From: an archaeon UBA543
GTDB lineage: Archaea > Undinarchaeota > Undinarchaeia > Undinarchaeales > UBA543
Direction of reading: 5' to 3'
DNA length: 59,598 bases
Assembly (NCBI GenBank): GCA_002502135.1
Contig: DAPM01000005.1
Span: forward strand, 1-59,598
The translations under genes were made by a program, and so were the position numbers. Shown here piece by piece: positions 1 to 59,598 of this stretch. Below the pieces are notes generated by a model. It was not told the DNA's origin. It ran no database searches and saw nothing but the letters and a program-made list of their open reading frames with translations. Numbering within the stretch: position 1 is the stretch's first letter; each line of letters begins with the position of its first letter.

Positions 1-77
1 GAATAAATTAAAGTTTGAAGGAAAAGCTGAAGAAATTCAGAGGTTTGTGCCTACTGGAAAAGGTGGACTGAAGTAGA

Positions 78-695
78 TTAATTTTCGACAGTTGCTGTTG
101 TTGGAGCTCTGCCACCTCGGCGTCGTTGGTGGGAGAGTAATGGGGCGTCTTCTTTTTGTGATTTTTTCTTTTCGCTTTTGTTTCCACGTTTTTCTTTTGT
201 TTTAGATGGTTCAGCTAAAGTTAAAAACGCATTTGCTTCGTCTTTATCAATTTTTTTGAATTTGTAGTTCTCAAAAAGCTCAATAATTGCTTTGAAAGAA
301 TTTTGTCCGTAAAACTCTGTATTAGTATCGAAATCATTTAGAATATTAATTATTAGCAAAACACGATCGATATACACAAACTCATATTTTATTGAAAGAC
401 CTTGTTTTAGTATGTGTTTTTTATCTGTAATTTTGTCAAGAAAACCAACAATACTTGGTTTTTTCTGATTAAACAGGAAAAAAGTTTTGAACTTCTCTTT
501 TTTTAATTGGTGTTCAGTTTTGCCGTCTAAATAAGTAAAAACTGCTTTGCTCTGAGCCACTTTAATCTTTTTAATTTGCTTAAGCACTTCTAATTCTCTT
601 GCAGAGATCATGTCTTTTAGAAGATCTGGCAACTCATCTCTATCTCTTCCTTTATACAACAGGTAAATTGTAGATTCCCCTTTCTTAGATGTCAT
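78..695 (-). CDS. hypothetical protein, Lys-rich with basic C-terminal tail
   Basis: 205-aa ATG-initiated ORF and the only long frame at this locus. No motif I can assign. Confidence 0.45.
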   Translation of the reverse strand: MTSKKGESTIYLLYKGRDRDELPDLLKDMISARELEVLKQIKKIKVAQSKAVFTYLDGKTEHQLKKEKFKTFFLFNQKKPSIVGFLDKITDKKHILKQGLSIKYEFVYIDRVLLIINILNDFDTNTEFYGQNSFKAIIELFENYKFKKIDKDEANAFLTLAEPSKTKEKRGNKSEKKKSQKEDAPLLSHQRRRGGRAPTTATVEN

Positions 696-721
696 GTGCT
701 AAAAACTATGAATTAACTCCT

Positions 722-1900
722 TTAAAATTGTTCCTCTTCCTCTGGTTCAGAGCGGAAGAAGACTTTCAGAAGCAGTGGGGACAAAAATAGAGTTATTACC
801 ATTGCGATTATGGTCACTGGGATCAGGATTTGGTTGATGAACATTCCACCGGCAGCACCTAGAACTTGAGCTGCAATTACCAGAATCAGTAGCTGTTCTC
901 CACCGCGGGTAAGCATTCCGATAGCTACTCCGACACTCTGTTTTAGAGTTGTTCCGCCAGCAAGACAACCAAGCATATTACCAATGAATTTGGCGCCAAG
1001 GCCGACTATCAGGAGAAGGCCGACTATCCATGTGATTTTGAACATTGCAGGGTCAATTTGCAAACCCATCCAGGCGAAGAAAAGTGGTGCAAATACACCA
1101 TAAGTGAAGGAAGCGATTTTTGGTGAGAAGCTTCCAGTTTTCAAATATGGCGAATATGCAAGTGCAATTCCTGCAAAAAATGCTCCAACAACTGCTGCGA
1201 AACCAAGTACATCAGCAACATATGCAAGGAACAGGATCAGGATGAAGCCGATGGCGAATTGGGCTTCTTCTGAGCGCATTTTCTCACTGTATTTGATAAT
1301 GTATGGTGACACTACTTCCATCAGGACGAAGATTAAGAAGAAAACAACGATTTTGCCAAGTCCGAAGCTGTATTGAGCAAAGGTGTTAGCGCCAACAAGC
1401 GCAACTGTGAATGCAAGGATTGTGTAGAAAATGAAGTCTTCAATAACTGCAGCGCTGATTATTATTTCAGATACTTTAGAACGCAGGCGTTTCAGGTCTA
1501 CAATTGTTTTTATTGTGTTTGGAGTTGATTCACCACCCATTATGAGCGCAAAGAAGATTGCGTGAACAAAGCCAAGACCAATTGTTTTGAAAATGAAATA
1601 AGATGGAATCAGCACAAATAAGAAGCCGAAAATCGATAGGAAGAACCCTGTTTTTCCAGCCTGTTTCATTCGCTCTATACTGAAGTTGAATCCAACTAAG
1701 AAGAGTAAGAGGATGATTCCAAGAAGTGCCATGTTTTCAAGTGAGCCAGGGGCAATTAATTTGAAAACAGCTGTTCCAAGTATCACTCCTGCTAGAATTT
1801 CACCTAGAAGTGCTGGTAGTCTGAGCCTCTCAAAAATCTCACCAAAAATCTTGGAAAGTAGAAGCAGGAGGATGATTGAGAGTAAGAAGGTGACGATCAT
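722..1900 (-). CDS. cation:proton antiporter (Na+/H+ exchanger family, CPA2/Kef-NapA-like)
   Basis: 392 aa and polytopic. N-terminus FGEIFERLRLPALLGEILAGVILG is typical of this family. Confidence 0.8.
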   Translation of the reverse strand: MIVTFLLSIILLLLLSKIFGEIFERLRLPALLGEILAGVILGTAVFKLIAPGSLENMALLGIILLLFLVGFNFSIERMKQAGKTGFFLSIFGFLFVLIPSYFIFKTIGLGFVHAIFFALIMGGESTPNTIKTIVDLKRLRSKVSEIIISAAVIEDFIFYTILAFTVALVGANTFAQYSFGLGKIVVFFLIFVLMEVVSPYIIKYSEKMRSEEAQFAIGFILILFLAYVADVLGFAAVVGAFFAGIALAYSPYLKTGSFSPKIASFTYGVFAPLFFAWMGLQIDPAMFKITWIVGLLLIVGLGAKFIGNMLGCLAGGTTLKQSVGVAIGMLTRGGEQLLILVIAAQVLGAAGGMFINQILIPVTIIAMVITLFLSPLLLKVFFRSEPEEEEQF

Positions 1901-2352
1901 TTCTTTCTCCTTTTGTCCTTGATAATCTTGTCAAGGATTTCCAATTCTGTAATCATACCAACAAGTTTCTTGTTTTTCACAACTGGTAAAGCATCAACAT
2001 TGTGCTTGAACATAAGACTGACAACTTTTCGGATTGTGGTTTCAGGTGTTACAGTAAGCTCGTGCCGATGCATCAGATCCTTGGCAGTTTCTGCAAAGTA
2101 GCCCATATCGACATACCTGCCAAAGATGCCCGTTACTTCATCCCAGGACAAGTCATTTGGGTCAATTAAGAGTTTGAGAAGGTCGTGTTGGTGGATATCG
2201 CCGAGAAACTTATTGTTTTTGCCAACTACAGCAACTGCATCTGTTTTTGCATTGTCGAAAACCTTGATAACTTCTGGTATTTTTGCTGTTACCTTAACTG
2301 TTTTCAGTTTTCGCATAAGATCTTTGACTGTTAGGTTGGCGATATGTCGCAT
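1897..2352 (-). CDS. CBS-domain pair protein
   Basis: 151 aa with two CBS-like repeats (VVGKNNKFLGDIHQHDLL, VVKNKKLVGMITELEIL). 4-nt overlap with the antiporter start suggests co-transcription. Confidence 0.7.
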   Translation of the reverse strand: MRHIANLTVKDLMRKLKTVKVTAKIPEVIKVFDNAKTDAVAVVGKNNKFLGDIHQHDLLKLLIDPNDLSWDEVTGIFGRYVDMGYFAETAKDLMHRHELTVTPETTIRKVVSLMFKHNVDALPVVKNKKLVGMITELEILDKIIKDKRRKK

Positions 2353-2454
2353 AAATCTGTGTATGTTATTGTGTTTTATAAGCTTAACGAGATTAGGTAA
2401 ACCCTAGCTAGTTAACAAAATAATAAATATCAGAACACTCACAGAATTCTTCTA

Positions 2455-4566
2455 ATGAAGCTAGGGGAGGTTTCTACAAAGTATCCAGTATTGGCTGATG
2501 TAGTGCAGCGTATAAAAGATGTTGATAGTGTTGATGAGCTATATCCTCCGCAGGCTAAAGCAATTGAAACTGGGTTTCTGGATGGGAAAAATCTTGTTCT
2601 GAGTATCCCAACTGCTTCTGGAAAGACTCTGGTTGCTGAACTTGCGCTGATGAGTGAAGCTTTGAAAGGGAAGAAGGCAATTTACTTAACACCGTTGAGG
2701 GCTCTTGCTTCTGAGAAATTTGAGGAGATGAAAGAGAAGTATAGAAAGCTTGCGAAAATTGCAATTAGCACAGGGGAATATGATTCAAGTGGGAAAGAGT
2801 TAGCAGACTACGATATTATGATTTTGACTAATGAGAAAATGGACTCTTTGATGAGGCACAAGCCAGAGTGGTTGGAAAAGATTGGGGTGGTTGTTATTGA
2901 TGAGGTTCATTTGCTTAATGATAAAGGTCGAGGACCGACTTTAGAGATTGTTACAACGAAATTGAAGAAACTGGGTGTGCAGTTCATTGCGCTTTCTGCT
3001 ACTATTGAGAATTCAGATGAAATCGCGAAATGGTTGGATGCTGAGTTAGTTGAGTCTGAATTCAGGCCTGTGCAACTTGCAAGAGGTGTTTTTCTTGATA
3101 ATTCTGTGGCATTTAAGGAAAAAGATGATTTGAAATTGGATGCACCGCCAGGAGCATGCCCACTGGCAGTTCTGACTACAGATATTATTCAGAAAAAGGC
3201 GCAGTCACTGATATTTGTTAATACAAGACGGAGTGCTGAGAAAGAAGCTGAAGAGAATGGAAAGGAAATATCAGCTCTTTTTGATACTGAGGCTAAGAAA
3301 AAGTTGGAAGAAATTGCTGATCAGATTGAAAATGTTCTGGATTCGCCAACTAAACAGTGCAAGAGGCTGGGGAAGTGTGTTAGAACAGGAACTGCGTTCC
3401 ATCATGCTGGTTTGCATGCTAAACAAAGGAGTTTGGTTGAGAATAATTTCAAGCAGAATGTGCTAAAACTGATTTGCGCTACGCCAACTCTTGCTGCTGG
3501 GGTGAATTTGCCGAGTAAGAGAGTTGTGATTCGAGATTATAAGAGATATGGAAATTTTGGAATGGAACCAATTCCGATTTTGGAAATTCACCAAATGTTT
3601 GGGAGAGCTGGACGGCCGAAATATGATACAGAAGGCGAAGCAATTCTGGTTTCGAAATCTGTTGAAGAATTTGATCAGTTGTGGGATCACTATATTGACG
3701 GCAGGCCTGAGCCGATTTCGAGCAAATTGGGTGTTGAGCCGATTTTGAGGATGCATACCCTTGGTTTAATTGCTGAGCAAGAGCGGGACAAAAAGCAGTT
3801 ATTTGATTTCTTTGGCAAGACATTCTATGCACTTCAGTATGAGGATATGGCGAGCTTGGAAATTATGATTGATAATATCCTTGACCAGTTGTTTAAGTGG
3901 GGTTTTATGGATCACGAGAATAACAGATTGAAATGCACTAAGCTTGGTTTGCGTGTTGCGCAATTGTATCTAGATCCAATGACTGCTTTTGACTTTTTGC
4001 AAATGCTGGAGAGGAACCCAAGTGATGAGATGGTTATTCTAACAATTTTATCAGATTCTGCAGAGATGAGGCCCTTGGGTAGTGTTAGACGAAGTGAAGA
4101 AGCTCTTATTTTTGAAGAATTTGAGAAGTATGATTTGGGTGATGAGCAGTTGCGTGCTTTCAAAAATGCCTTTATTTTCTTTGAGTGGATGCAGGAGAAA
4201 ACTGATGACTTTATTTTCGACACTTTTGGAATGCCACCAGGCAGTTTCAGAACCAAATTAAGTGTTGCTGATTGGCTGTTGTATGCTTGTGGGGAGATTT
4301 CACGGCTAAGCGGACGGGACAAGATGCTTGATAAATTGAGGATGCTTAGGAAGCGATTAAAGTATGGCGTGAAGAGGGAACTGCTTCCGCTGATACGGGT
4401 TAGGAATATTGGACGGGCACGGGCAAGGAATTTGTTTGGTGTTGGGATTAAGAGTATTGAAGATATTAAGAATTCAAGTGCTGATGTTTTGAGCAAGGTT
4501 TTGGGAAAGAAAACTGCTTTGAAGATTATGGAGCAGTTGGATATGAATACGCAAACTACACTTTAA
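2455..4566 (+). CDS. hel308: Ski2-like ATP-dependent DNA helicase Hel308
   Basis: 703 aa. Walker A PTASGKT, DEVH box (VVIDEVHLL), motif VI QMFGRAGRP, and a C-terminal helix-hairpin-helix tail (VRNIGRARARNLF). Confidence 0.85.
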   Translation: MKLGEVSTKYPVLADVVQRIKDVDSVDELYPPQAKAIETGFLDGKNLVLSIPTASGKTLVAELALMSEALKGKKAIYLTPLRALASEKFEEMKEKYRKLAKIAISTGEYDSSGKELADYDIMILTNEKMDSLMRHKPEWLEKIGVVVIDEVHLLNDKGRGPTLEIVTTKLKKLGVQFIALSATIENSDEIAKWLDAELVESEFRPVQLARGVFLDNSVAFKEKDDLKLDAPPGACPLAVLTTDIIQKKAQSLIFVNTRRSAEKEAEENGKEISALFDTEAKKKLEEIADQIENVLDSPTKQCKRLGKCVRTGTAFHHAGLHAKQRSLVENNFKQNVLKLICATPTLAAGVNLPSKRVVIRDYKRYGNFGMEPIPILEIHQMFGRAGRPKYDTEGEAILVSKSVEEFDQLWDHYIDGRPEPISSKLGVEPILRMHTLGLIAEQERDKKQLFDFFGKTFYALQYEDMASLEIMIDNILDQLFKWGFMDHENNRLKCTKLGLRVAQLYLDPMTAFDFLQMLERNPSDEMVILTILSDSAEMRPLGSVRRSEEALIFEEFEKYDLGDEQLRAFKNAFIFFEWMQEKTDDFIFDTFGMPPGSFRTKLSVADWLLYACGEISRLSGRDKMLDKLRMLRKRLKYGVKRELLPLIRVRNIGRARARNLFGVGIKSIEDIKNSSADVLSKVLGKKTALKIMEQLDMNTQTTL

Positions 4567-5144
4567 ATTATTTTAAAATAGTGCGCAGTTATCCAGATTA
4601 TTCCGTGTAGAATTGAGACTAAGTAGAAATTAGGGAAGAAGACGTAGATGCTAGACAAACCAACACCGAGGCCCAACGTGAGCCAGAAGATTTTCCAGCT
4701 GTGGAATGGAATATGTGCGTATCCGAAAAGGAAAGACATTATCGGAATGATGATTATGATTGGGATGTTGAATGCTAGGAGAAGTGGAAACAAAATGCTT
4801 CTGTAAATGAATTCCTGTGCTGGAACAAACCATAGGCCGATGTAGTTGTTCAGGGTTCCTTTGAGCCGTTTGATGTGGCCCATTTTGTATTTGTTTTGTT
4901 TGAAATACGCACAGAGACCGAAAGCTAAGAAGAAAAATATGTAGTAATAGCCGTCTGCTTGTTCAAGATTATCAAAACGGAAACCAAGGTCGTGTAAAGA
5001 GTAACCGGCACTCCACGCCACAAAAACTGAGTACAGGGCCCCACCTAAGAAAAAGCCCCATCGGTATTTTACAGGAATTATATCATAGAATACTAGAGCG
5101 GGGAGTGCGATGTATAGAATTAAAAGGATTATCTCCGGGATCAT
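4563..5144 (-). CDS. CPBP-family (CAAX-type) intramembrane protease, putative
   Basis: 193 aa, multi-TM. Has QEFIYRSILFP (E-x3-R-like motif) and FGYAHIPFH. The match is degenerate, so this is tentative. Confidence 0.55.
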   Translation of the reverse strand: MIPEIILLILYIALPALVFYDIIPVKYRWGFFLGGALYSVFVAWSAGYSLHDLGFRFDNLEQADGYYYIFFFLAFGLCAYFKQNKYKMGHIKRLKGTLNNYIGLWFVPAQEFIYRSILFPLLLAFNIPIIIIIPIMSFLFGYAHIPFHSWKIFWLTLGLGVGLSSIYVFFPNFYLVSILHGIIWITAHYFKII

Positions 5145-5186
5145 TAAAAAGTGATAGTTAAGAAAGGGTTAATAAGGTTTTGATAT

Positions 5187-5275
5187 GGTGCGGGGGGCAA
5201 GATTCGAACTTGCGAAGACACTAAGTCACAGGGTCCTAAACCCTGCCCCTTTGACCAGGCTCGGGTACCCCCGCA
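5187..5275 (-). tRNA. tRNA-Leu (anticodon UAG) with long variable arm and encoded CCA
   Basis: Reverse complement folds as a cloverleaf. Acceptor GCGGGGG/CCCCCGC, anticodon stem CAGGG/CCCTG with loop TTTAGGA, variable stem GAC/GTC, T-arm GCAAG-TTCGAAT-CTTGC, 3' ACCA. Confidence 0.9.
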
Positions 5276-5318
5276 GGTTGAAATTTATCAAAACAGCAGT
5301 ATTTAATTGTTTGGAGGG

Positions 5319-6479
5319 TTACTTTAACCACCGAGCAAGTAGATAAGTCCACACAAACCAGAGCATGTACTGGTCAAAACCAGTTTCGATCCAGACAATG
5401 CTGAGTGCCAGAAGAACTGGATAAAATATTTTCAGGAGAGATTCCTTCTTTTCAAATGAGTTGTGGGCATTCCCTAAAATAAAGCCGAGGAAGAGCATCC
5501 AAGCTAACGCAAACAATGGCCCGAACTCCATTAACGCAGGACCAAGCATGGTTGAAGTAAGGCTGTTCTCAGCACCTAGGAAATTAGCAAGATGGTCACG
5601 TGGCCTTGCGTGATGCATCATAAACTGACCGTGCTCAACACCGAATGGCATACTCTTTTCCAGAACCTGCTCATAAACAGAATGTGTTGACCCAGCTCGC
5701 CAGAGTAGAAGAGACCCAGGATCTGCGATTGGAGAAATGTAATATCCAAGGAATAAGATAAACAGAAGAGCTACAATGAGCGGAACCACCACTGTCTTGT
5801 TATCAAGTTTCTTATTCTTGTAAGCAGCAATTGTTCCACTGAGCAGGAAGAGTAGGATGACGATTCTGAAACCTGTTAAAGCAATTACTGCTGTGGCTGC
5901 GATTATTAAAGCGTAAACATGCATGCGTTTTTTCTGCCTGAGCAAAAGGCCAATGTATCCGAAAAGCAGACAGAAAATCGCACCACCCCAAGACCAGCTC
6001 TGGTCCACAAGAAGTCGAAGTGATGGTTTCAAAAGCGGAATGCCACCAATCTGCATGAAAGTTAGTGCAAGGAAGGCTAGGCCGGCGTAAATTAATCCAG
6101 TGTAGAACTTTGTAGGTATCTTGTCATACGCCAGTAGTTTTCTGACAAAGAATAAGAAGAACCAAAGAATCACCATTATTATTATGAACGCGGGGATCCA
6201 GTGGGTGTAGAAGAATTTTGCAAAAGCGAAGGAGTAGTAGACAGTAAGTGCTGCTAGGAAAAGTGTGACCCATCTGCCTCTGAGTTTTTTTAGTTTGAAC
6301 TTTTTTGAGAGACGGACTCCGAGATAAAAGAATGCTAGAGAGATTAGCGCGAAAACCACTCCGAAAATTGTTGGGCTAGTAAGGTTTTTCCAATAAAGAA
6401 ATCCGGCTCCGGCCAAGATAAGGAAAAGCAAGTAGAATGCAATAAACGATTCTGGCCTGAATAGATCTAGTTTTTTCAT
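5319..6479 (-). CDS. polytopic membrane protein (possibly Wzy/O-antigen-polymerase-like)
   Basis: 386 aa with more than 10 hydrophobic segments. The functional guess comes only from neighbouring glycan-type genes. Confidence 0.45.
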   Translation of the reverse strand: MKKLDLFRPESFIAFYLLFLILAGAGFLYWKNLTSPTIFGVVFALISLAFFYLGVRLSKKFKLKKLRGRWVTLFLAALTVYYSFAFAKFFYTHWIPAFIIIMVILWFFLFFVRKLLAYDKIPTKFYTGLIYAGLAFLALTFMQIGGIPLLKPSLRLLVDQSWSWGGAIFCLLFGYIGLLLRQKKRMHVYALIIAATAVIALTGFRIVILLFLLSGTIAAYKNKKLDNKTVVVPLIVALLFILFLGYYISPIADPGSLLLWRAGSTHSVYEQVLEKSMPFGVEHGQFMMHHARPRDHLANFLGAENSLTSTMLGPALMEFGPLFALAWMLFLGFILGNAHNSFEKKESLLKIFYPVLLALSIVWIETGFDQYMLWFVWTYLLARWLK

Positions 6480-6480
6480 G

Positions 6481-7599
6481 CTAGGTATCCAATTTCTTAA
6501 TCATTTTTCCGGGTGCTGTGTAAATCATTGAAACGTAACTGAGTGCTAAGTATCCGAAGACATAAGTCATTATGTAGTAGGCAGCTCGGTCGAGTAGGAC
6601 TGCTGCAGTTATTGCACTTGCAGGCACACCGAGCAGAGACATGAGCAGGATTATTGCACTCTCAACTGCTCCTGTGCCGCCAGGCACGAAGATGATAAAA
6701 CCAAGCGACATGCTGACTGTTGTAACAGCAACGAGCCGAATGAATGAGACCTGGAGCCCCATACCACTAAGTAGGAACCAGAGACCAAGAGCTTGAAGTG
6801 GATACCAGATCAAAGATGCACCCAGGACTTTGAGAACTGTCCTCTTGTCAATCATCAGTGTTTTTATTGTTCCCATAAACGCCTTTTGTTTAGAATGGAA
6901 AGATTTTACAAAGATTTCAGGAGTTTTGAACTTCTTTTTTATGAATTTGAACAAGCGGAACTTGTAAATTCGCACTAAGAACCGATCCATGCGTTCTTTG
7001 TTCCTGCTGATTTTGAATATGAAAAGAACCATGAGGATACTGAGGATTATGAAGATAGCAAACCAGCCTGCAAGGAAATATGCAAGTTTTCTGAAGCTGA
7101 TAGAGAAGATGAGATAGAATGTAGATAGGCTCATAAAGATGACAGTCCCCACCAAGAAGATCAAACTATCTGTTGTGAAAAGACCAAAACATTTGGAACC
7201 GCGCATTCCTGTTGCTTTCTCAAGGAAGTATGCTTTTACAGGTTCTCCACCGACACTAGGACCAGGAGTGAGGTTGTTGACCAGTGCACCAGAGAGGTGA
7301 ATTGGAAGGAGCTTCCAGAAACTGATTGGTTTGATGTTCTTGCAGAGTAGAAATGCCTTATAATTGAAAATGAAAAGTGAAAGGACTTTGGTTCCGAGCA
7401 TGAGAATGAGGAAACCAACGTTTACAAGCGCCAGAGACTGAAGAATTTCGCCGTAACCAACGAATTTCAAGAGGACAATTAAGATTACAAACCCTATAAC
7501 CATTAGGGAAACATTCTTTCGTAAGTTTTGAATGAACTTAGGCTCCTCAGAAGTCACAAAACAGCTTGGTATTTGCCTTTTATACGTTTTCCCGAGCAC
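6481..7599 (-). CDS. flippase-like / lysyl-phosphatidylglycerol-synthase TM-region family membrane protein (UPF0104)
   Basis: 372 aa. The TPGPSVGGEPVKAYFL motif resembles the GGE-x-R/K signature of this family. GTG start at 7599 sits ~25 nt downstream of a TATA-like box. Confidence 0.55.
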   Translation of the reverse strand: MLGKTYKRQIPSCFVTSEEPKFIQNLRKNVSLMVIGFVILIVLLKFVGYGEILQSLALVNVGFLILMLGTKVLSLFIFNYKAFLLCKNIKPISFWKLLPIHLSGALVNNLTPGPSVGGEPVKAYFLEKATGMRGSKCFGLFTTDSLIFLVGTVIFMSLSTFYLIFSISFRKLAYFLAGWFAIFIILSILMVLFIFKISRNKERMDRFLVRIYKFRLFKFIKKKFKTPEIFVKSFHSKQKAFMGTIKTLMIDKRTVLKVLGASLIWYPLQALGLWFLLSGMGLQVSFIRLVAVTTVSMSLGFIIFVPGGTGAVESAIILLMSLLGVPASAITAAVLLDRAAYYIMTYVFGYLALSYVSMIYTAPGKMIKKLDT

Positions 7600-7656
7600 A
7601 AAAAAGTACAGTATTTCATAAAACTATTTAAGCGTCTTTTGCAGGATACTGATAAG

Positions 7657-8373
7657 ATGATTGGATTAATACCTGCTGCTGGACTGGGAACACGTTTGGC
7701 AGAACTTACAAAGGATACGCCCAAGGAACTTTTGCCAGTGGGAGGAAAACCGATTATAGAGCATGTGCTAGATCAGTTTAAGGAAGCTGGAGTGAGTAAG
7801 ATTTTTGTGATTTTGGGCGCTGGGAAAAGCGCTATTATGGAACATCTTGGAAATGGGAGCAAATTTGGATTAGAAATTGGATATTTGTTCCAGGAAGAGA
7901 AAAACGGGCTGGCTAAAGCAATTTACACTGGAAAAGAGTTTATTCAGGAAGATTTTGCAGTTGTTTTGGGAGATAATTTGCTGTTCCCGAAACCTCTTTT
8001 GAAAGATGTTGTTGCTGAGCATGCTAATGGTTCTGATGTTACACTTGTTGGTCATGAAGTTGATGATCCAACTAGGTTTGGAGTTATTGAAAGTATTGAA
8101 GGAAAGGTTACTGGTTTGGAGGAAAAGCCTGCTGAGCCGAAGACAAAGAACGCAATTGTTGGTATGTATGTTTTCAAACCAAGTATTTTCGATGCTATTG
8201 AAAGGACAGAACCGGGTGCTAAAGGTGAATACCAGATTACTGATTCAATTAAATTGATGTTAAACGAAGGGAAAAGTATTAGAGTTGTTAAGCACGAAGG
8301 AAAGTGGTACGATATTGGCACTAAGGAGAGTTACACTGCGGCCAATACTGAGCTGGAGGCTAAAAATGGTTAG
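7657..8373 (+). CDS. sugar-phosphate nucleotidyltransferase (glucose-1-phosphate thymidylyl/uridylyltransferase-like)
   Basis: Canonical N-terminus MIGLIPAAGLGTRL at the ATG at 7657. The longer tracked ORF from 7528 overlaps the divergent neighbour. TATA-like CTATTTAAG lies ~25-30 nt upstream. Confidence 0.8.
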   Translation: MIGLIPAAGLGTRLAELTKDTPKELLPVGGKPIIEHVLDQFKEAGVSKIFVILGAGKSAIMEHLGNGSKFGLEIGYLFQEEKNGLAKAIYTGKEFIQEDFAVVLGDNLLFPKPLLKDVVAEHANGSDVTLVGHEVDDPTRFGVIESIEGKVTGLEEKPAEPKTKNAIVGMYVFKPSIFDAIERTEPGAKGEYQITDSIKLMLNEGKSIRVVKHEGKWYDIGTKESYTAANTELEAKNG

Positions 8374-8701
8374 AACTAGTTTGGAAAAATTTGCAGAAGT
8401 TGCTGAGCAGGCAAAGAGTAATGAGATTTATGATATTCATGATTTGAAAATGGAGCATTTGGTGATTTCCACTACCAGATTGCATGCTGGAAAAGAGACA
8501 AGGGGACATGAACATGCTGAGAAGGAGGAAGTTTACCTTTGTTTGGAAGGAAGTGGAAAGCTAATTATGGGTGAGGAGACTGCTGGTTTTGCTAAAGGTG
8601 ATTTGGTTACTATTCCTGCTGGAGATTTTCATAAAGTTGTTAATGATTCTGAAGCTGATTTGGTTTTCTTGTGTGTTTTTGAGAAGTATGAGCGAGAGTA
8701 G
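8366..8701 (+). CDS. cupin-domain protein
   Basis: GHEHAEKEEVYLCLEGSG and IPAGDFHKVVN match the cupin two-motif pattern. The ATG at 8366 overlaps the upstream stop by 8 nt. Confidence 0.65.
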   Translation: MVRTSLEKFAEVAEQAKSNEIYDIHDLKMEHLVISTTRLHAGKETRGHEHAEKEEVYLCLEGSGKLIMGEETAGFAKGDLVTIPAGDFHKVVNDSEADLVFLCVFEKYERE

Positions 8702-8738
8702 GAATAGTTAAATAGGTTGAGAGCTAGTAGAGGGTATT

Positions 8739-9071
8739 ATGAAGTATGTGCGATTGAGTGTTTTGATTAAAAAGATTCCGACTAAAGAGCATTTCAAACT
8801 TAAAGAGGATTTAGAGCAGGTAATAGAAAGTGAGAAAAGTAAAAAGGAGGATTTTAAGTATAAAATAACGAGAATGGATGCTGGTTGGGTCCTTGAAAAT
8901 TACGATGTTGTTCTCGCAGGAGATGAAAAACATGTGAAAGCTGTGCGAGATAGGATTGTTGAGTTTGTAAAACCAAGATACCGTGGGGGCTGGAGGAAGC
9001 GATATATAATTAAATTGTCCAAAATAAGAGAGAGTGAAGGGCCATCAATAAACATAGACAGCGACCTTTAG
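8739..9071 (+). CDS. hypothetical protein
   Basis: 110-aa ORF with an ATG start. No recognisable motif. Confidence 0.4.
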   Translation: MKYVRLSVLIKKIPTKEHFKLKEDLEQVIESEKSKKEDFKYKITRMDAGWVLENYDVVLAGDEKHVKAVRDRIVEFVKPRYRGGWRKRYIIKLSKIRESEGPSINIDSDL

Positions 9072-9118
9072 ATAATTTTATAAGCCCAGGCGACTACTGC
9101 TTATTATAGGTGAGAATA

Positions 9119-9841
9119 ATGGGACTATTTGGAAAAAAGAAAGACGAAGAAGCTAAAAAAGAACTGCCGCCGTTACCGGAGAAAGCTCCGGAAGCGCCTC
9201 CAGCACCGGCAGCACCAGTTGCTCCTGGCCCAGCTCCAGTGCCTCCGAAAATGGAGAAGCCTGCACTTGCAACTGAAGATGTTGCTAAACTACCTCTTTT
9301 TATGAAAGTTAAAGAATATGATAAGATTGTTAAAGAGCTTGCAGACTTGACAGAATCCACAAAAAGTATGGAGGAAACTCTTGCAGAACTGACAAAATTG
9401 GAAGATGCTGAAGAAGCTACTACCAAGAAGTGGAAAGAGCAGTTGGACAAGACTAAGACTCAATTAAAGACTTTAGTAGACCAGATGCCTGAAACCGGAA
9501 GAATGAAAGATGTTCTGGGGGCTCAGGAAAAATCTACTGATAAAGAGGAGCTGAAAAAAGAAATTCAAGAACTGAAAGAGGATATTAAAGAAGCTGGTGA
9601 TAAGCCAGATCCTGCTGCAGAGAAGCTTTCTGGAGAAATTGGAGGCTTGAAAGATCACCTTCAGAGCATGCGAGATGAGTTGAAAGGACTTCAGAATGAG
9701 TTTCAGTCACTGAATGCAGAAACCAAGAAGAGCGCAGAAGCAGTTGAAGATATTAAAGAGCAGATTTCTGAAAAACCTGAAAAGGAAGAAGAGAAAACGC
9801 CTGAGTACAAGGAAGCTGAAGTTAAAAATCCGTGGGAGTGA
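9119..9841 (+). CDS. coiled-coil protein with MGLFGKKK N-terminus and Pro/Ala-rich linker
   Basis: The ATG at 9119 is preceded by AGGTGA 7 nt upstream, and a TATA-like TTTTATAA lies near 9078. Pro/Ala-rich segment, then heptad-rich Lys/Glu sequence. Confidence 0.55.
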   Translation: MGLFGKKKDEEAKKELPPLPEKAPEAPPAPAAPVAPGPAPVPPKMEKPALATEDVAKLPLFMKVKEYDKIVKELADLTESTKSMEETLAELTKLEDAEEATTKKWKEQLDKTKTQLKTLVDQMPETGRMKDVLGAQEKSTDKEELKKEIQELKEDIKEAGDKPDPAAEKLSGEIGGLKDHLQSMRDELKGLQNEFQSLNAETKKSAEAVEDIKEQISEKPEKEEEKTPEYKEAEVKNPWE

Positions 9842-10186
9842 TTAGAAATATTCGTACTTGATTGTTTCTCCGATTTCGAAATTCTTGCCCTGGCCAGCAG
9901 GAAGTTCTATTAAGTATTTAGCAGGTTCTCTTGGTGCGTAGTATGGGAAGAAAGGGAGTGCTTGTTTGATTTCTACAACTTTCCAAGCGGAGTTTATGAA
10001 GATTAAATCAAGTGGTTGGAAAACAAATAGCATGTGAACTGCGCTGTCGAATTTTGATTCTCTATTGAACTCAAAGAAGAGTGGATCGACTTTCAATTTG
10101 AACATGTGGCCCCTGATTTTCTGGAAATTTGTGGTTGCAACTCGGGCATTTATTGAACCCTTCTTTGAATTGAGTTGGATGTTCAT
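9842..10186 (-). CDS. DUF192-family protein
   Basis: 114 aa. PLDLIFINSAWKVVEI and YLIELPAG match the DUF192 (COG1430) pattern. Confidence 0.65.
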   Translation of the reverse strand: MNIQLNSKKGSINARVATTNFQKIRGHMFKLKVDPLFFEFNRESKFDSAVHMLFVFQPLDLIFINSAWKVVEIKQALPFFPYYAPREPAKYLIELPAGQGKNFEIGETIKYEYF

Positions 10187-10225
10187 AGGAAAGCGTTTTT
10201 ATATGCTGATGTTTTAAAGGTTTTG

Positions 10226-10681
10226 ATGAATCCGTTCCTCTGGATGCTTGTGATAACTGTTGCACCGTTTATAGAGCTGAGGGGCTCGATCCCATATGGG
10301 ATTGCTGCTGGGATAAGTCCGGCTCTTGTAATTGTTTCATGTATTACATTTAACATTCTGTTGATACCGGTTTTGTTTGCGTTTTTGAATCTTTTCTTTG
10401 AAGGATTAGAGGATGTGCCATGGATTGGGAAGTTTATTGGAAGAAGAATGGCTAAGATTCACAAGAAAGCTGGGAAGTATGTTGATAGGTACGGACCAAT
10501 TGGGTTGGTGCTTTTTGTAGCTGTTCCTTTGCCAGGAACTGGAGCTTATTCTGGTGCGCTTGCTGCTTATTTGTTGGGAATGGATAAAAAGAAAGCAATG
10601 GTTTCTGTGGCAGTTGGTGTTTTAATTGCTGGAATTCTAGTTAGTTTGGCTAGCTTGGGTGTTGTTAATCTAGTTTTGTAA
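10226..10681 (+). CDS. small multidrug-export-like membrane protein (COG2426 family)
   Basis: PFIELRGSIPYGIAAG signature. The start is set at the internal ATG at 10226, because the tracked start at 10175 overlaps the divergent gene. Confidence 0.6.
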   Translation: MNPFLWMLVITVAPFIELRGSIPYGIAAGISPALVIVSCITFNILLIPVLFAFLNLFFEGLEDVPWIGKFIGRRMAKIHKKAGKYVDRYGPIGLVLFVAVPLPGTGAYSGALAAYLLGMDKKKAMVSVAVGVLIAGILVSLASLGVVNLVL

Positions 10682-10758
10682 CTCCGTCTCGCCACGGAGG
10701 ATGGCGGTAGGGCGTTCAGCTCACTTTGTTCGCTGAAGCCCTGTTTTGAAATTGGTTC
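10681..10758 (+). ncRNA. candidate structured RNA element, copy A (unknown class)
   Basis: 37 nt identical to copy B at 30182, followed by a hairpin (10710-10741) whose distal part differs from copy B but still pairs, then CTGTTTTGAA. Begins at the stop codon of the upstream CDS. Confidence 0.4.
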
Positions 10759-10815
10759 AAATAATTTATCTTTTTGTAAAGAGTTTTATAGTAGCAAGAG
10801 CAGAATTTTATTGTT

Positions 10816-10888
10816 GCCTCAGTAGCTCAGTTGGTAGAGCGTCGCTCTCGTAAAGCGAAGGCCGGGAGTTCAACTCTCCTCTGAGGCT
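10816..10888 (+). tRNA. tRNA-Thr (anticodon CGU)
   Basis: Cloverleaf: acceptor GCCTCAG/CTGAGGC, D-arm GCTC-AGTTGGTA-GAGC, anticodon stem TCGCT/AGCGA with loop CTCGTAA, T-arm GGGAG-TTCAACT-CTCCT. No encoded CCA. Confidence 0.9.
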
Positions 10889-10980
10889 TTCTTTTGGATT
10901 ATTATGAAGTGCGGGAAACATTTAAAACAAATGGAAATACTTCAGAAATTCGAAAAGGATTTAGCTGATTTTTAACCCAA

Positions 10981-11012
10981 TAAACTCACAAAAGTTAACA
11001 AAAATTTATAAC
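10981..11012 (+). promoter_or_regulatory. conserved promoter module P1 (TAAACTCACAAAAGTTAA-N2-AAAATTTATAA)
   Basis: Near-identical to modules at 52951-52982 and 54652-54684 (minus strand). Its TATA element ends ~23 nt before the ATG at 11035. Confidence 0.55.
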
Positions 11013-11034
11013 AACTAAGAGTCTCGCTGTTTTT

Positions 11035-12276
11035 ATGCTGTTTACTGAGATACTGTTGTTTATGTTAGCAGGCTGTGGACTTGGAATTGTAACTGGGTTA
11101 GTGCCAGGGATTCATATCAATATGGTTTCTGTGTTGGTGATTGCGTCCCTCCCAGTTTTTGCAGATTTTAGTCCACTTGCTGTTGCTTGTATGATAATGG
11201 CAATGAGTGTAACTCACACTTTTCTGGATTTTATTCCAAGTGTTTTGTTTGGAGCGCCGGAGAGTGGGACAGCACTTTCTGTTCTGCCAGGGCACAGGAT
11301 GTTGTTGAGTGGACGGGCGCTAGAGGCAATTAAGTTGACAGGCCTAGGGAGTTTGGTGAGCTTGCTGATAACTGCAGTTGTGTTTATTCCAGTTGTTGCT
11401 TTTCTGCCGGCTGCTTATGCTTTTGTGAAGCCAAATATTTTGTATTTGTTGATTTTTGTTTGTTGTATTAGTATTGGAACTGAAAAGAAACTGCTGACTG
11501 CGGGATTTGTTTTTCTGTTGGCTGGGTTGTTTGGTTTCTTTTTGTTGAATAGTAGTTTATTTGATTCAGGAATTATTTTTCCAGCGCTTTCAGGTATGTT
11601 TGGGATTAGTACAATGCTTTTGAGTTTGCGTGGAGAGTGTGTTATTCCGATTCAGATTAAAGCTAAAGCTACTTTGAAGGCTGGTGCTGTTTTGAAAAAC
11701 TCGTTTTTAGGTTCAATTGCTGGGATGATGGTGGGTATGTTACCAGGTTTGGGTGGGGCGCAGGCTACTTATTTGGTTCAGCAGGTTAGTCGAAAAGGCG
11801 GGGTGAAAGAGTTTTTGGTTGCTGCTAGTGGAGTGAATACTGCAAATATTATTTTTACATTGGTTGTTTTGTATGCTTTAGGGAAAATGCGGTCTGGAAT
11901 TGTAATTGCAATTGATAAAATTGTGACGAATTTTGGTTTTGTAGATTTGGTAATTTTTCTTGGGGTTATTTTGGGCGCTGGTGGAATTGCAATGCTACTG
12001 CACATAGGAATTGGCGGATTTTTGACAAAGAAAGTTTGTGGTGGTGGAAATTTTTATAATAAAATTACAGTAGGGATTATTTTGTTGATAGTTGTTTCTG
12101 TTATTTGGTTAACTGGATTAACAGGGCTCTTGGTTCTGGTTCTCAGCACAATAATTGGTTTGATTGCGCCATTAGCTGGTGTGAGAAGGGCGAATTGCAT
12201 GGCGTTCTTTTTAGTGCCAGTGATGTTGTATTATTCTGGATTGAATTTTTGGTTAATGAAATTGGTTGGTGTTTAG
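11035..12276 (+). CDS. TctA-like / DUF112 family membrane protein
   Basis: 413 aa and polytopic. GLVPGIHINMVSVL and LPGLGGAQATYL resemble TctA-family (COG1784) repeats. Confidence 0.5.
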   Translation: MLFTEILLFMLAGCGLGIVTGLVPGIHINMVSVLVIASLPVFADFSPLAVACMIMAMSVTHTFLDFIPSVLFGAPESGTALSVLPGHRMLLSGRALEAIKLTGLGSLVSLLITAVVFIPVVAFLPAAYAFVKPNILYLLIFVCCISIGTEKKLLTAGFVFLLAGLFGFFLLNSSLFDSGIIFPALSGMFGISTMLLSLRGECVIPIQIKAKATLKAGAVLKNSFLGSIAGMMVGMLPGLGGAQATYLVQQVSRKGGVKEFLVAASGVNTANIIFTLVVLYALGKMRSGIVIAIDKIVTNFGFVDLVIFLGVILGAGGIAMLLHIGIGGFLTKKVCGGGNFYNKITVGIILLIVVSVIWLTGLTGLLVLVLSTIIGLIAPLAGVRRANCMAFFLVPVMLYYSGLNFWLMKLVGV

Positions 12277-12485
12277 AAAACCCAGACAAACAAGTAGATT
12301 AGGCCAAGAGTTAGAAGGAGAAATCCAACAATTGCAGTTACTAGAAGTTTATTGTCCAAGATACTACCACCAGATGAACCCCCACCGCCGAAATCTGTTT
12401 CCCCATCTTCTGGTTCTTCCTCAGGTGACTCTTCCTCTTCTTCAGTTGGTTCTTCATCCATTAAGTCTTCATCTTCTTTTGCCAT
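12273..12485 (-). CDS. small tail-anchored protein with highly acidic N-terminus
   Basis: 70 aa. Glu/Asp-rich N-terminus, Gly/Ser linker and a single C-terminal TM helix. Lies 27 nt downstream of DP2 on the same strand. Confidence 0.45.
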   Translation of the reverse strand: MAKEDEDLMDEEPTEEEEESPEEEPEDGETDFGGGGSSGGSILDNKLLVTAIVGFLLLTLGLIYLFVWVF

Positions 12486-12512
12486 GATAAAATTATTAGT
12501 TAGATGGGGTAT

Positions 12513-15500
12513 TTAAAATGCACCAAGTTTCTTCTGTGCTTCAATTCCAAAAATAGAGTCAATTGACTTGCTGTACATTGTAATCTGCTGCGCTAGATAT
12601 GGGTTTATGTTGTACTTTTCAATCATGCGCTTTGAAACATCAAGGTATTTTTTGATAGTTCCTTCATGAACTGTCATTGTTAATTTGTTTCCACAATTAC
12701 TACAAACCCCAGAAAGGGGGGGTCTGCGATATTTTGTATTGCATTTGGTGCACCTGAGTTTCTGTTTCGCGAAGGTTCTTAGATTTCCTTTGATGTCAGG
12801 CAGAAAGTGGGACGACAGGATTCGCTCTGCAACGTCATCAGCATCAACAGCAAATGATTTTTCAGCCAAACCTAATTGTTTTTCAAGTTTGTCCAACATC
12901 TCTCCTTTTGAATATGTGTTCACAATTGGGCCGGCGTTGATGTCTTTTGTGTGATGTGTGAATGGCCAATTGAGAAGCGCATCTTCTTCTTCAAGAACAG
13001 ATTCAACTGTTTTCAATCCAATTGTGTTTGGATCTGCCCCTTGTTCTGTGGAATTATAAAAGTCTAAACCGTAACTATCAACAATGTCAACATCATAAAC
13101 CTCATCATCAAGTTCCAAAGCAGTTAAGCGGGTGCTGATAACAAGTGGAGCATCCATTCTTCCTCCACGCCTATCTGGTAAGAATGATTTGGAGAAATTG
13201 AGGAAAGAATCGAGCAAAAGGAGCACTGCATCCTCGTCACCATCACAATCTCTTCTTTTTGCATCGTGGAATGCTGGATGAGCATATCCCACTCGGGCTT
13301 TTGTGAAACCAATGAGTCTGCCGATGATACCAGTAGAGGTATGTGGCGCTAGACCAATTATCATTTTTCCAATTAAATCCTGTTTCTTCTTGCATTTGTA
13401 ATATGGTTTAAGTTTGTAATATTTTTCAAGTAACTCATCAATGAATTTGGAAGCTGCTAAAAGATAGATTGCAGCAGATTCCTCACCATAGTCAGATACA
13501 ACGACGTCTTGTGGTTTTAGTGGAAGAAGCTGATCTCCAGTTTCAAGTGGTTTTCCTTTCCAATCTTCAGTGTAGCCGAGTTTTCTGAGTTTTGCAACTG
13601 GTGCCTGAACTTCGTCAGGGGTAAAGTGAGTGAGTGGTGCGTCTGTGCTGTCAAATCTGATTGTGCCGTCCTTGAAAACATAAAGATTTTGTCGCGCCCG
13701 GAGAATTCCTTTTTCTAGGGCTTCCGGAGTTTTGCTTTTGCTAGACATCCCAAGAACTCCTTTAACTTTCTCAGGCGAAGGAACACCAAGTTTTGTAAGT
13801 GCAGAATCAAGATGAGTCTTGAAATTGATTGATTGTGTTTCGTAAGCAGTTGTTGATACCCCGCAGACTGGGCATTCTTCAGCAGGAATAGACCGACCAC
13901 AGCGTGGGCAGGCGGTTATGAGAATTGTTTTGCTGTTACAAGTGGAGCATCTTGGAAAAATACCTTGCGTTCCACAAGCTTCGCATTTGTATTTTGAGAT
14001 TTCGGGCGTGCTCGTCTGAGTAGTTTTGGCGATTTTAACAATATCACGGATACGTCCGCGTCGGCCCCCGGTTGGGAAAATTGCATTTGGTGGGGGGACC
14101 ATTTTTCTAGGTTTGGCTTTTTCAGGTCTGCCCATGCGTGCTCCAATATAAGTTGGAGCTCGGTTTTTGATTTCAACTGGACATAAATTATTGATTATCT
14201 TGATAACGTTTTTAGAGTGAAGGGTTTGTTTTTTCACGTTGCTAAGGTTCTTGGTTGGGAAATCTAAAGAGAAGAGAAGTGCTTTGAAATGCTCTGCGTC
14301 AAGAACTAGTTGATTTTCTGAAATCAGATGGAATACGCCCAAGTGTTCAAGTATTTTTTTTGTTTGCTTAGTGTTTTTTATGGTATTTTTCTCTGGATTA
14401 ATTGCTTCGGCTAGAGTTACAAGATCCTTAACAGTTATGCTGTTCCAGTAAAAAGTGTGGATTGGGTGAAAAGGAATATTATATTTTTTAGAGAGCTCAA
14501 CTGCTTTTTCAAAGCTTGGTGGTTTGGATTGGAATATTTCTGCATCTGTTTTGGATTTTTCAGCAAGCTGGAGACCCCACCATTCTTCACAGTAGGCTGA
14601 TTTTGCAAGAGTTTGGTTGTTTTCTAGAAAGTCGCCAGCAGAAATGAGTATATCACCAAGTTGGATTATTGCTTCTACTTCTTTCTCAAGTTCGACTGCT
14701 TGTTCGATTGTTGAGATTCTGAGAACTTCCCCAGAAGTTAGGCGAACTAGTGGACCTTCGATAGTGTCGCATGGTGTGATTATTGCGGCTTTGCCAGGCA
14801 TTTCCAATCGGACTTGGGTCCCAATTGCAATGAATTCTCCAAGGGTATGCATTGTTGCAGGGTTCATAGCTGCCGCAGCGTAACCGCTAGCTCGCGTTCT
14901 ACCATAGCGGAGACGGAAGCCACCCTGGCGAGAATAATGTGAGAAAACAGGTCGTCCTGCTGGAACTTCATTTAGGAATTTTTTGCTACCGCCACTTTCA
15001 ACAGCCGCTTCTGGTTCGTCAATAAGTGTGTCAAGCCAATCCCAGCGCCCGTCGGTGCCAGTTTGTTCTATTATTTCTTGGATATCCGAAGCGCCTTCGC
15101 CAGTCAAATCACCAACCCACTCAAAACCAGGAAGTTTGGTTTCAGAAATCTTCTCATGAACGTCTGGTGTGGCTGTTGACGCTTTTTTAACAAGCAAGCC
15201 CTCAAGCCAAGACCAATCCATACCAAAACTGTCTTGAATTGGCTTCATTCGCTTCCAGAGTTTTGGGGCTTTCTGAGCCACTCCCTCGGCTACAACCAAA
15301 CACATTCCACCACGCACTCTGTTGGATGGAACACGACCGAGATCTCGGAAGTTTGCAACTTCGTAGGTTTCTGTTGGCTCACCGTCAATGCAAACTGGAG
15401 TATTTCTGATTATTATTTTGACTTCCTCTTCAGACGGCATGTATTGTAAGTGAGTTCTTCTACCATACCATTGAATTTCCTCATAATACCGAGACACTTC

Positions 15501-16010
15501 TTGTTGAGTTGGTTGGTATGGTGCGAGATTCAAGACCTTACGGACATAATCTGCTATGATGATACATAGCGCTTCTGCAGTACCACCTGCTGCACGGATT
15601 GGTCCTGCGAAATAAACTGAAATGTATTGGGTGTTATCAGAATTCTTGTGAAGTTTGACTTTGGCAATTCCTTCTAGTGGTGCTGCCACAGAACCTTGGG
15701 TTAAGAAAGCGAGCCCTGCCCTTATTGCAATGTCAGCTGCTTTTTCGATGTCAGCTTCATTTTTTGCAACCTGTTCTGCAATTTTGAATGCAGCGGCAAC
15801 ATCACTCTCGGTTACTGCTGTTACTTTTTTTACAATATCTGCAAGCCCATCTAAACCAATAAGACCCTCAACCTTTTCTGAAAGATTTTTTGCAATATAA
15901 ATTTCTGGTTCTTCAGAAGGATCAACACCATTTTTCCTAGCCTGGCTAGCTAATTCAAACTCCTTTTTTGTTTCATTCTCCAGTTTTTTGAAATATTGTT
16001 CTGTGTTCAT
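12513..16010 (-). CDS. polC: DNA polymerase II (PolD) large subunit DP2
   Basis: About 1165 aa from the ATG at 16010 (the tracked start at 16076 is TTG). Has the DCDGDEDA catalytic signature and several CxxC zinc clusters. The length argues against inteins. Confidence 0.9.
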   Translation of the reverse strand: MNTEQYFKKLENETKKEFELASQARKNGVDPSEEPEIYIAKNLSEKVEGLIGLDGLADIVKKVTAVTESDVAAAFKIAEQVAKNEADIEKAADIAIRAGLAFLTQGSVAAPLEGIAKVKLHKNSDNTQYISVYFAGPIRAAGGTAEALCIIIADYVRKVLNLAPYQPTQQEVSRYYEEIQWYGRRTHLQYMPSEEEVKIIIRNTPVCIDGEPTETYEVANFRDLGRVPSNRVRGGMCLVVAEGVAQKAPKLWKRMKPIQDSFGMDWSWLEGLLVKKASTATPDVHEKISETKLPGFEWVGDLTGEGASDIQEIIEQTGTDGRWDWLDTLIDEPEAAVESGGSKKFLNEVPAGRPVFSHYSRQGGFRLRYGRTRASGYAAAAMNPATMHTLGEFIAIGTQVRLEMPGKAAIITPCDTIEGPLVRLTSGEVLRISTIEQAVELEKEVEAIIQLGDILISAGDFLENNQTLAKSAYCEEWWGLQLAEKSKTDAEIFQSKPPSFEKAVELSKKYNIPFHPIHTFYWNSITVKDLVTLAEAINPEKNTIKNTKQTKKILEHLGVFHLISENQLVLDAEHFKALLFSLDFPTKNLSNVKKQTLHSKNVIKIINNLCPVEIKNRAPTYIGARMGRPEKAKPRKMVPPPNAIFPTGGRRGRIRDIVKIAKTTQTSTPEISKYKCEACGTQGIFPRCSTCNSKTILITACPRCGRSIPAEECPVCGVSTTAYETQSINFKTHLDSALTKLGVPSPEKVKGVLGMSSKSKTPEALEKGILRARQNLYVFKDGTIRFDSTDAPLTHFTPDEVQAPVAKLRKLGYTEDWKGKPLETGDQLLPLKPQDVVVSDYGEESAAIYLLAASKFIDELLEKYYKLKPYYKCKKKQDLIGKMIIGLAPHTSTGIIGRLIGFTKARVGYAHPAFHDAKRRDCDGDEDAVLLLLDSFLNFSKSFLPDRRGGRMDAPLVISTRLTALELDDEVYDVDIVDSYGLDFYNSTEQGADPNTIGLKTVESVLEEEDALLNWPFTHHTKDINAGPIVNTYSKGEMLDKLEKQLGLAEKSFAVDADDVAERILSSHFLPDIKGNLRTFAKQKLRCTKCNTKYRRPPLSGVCSNCGNKLTMTVHEGTIKKYLDVSKRMIEKYNINPYLAQQITMYSKSIDSIFGIEAQKKLGAF

Positions 16011-16086
16011 TTTGAAGCGGACTTTATTTTGAAACGACGGAGGCCGCTTCAAAATTTGTTCAGTAACCAACTGCAAGGCCTGAACA

Positions 16087-17517
16087 TTATTGATCTGTGA
16101 AATTGAAATTAACTAAGTTGAGCTCTCTGGTTTGAAGGTTTAAGAGAGGTAGGATTGCAGGGGTTGGTTCATGTCCGCAGAGTTTTTGGAATGCAGTCTG
16201 CCCTTGCCAGGTTCCGCTGTTGATGATGTTGATTCCACGGTACATTGAATTTCCATTTGAGTGAACGTGTCCGGCGTGGAAAATGTCAGGAACAGTTCGA
16301 ATAACCATTTGATCCTGGCCTGAAGCAATGAGGCCGGTGTCATATGGTGGCGATAGGTGCCTGCGGATAAGAAGTGATTTCATTACAAGTTCTGGTTTAG
16401 TATATCCATCTTTGAGAGTTGGGTCAGCAGTAATCAGTGAATCCAGACTTACTCCGTGGTACATGAGAACATCCAGACCACCGTTGTCGTGTTCTGCGAT
16501 TTTTATTGTGGCGGGGTTGCCGACAAGTTCAATATTTTTGAGTTTGTAAAGTGGTTCAGCAACTTCTGGGTCAAGTGGTGGTTGAGGCTGGCCGAGCCGG
16601 ATAAAATCGTGATTGCCAGGAGAAAGGATTGTTTTGATGTGGTTTGGCACTTGGGAAAAGTAGTTCGCAGCTTCTTGGTATTGCTCTTCAATATTTGCAA
16701 TTGAAAGTTCTTCATCCTGCCGAGGATATATCCCAATTCCGTCAACAATGTCTCCTGCAAGGAAACAGTATTTGATTTTTGAAACCAATTCCTGCTGCTC
16801 CTTTCCACCAACTTCACCATTAAGCCAGGAAAGGAAGCGTTTGAACTCTTTTTCCATGAATTTTTTGCTCCCAATGTGGGTGTCAGATAGAAAAATCGCA
16901 TAAGATTCATGTTTCAGTTTTTTTGGTTCAGCCACAACCGGGACATCTGGCCACATTATCTCGTCAGCAAACATTATTCCGTCGCCCATTGTTCCGGCAA
17001 CACCGATAGCCTCGTCCATTACAAGTGTTTCTGCTTGTGGTCTTACCTCTTTACCAGAGGCAACTATTTTCACTGTACCGGTTGGATCTTCAAGTTCAAA
17101 AAGAATATTTCCTTTTGCAGTTATGCGTTTGTTGCAGACCAAACCAATTGTGCTCACTTTTTCTTTTACCATTTTGGTCATGCTATTAACTGATGATGGG
17201 TTGGTCAGACGACCTGAAAGAAGTTTTCTAAAGTGGGTGTATCGATTGTTGAAAAAAGTGGAAAGGTCTGAAACCCCTCGAATTGGCTTGTTTTTTTCAA
17301 AGTTTTCAAGTATTGAAAGTGTGGATTCAGTTGGTTTGTTAAGGTTATCTTCAATGTGTTTTGGGAGGATTGTGATAATATCTTGGTTTATGTTTTTTAG
17401 TAAAAGCTCTGCTGCTTCTAGTGGTTTTTCCTGTTCCAGAACAAGCCCCAGCGCATCTTTTGATATTTGAACTTTATTATTTAGAAAAAGTTGGAGGGTC
17501 TCGTTTTCGAGACTCAC
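16087..17517 (-). CDS. polB: DNA polymerase II (PolD) small subunit DP1 (exonuclease)
   Basis: 476 aa. Calcineurin-like phosphoesterase motifs LSDTHIGS, GDIVDG, GNHD and GHVH. The GTG start overlaps the orc1 stop (GTGA). Confidence 0.9.
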   Translation of the reverse strand: MSLENETLQLFLNNKVQISKDALGLVLEQEKPLEAAELLLKNINQDIITILPKHIEDNLNKPTESTLSILENFEKNKPIRGVSDLSTFFNNRYTHFRKLLSGRLTNPSSVNSMTKMVKEKVSTIGLVCNKRITAKGNILFELEDPTGTVKIVASGKEVRPQAETLVMDEAIGVAGTMGDGIMFADEIMWPDVPVVAEPKKLKHESYAIFLSDTHIGSKKFMEKEFKRFLSWLNGEVGGKEQQELVSKIKYCFLAGDIVDGIGIYPRQDEELSIANIEEQYQEAANYFSQVPNHIKTILSPGNHDFIRLGQPQPPLDPEVAEPLYKLKNIELVGNPATIKIAEHDNGGLDVLMYHGVSLDSLITADPTLKDGYTKPELVMKSLLIRRHLSPPYDTGLIASGQDQMVIRTVPDIFHAGHVHSNGNSMYRGINIINSGTWQGQTAFQKLCGHEPTPAILPLLNLQTRELNLVNFNFTDQ

Positions 17518-18707
17518 GACAACTCTCCTTTCAAAATATCACGGGACTTTTCAAGTGCTCTCCCAGTCATTGCAAGTTTGATTTTTCTAGTGCGGCCATA
17601 CCTTCCTCTTGAAATCACGCTTGCATTTATTACACCCAACATATCAAGCTCTGAAATTAAATCCGATACCCTGCGTTGGGTTAACGGAGCCAATCTGCTT
17701 TGTTTGCAGAAGGTTTGGTATACTTCATAAACATCCCCAGTTCCAATTTTTTCATTATTTAGATCTGAAAGGTAGATGATGCTGTGAAGAACTAGCTGAG
17801 ATTGACGGGGTTGGGTTTTTACCACTTGCACAACACGGTCAATATCGAGTTTTTGCTGAGCATCGTCAACATGGTGTAGCTGAATTGTTGTATCGCCTTT
17901 CCGTTCGCACAGCTCACACGCCACTCTGAGAAGATCTAGAGCCCTTCTTGCATCTCCGTGCTCCTGGGCAGCCAGTGCTGCGCATTTAGGGATGACATCT
18001 GCTGCTAGAATGTCTTTCTGTAGTGCTATTTCAGCACGTTGGGATAGAATGTCTCGGAGCTGGGTTGCATTGTATGGTGGAAAAACTAGTTCTTCTTCAG
18101 AAAGTGATGATTTTATTCTTGGATCAATGTTGTTGGTGAAGGATAAATCATTTGAGATTCCAACAATACTCACCCGACTATCTTTTAATTCTGTGTTTAT
18201 TCTGGACAGGTTGTAAAGCACATCTGTGTCAGAAAGAGAATCAATTTCATCCAAAATCAGAATGAAGATGCCTTTTTTCTTGTGCATTGTTTTAATGAAA
18301 AGTTTGTAAACTTCATCTGTTGGTAATCCAGTAGATGGCACTTCTTCACCAAATTGTGCTAAAAAGTGTGCGAACATTCGGTAGGCGGTGTTGATTTTCT
18401 CAAGTTTGCAGTTGAGATAGCAGGTTTTTAGTGCTGTTTTCTGAGCTGCAGCTTTTTTCTCTAATTCCTGACCAACATATCTGGTTACAAGCGTTTTTCC
18501 AGTGCCGGTTTTGCCGTAAATAAATACATTGCTGGGTTTATCCCCCCGCAGAGCCGAAACCAAGATTTGAGCAAGCTGATTTATCTGCTCTTCCCTATGT
18601 GGAACCTGATTTGGCGTGTATGTGTCCTGAAGCGCGTCTTTTCTAGTGAAATTCGGAGCTCGGACTAGGTAATCATCGAAAAGTTTATGCAACGTTTGCT
18701 GTGCCAT
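17514..18707 (-). CDS. orc1: Orc1/Cdc6 replication initiator
   Basis: 397 aa. Walker A GKTGTGKT, Walker B ILILDEID, a C-terminal winged-helix-like region, and an adjacent ORB-bearing AT-rich region. Confidence 0.9.
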   Translation of the reverse strand: MAQQTLHKLFDDYLVRAPNFTRKDALQDTYTPNQVPHREEQINQLAQILVSALRGDKPSNVFIYGKTGTGKTLVTRYVGQELEKKAAAQKTALKTCYLNCKLEKINTAYRMFAHFLAQFGEEVPSTGLPTDEVYKLFIKTMHKKKGIFILILDEIDSLSDTDVLYNLSRINTELKDSRVSIVGISNDLSFTNNIDPRIKSSLSEEELVFPPYNATQLRDILSQRAEIALQKDILAADVIPKCAALAAQEHGDARRALDLLRVACELCERKGDTTIQLHHVDDAQQKLDIDRVVQVVKTQPRQSQLVLHSIIYLSDLNNEKIGTGDVYEVYQTFCKQSRLAPLTQRRVSDLISELDMLGVINASVISRGRYGRTRKIKLAMTGRALEKSRDILKGELS

Positions 18708-18847
18708 TTTAAAAACCCCACCTTGTGGCTTGACTTCAATTGAAGACCGTTAGCACTTGCATAAGGAGCGCCACACTCCCACCAACCCCAGTGCTTACTA
18801 AGTTGCATAGGAAATAAGGGTATATAAGGTTTATTGTACCTCCCTGA

Positions 18848-18867
18848 CCCCTTGGTTTCGTATGGAG
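18848..18867 (-). promoter_or_regulatory. ORB-like box
   Basis: Minus strand reads CTCCATACGAAACCAAGGGG (TCCA..GAAA core plus G-string). Confidence 0.5.
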
Positions 18868-18906
18868 ATGTGGGGGAGATTTTTTGAGAGTTAAGTGGGG
18901 TTGGGT

Positions 18907-18927
18907 GTTCCAGATGAAGTAAAGGGG
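18907..18927 (+). promoter_or_regulatory. ORB-like box
   Basis: GTTCCAGATGAAGTAAAGGGG. Confidence 0.55.
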
Positions 18928-19056
18928 CCATTGTTGTTGGTTTTGGTGAGTTTTTATTGGATTATCTGAGCAAAATGATAAAATTAATTAAAATTATTTT
19001 CATAAAAAGAACTGTTGGTTCAGCAACTCAGAAAAATAATAGTGAAATCAATAGCA

Positions 19057-19076
19057 GTCCACAGGAAATAGAGGGG
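19057..19076 (+). promoter_or_regulatory. ORB-like box
   Basis: GTCCACAGGAAATAGAGGGG. Confidence 0.6.
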
Positions 19077-19086
19077 TTGTTTTCGG

Positions 19087-19107
19087 TTTCGAGATGAAAT
19101 GAAGGTG
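19087..19107 (+). promoter_or_regulatory. degenerate ORB-like box
   Basis: TTTCGAGATGAAATGAAGGTG, similar to the box at 18907. Confidence 0.35.
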
Positions 19108-19264
19108 TTGTTGGCGATTTTTGGTGAAAAACGGGCGATGAGTTGTGGTTTTATAGGAATATGAAAGAATAGTTTGGAAATTTTGGAAAACCCCTTAAAA
19201 ATATTGAGTTGTTGAGTCCCTTTTTCCTTTTGATGAACCCACCCCAGAATTAATGAGGTGATCA

Positions 19265-19382
19265 TTGAAAAAATTGAAAAATTTAGAAGAAAAAATATTA
19301 AAAAAAATAAAAATTTGGAAAAATAATGAAAAATTTGAAATAAAAATATTGAAAAAGTGTGTTAAAAAATTAAAAAAATTAA
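19265..19382. other. A-tract duplex-unwinding-element candidate
   Basis: A run made almost only of A/T, built from repeated (A/T)TTGAAAAA units, and flanked by ORB-like boxes. Confidence 0.6.
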
Positions 19383-19395
19383 GTTCCAGTGGAAG
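19383..19395 (+). promoter_or_regulatory. mini-ORB core
   Basis: GTTCCAGTGGAAG matches the classical TTCCAGTGGAA core. No G-string follows. Confidence 0.6.
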
Positions 19396-19488
19396 TTTTG
19401 GAAAAATTGGAATTTTCTTTATATATATAAATATTTTCCATATAGATAATAAATAATAAAGAAATTTTACACGAACGCTTCTTCTTGA

Positions 19489-19510
19489 TTCTCCAGGTGC
19501 AATTAAGGGG
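19489..19510 (+). promoter_or_regulatory. ORB-like box
   Basis: TTCTCCAGGTGCAATTAAGGGG. Confidence 0.45.
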
Positions 19511-19523
19511 TGGCAGGTAGTAA

Positions 19524-19545
19524 TTATTTACTATATAGTAAATAA
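19524..19545. repeat. 22-nt perfect palindrome, copy 1 of the TTTACTATATAGTAAA module
   Basis: TTATTTACTATATAGTAAATAA is its own reverse complement. Related copies sit at 20318-20348 and 29814-29844. Confidence 0.8.
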
Positions 19546-19596
19546 ATATAAAATATAAAAACAAATAATAAAAACCACATTTAATTAATTTTTTAA

Positions 19597-19758
19597 TTAT
19601 TTTCCCCTATAATTTGCATACCCACGCTCAATATATCTTTTAGTATTTTCCCAATATTTAAACCACAATTCAATTTCTCTTTTAATAACTCGAATCGGCA
19701 TTTCTGGTCCAACAACAGTTTTTTCTGCATCATCACTCAACTTTGCAAGGGCATTCAT
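19597..19758 (-). CDS. small hypothetical protein (53 aa)
   Basis: Not in the ORF track because it is under 60 aa. Its ATG overlaps the stop of the upstream ORF (ATGA at 19755-19758). Translation starts MNALAKLSDDAEKTVVGPEMPIRV. Confidence 0.4.
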   Translation of the reverse strand: MNALAKLSDDAEKTVVGPEMPIRVIKREIELWFKYWENTKRYIERGYANYRGK

Positions 19759-19961
19759 AAACCCTTAACATTATTTTTATTTATTCCATAACAAAAACCC
19801 AAAAACAAGTCCACACCACCAGGTTTTTCTAATATTTCCTGTCTTACTTCTAAATCATTTAATCGAAATTCAAATCGATCCTTTTTCTCTTTAACCCAAT
19901 TCATTATAAAAAGAAAAGCAGCTTTTTCTGCAGTAATTTCTTTGAATTTTTTCTCCTTCAT
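19755..19961 (-). CDS. small hypothetical protein (68 aa)
   Basis: ORF overlaps the upstream gene's stop by 4 nt, placing it in a three-gene coupled cassette. Confidence 0.45.
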   Translation of the reverse strand: MKEKKFKEITAEKAAFLFIMNWVKEKKDRFEFRLNDLEVRQEILEKPGGVDLFLGFCYGINKNNVKGL

Positions 19962-20317
19962 TTTTCTAACATCCCCCGATTCTCAAAACCGAGCTCCTTC
20001 ACCTTATTTTGCAAATCAGAATTTGCTTTGTGGCTAGCAGCTTGCCCAAGAGAATAATAAATATGTGTGCTCTCTCTGCCCCAGGTAAACCCACCTTTTT
20101 CTTGCTTAGCACCAATCTGCTTAAATTCGCCAAGATCTACACCGCGCTTGAAATGGTAGTACATTGAACGAATATCAACTGGCTCAAAAACTTGCTTGTA
20201 GATTTTGTAAACCTCATAACCATATGCAGAGCCAAGAGCATCAACAATTTGCTGCATTCGGTCTCTTATTACTGATTTTACTGGCCGACCACGACCTTTT
20301 TGAGCTTTTTTAGCCAT
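19958..20317 (-). CDS. AT-hook plus winged-helix (PadR-like) DNA-binding protein, putative
   Basis: Start set at the ATG at 20317 (MAKKAQKGRGRPVKS, where GRGRP is AT-hook-like). GYEVYKIYKQVF and SMYYHFKRGVDLGEF look like a winged helix. Promoter module lies immediately upstream. Confidence 0.55.
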   Translation of the reverse strand: MAKKAQKGRGRPVKSVIRDRMQQIVDALGSAYGYEVYKIYKQVFEPVDIRSMYYHFKRGVDLGEFKQIGAKQEKGGFTWGRESTHIYYSLGQAASHKANSDLQNKVKELGFENRGMLEK

Positions 20318-20348
20318 ATTATTTACTATATGGTAATTAATTAATAAA
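20318..20348 (-). promoter_or_regulatory. promoter/operator module, copy 2
   Basis: Minus strand reads TTTATTAATTAATTACCATATAGTAAATAAT directly abutting the ATG at 20317. That gives a TATA-like box at about -31 to -24 and a half-palindrome at -17 to -1. Confidence 0.55.
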
Positions 20349-20418
20349 GGTTTTGGTTGGGTCAATAACCAACACCCAATCCAATAATCTTAAGTAGTAG
20401 ATTACCCAAAATAACACT

Positions 20419-20832
20419 ATGCCCAGCATGCGAGAACTTGAAACAATCCTGAAGAACATCAGAACTGCAGTGAAAGCTGCAATTAACACAACAACAGGTG
20501 AAGTAGACGGGCCTGCGCTTGATTTACAAGCAACAGCAGTAAAAGGATGGGCTTCAGAGTTTGAAATAAACTACGTTTCTAGAGCAGCCCAGAAAAAAAT
20601 AAAACGAGCACAAATCGAAACCGAAGGCCACAAAATCCGAGACCACGCACTTTTCTGCAAAGACACACTCTTAGATGCTGCAATGTTTGCAACACAACCA
20701 CCTGCACCAACAAAATTCGGAGTTCTTTCAAGTGGTGAAGTACCTGGAGAATCAAAAGCACAAGTGGACGAGGAACTTTCAAATCTTTTAGATGAATTTA
20801 TCCAATTCCGCCGCACAGTTCTCGAGGAATAG
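20419..20832 (+). CDS. hypothetical protein
   Basis: 137-aa ATG ORF, divergent from the winged-helix cassette. No motif recognised. Confidence 0.45.
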   Translation: MPSMRELETILKNIRTAVKAAINTTTGEVDGPALDLQATAVKGWASEFEINYVSRAAQKKIKRAQIETEGHKIRDHALFCKDTLLDAAMFATQPPAPTKFGVLSSGEVPGESKAQVDEELSNLLDEFIQFRRTVLEE

Positions 20833-20848
20833 TTTTTGAAATTGATTA

Positions 20849-20917
20849 GCAGTGGTCAGGGTCTCAGTTGTCGGTAGTCAGAACTTTGATGGTCAGTCGT
20901 CAGTGGTCGGTCGTCGG
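20849..20917. repeat. degenerate heptamer array ((G/C)GTC(A/G)GT units)
   Basis: The core GGTCAGT CGTCAGT GGTCGGT CGTCGG is at 20891-20917, with looser units upstream. Sits between convergent genes. Confidence 0.6.
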
Positions 20918-20950
20918 GATCCTGAGTGCCGAGAACCCAAGTGCTGACTA

Positions 20951-23128
20951 CTATTTTCTATAATCTCCGCTAATCACTTTTCTAATTTCTCTAGCTTTTT
21001 TATCCCCAATCTTCTCAATCTTTTTCAAATCAGATTCGCTAGCATTAACCACTTTTTCAACACTATTAAATTCTTCCAGCAATCGCTTTGCCAGCGAAGG
21101 CCCGACTTGCGGAAGCGACTCAATCATAAATTGTTGCTGTTCTTTCAATAAAACCGGTCGCTTCTCAGTTCTAAGTGCAACCTCCTGTTTATCATCAAAC
21201 TGCTCACGCCCAGCAAGCACTTTCAAAAAGTTGGCAGTATCTTCAACATCCCGAGTATAAACAAGTGGAATCTTAAAATCAACAGCAAGCGAAGCCAGCG
21301 CACCCCGAATTGCATTCGGATGAATATTTCTTTTCCCATGCAAACTATCCCCCTCAACAACAATAACTGGTCGTTCAAAAACTCTGGACAGTGCACCAGC
21401 CTGTTTCATTAACCGGCCGTCAATCAAAGACTGTAAAAAGTCATCAACTTGTTTCCGCTCCACCCCACACCGCTCAGAAATCTGAAAATCAGCAACCTGC
21501 AAACTTTTCATCCTCACCTCAACCCCATTTTCTGACAAATGTTTCAACAGACCAGATCCACCTTCTCGTGAATCTGCAAAAATTATTGGGATTTTATCAT
21601 CTTTCTTGGAAAACTTGTCAAGAGTTTTTTGATTACTTACTTGTCGTTCCTTAAATCCACTAAGCACAGTTTTCATTCTCTGCTCCTTTCTTTTCGCAGC
21701 CCAATAATATGCCTCGTCCCTTGTTCCTTTTGTAATCAACATTGAAATTCGTCCAGGTGCATGCCTTGCTGTCCTCCCTGCTCGCTGAATACTCCTAATT
21801 GCTGACGGCACAGACTCATAAAAAATAATGTGATCCACACTTGGAATATCTAAACCCTCTTCTCCAACAGAAGTTGCAACCAAAACTGAATACTCCCCAG
21901 CTCTAAATTTATCTAATCTCTTGATCTGTTCTTTCTGGCTAACACCTTTTCCTGTCTTCCCTTCTGCCTGTCCTATCAACTTAACTGCACTGATGTCTTC
22001 TGCTTTCAAAAGGTTCATAATATTCTCAACACTTGCTCGATAATGAGCAAAAATAATGTTTTTTTCGTTTTTATCAAGGATCTCAAGTAGTTTGTCAATT
22101 TTCGGGTGTTCCACTCCACCCTTCAACAACAAACCAGTTTGCCACATTGCTTCCTTAAACTCAGGATTCACTAACAAATTCTTCGCTGCCTTGGTATTAT
22201 CTGATCTCATTTTCTCAAAATAAGAATTGAGTGGAGTTATCCCTTGTGTTTCTAGAAGTTCTTGTGCATGGTATGCTTTCAAAACCCCAGCCAGCGCAGA
22301 CAAATATGGATAAAGGTCTTTATTCTGCCCAGCTTCTGACCCCAATTTTCCTTGAAGCATCAAAATATCCCGCTTCCTCAAAGCAGTCAGCGCGTCGCTT
22401 GAAATAATCCCACCTTTTTTCAAATATCGCAAATAACTTTTCAAAACACTTTCAAGCAAAGACTTTACTCTTGTAAACTCTTTTGGCAATTCCACTTCAA
22501 TATGCTTGAATGTCCGCTTCTTCACATACTGCCTAACCTCAGCGTCCTCTCTGTCTCTTGCCTCAACTTTTTCAATAAAAAGTGAATTGCAAATCCCTTC
22601 TACAGTCTGCCTGTCTGATCCTGGGGATGCTGTAAGCGCTAGTATGCGTGGGTTGTCTGCAGTTTCAACATACCTTTTTGCAATAAATGGATATGGGTAT
22701 TCTCCAACAGCCCGATGCGCCTCATCAAAAATAACCAGCACAAAATCATTCAGATTAACTTTTTTAGTTATTAAATCATTTTGAATAACCTGGGGCGTTG
22801 CGAATATGAAATCAGCGTCTTTGTACTCCTGCTCTCTCTTTCCTGGAAGCAGTTGTCCTGTAAAAACTTTGAAGTTATCTTCGGCCAAATCAAACTCTTT
22901 TTTCCAGGTTGTGCAGTGCTGCTCCACTAACGGCCTGGTCGGTGCCATAAACAGCACTTTCCCTTTGTGTTTCTCAGCTCTATGAGCTGCTAACATGGCT
23001 GCAATATGCGTTTTCCCAAGTCCTGTTGGGAGCACTACAAGAGTATTCGCACTAGCTGCAGTGTTGAAAATACTCTCTTGGTACAGCCTTGGCGTCAAAC
23101 CATTACTGCTCAATAACCCCTTCCCCAT
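20951..23128 (-). CDS. hef: Hef (helicase-associated endonuclease for fork-structured DNA; XPF/FANCM-like)
   Basis: 725 aa. N-terminal SF2 helicase (PTGLGKT, FDEAH), C-terminal ERCC4 nuclease region (ADSREGGS, VADF, GVERK) and a tandem HhH tail. Confidence 0.85.
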   Translation of the reverse strand: MGKGLLSSNGLTPRLYQESIFNTAASANTLVVLPTGLGKTHIAAMLAAHRAEKHKGKVLFMAPTRPLVEQHCTTWKKEFDLAEDNFKVFTGQLLPGKREQEYKDADFIFATPQVIQNDLITKKVNLNDFVLVIFDEAHRAVGEYPYPFIAKRYVETADNPRILALTASPGSDRQTVEGICNSLFIEKVEARDREDAEVRQYVKKRTFKHIEVELPKEFTRVKSLLESVLKSYLRYLKKGGIISSDALTALRKRDILMLQGKLGSEAGQNKDLYPYLSALAGVLKAYHAQELLETQGITPLNSYFEKMRSDNTKAAKNLLVNPEFKEAMWQTGLLLKGGVEHPKIDKLLEILDKNEKNIIFAHYRASVENIMNLLKAEDISAVKLIGQAEGKTGKGVSQKEQIKRLDKFRAGEYSVLVATSVGEEGLDIPSVDHIIFYESVPSAIRSIQRAGRTARHAPGRISMLITKGTRDEAYYWAAKRKEQRMKTVLSGFKERQVSNQKTLDKFSKKDDKIPIIFADSREGGSGLLKHLSENGVEVRMKSLQVADFQISERCGVERKQVDDFLQSLIDGRLMKQAGALSRVFERPVIVVEGDSLHGKRNIHPNAIRGALASLAVDFKIPLVYTRDVEDTANFLKVLAGREQFDDKQEVALRTEKRPVLLKEQQQFMIESLPQVGPSLAKRLLEEFNSVEKVVNASESDLKKIEKIGDKKAREIRKVISGDYRK

Positions 23129-23208
23129 ACCCTTTTCTTGAATTACCTTGCATATATTATTAACCCAACTGGCGAAAGTTTTTTAACCAACACTTAGAAT
23201 CAATACTT

Positions 23209-23430
23209 ATGCGCAAAACAGTTGACAAGTTCAGAAAATCCAAGGAAATCTCATCCTGGCTGAATGCATTTTCTAACAACATTTTGCCCCCAGCACTATT
23301 CCTTTTTATTGCAACAGTTGCACTTCACTACATTCCTCTTGTCTCAAACACACTTCTTCGCGTAAATCTTAGTGTAATATCGATAGTATCAGCCGCACTT
23401 TCACTCTATATCATCACTCTGATGCTCTGA
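23209..23430 (+). CDS. small membrane protein, hypothetical
   Basis: 73 aa with two hydrophobic segments. Confidence 0.35.
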   Translation: MRKTVDKFRKSKEISSWLNAFSNNILPPALFLFIATVALHYIPLVSNTLLRVNLSVISIVSAALSLYIITLML

Positions 23431-23466
23431 TGTAAATCTTTATATAGCCTATACCTTATACCTGTT

Positions 23467-24018
23467 ATGGGAATATTATCTATTTTCAAAAAAGCTAAAG
23501 ACAGTGTTAAAGAGGCCGTTGGCGCAGACACTGAAGCGAATTTTGGTGCAGAATCATTTGAAGAGCCTGTAGCAGAATCAACAGAACTTTCTGCTGTAGC
23601 ACCTGAACCCGAGTCTGGTGTAGATTCTAAACAGGAAGCCGACATTGATGAAGAACCAGAGCCTGAATTAGCACCAGAATTGCGGGATTCTATAGAAGGA
23701 GCAGGGTTTGAGCCAGCAGATGAAACTGAACCAGAAGAAAAACCAGAGCTGGAACCACCAGCCCCCGAACCAGAAACACATTCACCAGCACCCTCAGCCG
23801 ATTCTGCAAAAATTCTCCCAACTCTTGAAGTAATTAAAGCTAATATTGAAACAGTAGAAGCAAGAATTGAATCTTTGGAATCAAAAACACAATATCAACA
23901 TTCAGAAACAGAACGGTATATGCAGTACCTCAGCACACTGAATGAAAAACTTGATCACCTGCAAGAAGAACAAATTGAAATCGAACGCCTGCTAAAATCA
24001 AATGTCAACCAAGCCTAA
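23467..24018 (+). CDS. acidic low-complexity / coiled-coil protein (MGILSIFKKAK N-terminus)
   Basis: 183 aa. Glu/Pro-rich middle section and a heptad-rich C-terminus. The stop overlaps the start of the next gene. Confidence 0.5.
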   Translation: MGILSIFKKAKDSVKEAVGADTEANFGAESFEEPVAESTELSAVAPEPESGVDSKQEADIDEEPEPELAPELRDSIEGAGFEPADETEPEEKPELEPPAPEPETHSPAPSADSAKILPTLEVIKANIETVEARIESLESKTQYQHSETERYMQYLSTLNEKLDHLQEEQIEIERLLKSNVNQA

Positions 24019-24613
24019 GGGGAAGAATATTCTCCTTCACCATGAAACCGCATTACTTGTTATTACCCTGGTTGCCGCACTTGTAATTACAACAACTATC
24101 TTCATCCTTCTTTGGAGTTTTCTGAAAATCGGGTTTGTCTGGCTCATCTGCTTCCTGATTTTCTTTATGATCAGAAAAACAAACTTATGGAAGTTCTCGA
24201 TTGAGGTTCACTTTTTCATGATTTTCGTGACAACATTTGTTTTTGGGTGGCTATTTTCTACCTCATTGTTTATTGCAGTAATTGTTATTGTTGTCAAGTT
24301 TTTCCGTCCTGACGAACTCCAGGGAGCTATCATAAATATTGTTTGTCTTTCAATTGTTACTGGACTGACTGTATATCTTACTTCTGTTTTCGGTATGGCA
24401 ATTGCACCTTCAACATTTATCTGGGTTGCTACTGCTGTTGTTGCGCTTGGTATTTTCCTAGATTATGTGATGATTCTGCGAATCTTTCCATACTTATGGC
24501 TGAAACTTACAATGATGCACATTCTTGAAGTTTTCTTACAATATTACTTCATTGTTGCTTTCGGTTTCAAAATTTTCCAACTCCTTCTTTCAATAAAAAC
24601 CGTTGCCCCATAG
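24002..24613 (+). CDS. multi-TM membrane protein, paralogue A (FRPDELQG family, unknown)
   Basis: 203 aa. Shares KNILLHHET, RKTxxWK, FRPDELQG and YGM motifs with the next gene. Confidence 0.6.
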   Translation: MSTKPKGKNILLHHETALLVITLVAALVITTTIFILLWSFLKIGFVWLICFLIFFMIRKTNLWKFSIEVHFFMIFVTTFVFGWLFSTSLFIAVIVIVVKFFRPDELQGAIINIVCLSIVTGLTVYLTSVFGMAIAPSTFIWVATAVVALGIFLDYVMILRIFPYLWLKLTMMHILEVFLQYYFIVAFGFKIFQLLLSIKTVAP

Positions 24614-24650
24614 AAACCTATATTAAACCCTACTTGTATAAACAATTTAA

Positions 24651-25271
24651 GTGAGCATCACAAACAATATCTCACTTGCCAAAGCTCGGGGGCAGAAAAA
24701 TATTCTCCTGAACCACGAGACAGTTCTTATTGTAGGTGCTATACTTGCTGCAATTATACTCTTCACTCTTTTCTTCTCATTTTTGTGGGCAAAATTTCAG
24801 GTAGCCTTTGTCTGTATTCTAGCATGGATCTTGATAGTGATTACCAGAAAGACCGACTCATGGAAAATGGGAATTGAATGTTACTATATCTTCACATTTT
24901 TACTGGCGTATGCATTTAATGTGTGGCTTTCCCTTTTTGTAGTTGTTTCTGGAGTGCTATTTGTGATAAAAGTGTTCCGTCCTGACGAACTCCAGGGTTC
25001 GTTGTCTCAGCTCTTCGGCATAATCGGTATTGGTTTCAGCACAAAATTCTTTGTGGCAAGGTATGGTATGTCAATAACTAAACCACAACTGCTTTTTGCA
25101 GGGTTAATCCTTTTCATTATCTGGGATTTTATTCGTTTCTTGGCCGCACTCAAGATCTGCCCAGCTCATTGGGTCAAACTATTCGCATCTTTCATCACTG
25201 GAATTTTTGTCAATTACTTCTACTACAGCACATTCGCATTCCCTCTCCTCATGTTCCTCTTGTCACTCTAG
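24651..25271 (+). CDS. multi-TM membrane protein, paralogue B (FRPDELQG family, unknown)
   Basis: 206 aa with a GTG start. A 23-nt stretch (24975-24997) is identical to 24302-24324 in paralogue A. Confidence 0.6.
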   Translation: MSITNNISLAKARGQKNILLNHETVLIVGAILAAIILFTLFFSFLWAKFQVAFVCILAWILIVITRKTDSWKMGIECYYIFTFLLAYAFNVWLSLFVVVSGVLFVIKVFRPDELQGSLSQLFGIIGIGFSTKFFVARYGMSITKPQLLFAGLILFIIWDFIRFLAALKICPAHWVKLFASFITGIFVNYFYYSTFAFPLLMFLLSL

Positions 25272-25307
25272 CCTAAAACTATTTGAACCACCATTTTGTA
25301 ACACTTT

Positions 25308-26135
25308 ATGAGGGAAAGAATGAAAAAATCAATATTAATCTTGATATTGCTACTGCTGGCAGTTCCAATTGTATTTGCAAGCAGCCGAATTGTGGTTGTT
25401 GCAAACTCAATAGACTACGAAAATGCAGATCCTTTTATAGATCATATGGACAGCCGAGGCAGACCAGTTCTTCACATTACAGCGCAGGACCTTGATGCGC
25501 ACAACCAGGAGAAGTTTGTTGTAATTCTCGGTGGGCCAGATGCGCCAGAAGGGATCGGAACCCAGGTTCAGGAGCTTCTTTCTGAAAAAGATATGGAATT
25601 TATCAGGGAAAAGCGCGGAAACAAAAAAATGTTTGTCAAAACCAATGTGTGGCGCAAGGGTCAGGTTGTTATGATAATTGCAGGCAACCACAGAACCGAC
25701 ACCAAGAGTGCAATGAATGAGAACAAGGATCCAGTTTTACAGGAATCTACAGAAGCTCAAATTGAAGAACTGTCTAAGAACACACTTCCAATTGAATTGA
25801 AGATTGAGGGATTCAATTTCTCCCAGAACGAAAGCGGCGACGGTAACTGGTACTTCTATTGGGTTGAGTTTTCAATGGAGCACAGCGGTACTGAGAGCAT
25901 CCAGCCAATGATTGATGTGGAATTGACAAGGAAAAAAGACGGCAAGTACGAGCAGGTTTTCCTGAATACAAATGTAACTCACTTTGACGAGCCATTTGAT
26001 CCAAAGGATTTGTGGCTTGACAATTATTCTGATGCAGTTAAACTGGATGCCGGAAAGCACAAGTTAATTGTAAGATTAAGAGATGGTGCAAGCTCTGAAG
26101 TTATTAGTGAGGATGTTGAGGACTTTTTGCGTTAA
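25308..26135 (+). CDS. secreted protein, hypothetical
   Basis: 275 aa. N-terminal signal-like MKKSILILILLLLAVPIVFASS. Confidence 0.55.
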   Translation: MRERMKKSILILILLLLAVPIVFASSRIVVVANSIDYENADPFIDHMDSRGRPVLHITAQDLDAHNQEKFVVILGGPDAPEGIGTQVQELLSEKDMEFIREKRGNKKMFVKTNVWRKGQVVMIIAGNHRTDTKSAMNENKDPVLQESTEAQIEELSKNTLPIELKIEGFNFSQNESGDGNWYFYWVEFSMEHSGTESIQPMIDVELTRKKDGKYEQVFLNTNVTHFDEPFDPKDLWLDNYSDAVKLDAGKHKLIVRLRDGASSEVISEDVEDFLR

Positions 26136-26722
26136 ACCAGCAAATTTCCCCAAAACAGTGCAGCTAAAGCAATAGCAAGCGCAATTCCCCAATAAGTTCG
26201 ATTCCACTCTAGAATTTTCCGACCATCCAATGGCCCAAATGGAATCAAATTAAAAACAGCCAAAAATGCATTAACATAAACAGCAGTGCTAGCTAAACTA
26301 GCAATAAGAGGACTCACAGAAAACACAGAGATTAATCCGAAAACACCAATCAAACCCAGATTCACCAATGGTCCTGCAAATCCAATTTTCCCAACATCAC
26401 TCCGAGTTCCATGCCGTCCGCCAAAGTAAACAGCACCAGGAGCTATAAACAAGAATTTTGAACCAAACCAGCTAGTAACAACTGCCATTGCAAGCGCAGC
26501 AATCAAACCATTTTTCCACATTCTGTACTCTGCCTTGTACCCAAACTTCTGTGCAGCGAACTTATGCCCAAGTTCATGAAATGCAAAAGCTGGAGCAACA
26601 ATTATCAGCGCAGGCACCATCATAAAAAGAGTCACAGACCAACTATTTGTATAAGCAATAGCAAGCGAGATAACTAATATCGAAATTACAAGTTCCTTTA
26701 GCTCAATTTTCGAGAATTTCAT
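26132..26722 (-). CDS. site-2 protease family (M50) metalloprotease
   Basis: HELGH (HExxH) in a TM helix plus NLIPFGPLDG. ATG at 26722 is preferred over the tracked TTG at 26740. Confidence 0.75.
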   Translation of the reverse strand: MKFSKIELKELVISILVISLAIAYTNSWSVTLFMMVPALIIVAPAFAFHELGHKFAAQKFGYKAEYRMWKNGLIAALAMAVVTSWFGSKFLFIAPGAVYFGGRHGTRSDVGKIGFAGPLVNLGLIGVFGLISVFSVSPLIASLASTAVYVNAFLAVFNLIPFGPLDGRKILEWNRTYWGIALAIALAALFWGNLLV

Positions 26723-26767
26723 AGCATTAGCTTGATTCAATAGGTTATAAATAATTCGGAGATTACT

Positions 26768-26956
26768 TCACTCTAAACTCTTAACTTCTATTGGCTTCCC
26801 GATAATCAGCTCAGCAGCTCTAACAACAGAACCACCAGGACCAATTGCTCTTCCAATCTTGTCCTTACTGACATGGACAACAATTTTGTCATCCGCGTCA
26901 TCTAGTTTTTCAACAACAACGTCAAGCATTCTTTCCAGATCTTTAATCTCTACCAT
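26768..26956 (-). CDS. small KH-domain RNA-binding protein
   Basis: GRAIGPGGSVV carries a GxxG loop. ATG at 26956 is preferred over the tracked TTG at 26971. Confidence 0.55.
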   Translation of the reverse strand: MVEIKDLERMLDVVVEKLDDADDKIVVHVSKDKIGRAIGPGGSVVRAAELIIGKPIEVKSLE

Positions 26957-27066
26957 TGGGAAAATCACCAAATTGACATATGTAATGGGTATTTAAATGC
27001 TTTTGCAGGACCAACAAAATATATAAACACCTGAGTAAAAGGAGACTGCACTAAGAGGGGAATACA

Positions 27067-27408
27067 ATGGCAGTTTGCAATCTTACAGAACTAGTTGGAA
27101 AAGACGTCTTCACTCGCAACGCAAAGTTCGTTGGGAAGATAGACGACACAATGCTCGACACTGAGAAGGGGAACCTTTACGGCGTAGCAGTTGGCTTGTC
27201 AAAGGACAGCTTCCTGTCAAAAGCAATAGCAGGCTCTGAAGCTGGAGCTCGAAAATCAATACTCATTCCATACAAGGAAATTATTGCTGCTGACGATATT
27301 ATTTTGGTTACAGTTCCAAAGCAGTACGAGAGACCAGAGGATGTCCAGACTCCACCAGATGAGATGGATGAGGTTATCCTGCCTGGTGTTGGCGAAGAAG
27401 GGATCTGA
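27067..27408 (+). CDS. PRC-barrel domain protein
   Basis: LVGKDVFTRNAKFVGKIDDTMLDTEKGNLYGVAV matches the PRC-barrel pattern. SD-like AGAGGGG lies upstream. Confidence 0.65.
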   Translation: MAVCNLTELVGKDVFTRNAKFVGKIDDTMLDTEKGNLYGVAVGLSKDSFLSKAIAGSEAGARKSILIPYKEIIAADDIILVTVPKQYERPEDVQTPPDEMDEVILPGVGEEGI

Positions 27409-27479
27409 GTCAACAGAATTTTTACAGAGTAGTTTGAGTTAGACAAGAGTCTATGTTTTGTAATAATTTTCAGGATAAA

Positions 27480-28115
27480 TTAAAAATCAACTGGTGGGGC
27501 TATCCTTCGCTTAACTCGTGTATTAACCCACCACTCACCTTCTTTCACTCCTGCTTTAGCAAGATTTTGGAGCCTCACTCTTACTGTTTGTACAGCCTTA
27601 CACTTTTCAACACCTCGCTTTTGTACAAAATCTCTAATTTTTTCCGGACTAGTGTGTCTTCTTAATTTTCTTCGTCTTTCCACTTCATCTTTCTCTTTCA
27701 CCCTCTCTTTAATTATCTGAATATACGTAATTATCAGCTGGTCAATAATAAAATAATTTTTTGAAATATCATTATCTGGAACAGCAATGTCAATGGCATC
27801 TTTTGCAACTGTTAATCCCCATCCCTTTTCAACATGCTCTATTATTTCAGCTCGTTTGAGCAAACACTGAAAATTATTTGCATCTGGTTTCACCCATTCA
27901 TCACTTTTTTTAGTCACTCCCCACCCCTTAAACACTTTAATTTTTTCTCCCTCACACGTTTCCACAAATTCTGACCACTTTATTTTTTTATGATATTTTG
28001 CAACTTTACTTAATTTTTTTAATAAATACAAGTAGCTTGGATTCAATCTTGTAAGCTTTTTTATATCTTCTTTAACAACACCTACAATTCTCGGGTCTGG
28101 GTTTTCTGTCATCAA
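27480..28115 (-). CDS. hypothetical protein (basic C-terminal region, possibly DNA-binding)
   Basis: 211-aa ATG ORF. The overlapping plus-strand ORF 27453-27665 is judged spurious. Confidence 0.45.
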   Translation of the reverse strand: MMTENPDPRIVGVVKEDIKKLTRLNPSYLYLLKKLSKVAKYHKKIKWSEFVETCEGEKIKVFKGWGVTKKSDEWVKPDANNFQCLLKRAEIIEHVEKGWGLTVAKDAIDIAVPDNDISKNYFIIDQLIITYIQIIKERVKEKDEVERRRKLRRHTSPEKIRDFVQKRGVEKCKAVQTVRVRLQNLAKAGVKEGEWWVNTRVKRRIAPPVDF

Positions 28116-28154
28116 TTAACATTAAATTTACAGCTTGATATAATTAACTATTTC

Positions 28155-28191
28155 AAAATAAAAAAGTAACCAGCAGCTTTTTACAGCTGCT
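28155..28191 (-). terminator. hairpin plus T-run terminator candidate
   Basis: Stem AGCAGCT/AGCTGCT (28172-28191), followed on the minus strand by a T-rich run. Lies just downstream of the stop at 28207. Confidence 0.4.
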
Positions 28192-28206
28192 AGTTTAGAT
28201 TAATTT

Positions 28207-28623
28207 TTACTCTGCAGGTGCTTCTTCTGGTGCTGGCTCTTCTGCTGGAGCAGCTTCCTCTGCCGGTGCCTCTGCCTCAGCTGGAGCTTCTGCTTCTGCA
28301 GGTGCAGCTTCTTCCACTGGTGCTTCTTCAACAGGTGCGGTTTCTGCTTCTGCTGGAGCTTCTGTTGGTGCAGCTGGTGTCTCGCTAGGTATAGCTGCCA
28401 TTTCTTTTATTCTAGCACAGATAAACTCTACAACTTCTGGTGCATCTGGAATTGTGAAGCTCTTCTTGAACCTCTTAGTTCCATCCGGTGCGAAAAAGCC
28501 GCGTGAAATTGCGACAAACTCGTTTGTACCTTCCGGTGCTATAGCCCTTTTTCGAGCAACTTCAATGAAGTTGTTGTTTCCAAAGGGTACTTCTTCTGCT
28601 TTAATTGTTTCAAATTCTACCAT
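28207..28623 (-). CDS. hypothetical protein with Pro/Ala/Glu-repeat tail (N-domain possibly PC4/ssDNA-binding-like)
   Basis: The ATG at 28623 is preceded by GGAGG 8 nt upstream. The C-terminus is made of APAEAE repeats. The N-domain guess is weak. Confidence 0.5.
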   Translation of the reverse strand: MVEFETIKAEEVPFGNNNFIEVARKRAIAPEGTNEFVAISRGFFAPDGTKRFKKSFTIPDAPEVVEFICARIKEMAAIPSETPAAPTEAPAEAETAPVEEAPVEEAAPAEAEAPAEAEAPAEEAAPAEEPAPEEAPAE

Positions 28624-28734
28624 TTTCTTTTCCTCCAAATTAAGTAACAACCGAAAACTCTAGTGTTCCTAGGGGTCGTATTGTAACTTTTTGCATTCTA
28701 GAACTAGAATAAGTAATTTAAAAGGTTTTTGATT

Positions 28735-29697
28735 TTACTTCTCAAGATCGCCAATATCACTTTCCACCATCTTCTTGAACTGTTCCACTTCTTCTGCAAG
28801 CTCTTCTCCTCCCTCTTTCAGTTTCCCAATAATAACATCAGCAACCCCAATAAACCCAGAGCAGTCACATTTCACCATATCTACAGGACGCACAGTACAG
28901 AATTTTATATTGAATAATTCATCTGGTCCTGACATACCACTTTCATCATACCCTTCTAAAGTCAGAATCGACAGAATATAAGCGCTATCTGCAGTCTCAG
29001 CAATTGAACTGCTCTTGATTTTGTAGCCTGGATAGTCTTCAAGTAGGAAAGTCAGCTTCTCTGGCGACTTGTATTGAGCAACACTCTCTTCAAACAATTC
29101 ATCAGCACTCAGCATCTGCATCACACTTCGTACATGCAGGCAATCTGGTGCTTCAGTTTTGAAAACAGTTCCGAAAATCGGCAGATCAAGGCCCGCTTTC
29201 GTAGGTTTTGGAGTCAAAACACCAACTACTGAAACTACTATAATCGTTATCAAGAGCACTGTTCCGATAATTTTCTTATTATCGTGCATGAATTGCTGAA
29301 TTTTGGTCTTGCCTTTTGCCCTCTGGTCATGCCGTTGCTTGTAAAAGAAAAAGTAGAAACTGATCATAGTTGAAATCGAGAGTAGGATTCCTGTTACAAA
29401 ACTCTTCAGCGGAGCCAAAATGAAGCCGGGTAGGTCCCAGAAACTTGGTAAAAACTGGCCTAACTGCAGGGACAGGAAGAAAATACAGCTTCCGAGGCAG
29501 ATTCTGGCTACCATTCGGTAGCTCCATGAGATTTTGGGCAGTCCATGCCTTGCTAGCGAGCCGTAAAATAGTATGAGTGAGAGCGCACCTAGCAAAGTAC
29601 CCCACGTTATGAGCATTGGTAAGTACTGAATCAGTTTGGTCAGGTCAGGCATATGTTCGATTATGCTGGTTTGGTTTAAATAATTATGTTTTTCCAC
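28735..29697 (-). CDS. membrane protein, hypothetical
   Basis: 320 aa with about 5 TM helices and a soluble C-domain. The tracked start is GTG. An ATG at 29652 lies ~25 nt downstream of a TATA-like box and may be the true start. Confidence 0.5.
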   Translation of the reverse strand: MEKHNYLNQTSIIEHMPDLTKLIQYLPMLITWGTLLGALSLILFYGSLARHGLPKISWSYRMVARICLGSCIFFLSLQLGQFLPSFWDLPGFILAPLKSFVTGILLSISTMISFYFFFYKQRHDQRAKGKTKIQQFMHDNKKIIGTVLLITIIVVSVVGVLTPKPTKAGLDLPIFGTVFKTEAPDCLHVRSVMQMLSADELFEESVAQYKSPEKLTFLLEDYPGYKIKSSSIAETADSAYILSILTLEGYDESGMSGPDELFNIKFCTVRPVDMVKCDCSGFIGVADVIIGKLKEGGEELAEEVEQFKKMVESDIGDLEK

Positions 29698-29710
29698 TAA
29701 AAATACCCTT

Positions 29711-29728
29711 GTCTATACACCTGTATAG
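29711..29728. repeat. left terminal inverted repeat of the island
   Basis: GTCTATACACCTGTATAG is the exact reverse complement of 33594-33611. Confidence 0.85.
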
Positions 29729-29763
29729 TGGTGGGTAGATGGGTAGATTGTAGATAGGTAGAC
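29729..29763. repeat. degenerate heptamer array (GGTAGAT units)
   Basis: TGGTGGGTAGATGGGTAGATTGTAGATAGGTAGAC. The 12-mer GGTAGATTGTAG recurs inverted at 30595-30606. Confidence 0.65.
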
Positions 29764-29813
29764 AAAAATTAAACCACTTCTACTGCTACTGGTTTTCACT
29801 CGCTTTTCTAATT

Positions 29814-29844
29814 TCTATTAATTATTATCTATATAGTAAATAAT
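29814..29844 (+). promoter_or_regulatory. promoter/operator module, copy 3 (no ORF downstream)
   Basis: TCTATTAATTATTATCTATATAGTAAATAAT is 26/31 identical to the minus-strand reading of 20318-20348. It is followed by TAGG rather than ATG. Confidence 0.45.
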
Positions 29845-30028
29845 TAGGTTATTTTTAATCCAACCCATAAGGCACACTCACAAAATCATTCTCAAAAATC
29901 CTACACCTTTCCACTTCTCACAAACCGATTTTTCACACACAATCCCACATCCCTCACACACAAAACCCTCACAAATCCCCCGAAACACGTATAAATCCCA
30001 AGATCCTACACATAAACACTCACAAACT

Positions 30029-30122
30029 GCGCCGGTAGTTTAGCCTGGTATGACCTAAGCTTCCCAAGCCTCTCAAAAGGCGAAAACAGCTTATGACCCG
30101 AGTTCGAATCTCGGCCGGCGCA
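30029..30122 (+). tRNA. tRNA-Gly (anticodon CCC) with an intron of about 21 nt in the anticodon loop
   Basis: Acceptor GCGCCGG/CCGGCGC, T-arm CCGAG-TTCGAAT-CTCGG, anticodon stem TAAGC...GCTTA with loop start TTCCCA. About 21 extra nt (~30067-30087) lie at the canonical 37/38 position. Confidence 0.8.
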
Positions 30123-30181
30123 TTTTTTCTTTCTCACAATACCTCTAAATACTGACAAATGTCCATATTCTAACTCTCCCA

Positions 30182-30254
30182 AACTCCGTCTCGCCACGGA
30201 GGATGGCGGTAGGGCGTTCGTGCTTCGCACGAAGCCCTGTTTTGAAGTTGGTTC
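30182..30254 (+). ncRNA. candidate structured RNA element, copy B (unknown class)
   Basis: Same 37-nt 5' part as copy A. The hairpin at 30212-30238 has a UUCG tetraloop and the same bulged G, and the same CTGTTTTGAA tail follows. TATA-like CTCTAAATA lies ~30 nt upstream. Confidence 0.45.
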
Positions 30255-30447
30255 GGTCTGTTTAAGTGACTATTGTCAGTTATTCTAACTCTCACAAACG
30301 AAATATTCACTTAATTTTCGGTAGTGCGCTTGCTATCGGTTTTGATATATCAGAGTTTTCATATATCCCTGCACATAAAACCTATATCCTTAACAATATA
30401 AATTCTATCTCTCACACCCAAAAACCCAATACCTGACAAATGTCATG

Positions 30448-30614
30448 TAGTGGGTAGTTGGTGGTTGGTAGTAGGTAGAATTATGATATTTTGCACCAAA
30501 ACACCCCAAAACTAGGAAATTTATCAAAAATCAGCCAAAACCACCATATCAGTGACAAATGTCACTTATTCGCACCTTCTCTACTCTCCACCCACTACAA
30601 TCTACCTTCCACCC
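30448..30614. repeat. inverted pair of GGTAG-type heptamer arrays
   Basis: Array at 30448-30480 (TAGTGGGTAGTTGGTGGTTGGTAGTAGGTAGAA) and an approximate inverted partner at 30576-30614. Confidence 0.55.
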
Positions 30615-30890
30615 AATAAAATTCCAGTTTTAGTAATTTATCCAGCAAAACATCAATTTCAATACTCCTAAAACCACTAGCATGAAATATGTCAGGTCGC
30701 AAAACCAATAGCAACAAATATGTCATCTGACATATCTTACATATAAATCTGACATATGTACTGTTTGCCCTACATCAAAAACCGCTAGCCTGCGACTAAA
30801 ACCGATAGCAGTGAAATGTCAGATATGTAAGCTTACATATCTTACACGTTTTTCGAAAGGTTTATAAGGGAGAAAGCACTACCCACCGAC

Positions 30891-31445
30891 ATGAAACTGT
30901 TCTCATTTTTCAAGAAAAAACCCAAAAATGTGTCCGATATGTCAGGTGACACATTACCTGACACATCAGATGTATCAGATGACACATCTGACATATCAGA
31001 GGTGACAAATGTCCCTGTTTCACGCGAAGATCCACTTTTCACTATTTCAAGACAACTAACTCAAGTTCAATACGAACTCAAAGACATCAAACCACTTATT
31101 GAATCTAGCACACAAAGCCTTCGCGAAGACCACTACAGATTACTCGAAGAACAAGCAAAAACAGTTGAAGAATACAAAAAACACCTTAATTACAAGAAAG
31201 AAAACCTGAAGCAAGCAAAACAACGAGTAGAAACTGAATTAAAACACATAGACGTCGACAGCAAAATCTTAGATCACCTTTCAATAGCCCCAAAACGCAC
31301 AGTAGAAATTTCTGAAGAATTAAAAATTAGCAGAGGCTATGCTGCAGAACGTGTGAAAGCATTACTTGAAGCAGGCCAAATCGACCGCTTCAAACAAGGT
31401 AAAAAAGCTTATTACAAAATCCCAAAACCAGAAGCAAGCAACTAA
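30891..31445 (+). CDS. hypothetical DNA-binding protein (iteron-encoded Ser/Asp repeat, coiled coil, C-terminal winged-helix-like)
   Basis: 184 aa. TATA-like TTTATAAGG ends ~20 nt before the ATG. N-terminus MKLFSFFKKK, and C-terminus ISRGYAAERVKALLEAGQIDRFKQGKKAYYKI looks like a wHTH. Confidence 0.55.
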   Translation: MKLFSFFKKKPKNVSDMSGDTLPDTSDVSDDTSDISEVTNVPVSREDPLFTISRQLTQVQYELKDIKPLIESSTQSLREDHYRLLEEQAKTVEEYKKHLNYKKENLKQAKQRVETELKHIDVDSKILDHLSIAPKRTVEISEELKISRGYAAERVKALLEAGQIDRFKQGKKAYYKIPKPEASN

Positions 31446-31446
31446 A

Positions 31447-31557
31447 CTACTTCTTCTTTTGTCTCTTGGCCTTAGCCTTCCTTTTCCTAATTTTCTTCTT
31501 TGTAGTGCGCCATCTCTCACTACCTTTCTTTTTAAAATTCCGTGGTTTACTCTTCAT
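31447..31557 (-). CDS. 36-aa extremely basic peptide, putative
   Basis: MKSKPRNFKKKGSERWRTTKKKIRKRKAKAKRQKKK. TTATAAA box lies ~25-31 nt upstream of the ATG. Absent from the ORF track because it is under 60 aa. Confidence 0.4.
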   Translation of the reverse strand: MKSKPRNFKKKGSERWRTTKKKIRKRKAKAKRQKKK

Positions 31558-31666
31558 TACTCGGTCTTGATGCCACTGGTTGTTTATAAGGTTTCCCCCC
31601 TATTCTCAATAACCGAAAAAATAACTCTCACAAAAATATTTAAACTACAACCAACATCTTCTTTTT

Positions 31667-31876
31667 ATGGTTAAAGATAGACAAATTCATACATATCCCG
31701 ATCTTAAAAAAAGATTAGCAAAAGCACGAAAACATCTCGATGCTATCGATGAAAAAATAAAAGCTGACAACGATCCTGCAGCAATCAAAGAGCTAGCTCG
31801 TACAGTCGATTATCTTGGTTTTGTTTTGGATGACGTCTTAGCTGTGTTATATCAAAGAAGACTCCTCAAGGAATAA
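31667..31876 (+). CDS. small hypothetical protein (69 aa)
   Basis: The ATG is preceded by CTCACAAAA-ATATTTAAA (word plus TATA) at about -25. Confidence 0.5.
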   Translation: MVKDRQIHTYPDLKKRLAKARKHLDAIDEKIKADNDPAAIKELARTVDYLGFVLDDVLAVLYQRRLLKE

Positions 31877-31878
31877 AC

Positions 31879-32472
31879 TTAGTCGCTTCCTCTCGCTTTT
31901 GCAGTCTGAACCAACGAATTATACTCACTAGCAACATGCTCCCAAAACCTACTAAACTGAGTACTAGGTCTCACAATTTTTTTGTAGTATTTCTGCTTTG
32001 ATCTCTCGTGTGTAAATGCCTCACGCTCCAATCTTACCATCCCAACACGTCTCAATCTCGGCAGGATAACGTTGTAAAACGTGGCTTTTGAGAACTCTTT
32101 TTCCCGAATAAACGCACCAATATCATCTCCACGCAATACCTGCTTCTCAAACAACAAACCCATGAATTCTATCGCCATCAGGTGATATTTTTGCTGATAT
32201 TTCGGTGGAAAAACCAATTCCAAAATCTGATTTAGCTCAACTCTCACATTCTTATGATATGCCCAATTGTCTCGCAGCCTCTTGATATCGTCAAACCAAA
32301 TCGACTCTTTGCTTGGCACGCCCCGGCTCGCAGGTCCTCCAACATTCGAACTTGGTTTTTTAGAATTATCTCGCTCAACAACTTGCACAACCTCGGATGC
32401 ATACTCAATATCATTATGGTGTTTATTATCCATAATCTCGGGTATGACATCTTGGTATTTAAAACTTACCAT
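31879..32472 (-). CDS. hypothetical protein with C-terminal winged-helix-like segment
   Basis: 197 aa. FSKATFYNVILPRLRRVGMVRLER resembles a wHTH recognition region. Its promoter lies within the 43-nt repeat. Confidence 0.5.
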   Translation of the reverse strand: MVSFKYQDVIPEIMDNKHHNDIEYASEVVQVVERDNSKKPSSNVGGPASRGVPSKESIWFDDIKRLRDNWAYHKNVRVELNQILELVFPPKYQQKYHLMAIEFMGLLFEKQVLRGDDIGAFIREKEFSKATFYNVILPRLRRVGMVRLEREAFTHERSKQKYYKKIVRPSTQFSRFWEHVASEYNSLVQTAKARGSD

Positions 32473-32495
32473 TATAGTAAACTCTGACGCAAACT

Positions 32496-32538
32496 ACTTT
32501 ATCAAAAAACTGGTTCCGGTCTACCATAACGGTGTGAT
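32496..32538. repeat. 43-nt direct repeat, copy 1 (TATA plus TACCA-N3-xGGTx dyad)
   Basis: 34/43 identical to 32598-32640 by my hand alignment. On the minus strand it supplies TTTTTGATAAAG about 30 nt upstream of the ATG at 32472. Confidence 0.65.
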
Positions 32539-32597
32539 ATCACTTTTTTGGTTGACAGGGGCTAGGGTATGCGATTAAACAATACTTTTTTCTGAAA

Positions 32598-32640
32598 ACT
32601 TTATCAAAAACATGATTTCAGTCTACCATATTGGTATGAT
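32598..32640. repeat. 43-nt direct repeat, copy 2
   Basis: Contains the perfect dyad TACCATATTGGTA (32624-32636). Confidence 0.65.
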
Positions 32641-32681
32641 TAGCACCAATTAAAAGTTATAATAATCAAGTTCTCCGAAAC

Positions 32682-32696
32682 ATACCACAATGGTAT
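32682..32696. promoter_or_regulatory. dyad ATACCA-N3-TGGTAT
   Basis: Perfect 6-nt arms. This is the third member of the ACCA-N3-TGGT series. Confidence 0.5.
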
Positions 32697-32698
32697 AT

Positions 32699-33025
32699 TT
32701 ACTCAGTTTCTGGTGTAGTTGCTTCAGTTCTTTGCGCCAAGCTTCTAAAAAGCAAATTCTCAAAATCTGTAGCTAAATTATGCCCATTTTCTGTTAAACT
32801 GATGTATTTTACACGTCCATCCTTGTTAAATTCAACAAGTCCGTGTTCCTGCATCTTTTGAAGCAGTTTTACAGTGTGAGCGTACGTGCAATCAATCTTT
32901 TTAGCTAAATTGCTTGCATAAGCGTCTCGATCAGCCTGTTTGATGTGAACTAGTAGTCTAGCTGGTTTTTTTCTAAGAAACATCTCTTCTAATTGAATAT
33001 TTGTTGCCATAATTGTAACCCCCAT
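32699..33025 (-). CDS. winged-helix transcriptional regulator (ArsR/MarR-like), putative
   Basis: 108 aa. ASNLAKKIDCTYAHTVKLLQKMQEHGLVEFNKDGRVKYISLTENG is a classical wHTH layout. An alternative ATG at 33010 fits the TATA spacing better. Confidence 0.65.
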   Translation of the reverse strand: MGVTIMATNIQLEEMFLRKKPARLLVHIKQADRDAYASNLAKKIDCTYAHTVKLLQKMQEHGLVEFNKDGRVKYISLTENGHNLATDFENLLFRSLAQRTEATTPETE

Positions 33026-33028
33026 ACG

Positions 33029-33056
33029 AAACCAGATAAATTGTGAGATCTGGTTT
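33029..33056. promoter_or_regulatory. inverted repeat over the wHTH gene promoter
   Basis: AAACCAGAT-N10-ATCTGGTTT with perfect 9-nt arms. The spacer contains ATTGTGAG and overlaps the TATA-like region. Confidence 0.55.
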
Positions 33057-33458
33057 TTGTATCTTCCAAAACAATGTTTTGAACGACAGGTATTCTAAAG
33101 GTAGTATTAGTATATAATCTTTTTCACTTTACATTTGTCACTACTTTCTGAAAACCGATAGCAGTCGCCACGTTCAATTTATCACTCAAAAGTTCGTTTG
33201 TGAGACTTAGCTATTAGCTTTTAGCTTTTGGCTCTTAGCTAACAACTAAAAGCCAATTGCCAACAGCTAATTTGTGAGACCGAAAAAACAACTCTAACAA
33301 AAAATTTAGCAGAGTTGCGGTTTTGTGAGTGAAAAATCAATTTGTGAGAGTTTTGAGTTAGCTATTCTTGTTCTGATCTAGTTGAATGGGCGTGTAGAGT
33401 GTAGTAAATTAGTGAATTAGATTCTGAAAAATTTTTGTGAGACTTAAATATTTGTGAA
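33040..33458 (-). repeat. array of CTCACAAA words in inverted orientation (at least 6 copies)
   Basis: The plus strand reads (T/A)TTGTGAG at 33040, 33197, 33271, 33322, 33341 and 33435, with a variant at 33451. Confidence 0.7.
33207..33241. repeat. five in-phase heptamers TTAGCTN
   Basis: TTAGCTA TTAGCTT TTAGCTT TTGGCTC TTAGCTA. An approximate inverted partner follows at 33246-33275. Confidence 0.75.
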
Positions 33459-33468
33459 ATTTATCCAA

Positions 33469-33501
33469 GGGGCATAGGAGCTAGGGAGCTAAGGGGCATG
33501 G
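33469..33501. repeat. degenerate G-rich 7-8-mer array
   Basis: GGGGCATAGGAGCTAGGGAGCTAAGGGGCATGG. An approximate inverted partner sits at 33541-33580. Confidence 0.55.
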
Positions 33502-33593
33502 AAAAATAATAATGAAAAACGTTATGTAGAGAACCATTTTCTTAGCCCCATTGCCCCCTACTTGCCTAGCCCCCTTAACCAAAATAACCTATT

Positions 33594-33611
33594 CTATACA
33601 GGTGTATAGAC
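33594..33611. repeat. right terminal inverted repeat of the island
   Basis: CTATACAGGTGTATAGAC is the exact reverse complement of 29711-29728. Confidence 0.85.
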
Positions 33612-33615
33612 GACC

Positions 33616-34662
33616 CTATTTTCTTAACTCTTCAAGTATAGATTCCTTAGCTTCAGTTATCCTGACAAATTCTTTTATCTTCGCCTCATAATCTTCATCT
33701 GTATGGGAATAATCAGTCGCTCCTCTATCTATTGCAATTTTGTAAAACGCCTTCTTTACTTCTCTGGCGCTTGCTCCTGGTTCCAACCCAAGAAGCTCAT
33801 ATCTTTCATCTGTTTCTGCCCACTTAACTGTTGGGACTTCCTTTTCCCACTCAGGTTCCTCAACAATCCTCGGCCCTTTCTTCGGCGTCTTCACTTCACC
33901 AACAACCTTAGGTCCTTTCCTCTCCAACTTTTTCTCAATCTCTTCCAGCATTTTATTTAATTCATCTGCAAGATTCGGGTTTGCCTTAATGGCTTTTTCA
34001 CAACATTCTTTGGCCTTCGCATACTCCTTTCCCTCATAATACACCTCCGCAGCCTTCTTGTAAGCGTTTCCAATAAAAACATGGCTCTCTATCTCGACTT
34101 TCGCTTTCTTCCCACCCATTCTAATAATATTCTGCAACCTTTCTATCTCTCCCTCATATTTCTTTTTAACATTTTTATCCAGTTTGATTGCTGTCTCATA
34201 ACGAAGCAATGCAGTGTCGTATTCTCCCAAATTTTCAAAAAATTCAGCAGCGAGAACATAACGTATACTTTGGAGTTGCGGTTCTCCTTCACAAGCTGCA
34301 ATCGCAAGTCTCACGTATTTTACTCCCTTTCTGAAAAAATATTTTTTCTTCCAATCTGATGGCGCCAACTTCCCACGATCAAGATATGTTTTAGCTATCG
34401 CATACAATGCTGCCATTGATTTACTATCAATTTTTAATGCTTCCACAAAACAGTTCTTTGCCTCTTTGAATCGCCCAGCTTTCATATGTGCGTTTCCATC
34501 TTTTATGTAGCCGAGCCCCCTCATTTTCCTACGCGCCGCTTTCCCAACCCTTGCTCTTTTTTTCCTAAAGAAATTACCTTTCATATCACTTACATGTCCT
34601 AACTCCTTTTTATACATATCTCCCAATAACCTTAAAAGCCACCACCCACTACCTCCCTTCAT
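33616..34662 (-). CDS. TPR-repeat protein with degenerate C-terminal J-like domain
   Basis: 348 aa with several TPR-like repeats. The C-terminus YELLGLEPGASAREVKKAFYKIAI resembles a J-domain helix but lacks HPD. The true start is probably internal. Confidence 0.55.
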   Translation of the reverse strand: MKGGSGWWLLRLLGDMYKKELGHVSDMKGNFFRKKRARVGKAARRKMRGLGYIKDGNAHMKAGRFKEAKNCFVEALKIDSKSMAALYAIAKTYLDRGKLAPSDWKKKYFFRKGVKYVRLAIAACEGEPQLQSIRYVLAAEFFENLGEYDTALLRYETAIKLDKNVKKKYEGEIERLQNIIRMGGKKAKVEIESHVFIGNAYKKAAEVYYEGKEYAKAKECCEKAIKANPNLADELNKMLEEIEKKLERKGPKVVGEVKTPKKGPRIVEEPEWEKEVPTVKWAETDERYELLGLEPGASAREVKKAFYKIAIDRGATDYSHTDEDYEAKIKEFVRITEAKESILEELRK

Positions 34663-35272
34663 GCCAGATCCACGACTTATAGCCTATGTCAAACAAAACC
34701 TACAACTCGGCTACACTGAAGAACAGCTCCGCAAGACACTGGTTTCAGCCGGCTACAATGTCAGAATAATCGACGATGCAATTGACACAGTGCTCCGCCC
34801 ACAAGAACTAAAACCAATCCAACCAGCCCCAGCCCAAGAGGAACAACAGTCTGGCTTTTTCGACAGAGTTCCAATCTGGATGGTTGCTTCTGCAATCGGC
34901 GGAGTCTTTTTACTTGTAATCATAATCGTACTTATCCTGCCTTCAGGAAGCGGCCCATCCGGCCTCATGTCCCAGGAAGGAATCAAGATCTCTGCTTACG
35001 ATTTCTCGTGCGCAGGACCAGCATCCTCACTCACAATCACTGTCAAAAACGAGCGCGATGAAACAATTTCCGATATCCAACTCTTCAAGGGAGATGCATT
35101 CCAACAAGGCCAGCTCATCTCATCACTTGAATCTGGCGCATCCTCAATATATTCCTATGAATCAATCAACTGCATGGACTGGCTCGGCGAGAAAACTATA
35201 AAAATCGTTTCCAACAAGGCAACAGCAGAAGGCAGTATCAAATTCACCTGCTCATCTGGGGCATGCACATAA
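34661..35272 (+). CDS. single-pass membrane protein, hypothetical
   Basis: 203 aa. Small N-terminal helical domain, Pro/Gln linker, one TM helix, and a Cys-containing ectodomain. Confidence 0.5.
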   Translation: MPDPRLIAYVKQNLQLGYTEEQLRKTLVSAGYNVRIIDDAIDTVLRPQELKPIQPAPAQEEQQSGFFDRVPIWMVASAIGGVFLLVIIIVLILPSGSGPSGLMSQEGIKISAYDFSCAGPASSLTITVKNERDETISDIQLFKGDAFQQGQLISSLESGASSIYSYESINCMDWLGEKTIKIVSNKATAEGSIKFTCSSGACT

Positions 35273-35277
35273 TATCA

Positions 35278-35307
35278 GGCATTAGGCTTTAGGCGTTGGG
35301 CATTAGG
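35278..35307. repeat. heptamer array GGC(A/T/G)TT(A/G)
   Basis: GGCATTA GGCTTTA GGCGTTG GGCATTA GG, followed by complementary CCTAACGCCTAA that can form a hairpin. Lies just after a stop codon. Confidence 0.7.
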
Positions 35308-35392
35308 TAACAGAACCTAACGCCTAACACCCACTCAAACAACTCAATCAAAACAAAACGCCCAATGCCTTTCACAAACAGGACAAACAAAA

Positions 35393-36439
35393 ATGGACAA
35401 TTTACTAAAAAAACTTTCAGAAGCACCCAGCATTTCCGGCTACGAGGAAAATGTTGGTAAAATCATCAAAGCTGAGCTAAAAGGCAAGGTTGATGAAATC
35501 CGAGAGGACTCTTTCGGTAACATCATAACAAGAAAAGGCTCAGGCAAAACCCGCATCATGCTCGCTGCCCACATGGATGAAGTTGGTTTAATTGTAAAAC
35601 TCATTGACGACAACGGCTTCATTAAATTCGCCAGAGTCGGCGGACTCGATAATCAGGTAATTCTTTGCCAGAGAGTTCATGTCCACACCCGCAAAGGAGT
35701 TCTCCTCGGTGTTCTCGGCGCAAAACCAGTTCACATGATGAAAGAGGAAGAATCAAAAATGGCAATCAAGCCAGAAGCAATGTTCATTGACCTCGGCTTC
35801 AAGGACAAAAAAGCAGTTGAATCTGCAGGAGTCAAAATCGGCGACTGGATTAGCTTTGACCGAGATACAGTAAAATGCGGAACCAGAATAACCGGAAAAG
35901 CATTTGACAACAGAATCGGCTGCGCAGTCCTGATTGAACTTATGAAAAAGATCACACCAAAATGCGAAGTTTACGGAGTTTTCACAGCACAGGAAGAAAC
36001 CGGACTTAAAGGCGCTCGCGTTTCAGCATTCGGAATAGACCCACACATTGCATTAGCAATTGACACTGACTTAGTCGGAGACACCCCAGGCCTAACAGCT
36101 GAGGATTGCAATGCAAGTCTTGGCAAAGGACCAGCAATCACAATTTCAGATGGCGGGCGAGACGGCTCAACTGGTGCAGGATTAATGACCAGCCGAAAAA
36201 TAATTGACTGGCTGGAAGACTCTGCAAAAAAAGCAAAAATCAAATACCAGCTACTGGTTTCATCAGGCGGAACAACAGATGCAACAATCATTGCGCTCAA
36301 CCGCTCAGGTGTCCCAACCGGCACGCTCGGCATTCCAACCCGTTACTTGCACACCCCAGTCCAAGTCCTTGACCTCGACGATGCAAAAGACATGGTAAAA
36401 TTAGTTGAGTCAGCTGTTAATAACTTACCAAATTTGTGA
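35393..36439 (+). CDS. M42-family aminopeptidase (TET/FrvX-like)
   Basis: 348 aa. SISGYEENV and LAAHMDEVGL match the M42 signature layout. Confidence 0.8.
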   Translation: MDNLLKKLSEAPSISGYEENVGKIIKAELKGKVDEIREDSFGNIITRKGSGKTRIMLAAHMDEVGLIVKLIDDNGFIKFARVGGLDNQVILCQRVHVHTRKGVLLGVLGAKPVHMMKEEESKMAIKPEAMFIDLGFKDKKAVESAGVKIGDWISFDRDTVKCGTRITGKAFDNRIGCAVLIELMKKITPKCEVYGVFTAQEETGLKGARVSAFGIDPHIALAIDTDLVGDTPGLTAEDCNASLGKGPAITISDGGRDGSTGAGLMTSRKIIDWLEDSAKKAKIKYQLLVSSGGTTDATIIALNRSGVPTGTLGIPTRYLHTPVQVLDLDDAKDMVKLVESAVNNLPNL

Positions 36440-36520
36440 AGGGGCACCGGTGAGCCGCAGGACTGGAGCACAGAAACTCAACACGGCGCCCCCGCGCCCC
36501 GGTTCCACGGCGCTCCTTGA
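36438..36520 (+). other. GC-rich island with hairpin potential (candidate small RNA or structured 5' leader)
   Basis: An ~80-nt stretch far more G+C-rich than its surroundings. Possible pairings are GGGGCACCGGTG with CACGGCGCCCC, and GCGCC-N10-GGCGC. Confidence 0.3.
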
Positions 36521-36524
36521 ACAA

Positions 36525-36755
36525 ATGGAAACAAACAAATACATAACATACGCCGGAATTTTTCTGATAGCTCTAATCCTCTTAGCAGGAGTTTTTGTCT
36601 ATTTCGGAACCCCACCAGAACAGCGCTCAGACTTTTTCGAACCCAAAAGCGTGTGCGTTTGCATGAATCCTGAAACAAACACAGTCTACACAGATTGCGA
36701 GTGCACATATCTCGGTATCGACTCAACCTTCAAAGTGGAAATAGAAATCGAGTAA
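36525..36755 (+). CDS. small signal-anchored Cys-containing protein (conserved N-terminal anchor family)
   Basis: Start set at the ATG at 36525. METNKYITYAGIFLIALILLAGVFVYFG is paralogous to the N-termini at 57963 and 59560. Confidence 0.55.
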   Translation: METNKYITYAGIFLIALILLAGVFVYFGTPPEQRSDFFEPKSVCVCMNPETNTVYTDCECTYLGIDSTFKVEIEIE

Positions 36756-36795
36756 TCAAAGAACTTAAAAACATCATTATCTCATCTTATCCAGC

Positions 36796-38073
36796 ATGAT
36801 AGACATCAAACTACTTCGTGAAAATCCTGAAATTATCAAGGACTCTCAGCGAAAGCGCGGTGCAGATTTGAAAACAATCGACCATGTGATTAGCCTTGAC
36901 AAAAAATGGCGAGACGAAGCAAAACAACTAGACGGGCTAAAACATGAGCGCAACCAGTGCAATGAGGAAATCGCCAGATTAAAAAAATCAAAAAAAGATG
37001 CATCAGCCAAAATCAAGAGCATGCAGAAGCTCGCAAAGAAAATTTCAAAACTAGAACAAGAAACAGAAAACACAATCCAAGCCAGAAATGACATGCTCTC
37101 CAGAATCCCAAACATCCTCCACGACTCAGTCCCACCTGGAGAAACAGAACAGGACTCAGTCCCACTCAAACACTGGGGCAAAAAACCAGTTTTCAAATTC
37201 AAACCACAGTCTCATGTCGACCTTGGCCTGTCTTGTGATATTTTCGATATAGAACGCGCAGCAAAAACATCAGGTGCCCGATTCTACTTTATGAAAAATG
37301 CAGGAGTCCAGCTTGAACTTGCACTTGTCAACTACACAATGGATTACCTCCGAAAAGCCGGCTTCACTTTAACAATTCCGCCAAACTTAGTCCGAAAACG
37401 AATGATGTATGGCTCCGGAATGCTCCCACTTTACCAGGACGAAATCTACAAAATCCAGGACGAAGACTTATACCTCATCCTAACTAGCGAGCACGCACTC
37501 TGCGGACTGCATTCTGATGAAGTTTTAGAAAAAGAACAGCTCCCGCTCCGCTACTGCGGACTTTCACAATGCTACAGAACAGAAGCAGGGGCACACGGCC
37601 GGGATCAGAAAGGGATTTTCCGGGTTCACCAATTCGAAAAAGTGGAAATGTTTAGTTTTTCAACTCCTGAAAAGTCTTGGGAAGAGCACGACCTTCTCTT
37701 GAAGCACGCCGAAAAACTAATCCAAAATCTAAAACTCCCATATCGAGTCACAAATATCTGCACAGCTGACATCGGAACAACTGCTGCAAAGAAATACGAC
37801 ATAGAAGTCTGGTTCCCTGGCCAAGAAGCATACCGCGAGCTCATCAGCTGTTCAAACTGCACTGATTACCAAGCCCGCAGACTAAACACCCGCTACCACG
37901 ACCCAAACAGCGAAAAACCACTTCACGTCCACACTCTCAACTCAACTGCAATGCCTATGAGCAGAGCCATAGTCGCAATAATGGAGAATTACCAAACTTC
38001 AAAAGGCTCAATAAAAATTCCTAAAGTGCTCCAGCCGTACATGGGCGGGCTAAAGGAGATCACTCCAAAGTAA
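36796..38073 (+). CDS. serS: seryl-tRNA synthetase
   Basis: 425 aa. N-terminal coiled coil, FRVHQFEKVEMF (motif 2 region) and SCSNCTDYQARRL are typical of SerRS. Confidence 0.9.
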   Translation: MIDIKLLRENPEIIKDSQRKRGADLKTIDHVISLDKKWRDEAKQLDGLKHERNQCNEEIARLKKSKKDASAKIKSMQKLAKKISKLEQETENTIQARNDMLSRIPNILHDSVPPGETEQDSVPLKHWGKKPVFKFKPQSHVDLGLSCDIFDIERAAKTSGARFYFMKNAGVQLELALVNYTMDYLRKAGFTLTIPPNLVRKRMMYGSGMLPLYQDEIYKIQDEDLYLILTSEHALCGLHSDEVLEKEQLPLRYCGLSQCYRTEAGAHGRDQKGIFRVHQFEKVEMFSFSTPEKSWEEHDLLLKHAEKLIQNLKLPYRVTNICTADIGTTAAKKYDIEVWFPGQEAYRELISCSNCTDYQARRLNTRYHDPNSEKPLHVHTLNSTAMPMSRAIVAIMENYQTSKGSIKIPKVLQPYMGGLKEITPK

Positions 38074-38074
38074 A

Positions 38075-38953
38075 ATGGATGTTTTTCGCTTAACAGCACC
38101 TGCAATTATTCTTTCACTTATTGCCGGCCTTCTTTTTCCAGGTTTTAAAATCCTTTCACCAACAATAATCCCATTTATCGGTTTCCTAATTTTCGTCTCC
38201 AGCCTCAGCATTAACCTCGGAAACCTTCAAGACTCCTTGAAAAAACCAAAACCATACCTTACCCTCTTCCTAATCCTCTTCCTCCTCCAACCACTTGCAA
38301 CCTATTTCATAGCTCGAATTTTCATCACAAACCCACTAATCCTCGCAGGACTAGTTTTAGCAGCATCTGCGCCAGCTCCAGCAGCTCTCATCTACTGGAC
38401 CCGCGCAGTCAAAGGTCACATCGCACTTGCAATTTCCTTCACAGCACTCTCCCACCTACTTTCCCCAATAGTCACCCCACTTCTTTCCTACTACCTTCTC
38501 GGCGCCTACATCACAGTTCCAGTAATGAGTATTGCAAAAACACTCGGCTTAACGATAATAATTCCGCTCGCACTTGCATTAATCCTCCAAAAAGTCAAAA
38601 ACATTGAAAAAATCTCAGCCCCAGTCTCAATTCCAGTTTACTTCCTCTTGCTCGCAACAGTAGTAGCCCGCTCAGTGCCTGCACTTTCAAATACTTCAAA
38701 CCTACTTGTAGTCGGCATAATGGTATTTTTCCAATGCGTATTCAGCTTCACACTTGCCTGGTTCTTTTCCAGAAAATGGGAACAGCGAGACCGAGAACCA
38801 CTAATAATGGGCACAGTTGTCCGCAATAATGTTTTGCTAATGGCAATAGCGTTCGCAGTTTTCGGAGAACTTGCAGCACTTCCTTGCGTGGTTGGCTTCT
38901 TTATGCAATTAGTATTTGTTTCAATTTATTTGTATATTAAAAAACAAAACTGA
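38075..38953 (+). CDS. bile acid:sodium symporter (BASS/SBF) family transporter
   Basis: 292 aa and polytopic. LAASAPAPAALIYWTRAVKG and LLSPIVTPLL resemble the SBF pattern. Confidence 0.6.
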   Translation: MDVFRLTAPAIILSLIAGLLFPGFKILSPTIIPFIGFLIFVSSLSINLGNLQDSLKKPKPYLTLFLILFLLQPLATYFIARIFITNPLILAGLVLAASAPAPAALIYWTRAVKGHIALAISFTALSHLLSPIVTPLLSYYLLGAYITVPVMSIAKTLGLTIIIPLALALILQKVKNIEKISAPVSIPVYFLLLATVVARSVPALSNTSNLLVVGIMVFFQCVFSFTLAWFFSRKWEQRDREPLIMGTVVRNNVLLMAIAFAVFGELAALPCVVGFFMQLVFVSIYLYIKKQN

Positions 38954-39001
38954 ACCCGTTTTTCCAAAACCTAATAAACCCCTAACGCTGTCTTTTTTCT
39001 T

Positions 39002-40054
39002 ATGACAGAACTGTTAATGACGCCCGGCCCAACACTAGTTCCTTTGGAAATTAGGGGAGCCATGTCAAAACCTGTAATTCATCACCGCACTCCCGAGTTT
39101 AATGATTTATATTTTGAAACAGTAGACAGGCTCAAGCGTGTTTTCAAAACACAGAACGACACTTTCATTATAGCTGGCTCAGGAACCTCCTGCATGGATG
39201 CTGCAATCTGCAACACAATCAAACCAGGGGACAAAGTCCTATCACTAGTCTCTGGAAAATTCTCAGAACGTTTTGCAGACATTGCAAAAACATACGGAGC
39301 AAATGTAACAATCATAGAAGCTGACTGGGGACGCGCATTCGACCCTGAGCTGGTAAAAAAAGCACTCACCCCAGACACAAAACTCCTAACAATGGTTTAC
39401 AATGAAACTTCAACAGGAGTTCGCAACAACATCCAACCAATTTCCGACTTGCTCAAAGGCACAGAAACCCTCCTTCTTGTTGATGCAATATCTGCACTTG
39501 GTGGAGATGAATTCGAAACCGACAAATGGGGAGTAGACTTGTGCATTGCCGGATCCCAAAAATGCTTTGCAGCAGCAACTGGTCTCGGATTCATTACAGT
39601 CTCTCAAAAAGCATGGAAAATAATTGAAAATAACCCAACACCACGCTACTACTTAGACCTCCGCAAGTACAAAGGAGCAAAACCAACCCCATTCTCAACT
39701 CCAGTAACCTCTATTTACGGTTTGAGTGCAGCTCTAGACCTAATTGCAATCGAAAAACTAGAGAACCGCATAAAAAGGCATGCTGAGAACGCCAAACTAT
39801 GCAGAGAAGGGGTGAAAAAGCTTGGTTTCGAGCTCTTACCAGAGTCTGAAGACATCTGTTCCAACACCCTCACAGCAGTAAAATCTGACAATGCAACTGA
39901 AATAATCAAAAAAATACTTGAAAATCACAATATTCGAATCGCAGGAGCACAGGATCACCTTAAAGGAAAGGTTTTCAGAATCGGCCACATGGGCGAAATC
40001 ACAAAAGAGCATGTTGAAAAAACTTTAGCAGCACTCGAGGACGCAATAAAATGA
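39002..40054 (+). CDS. class V aminotransferase (serine-glyoxylate / phosphoserine aminotransferase-like)
   Basis: 350 aa. N-terminus MTPGPT, then GSGTSCMDAA and SQK (PLP-lysine context). Overlaps the downstream dehydrogenase by 4 nt. Confidence 0.75.
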   Translation: MTELLMTPGPTLVPLEIRGAMSKPVIHHRTPEFNDLYFETVDRLKRVFKTQNDTFIIAGSGTSCMDAAICNTIKPGDKVLSLVSGKFSERFADIAKTYGANVTIIEADWGRAFDPELVKKALTPDTKLLTMVYNETSTGVRNNIQPISDLLKGTETLLLVDAISALGGDEFETDKWGVDLCIAGSQKCFAAATGLGFITVSQKAWKIIENNPTPRYYLDLRKYKGAKPTPFSTPVTSIYGLSAALDLIAIEKLENRIKRHAENAKLCREGVKKLGFELLPESEDICSNTLTAVKSDNATEIIKKILENHNIRIAGAQDHLKGKVFRIGHMGEITKEHVEKTLAALEDAIK

Positions 40055-40956
40055 AAATAACAGCAACAGACCCAATCAGCGACACTTGCAAAGCAGAATT
40101 GCAGAAAATCTGTGACTTCACAGACCTTTCCGAAGTTCCAAAAGAAGAACTTCCAACAAAACTCTCTGATTTTGAAGCAATTATAGTCCGAAGCAAAACA
40201 AAAGCAACAAAAGAACTTATTGATTCAGCACCAAACCTAAAAGCAATAATCCGTGGTGGTGTCGGAATTGACAATATCGACTCTGAACACTGCAAATCAA
40301 AAAACATCAAAGTTCTCAACACCCCAGAAGCACCATCACTAGCAGTTGCAGAGCTCGCAGTTTCATTAATGCTCTCAATGCTCCGCAATGTCCCACGAGG
40401 AGATGCAACAACTAAAGACAATCAGTGGCTCAAAAAAGAATTGAAGGGTAGAGAGCTCAGTGGGAAAACCGTCGGAGTAGTCGGATTCGGCAGAATCGGC
40501 TATGAAGTTGGAAAATTCTTAACAGCATTCAACTGCAACATCTTAGTTGTAGATCCATTTGCAAATGAACGCCTAATCCAAGCAATCAATGGCAAGAAAG
40601 TAGAACTCAATGAACTCCTGCAAAAATCAGATATAATCACTTTCCATGTCCCATTACTCGATTCAACCCGTGGAATGATTGGCGCCGATCAATTCTCCAA
40701 AATGAAAAACGGAGTTCTTCTAGTAAACACCTCCCGCGGACCAGTAATAGATGAAAAAGCGCTATGCTCCGCCCTAAAATCAAACAAAGTAGCAATGGCT
40801 GCATTGGATGTCTACTGGGACAGAACTCCAGAAAAATCCTGCATAATGGAGCACAAAGACAAATTAATTTTAACTCCGCACATTGGAAGCGCAACTTATG
40901 AATCACAGGACCGGATTGGTGAGGAGATTGTAGAGTTAGTTAAGAAGCTAAAGTAA
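40051..40956 (+). CDS. serA: D-3-phosphoglycerate dehydrogenase-like D-2-hydroxyacid dehydrogenase
   Basis: 301 aa. NAD-binding GVVGFGRIG and a catalytic-region HIGS. Assigned to the serine pathway from its coupling to the aminotransferase. No ACT domain. Confidence 0.65.
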   Translation: MKITATDPISDTCKAELQKICDFTDLSEVPKEELPTKLSDFEAIIVRSKTKATKELIDSAPNLKAIIRGGVGIDNIDSEHCKSKNIKVLNTPEAPSLAVAELAVSLMLSMLRNVPRGDATTKDNQWLKKELKGRELSGKTVGVVGFGRIGYEVGKFLTAFNCNILVVDPFANERLIQAINGKKVELNELLQKSDIITFHVPLLDSTRGMIGADQFSKMKNGVLLVNTSRGPVIDEKALCSALKSNKVAMAALDVYWDRTPEKSCIMEHKDKLILTPHIGSATYESQDRIGEEIVELVKKLK

Positions 40957-40990
40957 ATTTATTTAAACTCTCATTACCACTATTCTTGGT

Positions 40991-41959
40991 ATGGGAAAAG
41001 GAATATCTGTCACACTCGGTGGAGGTGCTAGAGCAATAACTGCTGTACAGAGGCAGTTTGAAGCCGATGAAGCTGATTTTCATGATACTCTCGGGGCACT
41101 TAATTCAGAGATAACAGAATTAGAGAAAAAAATCATAGCAACCCGTGATAATAAAAAATATTTAAAATTACAGAAAGAAGCAACACATTTGCAACTTGAT
41201 GTTGAAGTATGTGAAAAGAAAAGAAAAGAAATCAAAAGCAGACACACCAGGGCTGATTATGAAATTCTTGACTTGTTAGCTACTTATTACACCACACTCA
41301 ACAAATACAGAGACCGACTTACTAATATTAAGAAGGACTTAGACGAATTCAAGGGGGATGAATTGATTTTAAAGGCAATATTTTCCTCCTTCCCAGAACT
41401 TTTTGAAAAAATTGAAAAAGCAACAAAAAAAGCAGACAACCTCCAAGACAGAGTAGAAATCTCTGATGACATAGCAAGTTGTATTAAAAAATTAAATTCT
41501 GCTCAAAATGCATTGGAAAAAAAATTCCTGGCAAAATATGAAAGCAGAAACTCTCTCATGATTCAGGACAAACTTTATATTTACATAGAGGAATTAGATG
41601 ACTATCTTGATAGATTTCAAAAACTCAAAAAAGAGCTTGTAGAAAGGACAGAGCAAGGAAGAAGAGAATCAATTCTCAGTATTTTGGATAGTATAACTCT
41701 TGATGTAGATTCTGTGCTTCCAGCGCCGGACATTGACAAGTTTTTCAAAAAAGCTAAGAGACACATGAATACTACAAACATGGGAGATATCATCTCCATT
41801 CTCACTGAATCCTTCCGTGTTATTTATTTCTTAACTGACCAGATAAAAACCGAACAAAGTATGCGTGGAAGCGCGCGCGTAACAACACGGCGCAGTCTCC
41901 GCAAGGCAAAAGGCTATCGAAACCATTATTCTGACTTACAAAACCAACTCATTTCATAA
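40991..41959 (+). CDS. coiled-coil protein, hypothetical
   Basis: 322 aa, Lys/Glu-rich and heptad-like throughout. Confidence 0.5.
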   Translation: MGKGISVTLGGGARAITAVQRQFEADEADFHDTLGALNSEITELEKKIIATRDNKKYLKLQKEATHLQLDVEVCEKKRKEIKSRHTRADYEILDLLATYYTTLNKYRDRLTNIKKDLDEFKGDELILKAIFSSFPELFEKIEKATKKADNLQDRVEISDDIASCIKKLNSAQNALEKKFLAKYESRNSLMIQDKLYIYIEELDDYLDRFQKLKKELVERTEQGRRESILSILDSITLDVDSVLPAPDIDKFFKKAKRHMNTTNMGDIISILTESFRVIYFLTDQIKTEQSMRGSARVTTRRSLRKAKGYRNHYSDLQNQLIS

Positions 41960-42045
41960 AAATAACTGTAGTGCAACACTCGCAGCATACCGATTTTATT
42001 CTGAACCCACTCAAACCACTAATTTTTTGCAGAGCAGTTTGTTCA

Positions 42046-42076
42046 GGGAGCCTGGGAGCCCAGGGGCCTAGGAGCC
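42046..42076. repeat. degenerate G-rich octamer array
   Basis: GGGAGCCT GGGAGCCCA GGGGCCTA GGAGCC, upstream of the topA TATA box. Confidence 0.55.
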
Positions 42077-42132
42077 TTGAAACCCTCTCCCCAAAATATA
42101 AAAGCAACCTCCAGGTTACTAAAAAAGAACCA

Positions 42133-44253
42133 ATGACAAAGGAACAATACGAACTTATTGTCACAGAGAAACCTAAAGTCTCAAAACGTGTAGCAGAAGC
42201 ATTAGCAGACGGGGAAGTGGAAACCACAAAACATGGCACAATTTCTTATTATATTTTCACTCGCGCAGGCAAAAAAATCATTGTTGCACCTGCAGTCGGC
42301 CACATTTTCACTCTAAAACAGAAAAAAGGCCAGTCAGGCTACCCGATTTTCGACATAGACTGGATTCCAAGCTCAGAAGCAAACAAATCCTCAGCATTCA
42401 CAAAAGCGTACGCCGAAACCCTAGAATTCCTTGGCAAAAACGCATCTTCAGTAACCTGTGCATGCGATTACGACATTGAGGGAGAGCTTATCGGCTACAA
42501 CGCTATCAAATACCTAATCGGCGACGAAGCTCTGAAAAACGCAGAGCGAATGAAATTTTCAGCATTAACAAAAGATCAACTTGAAAAAGCATACACTAAC
42601 AAATTTGAACACCTCGACTTCTCACTTGCAGATGCAGGAATTACTCGCCACACTCTAGATTGGTATTGGGGAATAAACACCTCACGCGCATTATCCCACG
42701 CTTACAAAGCACTAACTGGCTATTACGTCACACTCTCAGCCGGCCGTGTCCAAACACCAACCCTGAAAATCCTTGATACCCGCGAAAAATCAATTAAAGC
42801 ATTTGTTTCAGAACCATTCTGGGTAATAACAGCCACAATCGATACAAAAGAAGGCGAATTACCAGCAATTCACAAAACTGACAAATTCTTTGACAAAAAA
42901 CAAGCAGAAGAAACCTATTCCACCTGCAAAGACAAACCTGCAGTAGTCTCTGAAATCAAAAAACGCAAATTCAACCAAGCAGTTCCAGTTCCATTCAATC
43001 TTGGAGATCTACAATCTGAATCATTCAAAGTTTTCAAATACTCTCCAAAAATGACTCAGTCATTAGCACAATCACTTTACGACGCTGGAGTCATCTCCTA
43101 CCCAAGAACCAGCTCACAAAAACTACCAGAAGGAGTTAAACCACTCACCATGCTCAAGAAAATCGCAGCACAAGCAGGCTACAAACCACTTGTTAACAAA
43201 ATCCTGGCAATGAAAGACCCAAAACCAAATGAAGGAAAGAAAACTGACGCAGCTCACCCTTGCATACACCCAACTGGTGAAGTTCCAAAGAAAACAACTC
43301 CGCAAGAATTCAAACTTTATGACTTAATTGTAAAGCGCTTCCTATCGTGCTTTGGCCAGCCAGCAGTTCGCGAATCCCAATCAATAACTTTCAATATCTC
43401 AAATGAGGATTTCATTGCAAAAGGAACCAGAACTCTGGAAAAGAACTGGCACGAACTCTACGAACCATATGTCAAACTCAAAGAAGAGGAACTCCCACAA
43501 CTAAAACAAGATTCAGAATACCATGTCAAGAAATTAGACAATGACCAAAAAGAAACCCAACCACCAAACCGCTACTCACAAGCATCAATAATCAAGGAAA
43601 TGGAGAAACTCGGAATCGGAACTAAAGCAACTCGTGCATCAATCCTCCAAACCCTATACGACCGCAACTACGTTATCAACACCCAGGTCCAGGTCACAGA
43701 TTTCGGCTCTAAAATCATTGAAACACTTGAAAAACACGTTCCAGAACTAACTTCAGAGCAAATGACCCGCCAATTTGAGGATTATGTTGAAAAAATCCGA
43801 GAAGGAAAGCTAGATATGAACAAAGTTCTTGGGGAAGCTAAAGAAACACTCACAACAATCATGGAAAAGTTCAAATCAAACGCCGGTGGTATAAGCCAGG
43901 AACTTGCAGACTCTTACAAAGAATCTAGAAAACAACAGAATACACTCTCAGAATGTCCACTTTGCAAAAAAGGCGAATTAATAATCCGCAGATCCCGCGC
44001 CTCAGGCAAACAATTCCTCGGCTGCTCAGCTTATCCAAAATGCACCTGCTCCTACCCATTACCACAAGGTGCAAAAATCGAAAAGCAGGATAAACCTTGC
44101 GAGCACGACGAACTTCCAGTAATCAAAGTTATCAGAGCAGGCAGAAGGCCATTCACAATGTGCATTGATCCAAAATGCAAAAGTAAAGAGAACTGGGGTA
44201 AGAAAAAACCTACAGCAAAACCAAAGAAGAAAACAACTAAGAAAAAAGACTAA
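42133..44253 (+). CDS. topA: type IA DNA topoisomerase (topoisomerase I)
   Basis: Start at the ATG at 42133. Toprim motifs LIVTEKPKV and DYDIEGE, catalytic-Tyr context ISYPRTSSQ, C-terminal CxxC zinc ribbons and a Lys-rich tail. The tracked N-terminal extension covers the repeat and TATA region. Confidence 0.85.
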   Translation: MTKEQYELIVTEKPKVSKRVAEALADGEVETTKHGTISYYIFTRAGKKIIVAPAVGHIFTLKQKKGQSGYPIFDIDWIPSSEANKSSAFTKAYAETLEFLGKNASSVTCACDYDIEGELIGYNAIKYLIGDEALKNAERMKFSALTKDQLEKAYTNKFEHLDFSLADAGITRHTLDWYWGINTSRALSHAYKALTGYYVTLSAGRVQTPTLKILDTREKSIKAFVSEPFWVITATIDTKEGELPAIHKTDKFFDKKQAEETYSTCKDKPAVVSEIKKRKFNQAVPVPFNLGDLQSESFKVFKYSPKMTQSLAQSLYDAGVISYPRTSSQKLPEGVKPLTMLKKIAAQAGYKPLVNKILAMKDPKPNEGKKTDAAHPCIHPTGEVPKKTTPQEFKLYDLIVKRFLSCFGQPAVRESQSITFNISNEDFIAKGTRTLEKNWHELYEPYVKLKEEELPQLKQDSEYHVKKLDNDQKETQPPNRYSQASIIKEMEKLGIGTKATRASILQTLYDRNYVINTQVQVTDFGSKIIETLEKHVPELTSEQMTRQFEDYVEKIREGKLDMNKVLGEAKETLTTIMEKFKSNAGGISQELADSYKESRKQQNTLSECPLCKKGELIIRRSRASGKQFLGCSAYPKCTCSYPLPQGAKIEKQDKPCEHDELPVIKVIRAGRRPFTMCIDPKCKSKENWGKKKPTAKPKKKTTKKKD

Positions 44254-45050
44254 CCTTTCTTCTTTTCTTCCTTTTTCTTTTCAGCAGCCAATTTCTTATA
44301 ATAAATACTTCCAGTATTTTCTTTTTTTATTATATCGCCCCATTTTTTGCATATCCAAACATCTGAAACATGGTCGCTAGTGAAAATCCCAACACCATCT
44401 CTAACAACCCCTTTACAACTCTCAATCAATATTTCCAGATTTTCTGGATGCTCTACACCATCATATTTAGCATCAATAATATAATTCTCATTATCAGTTT
44501 CGTAAATCTTTTTCTTATCTGATTTTTTCATACGAAGTTCTGTACCATCCTTTTTTGCACCTGCTCTTCCTAGCAGGAATTTCATAACTTTGTCCACTTT
44601 ATCCTTTTCAACTTCAACTGGCAATTTGAATGTAGTTCCTAAAACTCCAACATCCTTCTTCTTATCAACAATAACAATAAATCTGTCTGCATGATAATCA
44701 ACCAACTTCTCTCGAACATGCGCACCACCACCACCCTTTATCAAATTAAAATCATCATCAACTTCATCAGCACCATCAACAGCAACCCTAATCTTTTTCT
44801 TCAATCCTTTTTCAATTGAAATTGTTTTGATTCCAGCAGCAGCACACCATCCAGCAGTTTCCACAGAAGTCGGAACACCAGTAATGTTTTTCAATCCATC
44901 TGATTCTATCCTCTTACCAAGTTCCATTACAAAATATTTCATAGTAGTGCCACTACCAATCCCTACAAAATCACCATCTTCCAGTTTTATCATCCAAGCA
45001 GCGCTGTTACCTACAAATTTTTTCTGTTTGTCTTGTTCTGATGTCATCAA
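44250..45050 (-). CDS. rpiA: ribose-5-phosphate isomerase A
   Basis: GIGSGTT and DGADEVDDDFNLIKGGGGAHVREK are canonical RpiA motifs. Has a Lys-rich C-terminal extension. Confidence 0.85.
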   Translation of the reverse strand: MMTSEQDKQKKFVGNSAAWMIKLEDGDFVGIGSGTTMKYFVMELGKRIESDGLKNITGVPTSVETAGWCAAAGIKTISIEKGLKKKIRVAVDGADEVDDDFNLIKGGGGAHVREKLVDYHADRFIVIVDKKKDVGVLGTTFKLPVEVEKDKVDKVMKFLLGRAGAKKDGTELRMKKSDKKKIYETDNENYIIDAKYDGVEHPENLEILIESCKGVVRDGVGIFTSDHVSDVWICKKWGDIIKKENTGSIYYKKLAAEKKKEEKKKG

Positions 45051-46003
45051 TAAATCTCCTCCAGCGCCTTCTTAATCGCTGGAACAACTGAAACTTTTGA
45101 AAGGTCTGTTTGCAAAGAATCAGTAACAACACAATCATCAAGGGTGTCTGTCATTTTTCCAGTAACTTTTGAATCATTTAGATCTCCGTCTTTTGGCGCA
45201 AAAATCCCGTGAGTTGCAACAGCATAAATCTTCCCTGCCCCGTTATTTCTCAACATTTTCACAGCTTCCAACATTGTTCCTCCTGTGCAAATCATATCAT
45301 CAACAATTATCAAATCTCTATCCTTTGGTGACATTCCTTTGAGATCAACCATTTCAAGATCTCCATTTGAATCTCGTTCTTTAATAAGATTGGTCATGTC
45401 AATTTTTCCATGTTTTTTCTCAAGCACATCGATTATCTGCTTCACTCTAGGCAACGCACCTGCATCAGGGGCAACCAGGATCAAGTTGTCGAAATTCAAC
45501 TCCTCGTATTTCTCTACCAAATACTCTACAAGGTATTTCCCGCACGGAATATTGACAGCTTTCAATTTATTTATTTTATATTTTCCAAAATCGTCTGCAG
45601 CGTGTTCATCCAAAACAACCAAAAGCTGAACCCCGCTCTGCATCAGCATTTTTGAAACAATTTTTCGTGTATTCGGCTGTTTCCCTTTCTGATCTTTTTT
45701 ATAGATTCTCTTATCCTGCCTGCCATAAGGCAAGTAAGTAAAAACAGCAATTATGCTGTTTGCTTTGTGATGCTTTGCAATATCTGCTGCCTGGCAAACT
45801 TCCATTATGCTCTTATTTGAGTTCGGTAATCCACTTTGAACAATTATAACATCCTCTCCTTTTAGGTCATCATACAAAACAAGTTTAGTTTCCCCATCTG
45901 GAAATGTTCTCATCTCGCTTTTCGCAAACTTAGCCCCTGGTTCTTTAGCCAGTTTTTTAGCAATTTCTTTTGCATTTGAACATCCAATTATTAATGCTGT
46001 CAT
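45047..46003 (-). CDS. ribose-phosphate pyrophosphokinase paralogue (divergent)
   Basis: 318 aa with PRPP loop IIVDDMICTGGTM. Has an insertion (RIYKKDQKGKQPNTRK) in the RQD region. Confidence 0.7.
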   Translation of the reverse strand: MTALIIGCSNAKEIAKKLAKEPGAKFAKSEMRTFPDGETKLVLYDDLKGEDVIIVQSGLPNSNKSIMEVCQAADIAKHHKANSIIAVFTYLPYGRQDKRIYKKDQKGKQPNTRKIVSKMLMQSGVQLLVVLDEHAADDFGKYKINKLKAVNIPCGKYLVEYLVEKYEELNFDNLILVAPDAGALPRVKQIIDVLEKKHGKIDMTNLIKERDSNGDLEMVDLKGMSPKDRDLIIVDDMICTGGTMLEAVKMLRNNGAGKIYAVATHGIFAPKDGDLNDSKVTGKMTDTLDDCVVTDSLQTDLSKVSVVPAIKKALEEIY

Positions 46004-46299
46004 TTTTTCTCACAAATAAATAAAATGTGTCCACTCTCCAAAGGCACATCTTTTTTTATTTCTCTCTTTTCGGTTGCACATTCTCTTTTCATATCTTTTG
46101 TTTTACCTGTTGCTATAACATAAAATTTGTATTTATCTATCTTATATCTTAATGAAGTTTCACCCTTGTTTACAATCTCTACATCTAATTTTTCCAATAT
46201 TCCTACAACTCCATCCCTGTCAACAGCCTGGAATACTAGAATTCCCTCTCCTTTTTCTTCAGGTATTTCAATATCTAAATCATCCAACTCATCCTGCAT
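46000..46299 (-). CDS. hypothetical protein (99 aa) between the two prs paralogues
   Basis: ATG ORF. Its stop overlaps the start of the downstream prs paralogue (ATGA). Confidence 0.5.
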   Translation of the reverse strand: MQDELDDLDIEIPEEKGEGILVFQAVDRDGVVGILEKLDVEIVNKGETSLRYKIDKYKFYVIATGKTKDMKRECATEKREIKKDVPLESGHILFICEKK

Positions 46300-46300
46300 T

Positions 46301-47176
46301 TCAAATCACCCCTGCAACTTCGCCTGCCAGACTCACTTCACTCGCTTCATTTTCTATAGAATCTGTAGATACTAGATCATCAGCTTTCTTTTTTAACTTT
46401 TCTAAAGAACCCCAGCCGAAAATTCCATGCACACCTGCAAGGAAAACTCTTTTAGCACCTGCTTCCTTCACTTTCTCCAAAGCAAGCAGCATTGTCCTCC
46501 CAGTACTAATAATATCATCCAAAATAATAACATCTTTTCCTTTAACATCAAGTTTTCCAGTCATTGAAACTTCAAAATCACCTTTCCGTTCCTTATTCAA
46601 CGCACTGAACTCAGCACCTTTTGCTTTAGCAGCTTCCTCTACAAGCTTGCTAGCACCCATATCTGGGGATAAAATGTGCACTTTCTCAATTTTGTGCTTT
46701 TTCATCAAATGCTCAACAAGCAATTTCCCTGCACTAATATTCAAATTCTTTAAGCCGTGAAGATCCATCTCACCATACTCAGCCCAATTATGAGCATCAA
46801 TTGTAATCAGTTTTTCAACGCCAGCACCAAGCAGTAACTTAGCAACTGCCTGCAAACTGAACGCCTCACCTTTTTTAAATCGTGTATCCTGTCTTGCATA
46901 CGGCATATACGCCATCACAAGTGTAATACTTTTAGCGCCATTATCTTTGCAAGTATCAGCAGCAAGCAGAGTCTCGACCAGCGCGTGGTTCGGTCCTGGA
47001 TAACCACTCTGCACAAGAATAATGTCATTGCCCTTCACTGAAGAGTCTACCCTAAAATAAACTTCCCTATCTGGGAATTTCCGCACTTCAACATCAGCCA
47101 ATTGCTTATCACTCTTGAGTGCGATTTTCCTTCCAAGTTCTCTGGCGTTGAACAGCGGTATTACTAAGCTAGTCAT
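46301..47176 (-). CDS. prs: ribose-phosphate pyrophosphokinase
   Basis: 291 aa. YMPYARQD and VIILDDIISTGRTM are canonical motifs. Confidence 0.85.
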   Translation of the reverse strand: MTSLVIPLFNARELGRKIALKSDKQLADVEVRKFPDREVYFRVDSSVKGNDIILVQSGYPGPNHALVETLLAADTCKDNGAKSITLVMAYMPYARQDTRFKKGEAFSLQAVAKLLLGAGVEKLITIDAHNWAEYGEMDLHGLKNLNISAGKLLVEHLMKKHKIEKVHILSPDMGASKLVEEAAKAKGAEFSALNKERKGDFEVSMTGKLDVKGKDVIILDDIISTGRTMLLALEKVKEAGAKRVFLAGVHGIFGWGSLEKLKKKADDLVSTDSIENEASEVSLAGEVAGVI

Positions 47177-47219
47177 TGCTGTAAAATCTTGATTTTAGAG
47201 TTTATTAAAGTTGTTAAAA

Positions 47220-48488
47220 CTAAATTTCTCTACCGCTTCCCTTCTTCCCGTAAAACTTATCGCCATCCACAACTAGTTCTCCGCCCTTGAAAACCTTGTC
47301 AACAACTCCTTTCAATTCCATACTTTCATAAATACTCCACCCACATTTCGAGTGCAAATCAGCAGGATCCACAATTCTTGTCTGAGCATTATCAATAATA
47401 ACAATATCCGCATCCCTACCAGCTACAATTTCCCCTTTCTCAGTCAATCCAAACACTTCCATTGCTCCGTGAGATGTCAATCTAACTAATTCCTGCCAAG
47501 TAATCTTGCCTTCATTAACCTGATTCACCATTAGCGGAAGCATTGTCTCAACTCCTGCAAAACCAGGAGCAGCACTCATAATCTCCCTATCCTTTTCATC
47601 CCTAGTATGCGGAGCATGATCAGTTGCAATCATATCAACCTGCCTCAAACCTGCCCACAATTGCTGACAATTCTCCTGCGATTTGAGTGGTGGATTGCAC
47701 TTCGCCATTGCTCCCCAAGTTGCATAAGTTCCAATATCCAAAAGCAAGTGGTGCGGACTAACCTCACAACTAATATTATGAGTCTTAGAATTCATTATCA
47801 ACCCCAACCCAACACCTGTAGTAACATGGCAAAAGTGCAAATGGTTCTTCCCAATATCCAATTTCAACACTTTCTTAATGCCAGTGGATTCGCAAGTAAC
47901 ATTTCTGACAAGAGAATGTGTCTCCGGTTTCTTCCGATTGTAAACTTTAGTGTTAATGCTGCCGAAATTCTCTGCATGCACACAAACAACCTTACCTTCC
48001 AGACTCTTCAGAGCCTTCTGCAAACCCTTGTAAGTTACTCTCCCTGAATCCAAATATGCTTTGTAAGCAAAAGCCTCTGGCAGATTTTCGCAATTTGCAT
48101 CAGTAATTTCAACAGCAAGTCCATAATCAACATAAGATTTATTAGCAATAGCCTCTTGCTTGAATTCAAGAGTACTTTCAGAATCAACTCGAGGATCATT
48201 ATTCGGCATATCCATCACAGTCGTTACTCCGCCAAATAACGCACTCTTTGATTCAGTTTCAAAATCACCCTTATGTGTGAACCCAGGATCCCTGAAATGA
48301 ACATGCGGATCAATACAACCTGGAATAACAATCTTTCCATCAATATCAATTTGCTTAACCGCATGATGCTCCTTGTGACTCCTTGCAACTTCCATAATTT
48401 TTCCTTCCTTAATTGCAATATCTGCATCAATCTGGTGAGTAGTTGTTTGAATTCTGCAATTCTCCAAAATTAAGTCAAAGTTTTTCAT
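47220..48488 (-). CDS. pyrC: dihydroorotase
   Basis: 422 aa. DPHVHFRDPG and ATDHAPH metal-ligand motifs, in a pyr operon context. Confidence 0.85.
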   Translation of the reverse strand: MKNFDLILENCRIQTTTHQIDADIAIKEGKIMEVARSHKEHHAVKQIDIDGKIVIPGCIDPHVHFRDPGFTHKGDFETESKSALFGGVTTVMDMPNNDPRVDSESTLEFKQEAIANKSYVDYGLAVEITDANCENLPEAFAYKAYLDSGRVTYKGLQKALKSLEGKVVCVHAENFGSINTKVYNRKKPETHSLVRNVTCESTGIKKVLKLDIGKNHLHFCHVTTGVGLGLIMNSKTHNISCEVSPHHLLLDIGTYATWGAMAKCNPPLKSQENCQQLWAGLRQVDMIATDHAPHTRDEKDREIMSAAPGFAGVETMLPLMVNQVNEGKITWQELVRLTSHGAMEVFGLTEKGEIVAGRDADIVIIDNAQTRIVDPADLHSKCGWSIYESMELKGVVDKVFKGGELVVDGDKFYGKKGSGREI

Positions 48489-49276
48489 ACCTCACCTCTC
48501 ACACCACAAGCATCCCGTTTCTCTTTCCCAAACTCTTTCATCTTTCCTAACAATTGATCTTCAAAAACAGGCCCGTCCTTGCAAACACAAAGTCCGTCAC
48601 ATAAACAAGCACCACACAACCCAACTCCACATTTCATGTGCCTTTCCAAACTTGCCTGCATTGGAATTTTCTTCTTAGAACAAATATCAAAAACTTTCTT
48701 CATCATTTTCTCAGGCCCGCAAGTATAAACAGCATCAATATCCTCTTTCCCTAAAATCTCTTCAAAAGCATCAGTTGGAAAACCTTTTCGGCCGTAACTG
48801 CCGTCATCAGTACAAACATGCAAATCTCCATACTTCTCAAACTCTTCCTTGAATAAAATCTCATCCTTACCACTAGCTCCAACAAAAGCATGAACTTTCT
48901 TATTTTCCCTGCTAGCAACACTTGCCAAATAAAGCAGAGGTGCAGCACCACACCCGCCAGCAAGCAGAGCAATCTGATTCCCTTTCAATTTAAATCCTTG
49001 TCCAAAAGGGCCTCGCACTCCAATCTTATCTCCTTCTTTCATCCTATGCAAAGCACTTGTAACTTCGCCAGCCTTCCTAACACTAATACAAACAGTATTC
49101 CCATCACATCTTGAAACAGAAAATGGAGCTTCACCAACACCAGGCACCCAAACCATCAGAAATTGCCCAGGCTCAACATCTTCAGAATATTCAAAATAAA
49201 AGCTCTTAACTGTGGGGGACTCTATTCTGGTCTCCAGTATTGTCAGGCTTCTTGGTTCTCCCCCCATCTTGCTCAC
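48485..49276 (-). CDS. pyrK: dihydroorotate dehydrogenase B electron-transfer subunit
   Basis: 263 aa. FAD/NAD-binding fold layout and a C-terminal Cys cluster CGVGLCGACLC. Overlaps pyrC by 4 nt. Confidence 0.8.
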   Translation of the reverse strand: MSKMGGEPRSLTILETRIESPTVKSFYFEYSEDVEPGQFLMVWVPGVGEAPFSVSRCDGNTVCISVRKAGEVTSALHRMKEGDKIGVRGPFGQGFKLKGNQIALLAGGCGAAPLLYLASVASRENKKVHAFVGASGKDEILFKEEFEKYGDLHVCTDDGSYGRKGFPTDAFEEILGKEDIDAVYTCGPEKMMKKVFDICSKKKIPMQASLERHMKCGVGLCGACLCDGLCVCKDGPVFEDQLLGKMKEFGKEKRDACGVRGEV

Positions 49277-49512
49277 TTCTTTTTAATATCTTCAATGCTC
49301 GGAGTTGTCAATATCGTATATCCAACCCAGAACATCACAATAACTGCAAATACAAAGAATATGGATACAACGATTTCAAGAACGAGCAGTGGACTTAGTG
49401 TGAAGAATATGAATGTTGTTGGCCCGTTGTACAGGACAAAAAAGTACATTACTGCAACCACCAGTGTCAACAAGCAAAGTATTCCTCCAAAGAGTTTGTC
49501 TCGAACGCTCAT
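49273..49512 (-). CDS. small two-TM membrane protein embedded in the pyr operon
   Basis: 79 aa. 4-nt overlaps with pyrD upstream (verified as ATGA) and with pyrK downstream (by coordinates). Confidence 0.55.
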   Translation of the reverse strand: MSVRDKLFGGILCLLTLVVAVMYFFVLYNGPTTFIFFTLSPLLVLEIVVSIFFVFAVIVMFWVGYTILTTPSIEDIKKK

Positions 49513-50426
49513 GTTAAAACCTCCTTTACAGTTCCGACTAGCTCTCCTATGCTTTTAAGCTTTTTTCTCTCCAAAATAACATCCAGCTCATCGCAAACCT
49601 TCTTGAAAATATCTAAATAATGATCTTTAACTGCAGTTCCAATTCCAACAGCAGAAGCCCCAGCAATAATGTGCTGAGCAGCGTCCTCTCCTGAATAAAT
49701 TCCACCAACACCAATTATCGGAATTTTAACAGCCTGAGCAATTGAATAAATGCACCTAGTTGCAATCGGCCTCACAAATTTCCCAGAAACCCCTCCAACT
49801 TTATTAGCCAGCACAGGAATTCCAGTTTCAACATCAATAACCATTCCTGGCCCAAGTCCATTAATTGCAGTAATGACGCTAGCACCTGCTTTCTCAACAG
49901 ATTTAGCAACTTCAACCAGCAAATGAGTATTCGGAGTCATCTTAACAGACAGTGAAATATCTGTAACAGCCTTAACTTTCTCCACAACCTTTCCAGCTGC
50001 TACAGGATCACAGCCAAAACTCATCCCACTTCCAACATTCGGACAGCTAATATTCAACTCAAACAAGTCTGGCTCAGCTTTCTTCAAAATCTTTGCAACT
50101 TCTGCAAACTCTCCAGCATCTTTTCCAAAAATACTTGAAATAATTGGCTTCCCACCTTCTTTAGCAATCCTAATTTCCTCAACAAAATTCTCAGCACCAG
50201 GATTCGGCAAACCCATTGCATTCAGAAAAACATCACCCATATCAACAACAGTCGGATTCTTGTTCCCTTTCCTCGGTTTCAGCCCAATAGTTTTTGTTGT
50301 AACTGCTCCAGCACCACTCAAACCAACTCGTTTCAGAATTTCTCCAGTATTTCCAAGAATACCGGCACTCAAAACAGTTGGATTCTCCAGTTTTACGCCT
50401 GCTAGTTCAGTAGTTAACTCAGCCAT
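49509..50426 (-). CDS. pyrD: dihydroorotate dehydrogenase catalytic subunit (class 1B)
   Basis: ELNISCPN and GGVSG motifs. ATG at 50426 is preferred over the tracked GTG at 50447. Confidence 0.85.
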   Translation of the reverse strand: MAELTTELAGVKLENPTVLSAGILGNTGEILKRVGLSGAGAVTTKTIGLKPRKGNKNPTVVDMGDVFLNAMGLPNPGAENFVEEIRIAKEGGKPIISSIFGKDAGEFAEVAKILKKAEPDLFELNISCPNVGSGMSFGCDPVAAGKVVEKVKAVTDISLSVKMTPNTHLLVEVAKSVEKAGASVITAINGLGPGMVIDVETGIPVLANKVGGVSGKFVRPIATRCIYSIAQAVKIPIIGVGGIYSGEDAAQHIIAGASAVGIGTAVKDHYLDIFKKVCDELDVILERKKLKSIGELVGTVKEVLT

Positions 50427-50956
50427 CTCAGCAAAACTACAACGCACCAGCTTATTAAATTGTCTATTCTATTCTTTTCGAAAAATAATCTAGGCTGATT
50501 AAATTCATATGTTACTGTTCCTTTCTCAAATCTTGACAGCTCCTTTTCATACTTAAGATTTGTAGTTGACTTCCCAATTTGAATTAATTCATCTTCAAAT
50601 TCTGTCCAATTTTGTATCACTAAATAACCACCCAACTTCAACGCTTTTTCACATTCCTGCATAATTTTTTTTATATCATTTTCTCTAAAATATGTTAGAG
50701 TTATAAAAGATTCAGAAACAATAAAGTCAAATTCATTTTCAAAAGGAATGGCCTTTGCATTTATTTTTTTAATATTTAGACCAAGCTCTCTCCCAAGCTT
50801 AACTGCTTCTGGGCAAATATCTATTCCAACTGTTTCTAATTTTGGCTCACATACTTTTAAATAATCTAAAAATAGTCCATGGGAACACCCCAAATGCAAT
50901 AATTTTTTCCCATTCAAGTTTTCTGAAACCGATTTTATTCTTGCGTAAATAGTCAT
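50414..50956 (-). CDS. class I SAM-dependent methyltransferase
   Basis: 180 aa. LLHLGCSHG (motif I-like) and LVIQNW (post-II-like). Confidence 0.6.
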   Translation of the reverse strand: MTIYARIKSVSENLNGKKLLHLGCSHGLFLDYLKVCEPKLETVGIDICPEAVKLGRELGLNIKKINAKAIPFENEFDFIVSESFITLTYFRENDIKKIMQECEKALKLGGYLVIQNWTEFEDELIQIGKSTTNLKYEKELSRFEKGTVTYEFNQPRLFFEKNRIDNLISWCVVVLLRWLS

Positions 50957-50983
50957 ATAATGATGTGGAAGTTTATCCCAATC

Positions 50984-51127
50984 TCATCGTATATGTTTAA
51001 ATCTATGCACACTCACCCCTTTTATTTCCTCTAATCTTTTCTCCGCATTTTCAATATGCTTAACCGTTTCTTCAATTTCATCAAATTTTTCCTTGATCTT
51101 CCGAGTTTCCGCTTTTGTAAATTCCAT
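50984..51127 (-). CDS. small coiled-coil ORF (47 aa), tentative
   Basis: MEFTKAETRKIKEKFDEIEETVKHIENAEKRLEEIKG. Below the ORF-track cutoff and has no other support. Confidence 0.25.
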   Translation of the reverse strand: MEFTKAETRKIKEKFDEIEETVKHIENAEKRLEEIKGVSVHRFKHIR

Positions 51128-51164
51128 ACTATCTGATTATTCTCTATGGTCTTAAACTTTCCGT

Positions 51165-51551
51165 TCAAAACTTATTAATCAAATAATAAACAGCATTCGC
51201 AACATTAGCAATATCATTATACATTCCAATACTCAGCTTCCTGGTTTTGTAATTAGTCTCATACTTCTTAATCGCACCCAAAATATCATGCAAGTCCCAT
51301 TTGTTCAGATGCTTCAATGTAATTTCCTTCTCAAGCATATCTGGTTTCCTGTCAAGAACATTCTTAATTCCATACCAAGTAATCCTACCAACTTCAGCTT
51401 CCCCTTCTTTGATCATAATATCCCCAATAAACGGAGCATTCCCATAAACAACATTAGTTTTTGGAAAACTCACATTCAGTTCGCGATTATTATGAATAAT
51501 AGAATAATGAAAACCATCTGTTGCTAACTCTAACCCCTCGACCTTGGTCAT
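51165..51551 (-). CDS. hypothetical protein
   Basis: 128-aa ATG ORF with no motif recognised. Confidence 0.45.
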   Translation of the reverse strand: MTKVEGLELATDGFHYSIIHNNRELNVSFPKTNVVYGNAPFIGDIMIKEGEAEVGRITWYGIKNVLDRKPDMLEKEITLKHLNKWDLHDILGAIKKYETNYKTRKLSIGMYNDIANVANAVYYLINKF

Positions 51552-51591
51552 AGTATATAGTAGTCAGAGCTTGATTATATCTTTTGCGTTG

Positions 51592-52203
51592 TCACACTAA
51601 ACCAGCTAACCAACCAATATATCTCATCCCAAAAATCTCAATAAGCTTCCAATTTATCAAAAGTGACATTGTAACCAACGCAACAACCTTCCAAACAGGC
51701 GCAGTGCCCAAAACCAACCTAGGAACATCATACAAAATCACCCAAAATACAACTAACAAACCTAGATAAACCAGAATAAGGTTCTGCATCATCCAACCTG
51801 GCCCCATAAACCAGCCCATAACACCAAGCGCAACAGAAACCAATCCAAACCGAATTGTCTGCCTAACAGCAGTTCCAACATCTTTTCTCAAACAAAAATC
51901 AATCGGAGTCTCCCGTGTAGACAGCAAACTCTGCGCAACACCAGTAAGAACTGCCACAAGCAACCCAACCCACCAATTAATTCCAAATGCAATTCCAAAG
52001 AACAAAAAATAAGCAACAGAAATACCATACTCTGTCCCAACAAACATCCGTGAAAACAAAATCGCAATTGACAGCAAAATCAAACTCAACCAACCCATTG
52101 CATTAACAGCAGGAGTAAACAGCAAAACAACCAGAACTATCACTACACCTGCCAGCACTGCTCCTGGCTTTGCAACATCACTCAATTTTACCTGTTTCTT
52201 CAT
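51592..52203 (-). CDS. membrane protein, hypothetical
   Basis: 203 aa with about 6 TM helices. Its start overlaps the radB stop by 4 nt. Confidence 0.5.
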   Translation of the reverse strand: MKKQVKLSDVAKPGAVLAGVVIVLVVLLFTPAVNAMGWLSLILLSIAILFSRMFVGTEYGISVAYFLFFGIAFGINWWVGLLVAVLTGVAQSLLSTRETPIDFCLRKDVGTAVRQTIRFGLVSVALGVMGWFMGPGWMMQNLILVYLGLLVVFWVILYDVPRLVLGTAPVWKVVALVTMSLLINWKLIEIFGMRYIGWLAGLV

Positions 52204-52928
52204 TCAAGCCCAGAACTGCTTATTTTGAATTTCAGTCCTTTGCCCTCGGGTTTGTGAGGATGTTTCCGTATAATAATGCTTCTGAACCCGTCTTCCTTCT
52301 CTTTTTTCAATTCCAAAATCAGTTTTGACCAGTACATTAGGGTATCTCCGCCAACTGGAACAATCTCCTCCTTACCGTCAAAAGAACTGTAAACCTGATT
52401 GCTAACAACAACAGCCAGCTTATTCTCCCTTGCCAACTTCGACAACTGCGCCAGCTCCCTGCCCAATTCCCTTGCCATCTCCAACACTTTATCCCGTTTA
52501 TTATCAATCCTCAACCGATACAAACTAACAACAGAATCAATAACCACCAACTTGAATTTATCATCAAGCACTCTCCCAAGCCCTCTAACAACTCGCCCCT
52601 GCTCATCAAAATCTTTTGGCTGTTTCACAAAGAAATTCTCAGGCAGTTTTCCGCAAATCTGCTGCAGCCTCTCTGGCGAAAACCCACCTTCAGTATCAAT
52701 AAACAGAACTTTCTCATTTTTCCCAACTTTAGAAGCAGCAGATAAACACAAATTAGTTTTTCCGCTCCCTGGCGGACCAAAAACATGCGTTACAAAACCA
52801 ACAGGAAGCCCGCCACCCAGCATTTTATCAATCCTACTAGAGCCAGTAGCAACATAATCATTCCCAAACTCCTTCAAACTCTTAATTCTAGTTCCAATAT
52901 CAAACTCTCTCCTCTTGAAAATCTTCAT
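52200..52928 (-). CDS. radB: RadB-type RecA-family recombinase paralogue
   Basis: 242 aa. Walker A GPPGSGKT and Walker B LVVIDS. It is short and lacks an N-terminal HhH domain, as expected for RadB. Confidence 0.75.
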   Translation of the reverse strand: MKIFKRREFDIGTRIKSLKEFGNDYVATGSSRIDKMLGGGLPVGFVTHVFGPPGSGKTNLCLSAASKVGKNEKVLFIDTEGGFSPERLQQICGKLPENFFVKQPKDFDEQGRVVRGLGRVLDDKFKLVVIDSVVSLYRLRIDNKRDKVLEMARELGRELAQLSKLARENKLAVVVSNQVYSSFDGKEEIVPVGGDTLMYWSKLILELKKEKEDGFRSIIIRKHPHKPEGKGLKFKISSSGLE

Positions 52929-52950
52929 AAAACTAGCGAGTTTTCTAAAC

Positions 52951-52990
52951 CTTATAAATTTTCTTTAACTTTTGTGAGTTTACAGAGTTA
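52951..52990 (-). promoter_or_regulatory. conserved promoter module P2 (upstream of radB)
   Basis: Minus strand reads TTAACTCTGTAAACTCACAAAAGTTAAAGAAAATTTATAAG. The ATG lies ~23 nt after the TATA element. Confidence 0.55.
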
Positions 52991-53149
52991 ATCTGGAATT
53001 CTCTCTGTCCTACCATAATTTTTATTTGTAATATATAGTGTCTCTTTACTTCCACATTTTGGGCAGATTGGTGACTTCCTACTAAAAAACCCTCTCATTT
53101 TACCCTTAAATTCCTTGCCACAATCTTCACAACCCCACCACTTTTTCAT
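52988..53149 (-). CDS. 53-aa zinc-ribbon protein
   Basis: MKKWWGCEDCGKEF...PICPKCGS has two CxxC pairs. Its ATG overlaps the TraB stop (ATGA). Below the ORF-track cutoff. Confidence 0.5.
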   Translation of the reverse strand: MKKWWGCEDCGKEFKGKMRGFFSRKSPICPKCGSKETLYITNKNYGRTERIPD

Positions 53150-54288
53150 AACAAACTAACTACAACTGGCAATGCTATAAATGTTCCTACAATACTTCCC
53201 AAATTAGCAAAAGCAACAACCAGCAAAACACGAGTAACTCTGTTCTTCCAGTAAGCCTTGAAACTATCCAACTTATTCAAACTCTTAAAATCTTTAACTT
53301 TGGGATTGCGAATTTTAGCTTCAACATATCCTGCAAACCATCCAGCAGCTAACAGCGGATTCACAGAAGTAAATGGTGCAGCAACAAAAGCAGTCAACAT
53401 CGATAACGGATGACCAAAAGCAGCTGCAGCACCGACAGCAGAAAGCGTTCCATTAATCAAAAACCACCACATTAGCATATTCAAAGTAGTTCCAATTCCT
53501 TTAGTAACAAAACCATAAATCAGCAAACCAAGCAGAAGCGCAGGGATCACAAGTCCACCAATCTTCAGCTTCTTCCTTTTCCTCGGAACAGTCTGCAATT
53601 TTGAAAACGTAATCGGCTTGTCAATATACCTCTTAATCCCTTCAACATGCCCAGCACCAACAACAGCAACAATCTTCTTCCCTTCAGCCCTCTGCAGCAT
53701 TCCGGCCATAAACACATCTCTCTCATCAACTAAAATCCTCTTCACACTTGGGGCAGTCCGAGCCAGCTCTTCCATAGCATCAGCAAGTACATCTTCTTTC
53801 TTCAAATTCTCAACAAATGCTTCATCAACATCTGCAGTCAAAGTATCAAAAAATAGCGACTTCACAACTTTCAGTTTCTCCATCAACGGCATAGCATTGA
53901 AAGCCCGTTTCAAAGTCACTTGCACATCCCTGTCCAGGAAAACCAGCTTGGCCCCGCTTTTCTCTGCTGTTTCAATAGCAGCCAACATCTCAGCACCAGG
54001 ATCAATACCCAATTCCTTTCCAATTTTCCTCTGAATATTAGACAATATTAAACTCGAAAGGAACAAATATGTCTGCCCTTGCTTAATCACATCCTTAATC
54101 TGAGTATCCTGCCACGCTTCCTTATTTTTCAGCGCATGATAACGATTCTCACACAACTCAATTGCAACAACATCCGGTTTCTCTGTCTTAATAATATCAG
54201 TAACCTCATCTCTACTCTTCTTGGAAACATGCGCAGTCCCGACTAGGAAAACCTCCTTGCCATTGTGCTCTAATTTTTCAACTGCCAA
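53146..54288 (-). CDS. TraB/PrgY-family protein with C-terminal TM region
   Basis: 380 aa. VFLVGTAHVSKKS and AVVGAGHV are typical of TraB (COG1916), followed by about 4 TM helices. Confidence 0.75.
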   Translation of the reverse strand: MAVEKLEHNGKEVFLVGTAHVSKKSRDEVTDIIKTEKPDVVAIELCENRYHALKNKEAWQDTQIKDVIKQGQTYLFLSSLILSNIQRKIGKELGIDPGAEMLAAIETAEKSGAKLVFLDRDVQVTLKRAFNAMPLMEKLKVVKSLFFDTLTADVDEAFVENLKKEDVLADAMEELARTAPSVKRILVDERDVFMAGMLQRAEGKKIVAVVGAGHVEGIKRYIDKPITFSKLQTVPRKRKKLKIGGLVIPALLLGLLIYGFVTKGIGTTLNMLMWWFLINGTLSAVGAAAAFGHPLSMLTAFVAAPFTSVNPLLAAGWFAGYVEAKIRNPKVKDFKSLNKLDSFKAYWKNRVTRVLLVVAFANLGSIVGTFIALPVVVSLL

Positions 54289-54631
54289 CTAAAACATCCT
54301 CTAATTTACTTGGTACTATTTCCAGCTCTCCCTTATATTCCTTTACCTCGCCAGTAACAGTAACAAAATCTCCACTTTTAATAATCGGCATACTGCTTTT
54401 GAATCCAAACAAAATCAACTCACTTTCTTCAAACTGAGCCACAACCACCGAATCATAAATCTTTACAGAATCTAACACCCCACTAATAGTAACAACCTTC
54501 CCCAACAACTCATCACTTACATCAGTTAGTTCGAAAATCGGCGGTTCGTGATTAGCACAAGCAAACCAAAGCACCACAATCCCAATTACTGAAGTAAAAA
54601 CTGCTAATAGCATTAATGTTCGATCTTCCAT
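54278..54631 (-). CDS. membrane-anchored OB-fold protein
   Basis: 117 aa. N-terminal TM helix, then an OB-like segment VTISGVLDSVKIYD...VTVTGEVKEYKGELEI. Overlaps the traB start. Confidence 0.55.
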   Translation of the reverse strand: MEDRTLMLLAVFTSVIGIVVLWFACANHEPPIFELTDVSDELLGKVVTISGVLDSVKIYDSVVVAQFEESELILFGFKSSMPIIKSGDFVTVTGEVKEYKGELEIVPSKLEDVLVGS

Positions 54632-54651
54632 AAAACATCAAAACACCCACA

Positions 54652-54693
54652 ATTTATTAACTTTTTTTAACTTTTGTGAGTTTATGGAGTTAA
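54652..54693 (-). promoter_or_regulatory. conserved promoter module P3 (upstream of the OB-traB operon)
   Basis: Minus strand reads TTAACTCCATAAACTCACAAAAGTTAAAAAAAGTTAATAAAT. The ATG at 54631 lies ~20 nt downstream. Confidence 0.55.
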
Positions 54694-54710
54694 ACATAAC
54701 CCTTAAATAC

Positions 54711-54730
54711 ATCAATTGCTATCAATTGCT
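54711..54730 (+). promoter_or_regulatory. tandem 10-nt repeat ATCAATTGCT x2 (operator candidate)
   Basis: Perfect tandem duplication. Each unit holds the palindrome CAATTG. Lies between TATA-like TTAAATAC and the RHH gene ATG. Confidence 0.55.
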
Positions 54731-54743
54731 ACGCTTTACTACC

Positions 54744-54971
54744 ATGAAATCAATACAAATAAATATAAGAATATCCGAGCCACTCTCTCAAGAGCTAAAC
54801 GAAGTGTGCACTGCACTCAAAATCAGCAAAGCTGATTGGATTCGCACAACACTTGCCAAGCAAGTATTTAACGAGCGCGCACGCCTCTTAACGGAAATAA
54901 AAGAAATCGAAGAGCTCATGAGTTCAGACCTGGGCAAACTTGTCCAGCAAATGAAATCAAGGCAGAGATAA
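54744..54971 (+). CDS. ribbon-helix-helix (CopG/Arc-like) protein
   Basis: Start at the ATG at 54744. MKSIQINIRISEPLSQELNEVCTALKISKADWIRTTLAK shows a beta-strand plus two helices, the RHH pattern. The stop is 1 nt before the cdc48 ATG. Confidence 0.6.
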   Translation: MKSIQINIRISEPLSQELNEVCTALKISKADWIRTTLAKQVFNERARLLTEIKEIEELMSSDLGKLVQQMKSRQR

Positions 54972-54972
54972 A

Positions 54973-57276
54973 ATGACAGACAAACCAAAATCAGAAGAAC
55001 AGCCTAAAGGGCCTGAAATCGAACTAAAGGTAGCTAAGGCAATGCCGGAAGATGCTGAAAAAGGTATTATCCGATTCGACTCCAAGACCATGCAAGCAAT
55101 TGGTGTTGCTCCAGGAGACATAGTTTTAGTTCAAGGAAAACGATTATCAGTAGCAGTAGCAGCTAAAGCATACCCTAGCGACGTTGGAATGGGCGTTGTC
55201 CGCATGGATGGTCTTCTAAGAAAAAACTCTGAAGCAGGAATCGGAGAAGTTGTCAATTTATCAAAAGCAGACATAAAAGAAGCAGACCAGGTAATAATTG
55301 CCCCAGCTCAAAAAGGAATTCAAATTCAAATACAAGGTGCAGGATTAGAAAAAAGCCTAATGGGCAGACCCGTAATGAAAGGCGATCTTATCTCACCACT
55401 CAGAGCTTCAAGACAGCGCATGAGCGACCCATTCTCAGAAATATTTTCCTCAATGCTCGGCGGAGGATTCTCTCCAATGTCCGGGTTCCCAGGACTTAAA
55501 TTCGTAGTCGCTAGTACAAAACCGAAAGGCCCAGTTATAATCACTGACAAAACTGAAGTTGTAATCAATCCAGAAGCAGTTGAAATAAAAGAAATGGAGA
55601 AGATTCCAACAGTCACTTACGAAGATATTGGCGGATGTGGAGACGCAATTAGAAAAGTCCGCGAGATGATTGAACTCCCATTAAAACACCCAGAACTTTT
55701 TGAAAAACTCGGAGTAGAACCACCAAAAGGAGTTCTGCTTTACGGCCCACCAGGAACTGGAAAAACACTATTAGCAAAAGCAGTTGCAAATGAAACCAGC
55801 TCCAACTTTTTCGCAATCAACGGTCCAGAACTTATGAGCAAATTCTACGGTCAGTCTGAAGAAAACATGAGAAAAGTTTTCGAAGATGCTGAAAAAAGCG
55901 CTCCTAGCATAATTTTCATTGACGAAATCGATGCTATAGCTCCAAAAAGAGAGGAAGTAACAGGAGAAGTTGAGCGAAGAGTTGTAGCCCAACTACTCGC
56001 CCTTATGGACGGAATGAAATCCAGAGGAAAAGTAGTTGTTATCGCTGCTACAAACAGACAGGATGCAATAGATACTGCGCTCAGACGAGGTGGTCGTTTC
56101 GACAGAGAAATCGAAATCGGAGTCCCAGACCGAAAAGGTAGGAAAGAAGTTCTGCAAATCCACACAAGAGCAATGCCACTTGAAAAAGATGTAAATCTTG
56201 ACAAATGGGCAGATGTGTCTTACGGATATGTCGGCGCTGACCTGGAATCTCTTGTAAAAGAAGCAGCTATGAGTGCATTGAGAAAAGTTCTTCCAAAACT
56301 GAATCTTGAGGAAGGTGCCAAAATCCCACAGGAAATTCTAGATAGCCTTCGCGTTTCCAACAACGACTTCCAGAACGGTCTGAAAAATGTTTCACCAAGT
56401 GCAATGCGTGAAGTTTTAGTTGAAATTCCAAAAGTAAAATGGACAGATGTTGGTGGTTTAGAAACTGCAAAACAGCAACTCAAGGAAACAGTGGAATGGC
56501 CGCTCAAGAACCCTCAAATGTTCAAGAGAATGGGGATTGAACCTCCACGAGGAGTACTTCTCTACGGCCCACCTGGAACTGGAAAAACAATGATGGCAAA
56601 AGCAGTTGCTAATGAGTCTAATTCAAACTTTATTTCAGTTAAAGGACCAGAACTCCTGTCCAAATGGGTTGGAGAATCTGAGCGCGGAATCAGAAAGATT
56701 TTCAAAAAAGCAAGACAGGTAGCGCCAAGCATAATTTTCTTTGACGAACTGGACGCACTAGCACCTCTCAGGGGCCGCGAATCTGGCTCACACGTAACAG
56801 AAACCGTGGTCAACCAGCTCCTAACTGAGCTTGACGGAATGGAGGATTTGGAAAACGTAGTTGTCCTGGCAAGCACAAATAGGCCAGACATGATCGACCC
56901 TGGTCTCCTACGTCCTGGCAGATTCGACAGACACATTTTGATTCCAGTTCCTGAAAAAGAAGCTAGAAAGAAAATTCTTGAAGTTCACACTGCAAAAATG
57001 CCACTCAAAAACGTTAACCTTGACAAACTTGCAGAGCAGACTGAAGGATGCGTTGGTGCAGATCTTGCAGGAGTTTGTAAGGAAGCTGCAATAACTGCAT
57101 TACGAGAGGATAAGGATGCAAAAGAAGTCAGTATGAAACACTTCACAGATGCTATAGCAAAAATCAACCCGACAATGAATGATGAAATGAAGCACGCATA
57201 CGATAATATCCTCAAACGCTTCAAGAAAACAGCAGGCGGCGGAGTTAGCAAAGACGATCTGAAGTATCTGGGATAG
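54973..57276 (+). CDS. cdc48: CDC48/VCP-type AAA+ ATPase
   Basis: 767 aa. N-domain, two AAA modules each with GPPGTGKT, and Walker B motifs IIFIDEID and IIFFDELD. Confidence 0.9.
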
Positions 57277-57307
57277 TTTTTTATATTATCTCCACCACTG
57301 TTTCAGT

Positions 57308-57922
57308 ATGAGGCGGAAGACACTCTTGTTCGGAATTATCATTCTAGCATCCACAATCTTCGTAACCGACATATTCTTCGAGCCATTAGCTCCTATTCCA
57401 GACACACCTGCAGAAACACTAACAAACACACAAGTAATCACGCTTTTCGAAGACGCACCAATCTATACTGCTTTCAATCCAGAATCCTGCAAAATTTTTG
57501 ACGGTTCGCCATATCAAAAACAAATTCTCCCAAACCACCCAAGCGTTATAAAACTCTCCAGAACTTTTGAAAATGGCGGCTTGGAACTAATAGAGGAAAT
57601 CCACTCTTGGGTTCTCTACAATATTGTTTACAAAAAATTCCTGGAATTCCGCAGCATTGACATAATTCTACAGTCCGGCTATGCCGATTGCACTGGAAAA
57701 TCGAACCTGCTCGCAGCACTTCTTGAAAATCAAGGCTTTGAATCATATGTTGCATACACTAAAACCCACGCATTCGTAGTTGTGAAGTACAAAGAACTCT
57801 GGTACTCTATTGATGCTACTTCCAATAACCTTTGGGACATGTATAATTGGAAAAAATCAACTTATATTCACTATATGGATGTAATCGGCATATACAACTC
57901 AAAAGGCGCTGCACGTTGCTAA
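57308..57922 (+). CDS. transglutaminase-like cysteine protease-fold protein, membrane-anchored
   Basis: 204 aa. N-terminal TM helix, then GYADCTGKSNLL, THAFVVV and WYSIDAT, which fit a Cys-His-Asp arrangement. Confidence 0.6.
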   Translation: MRRKTLLFGIIILASTIFVTDIFFEPLAPIPDTPAETLTNTQVITLFEDAPIYTAFNPESCKIFDGSPYQKQILPNHPSVIKLSRTFENGGLELIEEIHSWVLYNIVYKKFLEFRSIDIILQSGYADCTGKSNLLAALLENQGFESYVAYTKTHAFVVVKYKELWYSIDATSNNLWDMYNWKKSTYIHYMDVIGIYNSKGAARC

Positions 57923-57962
57923 AACAAGGTTTTTATACTATTACAGACACCTTTTTCTTACT

Positions 57963-58598
57963 ATGGAAAGCAAATACCTCGTATATGGCGGACTTTTTAT
58001 AATGGCACTAATCCTGGTTGCTGGAACTCTTGTTTATTTCGGCGGTTACAGTGAAGGATTTACAGGCAAATTCGTGGAAAAAAACCAATTTGCTCCTACT
58101 GATTCTGGAACAGGACTAATAAATCCTATGGTTCAAGCAGCTGTTGTTAAACCAACATGCACATGCCCTGAAGGTTATATACTTCAGGCTGATGTTTGTG
58201 TGAGAGACTACTACAAAGCAATTCCTGACGATGCAGGATTACCTGACGTCGATGCTGGCGCAGATGACGGTTTTGAAGAAGACGAGCCAGAGTGCTTTAA
58301 AGATTCTGATTGTGCTGGATTTTCAGTTGACATGAAATGTATTGCTGGAAGATGTGTTACAGACAAACCTAAACCACAAAACAAGCAACTAGTTACTTGC
58401 CCTCCTCAAGAAGGAAATGCTATTTGGACTTGTGTTGCTTTTAATGCTAATATGTGGGAAGAATGTGAGTTAGAGGGCGGTACTTGGACAACTGATACCT
58501 TTGACCTTCAACCTGGACAAACCTGTGATGACACTATACAAGACGTTCTCACACTATGCATCAAATGTGAATTAGGTATGGATATAGACGAAGTCTAA
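57963..58598 (+). CDS. signal-anchored Cys-rich surface protein (conserved N-terminal anchor family)
   Basis: 211 aa. MESKYLVYGGLFIMALILVAGTLVYFGG is paralogous to the N-termini at 36525 and 59560. At least 14 Cys in the ectodomain. Confidence 0.6.
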   Translation: MESKYLVYGGLFIMALILVAGTLVYFGGYSEGFTGKFVEKNQFAPTDSGTGLINPMVQAAVVKPTCTCPEGYILQADVCVRDYYKAIPDDAGLPDVDAGADDGFEEDEPECFKDSDCAGFSVDMKCIAGRCVTDKPKPQNKQLVTCPPQEGNAIWTCVAFNANMWEECELEGGTWTTDTFDLQPGQTCDDTIQDVLTLCIKCELGMDIDEV

Positions 58599-58684
58599 AT
58601 ACTACTTTGGAGCGCGCGTAAAAACCGTGCTCTCCCAAAACTTTTTATAATAGTGCCAGCACTAGTTTTTTTAAGGGGATACTT

Positions 58685-59521
58685 ATGAAAAAGAGACTCA
58701 TTGCAGTTACAACCATTCTAATACTGACCTTACTCTTAGCCAGCACTGTTATTGCTTACAGACCTTCTTTTAGAGGCACAGCTTCAATTGGATCTAATTC
58801 TGAAAGAGTAGTTGCAAGATGGGAATGTAATCTTGTCTATACTAAACTTTGGTTCGGCTGGAGGGATGTGTGGCAATGGGAGCGAACAAGCGGAACAATC
58901 GGCCGTGCCACTCAACTAGGAACTTTGAACAGGAGATCTAGTGACTGTACAGCTAATCAGGAGTTTGTCTGCAAAACAAGTATAGCTGACACAAGGTCTC
59001 TAGATTCACTTTACTGCTATTCTTCACGTTGGTGGACAGATTACAGCCATCAGAACTATTACTGCGAATGTACTGAACCAATAGCTCAAACCAGAGCACC
59101 AGCAGCCCGGGCAGCATTCTGCACAGACACTGACGGCGGTTGGAATCTTAATGCAAAAGGCACATGTTCCTGTACTGATGGTTTTGTTGGCACAGACACT
59201 TGTTCGAATACCAACCAAACAGGTATCTTAGAATATGGTATGGTAGATGGTTATTGTTTTGGTTCTGATATGGATTGTGCAGAGTCTGGTAAGGTTTGTC
59301 AGGATGGTAAGTGTATTCTTCCTCAGCAACAACAGCCAAATTGTTTTGATTCAGATGGTGGTAAGAATTACCCAGTAAGGGGCACTATAACTTTCCACGG
59401 CCAGCAGGGTGCTACTGACTCTTGTCTAAACTCAAATTATCTAAATGAGTCATTCTGCGGTCCTTTCGACACTCCTGAATATGAATATGTGAACTGCAGA
59501 TGTAATAACGGTGCTTGCTAG
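58685..59521 (+). CDS. secreted Cys-rich protein with C-x-D-(S/T)-D-G-G repeats
   Basis: 278 aa. Signal-like MKKRLIAVTTILILTLLLASTVIA. Contains the repeats CTDTDGGWN and CFDSDGGKN. Confidence 0.6.
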   Translation: MKKRLIAVTTILILTLLLASTVIAYRPSFRGTASIGSNSERVVARWECNLVYTKLWFGWRDVWQWERTSGTIGRATQLGTLNRRSSDCTANQEFVCKTSIADTRSLDSLYCYSSRWWTDYSHQNYYCECTEPIAQTRAPAARAAFCTDTDGGWNLNAKGTCSCTDGFVGTDTCSNTNQTGILEYGMVDGYCFGSDMDCAESGKVCQDGKCILPQQQQPNCFDSDGGKNYPVRGTITFHGQQGATDSCLNSNYLNESFCGPFDTPEYEYVNCRCNNGAC

Positions 59522-59559
59522 TAAGCTTTTTATAGTTTAAACGTCACTATAATCTTGCA

Positions 59560-59598
59560 ATGGACAACAAACACGTGGCATACAGCGGACTTTTTATT
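59560..59598 (+). CDS. 5' fragment of a third member of the conserved N-terminal anchor family (runs off the window)
   Basis: ATG at 59560 encodes MDNKHVAYSGLFI. A TTTTTATAG box lies ~30 nt upstream. Confidence 0.4.
   Translation, partial: MDNKHVAYSGLFI

Follow-up and report, generated by a model that had tools for sequence, protein, structure and literature searches.

A candidate family of mosaic, structured interspersed repeats from an uncultured DPANN-like marine archaeon

The stretch of archaeal DNA analysed here (the window; 59,598 nt) contains two copies, A and B, of a short GC-rich element, both on the plus strand, with the cdc6/AT-rich origin region between them (Table 1). As initially annotated, copy A adjoins the stop codon (10679-10681) of a gene, here assigned to Sm_multidrug_ex, and lies 58 nt from the gene for tRNA-Thr; copy B lies 59 nt from that for tRNA-Gly, upstream of which a protein of 320 aa is encoded. 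The 19.5 kb between the copies holds PolD, Cdc6, the origin region and Hef, and the idea that A and B are the attL and attR sites of an integrated element was rejected on these grounds. The PolD and Cdc6 gene order is the same in relatives, where Hef is found elsewhere.

The two copies share an exact 38-nt direct repeat (10680-10717 and 30182-30219 in a repeat search), which is the identical 37-nt 5′ part described initially plus one A, and their common 3′ part indeed reads GAAGCCCTGTTTTGAA-(A/G)-TTGGTTC. The 16-mer core GGATGGCGGTAGGGCG has two sites only, those in copies A and B, when up to three mismatches are allowed (0.09 matches expected from shuffled sequences). Each unit consists of a 6-bp hairpin, P1, whose 6-nt loop (CUNGCC) pairs with a downstream linker (GGCN), followed by the invariant AGGGC junction, then by P2, a bulged hairpin whose distal module is exchangeable, and by the tail UGUYUUGAARUUGGUUC. 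Units span about 78-130 nt; A and B are short forms, and the long form (~130 nt) has two additional hairpins placed between P1 and the linker. The P2 hairpin of copy A, with its 11-nt loop, is as first described. In copy B the stem stands and the proposed TTCG tetraloop does not, the loop being TTC (3 nt), or CTTCG with the last pair open. Copy A is unchanged in sequence across eight contigs of the same species, and copy B is without variation across eight strain contigs (L025-L032).

Table 1. Positions of copies A and B, their parts, their flanking repeats and the neighbouring tRNA genes
Feature	Position	Strand	Basis
Copy A, left 8-bp perfect direct repeat TTTTGTAA; includes the stop codon of the upstream gene	10674..10681	.	
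Copy A, short form (P1, linker, P2, tail)	10681..10760	+	covariance model R1, 107.9 bits
Copy A, P1 hairpin: CTCCGT / loop CTCGCC / ACGGAG	10682..10699	+	computed fold and compensatory variants
Copy A, loop-linker pairing: CGCC 10690-10693 with GGCG 10703-10706	10690..10706	+	pseudoknot or alternative helix; covaries
Copy A, P2 bulged hairpin: GGGC-G-TTCAGC, 11-nt loop, GCTGAA-GCCC	10710..10741	+	sequence and fold
Copy A, tail: TGTTTTGAAATTGGTTCAA (weak hairpin TTGAA/TTCAA) and AT-rich extension AATAATTTATC	10742..10771	+	
Copy A, right 8-bp repeat TTTTGTAA, at which the 98-nt insertion ends	10772..10779	.	
tRNA-Thr(CGU), neighbour of copy A	10816..10888	+	ARAGORN, Rfam
tRNA-Gly(CCC) with intron, neighbour of copy B	30028..30123	+	ARAGORN, Rfam
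Copy B, left member of imperfect ~30-nt direct repeat: GACAAATGTCCATATTCTAACTCTCCCAA	30154..30182	.	
Copy B, short form	30183..30256	+	covariance model R1, 97.7 bits
Copy B, P1 hairpin, same sequence as in copy A	30184..30201	+	
Copy B, loop-linker pairing: CGCC 30192-30195 with GGCG 30205-30208	30192..30208	+	
Copy B, P2 bulged hairpin: GGGC-G-TTCGTGC, loop TTC, GCACGAA-GCCC	30212..30237	+	terminator-like flag
Copy B, tail: TGTTTTGAAGTTGGTTCGG and TCTGTTTAAGT	30238..30267	+	
Copy B, right member of imperfect direct repeat: GACTATTGTCAGTTATTCTAACTCTCACAA	30268..30297	.	

While the initial annotation presented a two-copy element, the genome carries at least seven copies, each at single-copy depth. 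In metagenome run X3, the core is present on seven contigs with depths of 14.6, 14.4, 14.1, 14.1, 14.8, 14.7 and 14.5 (~14.5x), and the flanks of copies A and B have a depth equal to that of these contigs. The seven are A, B, C (recovered as contig L022) and D to G, the last four known from 30-nt flanks and alignment summaries only. Contig L022 occurs in the same sequencing runs as the window and was the sole return of a metagenome search with a pattern of core plus P2 base; an earlier search with a pattern that included P1 had given no matches. The covariance model search that had been proposed (model R1) found homologues beyond A and B, namely at L022 8185-8257, from the window's own species (38 bits), and at L033 6078-6154, from a sister species (43 bits, E = 7e-8). 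The sister species has another copy in L033, weaker and divergent, at 13279-13349 in minus-strand orientation. A weak R1 match upstream of cdc6 (18735-18803; 12.8 bits) was rejected, as it is without the core. Part of the tail of copy B (30243-30267) is found again, with one mismatch, on a further contig of this genome, where the sequence upstream of it is a different one (copy H); no further copy was found in the 10 kb past the left end of the window. Assemblies end inside the element in two cases (L014 and L016).

The plus-strand folding energies of copies A and B are unremarkable relative to shuffled sequences (z = -1.5 and -1.7); hence, the case for structure is built on comparison between copies and not on energy. 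P1 occurs as CTCTGT/ACAGAG, CTCCGC/GCGGAG and GTCAGA/TCGGAC, and such compensatory variants are present in copies D and E and in the long forms of copy C and of the sister species. The CGCCA/TGGCG pairing, initially presented as an alternative hairpin, also covaries across copies (CGCC:GGCG, GGCC:GGCC and UGCC:GGCA, with three Watson-Crick variants, C-G, G-C and U-A, at one position) and appears to act like a pseudoknot or a switch. A true H-type pseudoknot would be sterically tight in the short form, where a 3-nt L3 has to span the 6-bp P1. Across an alignment of four distinct sequences only, itself fitted to the model, 95.8% of the cells are paired and double changes occur at five pairs, compared with none in registers slid by one to three columns. 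This pattern, from few sequences and a model-fitted alignment, indicates that the fold of copies A and B is real and that its pairs are preserved by compensatory substitutions in homologues. The base of the P2 stem is unchanged in every copy and the distal part is modular: the distal module of copy A, CTCACTTTGTTCGC, recurs in a different copy, that at L033 13279-13349 in the sister species, from which we conclude that the copies are mosaics of older modules. Thus, of the initial claim that the hairpin is kept by compensatory change, the fold stands and extends to P1, whereas stepwise evolution of a duplicated gene does not.

The sister species, whose SerRS is 85% identical, has related copies at other positions and empty sites where A and B sit. 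At the site of copy A, the stop codon runs directly into the tRNA-Thr promoter in L009 and L006, in which the neighbouring protein is 89% and 69% identical, and this promoter (10780-10815) is conserved in relatives without the element. The site of copy B in the sister species has the tRNA-Gly gene and one unit of the flanking repeat without copy B. Conservation at orthologous positions is therefore absent, and because the corresponding sites are empty, A and B are lineage-specific insertions, both gained since the split from the sister species. The flanks differ, with a perfect 8-bp repeat at A compared with an imperfect repeat of ~30 nt at B (five mismatches and one gap), and no single insertion mechanism fits both. 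Terminal inverted repeats are absent, as the insertion ends ACTCCGTCTCGCC... and ...TTGGTTCAAATAATTTATC are not complementary and the repeat search found none; this lack of complementarity also led us to reject a bulge-helix-bulge intron. About 80 kb of this genome was examined without finding a transposase, an integrase or a RAYT-like gene, and no PF01797-type (RAYT, Y1 HUH) match occurs among the ORFs scanned there.

Searches against known RNA families gave no assignment. The proposed Rfam scan (Rfam 15) matched no family to copies A and B, only tRNAs passing the gathering threshold in the window. Local scans of both copies at E <= 10 (300-nt search) returned noise, including the sole match touching a copy (AdoCbl, 10626-10717; 13 bits against a gathering threshold of 50, E 5.6), and the long forms in L022 and L033 matched nothing. 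No snoRNA model overlaps copy A or B, the sole snoRNA match being TtnuCD6 on the minus strand downstream of copy B (30274-30306; 15 bits against a gathering threshold of 50, E 6.8). When the sequences of the copies were read for C/D and H/ACA motifs, a C box was present on neither strand, CUGA was present in A only and ACA only after C. Models of hammerhead, twister, pistol, hatchet and HDV-like ribozymes had no match at E <= 10 to the copies or long forms, and an HDV-like, pistol or hammerhead topology was rejected, since the strand order is wrong and no model matches. Also rejected were a tRNA half or tRNA-like element, as no arm fits, and a short ORF with the ATG of GGATGG as its start codon, whose frames and lengths differ in A, B and C and which has no ATG in D. 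Viral contigs scanned with three patterns had no matches, and the core sequence string was not found in the literature.

Proximity to tRNA genes, seen at A and B, is not a feature of the family: copy C is part of the 5′ leader of a gene for a surface protein, 37 nt upstream of the ORF, and the sister-species copies lie between protein genes. The T4 run after the hairpin, initially suggested as a terminator, stays only plausible, as the terminator scan flags P2 of copy B followed by TGTTTT (7-bp stem, GCCCTGTTTT) and does not flag copy A, owing to its oversized loop and a T run of just four. A predicted transcription start lies no more than about 10 nt from the beginning of copy B, of C-long and of sister-long, which fits a dedicated RNA gene or a 5′ leader better than a 3′-end module. 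Upstream of copy B, the TATA-like TAAATA (30146-30151) is found just before the left flanking repeat, ~25 nt before CTCTCCCAA (30174-30182), which forms the 3′ end of that repeat.

On balance, we lean towards the view that A and B are lineage-restricted, small, mosaic structured interspersed repeats of an uncultured marine DPANN-like archaeon that serve as cis-acting stable transcript ends. The unit would have been copied into intergenic DNA by a non-DDE-like route, for which ectopic recombination, template switching and a single-strand enzyme are candidates. It would be transcribed as part of neighbouring RNAs or as their beginning, where a compact pseudoknot-plus-hairpin fold followed by U-rich sequence could provide a stable end in cis, as a terminator, an insulator or a nuclease block; copy A would do so between the membrane-protein gene and the tRNA-Thr promoter. 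Transcription of the element is probable, and so is a function as terminator, stability module or stable end of an RNA, with the weakness of T4 as an archaeal terminator counting against the terminator role.

A less probable but serious alternative is that the copies are paralogous genes for small RNAs (about 80-130 nt), each transcribed on its own from its TATA box and a start region, CTCNCAA, resembling the one at tRNA-Gly. Their RNAs would work in trans, or the invariant junction and tail would bind a protein. A TATA-like hexamer about 25 nt upstream of the motif CTC(A/T)C(A/C)CAA, with this motif directly 5′ of the copy or gene, is shared by copy B, sister-long and tRNA-Gly (30146-30151 to 30174, L033 5990-5995 to 6018, and 29990-29996 to 30018, respectively), and C-long begins directly after the promoter-proximal motif AGTGTTGCACTACA. 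Sequence conservation of junction and tail, together with the covarying pairings, points the same way, as do the G-U pairs that the tail hairpin of B, F and G has in the plus-strand reading only. However, these promoters were assigned by eye, copy A, which is placed on a stop codon, lacks a TATA-like box, one of the sister copies runs antisense to both flanking genes, and positions differ between the sister species. A point against both this reading and the preferred one is that none of the RNA runs searched contains the locus, and two metatranscriptomes, from one locus-containing metagenome sample, have zero coverage of it, tRNA included. A more far-reaching version, which we consider doubtful, is that the copies are genes of a new archaeal class of pseudoknotted small RNA with a tRNA-like promoter that is mobile in DPANN genomes. 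Its members would be about 80 nt (short) or about 130 nt (long), with the TATA about 25 nt before CTCACAA, and the junction AGGGC-R-UUC...GAA-GCCCUGU and tail UUGAARUUGGUUC would form a protein-binding or catalytic core; multiplication and movement may have proceeded through an RNA intermediate.

That the element acts as DNA appears improbable. Here, its hairpins would be single-stranded DNA substrates for a Y1 (HUH) transposase or RAYT-like enzyme, as in REP/REPINs or IS200/IS605 ends, or a protein would bind the tail at its palindrome, TTGAA-N5-TTCAA. The element is intergenic, occurs in both orientations and differs in presence between the window's species and its relatives, and a GTAG precedes P2 in copies A to D (GGTAGGGC...GCCC), as in GTAG-type REPs. 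This tag is not conserved in all copies, with CGAGGGC in E and F (T missing) and TGAGGGC in a sister copy. When a 20-mer of A and B was compared with GTDB genomes, the sole match was an Acidobacteria REP array (GGTAGGGCAACCCTTCAGGGTTGCCT x3), which we judge to be resemblance and not homology. REPs number in the hundreds and form inverted pairs, whereas about 7-8 copies, solitary or in direct composites, are seen here; the end hairpins of IS200/IS605 resemble each other, whereas P1 and P2 are unrelated in sequence and copy A has a flanking duplication. No Y1 transposase was among the ORFs scanned, loop-linker covariation is not expected of a simple DNA hairpin site, and A and B keep one orientation although the putative oriC lies between them, contrary to what targeting of the template for the lagging strand would give. 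Least probable is a riboswitch-like leader in which a pseudoknot aptamer followed by a terminator hairpin controls the downstream gene. The leader position of copy C, the capacity of the P1 loop and linker to form a pseudoknot or alternative helix, and the resemblance of P2 plus U4 to an expression platform are in line with it. Yet C is the only copy in a leader and the homologous genes in L023 and L024 have no element in theirs; copy A follows a stop codon and is separated from the tRNA by a conserved promoter, another promoter-like unit follows copy B, the downstream genes share no function and no riboswitch model matches.

Our best reading is that the copies form a new family of structured interspersed repeats, small and mosaic, for which bacterial REP/BIME or BOX elements are the comparison. 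REP/BIME, BOX and Correia sequences are well-studied bacterial structured interspersed repeats that shape termination, mRNA stability and small-RNA evolution; to our knowledge, no comparable family with a tested fold is known in DPANN-type archaea, nor did we find one in the literature. The family is small enough for complete study. It was gained recently at defined sites, has a short and a long architecture and contains a covarying pairing, and it could thus reveal the way in which such elements spread through a reduced archaeal genome, here one whose ~80 kb examined yielded no transposase. Whether they become transcript-end modules beside highly expressed stable-RNA genes is a further question that it could answer. 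If the copies were autonomous small-RNA genes, they would represent a new archaeal RNA class.

REP/BIME sequences, for which roles in termination and mRNA stabilisation have been proposed (PMC3733652, PMC2817692), are likewise short GC-rich imperfect palindromes in intergenic DNA, transcribed in their case and probably here, built as mosaics of hairpin modules and linkers, and vary in presence between close relatives. In contrast to them, the element has an archaeal host, an additional P1 hairpin with covarying loop-linker pairing and, in about 80 kb, no RAYT gene. The BOX repeats of Streptococcus pneumoniae are modular (boxA-boxB-boxC; PMC3049150) and resemble the element in being small and interspersed with optional internal modules, in their predicted stable secondary structure and, probably, in transcription with neighbouring genes; the element is unrelated to them in sequence, belongs to another domain of life, has far fewer copies and contains a pseudoknot-type pairing. 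Bacterial and archaeal MITEs (PMC10969869) are also non-autonomous, small and intergenic, and copy A has a comparable perfect short flanking repeat, whereas the element has no terminal inverted repeats, flanking duplications that differ in length between A and B, and no known parent IS. IS200/IS605 ends and their miniature derivatives (PATEs) share with it hairpins in place of terminal inverted repeats and a tetranucleotide 5′ of the hairpin; here, in contrast, orientation does not switch at the putative origin and TnpA/TnpB genes are absent nearby. Among the pseudoknotted RNAs in Rfam, the H-pseudoknot riboswitches preQ1-I and SAM-II and the pistol ribozyme similarly have a loop that pairs downstream and a second hairpin after it, but no covariance model matches the element even at E <= 10, its strand order differs from that of pistol and its genomic contexts are inconsistent with a riboswitch.

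The tail TTGAARTTGGTTC is common to copies A, B, F and G and to the sister-species copies, and a ATTTATTT-like extension is found both in copy A and in the 3′ flank of copy G. Tail-like 12-mers occur 13 times in the window compared with 2.1 expected, most of them within genes.

The two related stretches reported in the initial annotation, copies A and B of a hairpin element, are joined by an exact 38-nt repeat, and their 16-nt core GGATGGCGGTAGGGCG occurs in the window only at these sites when up to three mismatches are tolerated (0.09 occurrences expected). The 3' part GAAGCCCTGTTTTGAA-R-TTGGTTC is also common to both. The hairpins had been drawn correctly, apart from the loop of copy B, which is TTC or CTTCG and not a TTCG tetraloop; plus-strand single-sequence folding energies are ordinary (z about -1.5 for A and -1.7 for B). 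The element had been taken for a two-copy one, but in run X3, used for a copy count by depth after alignment of Logan contigs to the copies, the core is present in A, B and five more contigs, and their depths of 14.1-14.8 are those of single-copy sequence in this genome. Copy C is complete on a TARA contig that is present in the same runs as the window, the evidence for copies D to G consists of 30-nt flanks and alignment summaries, partial copy H has the tail of B, and two assemblies (L014 and L016) end inside the element. A covariance model trained on just A and B finds copy C (38 bits) and a copy in the sister species (43 bits, E = 7e-8; GCA_964636545.1, SerRS 85% identical). With filters off, it also matches the upstream half of each long copy and, weakly, a divergent sister copy located between two plus-strand genes. 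The search proposed at the outset thus yielded homologues, at the expense of the two-copy description. No Rfam family matches, and searches of IMG/VR and of about 250 kb from more distant relatives gave no copies.

Coordinates of the element copies and other features (L022, same species as the window; L033 and L034, sister species)
Feature	Window	Strand	Other contigs
Copy A	10681-10760	plus	
Copy B	30183-30256	plus	
Exact 38-nt repeat	10680-10717; 30182-30219		
Copy C			L022 8134-8257
Sister-species copy			L033 6078-6154 = L034 4700-4776
Divergent sister copy		minus	L033 13279-13349
8-bp repeat TTTTGTAA	10674-10681; 10772-10779		
tRNA-Thr	10816-10888	plus	
tRNA-Gly(CCC)	30028-30123	plus	L033 4556-4629
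cdc6	17514-18707	minus	
Putative origin	18900-20400		
TTATTTACTATATAGTAAATAA repeats	19425; 19518; 20313; 29816		
Hef and four small neighbour genes	20951-26135		L006 3394-8755
CTCACAAA copies	29877-31634	plus	
CTCACAAA copies	33197-33441	minus	
Winged-helix/HTH ORFs	30891-33025		
Convergent CTCACAAA arrangement			L033 4380-7500
TCGGTAGTGCGCTTGCTATCGG hairpin	30318-30345		L033 about 4716-4745
ACCGATAGCA	about 30800; about 33150		
Promoter-like repeat	10968-11037; 52926-52991; 54632-54697		
18-nt tandem repeat	28201-28362		
ORF with tandem repeat	28207-28650	minus	
AGTGTTGCACTACA			L022 8119-8132; L024 162-175
LAGLIDADG-like ORF region			L001 10460-11240
REP array			L021 2800-3040

The short form consists of a first hairpin, P1 (6 bp, loop CUNGCC), a linker, usually GAUGGCGG(U), a second hairpin, P2 (AGGGC, a bulged purine, then UUC ... 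GAA-GCCC), and the tail UGUYUUGAARUUGGUUC. In the long form, represented by copy C and a sister copy on L033, two hairpins are added between P1 and the linker, UGUGCAG...CUGCACA and CUCAAACC-UUC-GGUUUGAG. P1 varies in sequence while its pairs are kept: CTCCGT/ACGGAG in A and B, CTCTGT/ACAGAG in D, CTCCGC/GCGGAG in E and, with one mismatch each, GTCAGA/TCGGAC in long copy C and CTCCGC/GCGGAC in the sister. The alternative hairpin proposed earlier, in which the P1 loop pairs with the linker, likewise covaries, as CGCC:GGCG (A, B, D and long C), GGCC:GGCC (E) and UGCC:GGCA (sister). In all, 95.8% of cells are paired and five pairs carry double changes, compared with none in any slid register, in a small sample of four distinct sequences whose alignment, being fitted to the model, is biased in its favour. 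In the long form the two loop:linker strands lie about 57 nt apart, so that a pseudoknot is sterically easy there. The short form has a connecting loop of only 3 nt, and by general pseudoknot geometry either the pseudoknot would be strained or the two helices would alternate. The base of P2 is invariant and its distal part modular. The distal module of A, CTCACTTTGTTCGC, recurs in the divergent sister copy and that of B is the module of C, 2 bp longer, which argues for reassortment of old modules. The case for selection on RNA structure, originally read from the A/B hairpin difference, is strengthened by P1 and loop:linker covariation, but the difference itself reflects reassortment rather than stepwise compensation after one duplication.

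The Sm_multidrug_ex protein encoded beside copy A has homologues 89% and 69% identical in two relatives (L009 and L006, respectively), where the stop codon leads directly to the conserved tRNA-Thr promoter without the element. The window has 98 extra nt at this site, flanked by a perfect 8-bp repeat. At site B, tRNA-Gly of the sister species is followed by one AACTCTCACAAAC unit and the same conserved downstream sequence; in the window two such units (about 30 nt, five mismatches and one gap) enclose copy B. Judged from these sequence comparisons, copies A and B are insertions, and so is the divergent sister copy, since the same locus in the window is without any intergenic spacer. Copy A and copy B are each invariant in eight strain contigs, and empty-site alleles were not seen among the runs examined.

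The copies are best read as a family of small, mosaic, structured interspersed repeats, of a kind barely described in the archaeal domain. What had been claimed as a two-copy, tRNA-associated new RNA gene retains its observation and structure, and becomes a lineage-restricted repeat family with recent insertions. Proximity to tRNA genes holds at A (58 nt to tRNA-Thr) and B (59 nt to tRNA-Gly), but is not defining because position and orientation vary among copies: one sister copy is antisense to its neighbouring genes, long copy C begins directly after a promoter-proximal motif and lies 37 nt before a large ORF for a surface protein, and the 3' flank of copy G, GTGGGGCCACAGGG, is one that we take to resemble the start of 5S rRNA. 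The element is absent from the leaders of the compared homologues of the surface-protein gene. Bacterial REP/BIME and pneumococcal BOX offer a functional comparison, the family being a member of neither. Unlike in GTAG-type REP, GTAG is not conserved among the copies; copy number is low here, and inverted doublets and terminal inverted repeats are both absent. RAYT, TnpA and integrase were not found in the ~80 kb of genome scanned.

The main rival, a family of autonomous small-RNA genes, appears rather unlikely. It is supported by the promoter-like arrangement read by eye at three copies and by G-U pairs in the tail hairpin on the plus strand only. Directly before copy B and the sister long copy, as before tRNA-Gly itself, stands a CTC(A/T)C(A/C)CAA motif, with a TATA-like hexamer about 25 nt further upstream; copy A lies directly after a stop codon and lacks a promoter-like box. 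For the repeat family, we propose that the copies are transcribed and that the element, through a compact GC-rich fold and U-rich tail, would act as a transcript-end module, that is, a terminator, insulator or nuclease block; a terminator scan flags copy B only. A and B share one orientation on either side of the putative origin, which disfavours IS200/IS605-like lagging-strand targeting. They were also considered as ends of an integrated element, which is ruled out because the intervening 19.5 kb holds core replication genes and PolD/Cdc6 order is the same in relatives.

The window comes from the chromosome of an uncultured marine archaeon and has genes including PolD DP2, PolD DP1, Cdc6, Hef and SerRS. 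The runs containing it are metagenomes from seawater and marine samples, and TARA Oceans assemblies supplied several of the same-species contigs. For its proteins, the nearest named relatives carry no labels other than 'archaeon', Diapherotrites, Altiarchaeota or Naiadarchaeales, and these labels point to a DPANN-like host. Copies A and B bracket the likely replication origin, where the cumulative GC skew peaks in an AT-rich stretch (GC 0.29 at 19-20 kb) next to Cdc6. AT-rich TTATTTACTATATAGTAAATAA occurs here three times, with a fourth copy further on. Relative to the sister species, Hef and four small neighbour genes lie inverted across the cdc6/origin block, a layout compatible with an inversion that had one of its breakpoints at the origin.

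Around copy B, tRNA-Gly spans 96 nt including an intron, compared with 74 nt and no intron in the sister. The 8-mer CTCACAAA occurs 18 times in the window (4.5 expected), with seven plus-strand copies before and after tRNA-Gly and five minus-strand copies about 3 kb on. These convergent arrays, also kept in the sister, enclose tRNA-Gly, copy B and small ORFs, including two that score as winged-helix/HTH; they could represent a promoter/start motif, iterons, or a locus for segregation or regulation. A conserved, terminator-like hairpin, TCGGTAGTGCGCTTGCTATCGG plus TTTT, lies downstream of copy B in both species, and the related motif ACCGATAGCA occurs twice. A ~66-nt promoter-like repeat (76-77% similar, with CTCACAAAAG and TTTATAA) is found upstream of the TctA gene and twice inverted near 53-55 kb. 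An 18-nt tandem repeat (six copies, 18-nt spacing) sits inside an ORF and would thus give a six-residue protein repeat. Two homologous surface-protein genes, with products beginning MVYKKY..GK..GPYYYES, have AGTGTTGCACTACA directly after the TATA box; this motif is possibly a conserved start or leader signal. In an Acidobacteria MAG (JAJXZZ010000270.1), an intergenic GTAG-type REP array (GGTAGGGCAACCCTTCAGGGTTGCCT x3) is interleaved with a second palindrome, CAAGGCTAAAGCCTTGCCCTACGGAAGCGCC; the array has one 20-mer in common with copies A and B. In another relative, with a 76% identical Sm_multidrug_ex protein, a LAGLIDADG-like ORF (GDGNI, DTDGC) lies between that gene and an apparently interrupted tRNA-Thr, and may represent a homing endonuclease with an intron.

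Follow-up and report, generated by a model that had tools for sequence, protein, structure and literature searches.

The closest described systems to the locus considered here are the operator/UAS clusters of archaeal MarR-, TrmB-, Lrs14- and Lrp-type regulators, including those of autoregulated genes, in which short repeated sites lie beside winged-helix genes and are conserved in orthologous regions, and in which one copy may lie over the BRE/TATA region. Oriented multi-copy sites are also found at the ends of Mu, Tn7, Ac/Ds and En/Spm and in viral ITRs, where they lie inside a terminal inverted repeat and point inward. Features of both kinds were found at one locus of the window, i.e., the whole 59,598-nt stretch of DNA that was analysed. 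At this locus, the word CTCACA(A/T)(A/T) occurs in two clusters that face each other around a small group of genes for DNA-binding proteins. When compared with its relatives, the locus has the appearance of a conserved hub for protein binding on the host chromosome and does not resemble transposon or viral ends.

Hardly anything is known, to our knowledge, about how genes are regulated and chromosomes organised in the Undinarchaeota, DPANN archaea that have reduced genomes and have not been cultured. The source organism of the window is a marine archaeon of this lineage. The closest named relative of the window RadB (82% identity) is annotated as "Candidatus Undinarchaeales archaeon", and the window sequence was found at 100% identity in contigs of many ocean metagenomes, including Tara Oceans samples. 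The window SerRS gave a best match of 53% against the GTDB representative genomes. The Undinarchaeota (DPANN) have been described previously (PMC7414124).

Arrays of the word and their surroundings

Four small genes in a convergent arrangement lie between the arrays. The rightward genes are isl184 (30891-31445, plus strand), whose product has a disordered acidic N-terminus, one helix of ~85 residues and a C-terminal ArsR/TrmB-like winged helix, and isl69 (31667-31876, plus strand), which encodes a small helical protein. The leftward genes are isl197 (31879-32472, minus strand), encoding a winged helix with a long C-terminal helix, and isl108 (32699-33025, minus strand), encoding a winged helix of the MarR/HTH_27 type.

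In the left array (29877-30418), the original prediction listed eight plus-strand copies of CTCACA(A/C)A. Eight CTCACA cores were indeed found at these positions (29877, 29917, 29953, 29968, 30019, 30133, 30291 and 30411), and they were the only copies in the left non-coding flank (29729-30890), all on the plus strand with none pointing outward. The full word CTCACA(A/C)A was present on the plus strand at 29877, 29917, 29953, 29968, 30019 and 30291, whereas the copies at 30133 (CTCACAAT) and 30411 (CTCACACC) kept the core but did not match the degenerate word. The right non-coding flank (33026-33592) contained six cores, all on the minus strand and again with none pointing outward. This right array (33040-33458) consists of copies at 33040-33047, which reads CTCACAAT on the minus strand, 33197-33204, 33271-33278, 33322-33329, 33341-33348 and 33434-33441. 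The predicted minus-strand copies were thus confirmed, except that the one placed at 33435 was off by one nucleotide and starts at 33434. The variant at 33451-33458 (TTCACAAA) is a degenerate extra copy.

The left array stretches across the gene for tRNA-Gly(CCC) (30029-30122, plus strand, one intron) and the promoter of this gene, which has its own TATA box at ~29990. The copy at 30019, which had been described as abutting the tRNA gene, is adjacent to it but stops at 30026, i.e., 2 nt short of the first base at 30029. One further copy (31627-31634, plus strand, context CCGAAAAAATAACTCTCACAAAAATATTTAAA) lies inside the cassette, directly 5' of the TATA-like AATATTTAAA of the 69-aa gene isl69 (ORF 31667), exactly as had been proposed.

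The innermost array copy on each side is part of a longer inverted pair, TAACTCTCACAAACGA, ~25 nt and GCTTGCTATCGGTTTT. The left inner module (30285-30343, plus strand) consists of TAACTCTCACAAACGAAATATT, a gap of ~20 nt and GCGCTTGCTATCGGTTTT. Its inverted partner is the right inner module (33151-33210, minus strand), from which the TATA box of the 108-aa gene is ~80 nt downstream.

The enrichment of the word over background, on which the original prediction depended, was confirmed at several scales. In the whole window, CTCACA(A/C)A was observed 21 times against 6.1 expected, and 12 of the 21 matches fell within the 3.9-kb region 29.7-33.6 kb. In local dinucleotide shuffles of each flank, 0.64 cores were expected on the left (8 observed) and 0.17 on the right (6 observed), and none of 2000 shuffles reached the observed counts. 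The most island-enriched 6-, 7- and 8-mers were CTCACA, CTCACAA and CTCACAAA. For TCTCACAA, 10 copies were counted in the island and 1 in the remaining 55.7 kb of the window. The extended consensus was (T)AAC(T/C)CTCACA(A/T)(A/T), frequently preceded at ~5 nt by CCGAAAAA or its complement and followed at 4-5 nt by a T-run. Since the distance from copy to copy varied irregularly between 13 and 338 nt, no obvious cooperative lattice was apparent.

It was also asked of the prediction whether the word might simply belong to the generic BRE/TATA context of promoters. This was rejected: only 6 of 60 genes had CTCACA within 100 nt upstream, one of these copies being inside a neighbouring gene, and intergenic CTCACA was counted 14 times in 2.0 kb inside the island and 5 times in 5.1 kb outside it. 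A literature search for the array word returned primers as the sole matches.

The spacers hold several other repeats, namely, TGACAAATGTC-type palindromes ahead of and within the 5' end of isl184, AAAACCGATAGC repeats, two 43-nt repeats upstream of isl197 and a 22-nt AT palindrome. Such palindromic motif families could be the true operators of the winged-helix proteins; dimeric winged-helix regulators usually read palindromes. In total, the locus retains ~1.7 kb of conserved non-coding DNA within a compact genome.

Conservation and rearrangement in related lineages

Through homologues of isl197 and isl184, the block was traced to six further lineages (L157, L088, L090, L092, L094 and L152). 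In all seven lineages, the block is single-copy and syntenic, being located between an M50/KH/PRC-barrel cluster and a peptidase/SerRS cluster. Identity to L088 was 86% for isl108, 83% for isl197 and 83% for SerRS, and the corresponding values for L090 were 66%, 57% and 64.5%. Because the island proteins diverge like SerRS, it may be concluded from these identities that the locus was inherited vertically and was not acquired recently.

The CTCACA arrays face inward in every one of the seven lineages. In their flanking non-coding DNA (10.6 kb), 79 inward and 6 outward copies were counted; the expectation for the 8.7 kb of the first six lineages was ~4 copies per strand. The few outward copies were at the outermost edge of an array. 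The claim that both arrays point toward the island interior therefore held without exception in the window (0 outward copies) and as a 79:6 bias across the lineages. In the flanks away from p320, 38 copies pointed inward and 3 outward, and the GC skew after masking of the motif was approximately zero or positive, so the polarity is not an effect of composition. Together with the shuffles, this polarity test led to rejection of chance or a composition artefact as the origin of the arrays.

In alignments of the window with L157 and L088, the spacer was largely diverged. Invariant blocks within it were formed by the copies of the motif, both inner modules, the terminal palindrome, the TATA boxes and the promoter of the tRNA gene. 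On the left, the positions of the copies at 30019, 30133, 30291 and 30411 were conserved in L157 and/or L088, and the left inner module was invariant in the three-way alignment; in L088, the two members of the inner-module pair were complementary at 89-96%. On the right, four of the six copies (33204, 33278, 33348 and 33441) aligned to copies of both L157 and L088 within diverged spacer, the copy at 33047 was mutated in both, and that at 33329 was weakly kept. Some of the outer copies had turned over, with their number and orientation retained.

The orientation of the block relative to the flanking genes was the same in the window, L157 and L088 and opposite in L090, L092, L094 and L152. Even in the lineages with the inverted block, both outer genes and both arrays still pointed inward, and the word read toward the adjacent gene in every array as well as at the isl69 promoter. 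The tRNA-Gly gene stays on the p320 side, its strand flips among lineages, and it contains zero, one or apparently more than one intron; the L094 and L152 loci lack it. A single inversion between the terminal palindromes was considered as the source of the two block orientations, and it fails to reproduce the observed arrangements: because the tRNA gene is fixed on the p320 side with its strand flipped, at least two rearrangements are needed. Since the arrays follow the direction of the adjacent gene in every arrangement, their polarity is either kept by selection or tied to the direction of transcription.

In the distant lineage L153, isl197 and isl108 were dispersed, isl184 was not found in the stretch examined, and no arrays were present. 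This single case hints at a connection of the arrays with isl184 or with the cassette arrangement as such.

The word also forms the core of an 18-nt promoter module, TAAACTCACAAAAGTTAA, which the original prediction located at 10981, 52951 and 54652. Three exact copies do occur in the window; the first starts at 10981 as given (10981-10998, plus strand, upstream of the TctA gene), and the other two are ~14-15 nt from the positions given, at 52965-52982 (minus strand, RadB) and 54667-54684 (minus strand, OB-fold/TraB operon). Each copy precedes a TATA box by 5-7 nt and the ATG by ~50 nt, and the three are parts of near-identical promoter cassettes of ~65 nt. Because RadB is directly divergent from Cdc48 in the relatives, the OB-fold/TraB operon of the window is an insertion with a duplicate cassette.

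The proposal that one factor links the island to these host promoters fared poorly. In the relatives, the RadB promoters matched the module at 14-15 of 18 positions and conserved the AAC...AGTTA frame, and the word itself was changed to CTCACG, CCCACA or CCCATG. A changed RadB word was also found on a contig from the L090 metagenome, probably of the same genome, in which the island arrays keep strict CTCACA. Since the word was lost from the relatives' RadB modules, its sharing is weak evidence for a shared factor, and the module is probably a separate element that has only the word in common with the arrays. A scan of metagenomes for the 18-nt module gave 56 matches, nearly all of them chance matches in unrelated organisms; the only related-looking ones, on two TARA contigs (L141 and L150), are too few for a regulon.

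Candidate binding proteins and alternative readings

Searches of Pfam, PHROGs and NCBIfam with the four island proteins returned winged-helix domains only, and the same searches with the extra genes of the relatives' blocks returned nothing. Among 1.84 billion proteins, the narrow isl197 family has 67 representatives at 50% identity. Fold searches with the predicted structures of isl197 and isl184 revealed generic winged-helix similarity only, with no match at E <= 0.001.

The comparative data support the view that the words behave as oriented protein-binding sites in two opposed arrays. The sites are intergenic, near promoters and beside genes for DNA-binding proteins, and in orthologous regions they have been retained while their surroundings diverged. 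The reading that we tentatively prefer, at somewhat less than even confidence, is that the arrays are clusters of an asymmetric recognition word, oriented with transcription of the convergent cassette, for a winged-helix protein of the locus. Because each copy reads with the transcription of the adjacent gene and the cassette is convergent, the arrays would face each other. The putative binder is probably one of isl108, isl197 and isl184. The data show that the sites exist, that they are polar and conserved and that the locus descended vertically; we infer that the sites act at the DNA level, and the identity of the binder and the regulatory outcome have the same inferred standing.

If such a protein exists, many sites upstream of both outer promoters would be occupied, and further sites, over the start region of tRNA-Gly and in the isl69 promoter where the BRE would lie, could be bound as well. 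The sites would together build two nucleoprotein complexes that set the expression of the cassette. The innermost pair, CTCACAAACGA and GCTTGCTATCGGTTTT, being conserved and inverted, is a candidate core operator, and the two complexes may contact each other.

Most of the copies are 80-1000 nt upstream of the nearest mRNA promoter, which is far for archaeal operators and counts against an operator reading.

Strict strand polarity would be expected equally from an RNA-level signal or from a polar barrier.

If transcription runs inward through the flanks and yields long leaders or non-coding RNAs, CUCACAAA would be a repeated RNA motif acting as a protein sponge, a processing signal or a stability signal. 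This would account for the confinement of all copies to the sense strand, and the strict 79:6 polarity, always co-directional with the neighbouring genes, is consistent with it. A palindromic TATA-like element (29822-29843) lies ~35 nt upstream of the first left copy, array copies are located on both sides of the tRNA (in its leader and trailer), and one copy falls in a predicted hairpin loop of the isl108 5' UTR. However, the TATA-like element, conserved in L157, is missing in L088. In L090 and L092, the tRNA gene is antisense to the surrounding array, and transcription of the array would run head-on through it. Additionally, the scarcity of G in the left flank is in line with the GC skew of the region and is not shared by the other flank, and an Rfam search with permissive thresholds matched no family beyond the tRNA. 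An RNA-level signal is considered unlikely.

A polar architectural element near oriC is considered quite unlikely. Here, the sites would serve as orientation-dependent anchors or barriers, e.g., in a bridged loop, a centromere-like complex or a translocation block. Two opposed groups of polar sites, similar in size, are indeed located ~2.8 kb apart, and their inward polarity was kept despite the inversion of the block between lineages. In the structural models, the single ~85-residue helix of isl184, together with its winged helix, could bridge DNA; this winged helix superposes on the pNOB8 centromere protein AspA with 1.2 A over 59 residues, a generic similarity above E = 0.001. The isl197 fold weakly matched B. 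subtilis RTP (E = 0.05, TM 0.28-0.44).

The position of the locus is relevant to the same question. The canonical origin lies at 18.7-19.5 kb, in a spacer of 28.6% GC with ORB-like GTTCCAGTGGAAG boxes; the Orc1/Cdc6 gene is at 17514-18707 and is followed by genes for two PolD subunits, and the sole sign change of GC skew in the window is located at this origin. The island is therefore ~10 kb away in the window genome and is not that origin. This proximity is shown for the window genome only, and a similar position in L157 is suggested by synteny with Hef. A fork trap ~10 kb from an origin, and not at the terminus, would be functionally senseless in spite of the opposed geometry. Moreover, no ParA-, SegA- or SMC-type ATPase is encoded in the locus, no ParA-, SegA- or ParM-like gene, as expected beside a partition centromere, was found in the block or its immediate flanks, every structural match is above E = 0.001, and co-orientation with transcription explains the polarity equally well. 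The more specific proposal that isl184 or a partner zips or anchors the flanks into a ~3-kb loop, or forms a polar barrier by oriC, and in this way insulates the cassette, is decidedly unlikely. If the polarity were architectural rather than transcriptional, the locus would represent a new kind of archaeal chromosome element, and if a loop or barrier did exist, it would be an archaeal counterpart of convergent boundary elements or of Ter-like polar sites.

It is very improbable that the locus descends from a mobile element or virus that integrated long ago and was domesticated, with the terminal repeat as its termini, the arrays as sub-terminal sites and TCTATACAnnTGTATAGA as the would-be target of a recombinase. 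An imperfect 29-nt inverted repeat brackets the region (left arm 29700-29728, plus strand; right arm 33594-33622, minus strand, overlapping the stop codon of the TPR/DnaJ gene), and its 17-nt core, TCTATACA-CC-TGTATAG, is itself palindromic. The left arm is conserved in L157, L088 and L090 and the right arm, among the relatives, in L157 and L088 only, and both arms of L088 share one CC-to-CT change. This concerted change, the oriented sub-terminal repeats, which resemble Mu-, Tn7- and Ac-type ends, the tRNA gene inside and the inversion of the block between lineages would all fit a relic. Nevertheless, only three of the seven lineages, namely, the window, L157 and L088, have the terminal palindrome at each end of the region, as a 29-31-nt inverted repeat. 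In L090 it is present on the p320 side only; L092 has a variant palindrome with a second copy beyond two further genes; and none was found in L094 and L152. Thus, a second palindrome at the other island edge was not found in four lineages.

Other signs of mobility were likewise missing. No transposase, integrase, Rep or viral gene was found in the island or elsewhere in the window, and no direct repeat that could be a target-site duplication is common to the sequences just beyond the left arm (...TTTTCCACTA) and the right arm (CTTAACTC...). The isl197 family had no relatives among viral contigs and plasmids, and an exact search of viral contigs for the terminal-repeat core GTCTATACACCTGTATAG gave 0 matches. 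In all 13 contigs with the locus, the same flanks adjoined it without a break. Contigs from four public runs revealed neither inversion nor excision joints, a weak indication, since contigs are blind to rare forms and their depth is a whole-contig mean. With single-copy synteny in seven lineages and SerRS-like divergence, the mobile-element reading is not supported, and nothing in these comparisons appears to require an ancient, fully domesticated element. Of the original likeness to sub-terminal sites, the part concerning protein-binding sites stood, given the polarity and the positions conserved in diverged spacer; the part concerning transposon ends or viral ITRs did not, as there is no recombinase, no target-site duplication and the locus is syntenic.

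Finally, a second, Orc1-independent replication origin, with the arrays as iterons and a winged-helix protein of the locus as initiator, is extremely improbable: origins typically have opposed arrays of asymmetric sites, a stretch rich in AT (29766-29860) adjoins the left array and iteron initiators are winged-helix proteins, RepE being a very weak match in the isl197 fold search, yet the region 17.5-19.5 kb holds the initiator Orc1/Cdc6, the AT-rich element, the ORB-like boxes and the change of skew, GC skew along the window has no inflection at the island (30-33 kb), the site spacing is irregular, 2.8 kb of genes separates the arrays, and no two-domain Rep-like fold was predicted in the isl197 and isl184 models.

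Comparison with known systems

The preferred reading, clusters of an oriented recognition word for a winged-helix protein of the locus, describes a concrete candidate protein-DNA system that can be tested without cultivation. It combines a strictly polar multi-copy site with three winged-helix genes, two of which are as conserved as an aminoacyl-tRNA synthetase gene. The analysis also corrects a tempting mis-annotation, namely, taking this "island" with inverted ends and a tRNA gene for a mobile element.

At replication fork traps (Ter/Tus of E. coli and Ter/RTP of B. subtilis), as at the island, opposed polar groups lie beside a winged-helix gene whose product has a long C-terminal helix. The island differs in being near oriC and not at the terminus, and the fold match is non-significant. 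The R1 parC/ParR system, the pNOB8 AspA site and the iterons of RepE and pi resemble it in having two direct-repeat blocks around the gene of a putative, would-be autoregulated binder. In contrast to these plasmid systems, the island has neither a partition NTPase nor a Rep protein, its sites have no regular period, and it is chromosomal and conserved. With the convergent CTCF sites at eukaryotic loop anchors, it shares asymmetric sites that face each other at two boundaries; this likeness is purely geometric, and no SMC-dependent mechanism is known for the island.

Unlike the ends of Mu, Tn7, Ac/Ds and En/Spm and viral ITRs, the island carries no transposase or integrase gene and no target-site duplication, and it is single-copy, syntenic and vertically inherited. 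Its terminal repeat, in contrast to those of complex transposon ends and viral ITRs, is found at both ends in 3 of 7 lineages only. Compared with the archaeal operator clusters, the predicted site of the island is asymmetric and strictly polar, with up to ~9 copies per flank. These copies occur on both sides of the cassette, at irregular spacing and up to 1 kb from the promoter.

Palindromes and repeats around the island genes

The 29-nt imperfect inverted repeat that brackets the island contains a terminal palindrome, TCTATACA-NN-TGTATAGA, which was found in the window at 29712-29728 and 33593-33610. It was also present in two related lineages, at 6808 and 10904 in L088 and at 6073 and 13321 in L092. 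The central dinucleotide shifted in concert in both arms, being CC in the window and CT in L088. In L092, the palindrome occurred as a direct-repeat variant, and its second copy lay beyond the RTC and TPR/DnaJ genes. The terminal palindrome may be a separate operator or recombination site.

Repeats were also found beside individual island genes. The region upstream of isl184 was crowded with the palindromic repeats TGACAAATGTC / CTGACATAT (window 30153-31013), which extended into the first ~120 coding bases of this gene and encoded its acidic S/D/T-rich N-terminus. Similar TGACA palindromes preceded the isl184 orthologue in the related lineage L090 (10480-10600). The upstream spacer of isl197 contained two 43-nt direct repeats (32496-32538 and 32598-32640), 81% identical and 102 nt apart, which are probably this gene's own operator pair. 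The convergent genes isl69 and isl197 had stop codons only 2 nt apart (window 31876-31879), which leaves no space for terminators, so their transcripts probably overlap or interfere. Beside the island, a 147-aa protein had a Pro/Ala/Glu-rich C-terminal tail encoded by 18-nt tandem repeats (28201-28362).

Variable left flank and tRNA-Gly(CCC)

The tRNA-Gly(CCC) gene was located at 30029-30122 in the window, 10566-10637 in L088, 9123-9237 in L157, 6844-6999 in L090 and 6388-6479 in L092. Both its strand and its intron content differed among these lineages, with versions containing no intron (72 nt) or one (93 nt); the 115-nt and 156-nt versions apparently contain more than one intron each. The longer versions were missed or mis-named by ARAGORN and Rfam, one of them being named tRNA-Trp.

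An insertion or duplication of ~115 nt (window 30153-30299) was specific to the lineage of the window and absent from L088. Here, the 19-nt direct repeat TATTCTAACTCTC(C/A)CAAAC, at 30166 and 30281, enclosed a GC-rich double hairpin (30186-30240; fold z = -4.15). The depth was ~2x for the 38-mer at 30182-30219, and the stretch 30202-30246 was shared with a 12.9-kb contig from another organism. This insertion may represent a small RNA-like element that is repeated or mobile.

Copies of the RadB promoter cassette

Compared with the related genomes L154, L155 and L156, the window (52929-54684) had an inserted operon, made up of the OB-fold gene (54278-54631) and the TraB gene (53146-54288), that separated RadB from the 95-aa/Cdc48 genes. 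The inserted operon carried a duplicate of the ~65-nt RadB promoter cassette, and a third copy drove TctA, at 11035.

The replication origin and a palindrome at the island edge

A perfect 22-nt palindrome, TTATTTACTATATAGTAAATAA, was found at the oriC edge, ~10 kb from the island. The palindrome and its close variants occupied 19524-19545, 20319-20340, 19428-19455 and 29822-29843; variants lay 0.8 kb beyond the oriC-edge copy and at the island's left edge. A palindrome of this type was kept at the L157 island edge (8922-8943). This palindrome could link the oriC region with the island, either as an operator common to both or as a TATA-like element acting in both directions.

The origin region (window 12513-19500) coincided with the peak of cumulative GC skew. 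The minus-strand genes for Orc1/Cdc6 (17514-18707) and the small (16087-17517) and large (12513-16076) PolD subunits adjoined a spacer of 28.6% GC, in which ORB-like boxes were found at 18908 (GTTCCAGATGAAG) and 19383 (GTTCCAGTGGAAG), together with a stretch of A/T alone (~19250-19380). This region is a canonical archaeal replication origin.

Follow-up and report, generated by a model that had tools for sequence, protein, structure and literature searches.

Auxiliary operators inside coding sequence are known from the lac and gal systems, where lac O2 lies in lacZ and gal OI lies in galE and both act by DNA looping. In archaea, the winged-helix repressors Lrs14, Ss-LrpB, and MDR1 regulate their own promoters through several operator boxes. 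Segregation sites can be placed similarly: one parS site of B. subtilis is located within spo0J/parB, and AspA of pNOB8 is a winged helix-turn-helix (wHTH) centromere-binding protein that binds a palindrome and spreads. To our knowledge, nothing is known about gene regulation in uncultivated DPANN archaea, and we know of no segregation system in Undinarchaeota. In the origin of lambda and Stx phages, which lies within gene O, two extra iterons add 13 extra residues to the encoded protein (PMC7466680).

Here, we analyze an array of dyads in a marine DPANN archaeon (Undinarchaeota) that lies beside ORF184, a gene for a small DNA-binding protein, and extends into it. The array was studied within a window of 59.6 kb (the whole stretch of 59,598 nucleotides analyzed) and compared with 14 related Undinarchaeota loci. 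The Undinarchaeota literature returned phylogeny and nothing else.

Locus and gene neighborhood

The array is bordered by a tRNA gene and is followed by a cluster containing three genes for winged-helix proteins.

30028-30123, + strand: tRNA-Gly(CCC) with an intron (ARAGORN; Rfam tRNA, 48.3 bits), the left edge of the non-coding array stretch
30855-30869, + strand: inferred BRE/TATA of ORF184, GAAAGGTTTATAAGG, an invariant block (consensus and conservation)
30891-31445, + strand: ORF184, with an MKLFSFFKKK motif, a disordered Ser/Asp tail to about residue 45, a helix, and a C-terminal winged helix
31879-32472, - strand: ORF197, a highly conserved DPANN protein with a winged-helix core
32699-33025, - strand: ORF108, a small MarR/HTH_27-type winged-helix protein (86% identity in L016)

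The gene order tRNA-Gly/ORF184/ORF69/ORF197/ORF108 is shared by Undinarchaeota genomes with as little as 40-44% protein identity and is kept in the L007, L015, L016, and L051-L062 loci. Judged by this order, the four-gene locus is vertically inherited and chromosomal, not mobile. A metagenome scan for the ORF184 family added just three further loci, indicating that the family is rare. The ORF197 family, by comparison, is present in 191 DPANN genomes. The ORF197 model matches TFIIE-alpha and AbfR2 at E = 3e-3 to 9e-3 and RepE54 at just E = 1.8, and its fold is akin to TFIIE-alpha or Lrs14-type winged helices, unlike RepA/RepE.

The AlphaFold model of ORF184 comprises a disordered segment (residues 1-42, pLDDT below 50), one helix (48-132), and a winged helix (137-176), in agreement with the winged-helix C-terminus that the initial annotation of this DNA had suspected. 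No sequence score reaches the Pfam or NCBIfam cut-off for membership of the ArsR/SmtB, MarR, or TrmB families: the Pfam scores all fall below threshold (HTH_24, 20.0 vs 21.9; TrmB, 19.8 vs 25.6; HTH_5, 19.5 vs 22), and NCBIfam gives HTH_metalloreg at 22.8 against a cut-off of 55, together with weak Lrs14 and Sta1 matches. Foldseek returned ArsR/SmtB- and MarR-like folds, with CzrA at E = 6.6e-4 over about 70 residues; AspA is also among the matches, level with dozens of repressors, and is matched by ORF108 as well. The composition of the N-terminal tail varies, being basic (K/R) in other Undinarchaeota and acidic (Ser/Asp) in the marine clade.

The putative ORF184 promoter is the BRE/TATA at 30855-30869. 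Its TATA lies about 25-34 nt before the ORF184 ATG, which implies a leaderless or near-leaderless mRNA, and the same distance from the first ATG is found in L009, L010, L016, and L020. A sigma-70 promoter scan, a method not applicable to archaea, gave shuffle-level results, and the terminator matches were the palindromes themselves.

Sites of the array

The initial annotation described a dense dyad array, and its dyads at 30153, 30267, 30434, and 30553 were all recovered and are clustered above chance. The element TGACAAATGTC has four exact copies in the 59.6-kb window, all on the + strand within 30153-31013, and none elsewhere; with one mismatch allowed, six copies were observed vs 1.9 expected. 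The pattern TGWCA-NN-TGWCA likewise occurs four times in the window, always within 30434-30951 (shuffles: mean 0.27, maximum 2). The best 900-nt frame (30151-31050) contains 17 TGWCA words, compared to a window mean of 1.84 and a 99th percentile of 11, and all five + strand copies of AAAACCnnTAGC are within the array locus. The sites upstream of the start codon are as follows.

30153-30164, + strand: distal dyad TGACAAATGTCC, within a lineage-specific insert (30124-30266) missing in L015
30267-30278, + strand: variant dyad TGACTATTGTCA (sequence match)
30286-30343, + strand: module TAACTCTCACAAACGAA (30286-30302) ... GCTTGCTATCGGTTTT (30328-30343), invariant blocks in the three-species alignment, with inverted repeats
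30394-30447, + strand: TATA-like CAATATAAATT, then CTCTCACAC, about 17 nt, and dyad TGACAAATGTCATG (conservation)
30434-30445 and 30553-30564, + strand: dyad TGACAAATGTCA (exact match)
30551-30566, + strand: best dyad AGTGACAAATGTCACT, a 16-nt palindrome except for its AA center, containing the TGACAAATGTCA at 30553-30564 (sequence and conservation)
30669-30696, + strand: composite unit 1, TAAAACCACTAGCATGAAATATGTCAGG (repeat search)
30700-30735, + strand: composite unit 2, ending in O1, ATATGTCATCTGACATAT (30718-30735, perfect 8-nt arms; repeat and palindrome search)
30750-30759, + strand: half-site TGACATATGT, invariant in the window/L007/L015 alignment
30777-30822, + strand: truncated unit 3 (30777-30790) and composite unit 4, TAAAACCGATAGCAGTGAAATGTCAG (30797-30822) (sequence match)
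30822-30841, no strand assigned: candidate operator O2, a perfect 20-nt palindrome GATATGTAAGCTTACATATC, invariant in the window, L007, and L015

The composite units share the pattern AAAACC..TAGC..ATGTCA (30669-30696, 30700-30725, and 30797-30822, with the truncated one at 30777-30790). O1, found in L007, L013, and L015, is the perfect-arm site ATATGTCA-TC-TGACATAT that had been placed one base low, and a palindrome noted near 30826-30839 proved to be the longer O2, which lies about 35 bp upstream of the inferred TATA box. The dyad at 30551-30566 is kept in L015, L007, L013, and L010. The block at 30394-30447, kept in the window, L007, L015, L009, L016, and L010, is possibly a distal promoter with a dyad near its start site.

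Similar elements occur in a second module at the other end of the cluster.

33130-33204, - strand: ORF108 upstream module, CTCACAAACGAA, GCGACTGCTATCGGTTTT, dyad AGTGACAAATGTA, and TATA-like GATTATATAC (sequence match)

Part of this module (33151-33204) is the inverted paralogue of the 30286-30343 module. The inverted dyad copy that had been reported at 33131-33141 is present as TACATTTGTCACT at 33130-33142, with one mismatch to the dyad. The distal dyads (TGACAAATGTCA) and the AAAACCGATAGCA and CTCACAAACGA elements recur upstream of ORF108. The probable readers of these invariant elements are ORF108 and/or ORF197, which are far better conserved: ORF108 may bind the invariant TGACAAATGTCA dyad, and ORF197 may bind the sequence-invariant elements. 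At 330-740 bp from the ORF184 start, the distal dyads may serve some other function, for example that of an unannotated transcript.

The array crosses the start codon and reaches about 125 nt into ORF184, with four to six sites in the 5' coding region of the gene itself.

30937-30954 (+46), no strand assigned: candidate operator O3, ATATGTCAGGTGACACAT, read D-M-S-G-D-T (palindrome search)
30959-31000, + strand: 21-nt x2 tandem repeat, seven codons each, PDTSDVS / DDTSDIS (tandem-repeat search)
30969-30988, no strand assigned: palindrome O4, GATGTATCAGATGACACATC, within the 21-nt tandem repeat (palindrome search)
31001-31014, + strand: in-ORF dyad GGTGACAAATGTCC, which holds the distal dyad TGACAAATGTCC (31003) and is read V-T-N-V (sequence match)

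Positions 30933-31013 translate as SDMSGDTLPDTSDVSDDTSDISEVTNV, the Ser/Asp repeat that the initial annotation had attributed to array DNA. The ATGTCA-NN-TGACA palindrome reads (M/V)-S-x-D-(T/K/I) in the ORF184 frame and thereby makes the tail Ser/Asp-rich. The in-ORF dyad at 31001-31014 is retained in L007, L013, L014, and L015. Overall, the array consists of dyads and palindromes at irregular spacings of 63-168 bp, with at least 12 half-sites over about 860 bp. O1 (30718-30735), O2 (within 30822-30841), and O3 (30937-30954) are 18-bp palindromes that fit ATATGTMA-NN-TKACAYAT and are spaced at 105 bp (O1-O2) and 114 bp (O2-O3).

We considered an internal GTG start at 31002, which would leave the repeats untranslated, and excluded it: the conserved TATA box keeps a constant distance to the first ATG in every lineage, no lineage has an indel that closes the frame, and the N-terminal M-x-L-(F/I/L)-x-(F/I)-F-x-K-K is kept as protein with synonymous differences.

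Conservation and co-variation of the words

In an alignment of the window with L007 and L015, the motifs form invariant islands in a poorly conserved spacer with many indels, and 30810-30945 is nearly invariant. Codon identity at identical residues, measured between the window and four close relatives, is 0.83-0.90 in the tail vs 0.56-0.60 in the rest of the gene (P = 5e-4 to 0.05; the L014 comparison gives 0.75, P = 0.053). Within the tail, 26/30 bases of the TGWCA words are invariant, including 10/12 third positions (83%), compared to 29/63 bases outside the words; only 24% of third positions are invariant in the remainder of ORF184 (P = 2e-4).

Codon resampling yielded a similar picture, with five to seven in-ORF words vs 1.0-1.6 expected from the peptide and codon usage. 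The first resampling used narrow TGACA/TGTCA words and gave no enrichment in L010 and L016, which use CGTCA/TGACG-type words and are enriched under the broader core. With synonymous-codon permutation, YGTCA/TGACR is enriched in all eight Ser/Asp-tail lineages (P < 2e-4 to 0.019). The residue after Asp is T, K, I, or M across homologues, all with A-initial codons, so that TGACA is kept. This comparison shows selection on the in-ORF words at the DNA level, with the words fixed while the encoded residues change. The result is the opposite of a Ser/Asp repeat kept by synonymous changes that destroy TGACA/TGTCA, the outcome that the initial annotation had named as counterevidence. Homologue comparison and the AlphaFold model together also bear out its view that the array acts at the DNA level, presumably by binding protein, continues past the start codon, and is translated there as a low-complexity segment.

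Seven of the eight lineages with a Ser/Asp tail have a palindrome at +37 to +64 of the ORF; the exception, L013, has a site with shorter arms, GTGTCAGGTGACA, at about +60 that the palindrome finder did not list. The in-ORF palindrome has a lineage-dependent sequence: the window clade has ATATGTCAnnTGACAyAT, and L009 and L016 carry perfect 18-mers, CGCATGACATGTCATGCG and CGCATGACGCGTCATGCG, respectively. These lineage-specific words reappear upstream of the TATA box, and more distant lineages use different words. Among the window clade, L009, and L016, the tail shares 8-23 8-mers with upstream DNA within a motif group vs 0-7 across groups, with about 0.6 expected by chance, and L054 carries one identical 26-nt unit both upstream and in the ORF. 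Compared across lineages in this way, upstream and in-ORF words change together.

This co-variation is not uniform within lineages, as the L010 tail shares 17-18 8-mers with window-clade upstream DNA vs five with its own. L014, a 1-kb contig close to L007, keeps the in-ORF words and differs in its upstream DNA. Non-marine relatives with basic tails have zero to three in-ORF core words, indicating that the extended in-ORF array is clade-specific. The O1-O2 distance is either 105 or 126 bp across lineages, a difference of 21 bp or two helical turns. The presumed recognition helix of ORF184 reads SRGYAAER in the window clade vs SRQY(A/V)S(N/D)R in L009, L010, and L016, which suggests co-variation of helix and motif, a qualitative correspondence across very few independent lineages.

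Proposed function and alternatives

These comparisons show that the sites exist, that they are enriched, that their conservation on both sides of the start codon is at the DNA level, and that upstream and in-ORF sites co-vary between lineages. We consider the odds slightly better than even that the array is the conserved operator region of a chromosomal three-winged-helix-gene cluster, most likely for ORF184 autoregulation, and is not an origin. O1, O2, and O3 are 18-20 bp palindromes, a length suited to a dimer, and lie around the inferred promoter of the adjacent wHTH gene; the footprints are conserved in orthologous loci and co-vary with the regulator, the helix/motif part of this being qualitative. 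O2 lies just upstream of the BRE/TATA, and O3, O4, and the 31003 dyad lie past the start codon, so that sites flank both the promoter and the first codon of a leaderless gene. A possible mechanism would involve a dimeric winged-helix protein that binds the sites cooperatively, by looping or by spreading over the ORF184 promoter, and thereby represses or tunes ORF184 transcription. The likeliest binder would be ORF184 itself, with its long coiled-coil helix and C-terminal winged helix, and the downstream operators would share their bases with the codons of its disordered N-terminal tail. On this model, the L009 or L016 orthologue would prefer CGCATGAC(AT/GC)GTCATGCG over ATATGTCAnnTGACATAT, and the window protein would show the reverse preference. 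Counting against an operator are the number of half-sites, which is large for a simple operator over 860 bp, and the O2-O3 distance of 114 bp, which corresponds to about 10.9 helical turns and is not cleanly in phase.

The initial annotation compared the array to plasmid or viral origin iterons, or to centromere repeats, on an "island". Replication-origin iterons, whether from an integrated plasmid or virus or from a second chromosomal origin, would place an initiator's sites running into its own gene; the locus adjoins a tRNA gene, and repeated short sites that lie beside DNA-binding protein genes and extend into one have the layout of lambda O and ori-lambda (PMC7466680). We nevertheless regard an origin as highly improbable and already largely refuted. 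The locus is syntenic and vertically inherited, and ORF197 belongs to a core DPANN family with a fold that is not RepA/RepE. Searches with Pfam, NCBIfam, and PHROGs found no Rep initiator in the four ORFs and no primase, helicase, or integrase at the locus, and an att-like repeat of the tRNA 3' end was searched for and is absent. BLAST of 30124-31060 against plasmids and phages gave no match, and IMG/VR contains no ORF184 relative; an exact IMG/VR scan for ATATGTCANNTGACATAT gave 28 single scattered matches on unrelated contigs, which we judged uninformative. GC content is 0.37-0.40 over 30-33 kb with no AT-rich unwinding element, and the array has irregularly spaced dyads, not tandem direct repeats of about 17-22 bp in one orientation. 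ORB or mini-ORB motifs (core TTCCAGTGGAAA-like) with an AT-rich stretch and orc1/cdc6 are not found at the array. ORB-like boxes occur elsewhere in the window (GTTCCAGATGAAG at 18907 and GTTCCAGTGGAAG at 19383), where 19001-20000 is 28.6% GC, cdc6 (17514-18707, - strand) is followed by the small and large subunits of polD, and the cumulative GC skew turns at 18-19 kb, not at 30-31 kb. A canonical chromosomal oriC is thus recognizable from these features at about 18.9-19.5 kb, 11 kb from the array, and neither an origin nor a mobile-element annotation is appropriate for the array. That same proximity is compatible with a centromere-like or chromosome-organizing site, at which ORF184 would bind the array near oriC and, by spreading or bridging, tether or segregate the chromosome. 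There are more clustered sites than a simple operator needs, ORF184 combines an amphipathic N-terminal MKLFSFFKKK with a long coiled coil and a winged helix, and the centromere-binding protein AspA is among its fold matches, at the level of dozens of repressors. We consider such a site unlikely, since no ParA/SegA/MinD-type NTPase, the expected partner, was found in any ORF scanned in the 59.6-kb window, the sites are confined to the neighborhood of one gene, and the strongest and positionally conserved ones flank the promoter at fixed distances, as regulation predicts.

Suppressed synonymous change at the 5' end of a gene could also be a result of mRNA structure, either as hairpins at the 5' end of the leaderless ORF184 mRNA or as a long 5' UTR or non-coding RNA from the 30394 box, which would control translation or stability or bind an RNA-binding protein. 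The 30425-30615 segment folds better than shuffles (z = -3.1), and a conserved TATA-like box lies upstream of the 30434 dyad. An RNA-level element is quite improbable given that the words are found in either orientation in the DNA ahead of the proximal TATA, outside a leaderless mRNA, that the perfect-centered palindromes (AAGCTT in O2; the L009 and L016 18-mers) have DNA dyad symmetry with no hairpin loop, and that unconserved, indel-rich spacer separates the motifs. Rfam searches of the whole window (gathering threshold) and of 29600-33700 (E-value threshold) returned tRNAs, plus sub-threshold miRNA-like noise on palindromes, with no family match to the array. The in-ORF words might instead reflect neutral repeat expansion, by slippage or duplication in a tolerant disordered linker, with their likeness to upstream words due to descent or chance. 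The tail does contain the 21-nt x2 tandem repeat, is disordered, and is free in composition, as its basic form in other Undinarchaeota lineages illustrates. Neutral expansion would hardly be expected, however, to conserve words across species while synonymous sites elsewhere are near saturation, to hold the palindrome in position while its sequence turns over, to change upstream and in-ORF words together between motif groups, or to leave perfect 18-nt palindromes in the coding DNA of two lineages, and we find it very improbable.

In the most far-reaching reading of ORF184 autoregulation, which we consider unlikely, the DNA specificity of the protein is written into its own tail; in the boldest version of this reading, the array would also be an origin-proximal archaeal centromere or membrane tether for a new coiled-coil winged-helix protein. 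More generally, the locus presents overlapping codes in which a candidate protein-binding array and a reading frame share bases over about 100 nt, with comparative support. Selection at the DNA level visibly overrides selection at the protein level, as words are kept while residues swap among T, K, I, and M. The locus also points to a concrete way in which cis-regulatory repeats can give rise to a low-complexity protein tail as a side effect. If ORF184 binds the array in its own 5' coding region, gain or loss of operator repeats would alter regulation and protein sequence together, and could explain the switch from a basic K/R tail to an acidic Ser/Asp tail in the marine clade. For studies of DPANN regulation, the locus supplies defined sites and three small candidate proteins.

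Comparison with known systems

By analogy, the locus is comparable to the lambda iterons in gene O and may be viewed as a variant of a known arrangement. In both cases, a binding-site array lies within the coding sequence of a DNA-binding protein, in a linker segment that does not bind DNA (PMC7466680). The lambda sites are origin iterons beside an AT-rich region, in a mobile genome where O is the replication initiator, whereas the ORF184 locus has no initiator, unwinding element, or mobile context; its sites lie on both sides of a promoter, in an array that begins ahead of the gene instead of mid-gene. Like the parS site in spo0J and the AspA system, the array would place the site of a segregation protein inside its own gene and near the origin, but here the window contains no ParA/SegA-type ATPase and the sites have a fixed geometry relative to the promoter.

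The resemblance to the lac and gal operons lies in palindromic operators that flank a promoter at a distance of about 100 bp from each other, the downstream one being within an ORF. Those operators are located in a structural gene and shape no repeat in the regulator; at the ORF184 locus, they dictate the tail composition of the presumed regulator itself. Lrs14, Ss-LrpB, and MDR1 share with ORF184 a small archaeal wHTH protein and several regularly spaced palindromic boxes around its own BRE/TATA. ORF184 differs from these repressors in the order of its parts, a disordered tail followed by an 85-residue helix and a C-terminal wHTH, and in an array that continues to about +125.

Genomic Context of the Array

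The nearest genome records for the window are Candidatus Undinarchaeota MAGs, which places it in a DPANN archaeon. Ordinary chromosomal genes are present throughout, including those for the PolD large and small subunits, Orc1/Cdc6, a Hef-type helicase-nuclease, SerRS, a topoisomerase, Cdc48, and RadA, together with pyrimidine genes. The array belongs to a 3.9-kb stretch in which genes are sparse; the four present are all small, namely ORF184 (+), ORF69 (+), ORF197 (-), and ORF108 (-). An identical ORF184 was found on contigs from TARA Oceans and other marine metagenomes.

30028-30123, tRNA-Gly(CCC) gene with an intron, left boundary of the array region
30891-31445, + strand, ORF184 (winged-helix gene), right boundary of the noncoding part of the array region
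12513-16076, - strand, polD large subunit
16087-17517, - strand, polD small subunit
17514-18707, - strand, cdc6
18907, ORB-like box GTTCCAGATGAAG
19383, ORB-like box GTTCCAGTGGAAG

The initial annotation read this locus as an island and described its array as having the layout of plasmid or viral origin iterons or centromere repeats. The island reading was rejected: the order PRC-barrel gene, membrane protein, tRNA-Gly, four small genes, and M42 peptidase is conserved across relatives, with synteny kept in the related loci L007, L015, and L016 (ORF184 identity of 82-83% in L007 and L015 and 44% in L016), and our searches returned no mobile-element marks. Rep, integrase, and primase genes were not detected at the locus, the tRNA end is not repeated as an att-like copy, and searches for relatives among plasmids, phages, and IMG/VR entries were negative. 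Judged from sequence, the canonical archaeal oriC is at 18850-19460, 11 kb from the array. Here, the ORB-like boxes, accompanied by additional G-rich variants, flank an AT-rich stretch directly upstream of cdc6-polD (28.6% GC at 19001-20000), and the cumulative GC skew shows its peak and turn. With a syntenic locus lacking mobile-element marks and a textbook oriC elsewhere in the window, the interpretation of the array as origin iterons is essentially refuted.

In L020, from a more distant Undinarchaeota relative, the ORF108-ORF197...ORF184 block is inverted relative to flanking genes shared with the window (PRC-barrel and membrane-protein genes at one end, the M42 peptidase gene at the opposite end; L020 3480-7760 versus window 29700-33600), with tRNA-Gly on the opposite strand and two membrane-protein genes inserted. 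A regulatory module present in inverted copies (30286-30343 and 33151-33204) may serve as a substrate for recombination. The tRNA-Gly(CCC) gene differs between lineages in intron number and position (window 30028-30123; L007, about 9100-9260; L020, 3835-3995, - strand); judged by eye, an insert lies in the T-arm region of L007 and long inserts are present in L020, and both were missed by ARAGORN.

Composition of the Array

All array elements listed in the initial annotation were located in the sequence with offsets of at most 1 base; the palindrome described as 14 nt is present but is in fact a perfect 20-mer (30822-30841). Two additional palindromes lie within ORF184 (30937-30954 and 30969-30988), as does a 21-nt tandem repeat in two copies (30959-31000). 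Exact TGACAAATGTC occurs four times, on the + strand only, at 30153-31013 and nowhere else in the 59.6 kb, and 5/5 + strand copies of a second motif, AAAACCnnTAGC, fall in the array locus. The window has four TGWCA-NN-TGWCA sites, every one within 30434-30951 (shuffle mean 0.27), and TGWCA density at the array is 17 per 900 nt, versus a window mean of 1.84.

A lineage-specific insert 3′ of the tRNA (30124-30266), missing in L015, holds a duplicate of the dyad plus ATTCTAACTCTC, as well as a double hairpin rich in GC (30186-30243, with GGGCGTTCGTGC-TTCG-CACGAAGCCC as part of it). Its fold is only slightly better than that of shuffles (z = -1.8), and it has no Rfam match. Within 30446-30606, G/T-rich GTAGTKG repeats (30447-30478) could pair with CTACCTTCCACC-type repeats (30578-30606), giving a long imperfect hairpin around the 30553 dyad (z = -3.1). 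L007 has CTACCTTCCACC repeats as well, both at the corresponding site and 5′ of its own ORF108 gene. At 33207-33270, TTAGCTA repeats form a palindromic run.

DNA-Level Selection across the Start Codon

When three species are aligned, the motifs form invariant islands surrounded by spacer rich in substitutions and indels. The segment 30810-30945 is almost invariant and spans the palindrome O2, the inferred BRE/TATA, the ATG, and the first 18 codons. All lineages keep the MKLFSFFKKK... start in frame, and this holds for two contigs in which gene callers picked a later ATG; the ORF184 reading frame through the array is real.

30718-30735, O1, palindromic candidate operator
30822-30841, O2, palindromic candidate operator
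30855-30869, GAAAGGTTTATAAGG, BRE/TATA of ORF184 inferred from consensus and conservation
30937-30954, O3, palindromic candidate operator within ORF184

Codon identity at identical residues is 0.75-0.90 in the tail, the disordered N-terminal segment of ORF184, versus 0.56-0.60 in the remaining gene when the window is compared with each of four close relatives. Across five close sequences, 26 of 30 bases inside TGWCA words are invariant (10 of 12 third positions), versus 29 of 63 tail bases outside words and 24% of third positions in the remaining gene. The residue following Asp varies among Thr, Lys, Ile, and Met, all of its codons begin with A, and T is invariably the last base of the preceding codon, so the peptide changes without loss of TGACA. 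Between five and seven TGWCA-type words are observed in the tail, versus 1.0-1.6 expected from synonymous-codon resampling, and the broader core YGTCA/TGACR is enriched in all eight lineages with an acidic Ser/Asp tail (P <2e-4 to 0.019). These comparisons show that selection acts on the array at the DNA level, both upstream of the start codon and within the ORF.

In the 1-kb contig L014, unrelated sequence (the end of an ORF) takes the place of the DNA 5′ of the ORF184 promoter (1-200). The contig has lost O1, O2, and the composite units and retains an intact TATA box and intact in-ORF words; either the strain is rearranged or the assembly is chimeric.

Co-variation of Upstream and In-ORF Sites

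The sites, enriched and conserved, also co-vary between the upstream DNA and the ORF. Of the eight Ser/Asp-tail lineages, seven have a palindrome at +37 to +64 within the ORF; the exception is L013, in which the arms of the site at about +60, GTGTCAGGTGACA, are shorter. The sequence of this in-ORF palindrome turns over among lineages.

Window clade, ATATGTCA-NN-TGACAyAT
L009, CGCATGACATGTCATGCG, perfect 18-mer
L016, CGCATGACGCGTCATGCG, perfect 18-mer
L010, AAGCGTCGCCTGACGCGT

Lineage-specific in-ORF words are repeated upstream of the TATA box (ATGCGACGCAT in L009, GTCATGCGACA in L016, and CGTCGCCTGACA in L010). Within a motif group (window clade, L009, and L016), 8-23 8-mers of the ORF tail are also present in the upstream DNA, versus 0-7 between motif groups and a chance expectation of about 0.6. 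L010 departs from this pattern, as its tail shares more 8-mers with the upstream DNA of the window clade than with its own. More distant Undinarchaeota carry a basic K/R tail rather than Ser/Asp, and the acidic tail is therefore derived. In several basic-tail Undinarchaeota, the upstream word of the same lineage is still found once or twice inside the ORF. GTGTCAAC occurs in the ORF twice in L053 and once in L020, there beside CTGTCAAG, and L054 has an identical 26-nt composite unit at -105 and +40.

ORF108, ORF197, and the Invariant Elements

Between L016 and the window, ORF108 is 86% and ORF197 83% identical where the flanking membrane protein and ORF184 are 40% and 44% identical, so these two proteins are under unusually strong constraint. 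ORF197 (31879-32472, -), whose family is conserved in 191 Undinarchaeota and Micrarchaeota genomes with an invariant SKATFYN..LPRL..VGM, has no Pfam, NCBIfam, or PDB sequence match. An ORF184-like gene lies beside it in 11 of 11 recovered Undinarchaeota loci and in none of the Micrarchaeota loci. The well-modeled core of its AlphaFold prediction (residues 54-194) bears a weak likeness to the TFIIE-alpha/TFE extended winged helix and to Lrs14-type AbfR2. The core does not resemble RepE. ORF197 may be an uncharacterized core DPANN DNA-binding or transcription factor.

The invariant elements, namely the TGACAAATGTCA dyad, CTCACAAACGA, and AAAACCGATAGCA, are repeated as a module upstream of ORF108, and an inverted paralogue of this module lies at 30286-30343. 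ORF108 or ORF197, both nearly invariant, are better candidates than ORF184 for reading these elements. In the spacer between the two genes (32473-32698), three palindromic ACCAyAwyGGT boxes constitute a different, candidate operator set upstream of ORF197.

32523-32533, ACCAyAwyGGT box
32625-32635, ACCAyAwyGGT box
32684-32694, ACCAyAwyGGT box (boxes inside a 43-nt direct repeat at 32496 and 32598)
32552-32577, - strand, 26-nt element TAATCGCATACCCTAGCCCCTGTCAA, 22/26 positions identical in the window, L007, L015, and L016
29877-30417, + strand, CTCACA(A) motifs
33042-33441, - strand, CTCACA(A) motifs
10985, 52972, and 54674, further positions noted with the CTCACA(A) motifs

The 26-mer includes a CTGTCAAC half-site. 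The CTCACA(A) motifs are mirror-oriented about the four-gene cluster, eight on the left and six on the right, each set directed at the gene downstream. A 17-mer, AAACTCACAAAAGTTAA, lies just upstream of the TATA-like boxes of three unrelated genes and may therefore be a general promoter-associated element in this organism.

Proposed Autoregulation and Alternatives

O1 and O2 are 105 bp apart and O2 and O3 114 bp apart, and the three sites bracket the inferred promoter; L007 and L013 have O1 and O2 separated by 126 bp, an increase of 21 bp, or two helical turns. Every lineage has its TATA box 25-34 nt from the first ATG, and the ORF184 mRNA is probably leaderless. In the predicted ORF184 model, the disordered tail (residues 1-42) is followed by a single helix of 85 residues and then by a winged helix at the C-terminus, which has fold matches to ArsR/SmtB, MarR, and AspA. 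ORF184 falls below every family threshold and is consequently not filed in ArsR, MarR, or TrmB. The site geometry, TATA position, and ORF184 fold lead us to propose that a dimeric winged-helix protein would bind cooperatively to sites on both sides of the promoter. ORF184 is the most likely binder because its presumed recognition helix differs between motif groups. Its product would occupy its own array and, if the inferred promoter is used, repress or tune its own gene.

A centromere-like site would fit the number of sites, the origin-proximal position of the array, and the character of ORF184 as a coiled-coil wHTH protein with an amphipathic N-terminus, but the window lacks a partner NTPase, and we consider this function less likely than autoregulation. 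Action at the RNA level is disfavored, since the words are also present, in both orientations, 5′ of the proximal TATA box and the symmetry of several palindromes is unbroken at the center. Neutral slippage as the source of the in-ORF repeats is likewise disfavored by the conservation of synonymous sites across species.

Relation to Known Systems

The proposed autoregulation through the array is closest in presumed function to lac O2, a looped auxiliary operator within coding DNA, and to archaeal autoregulated wHTH genes, which have several boxes. The closest analogue in layout is the lambda/Stx-phage ori inside gene O, where extra iterons lengthen O by added residues (PMC7466680). Compared with these systems, the extent of the in-ORF array in the presumed regulator's own gene appears to be new, as does the evidence for an array dictating the composition of a tail that switched from basic to acidic.
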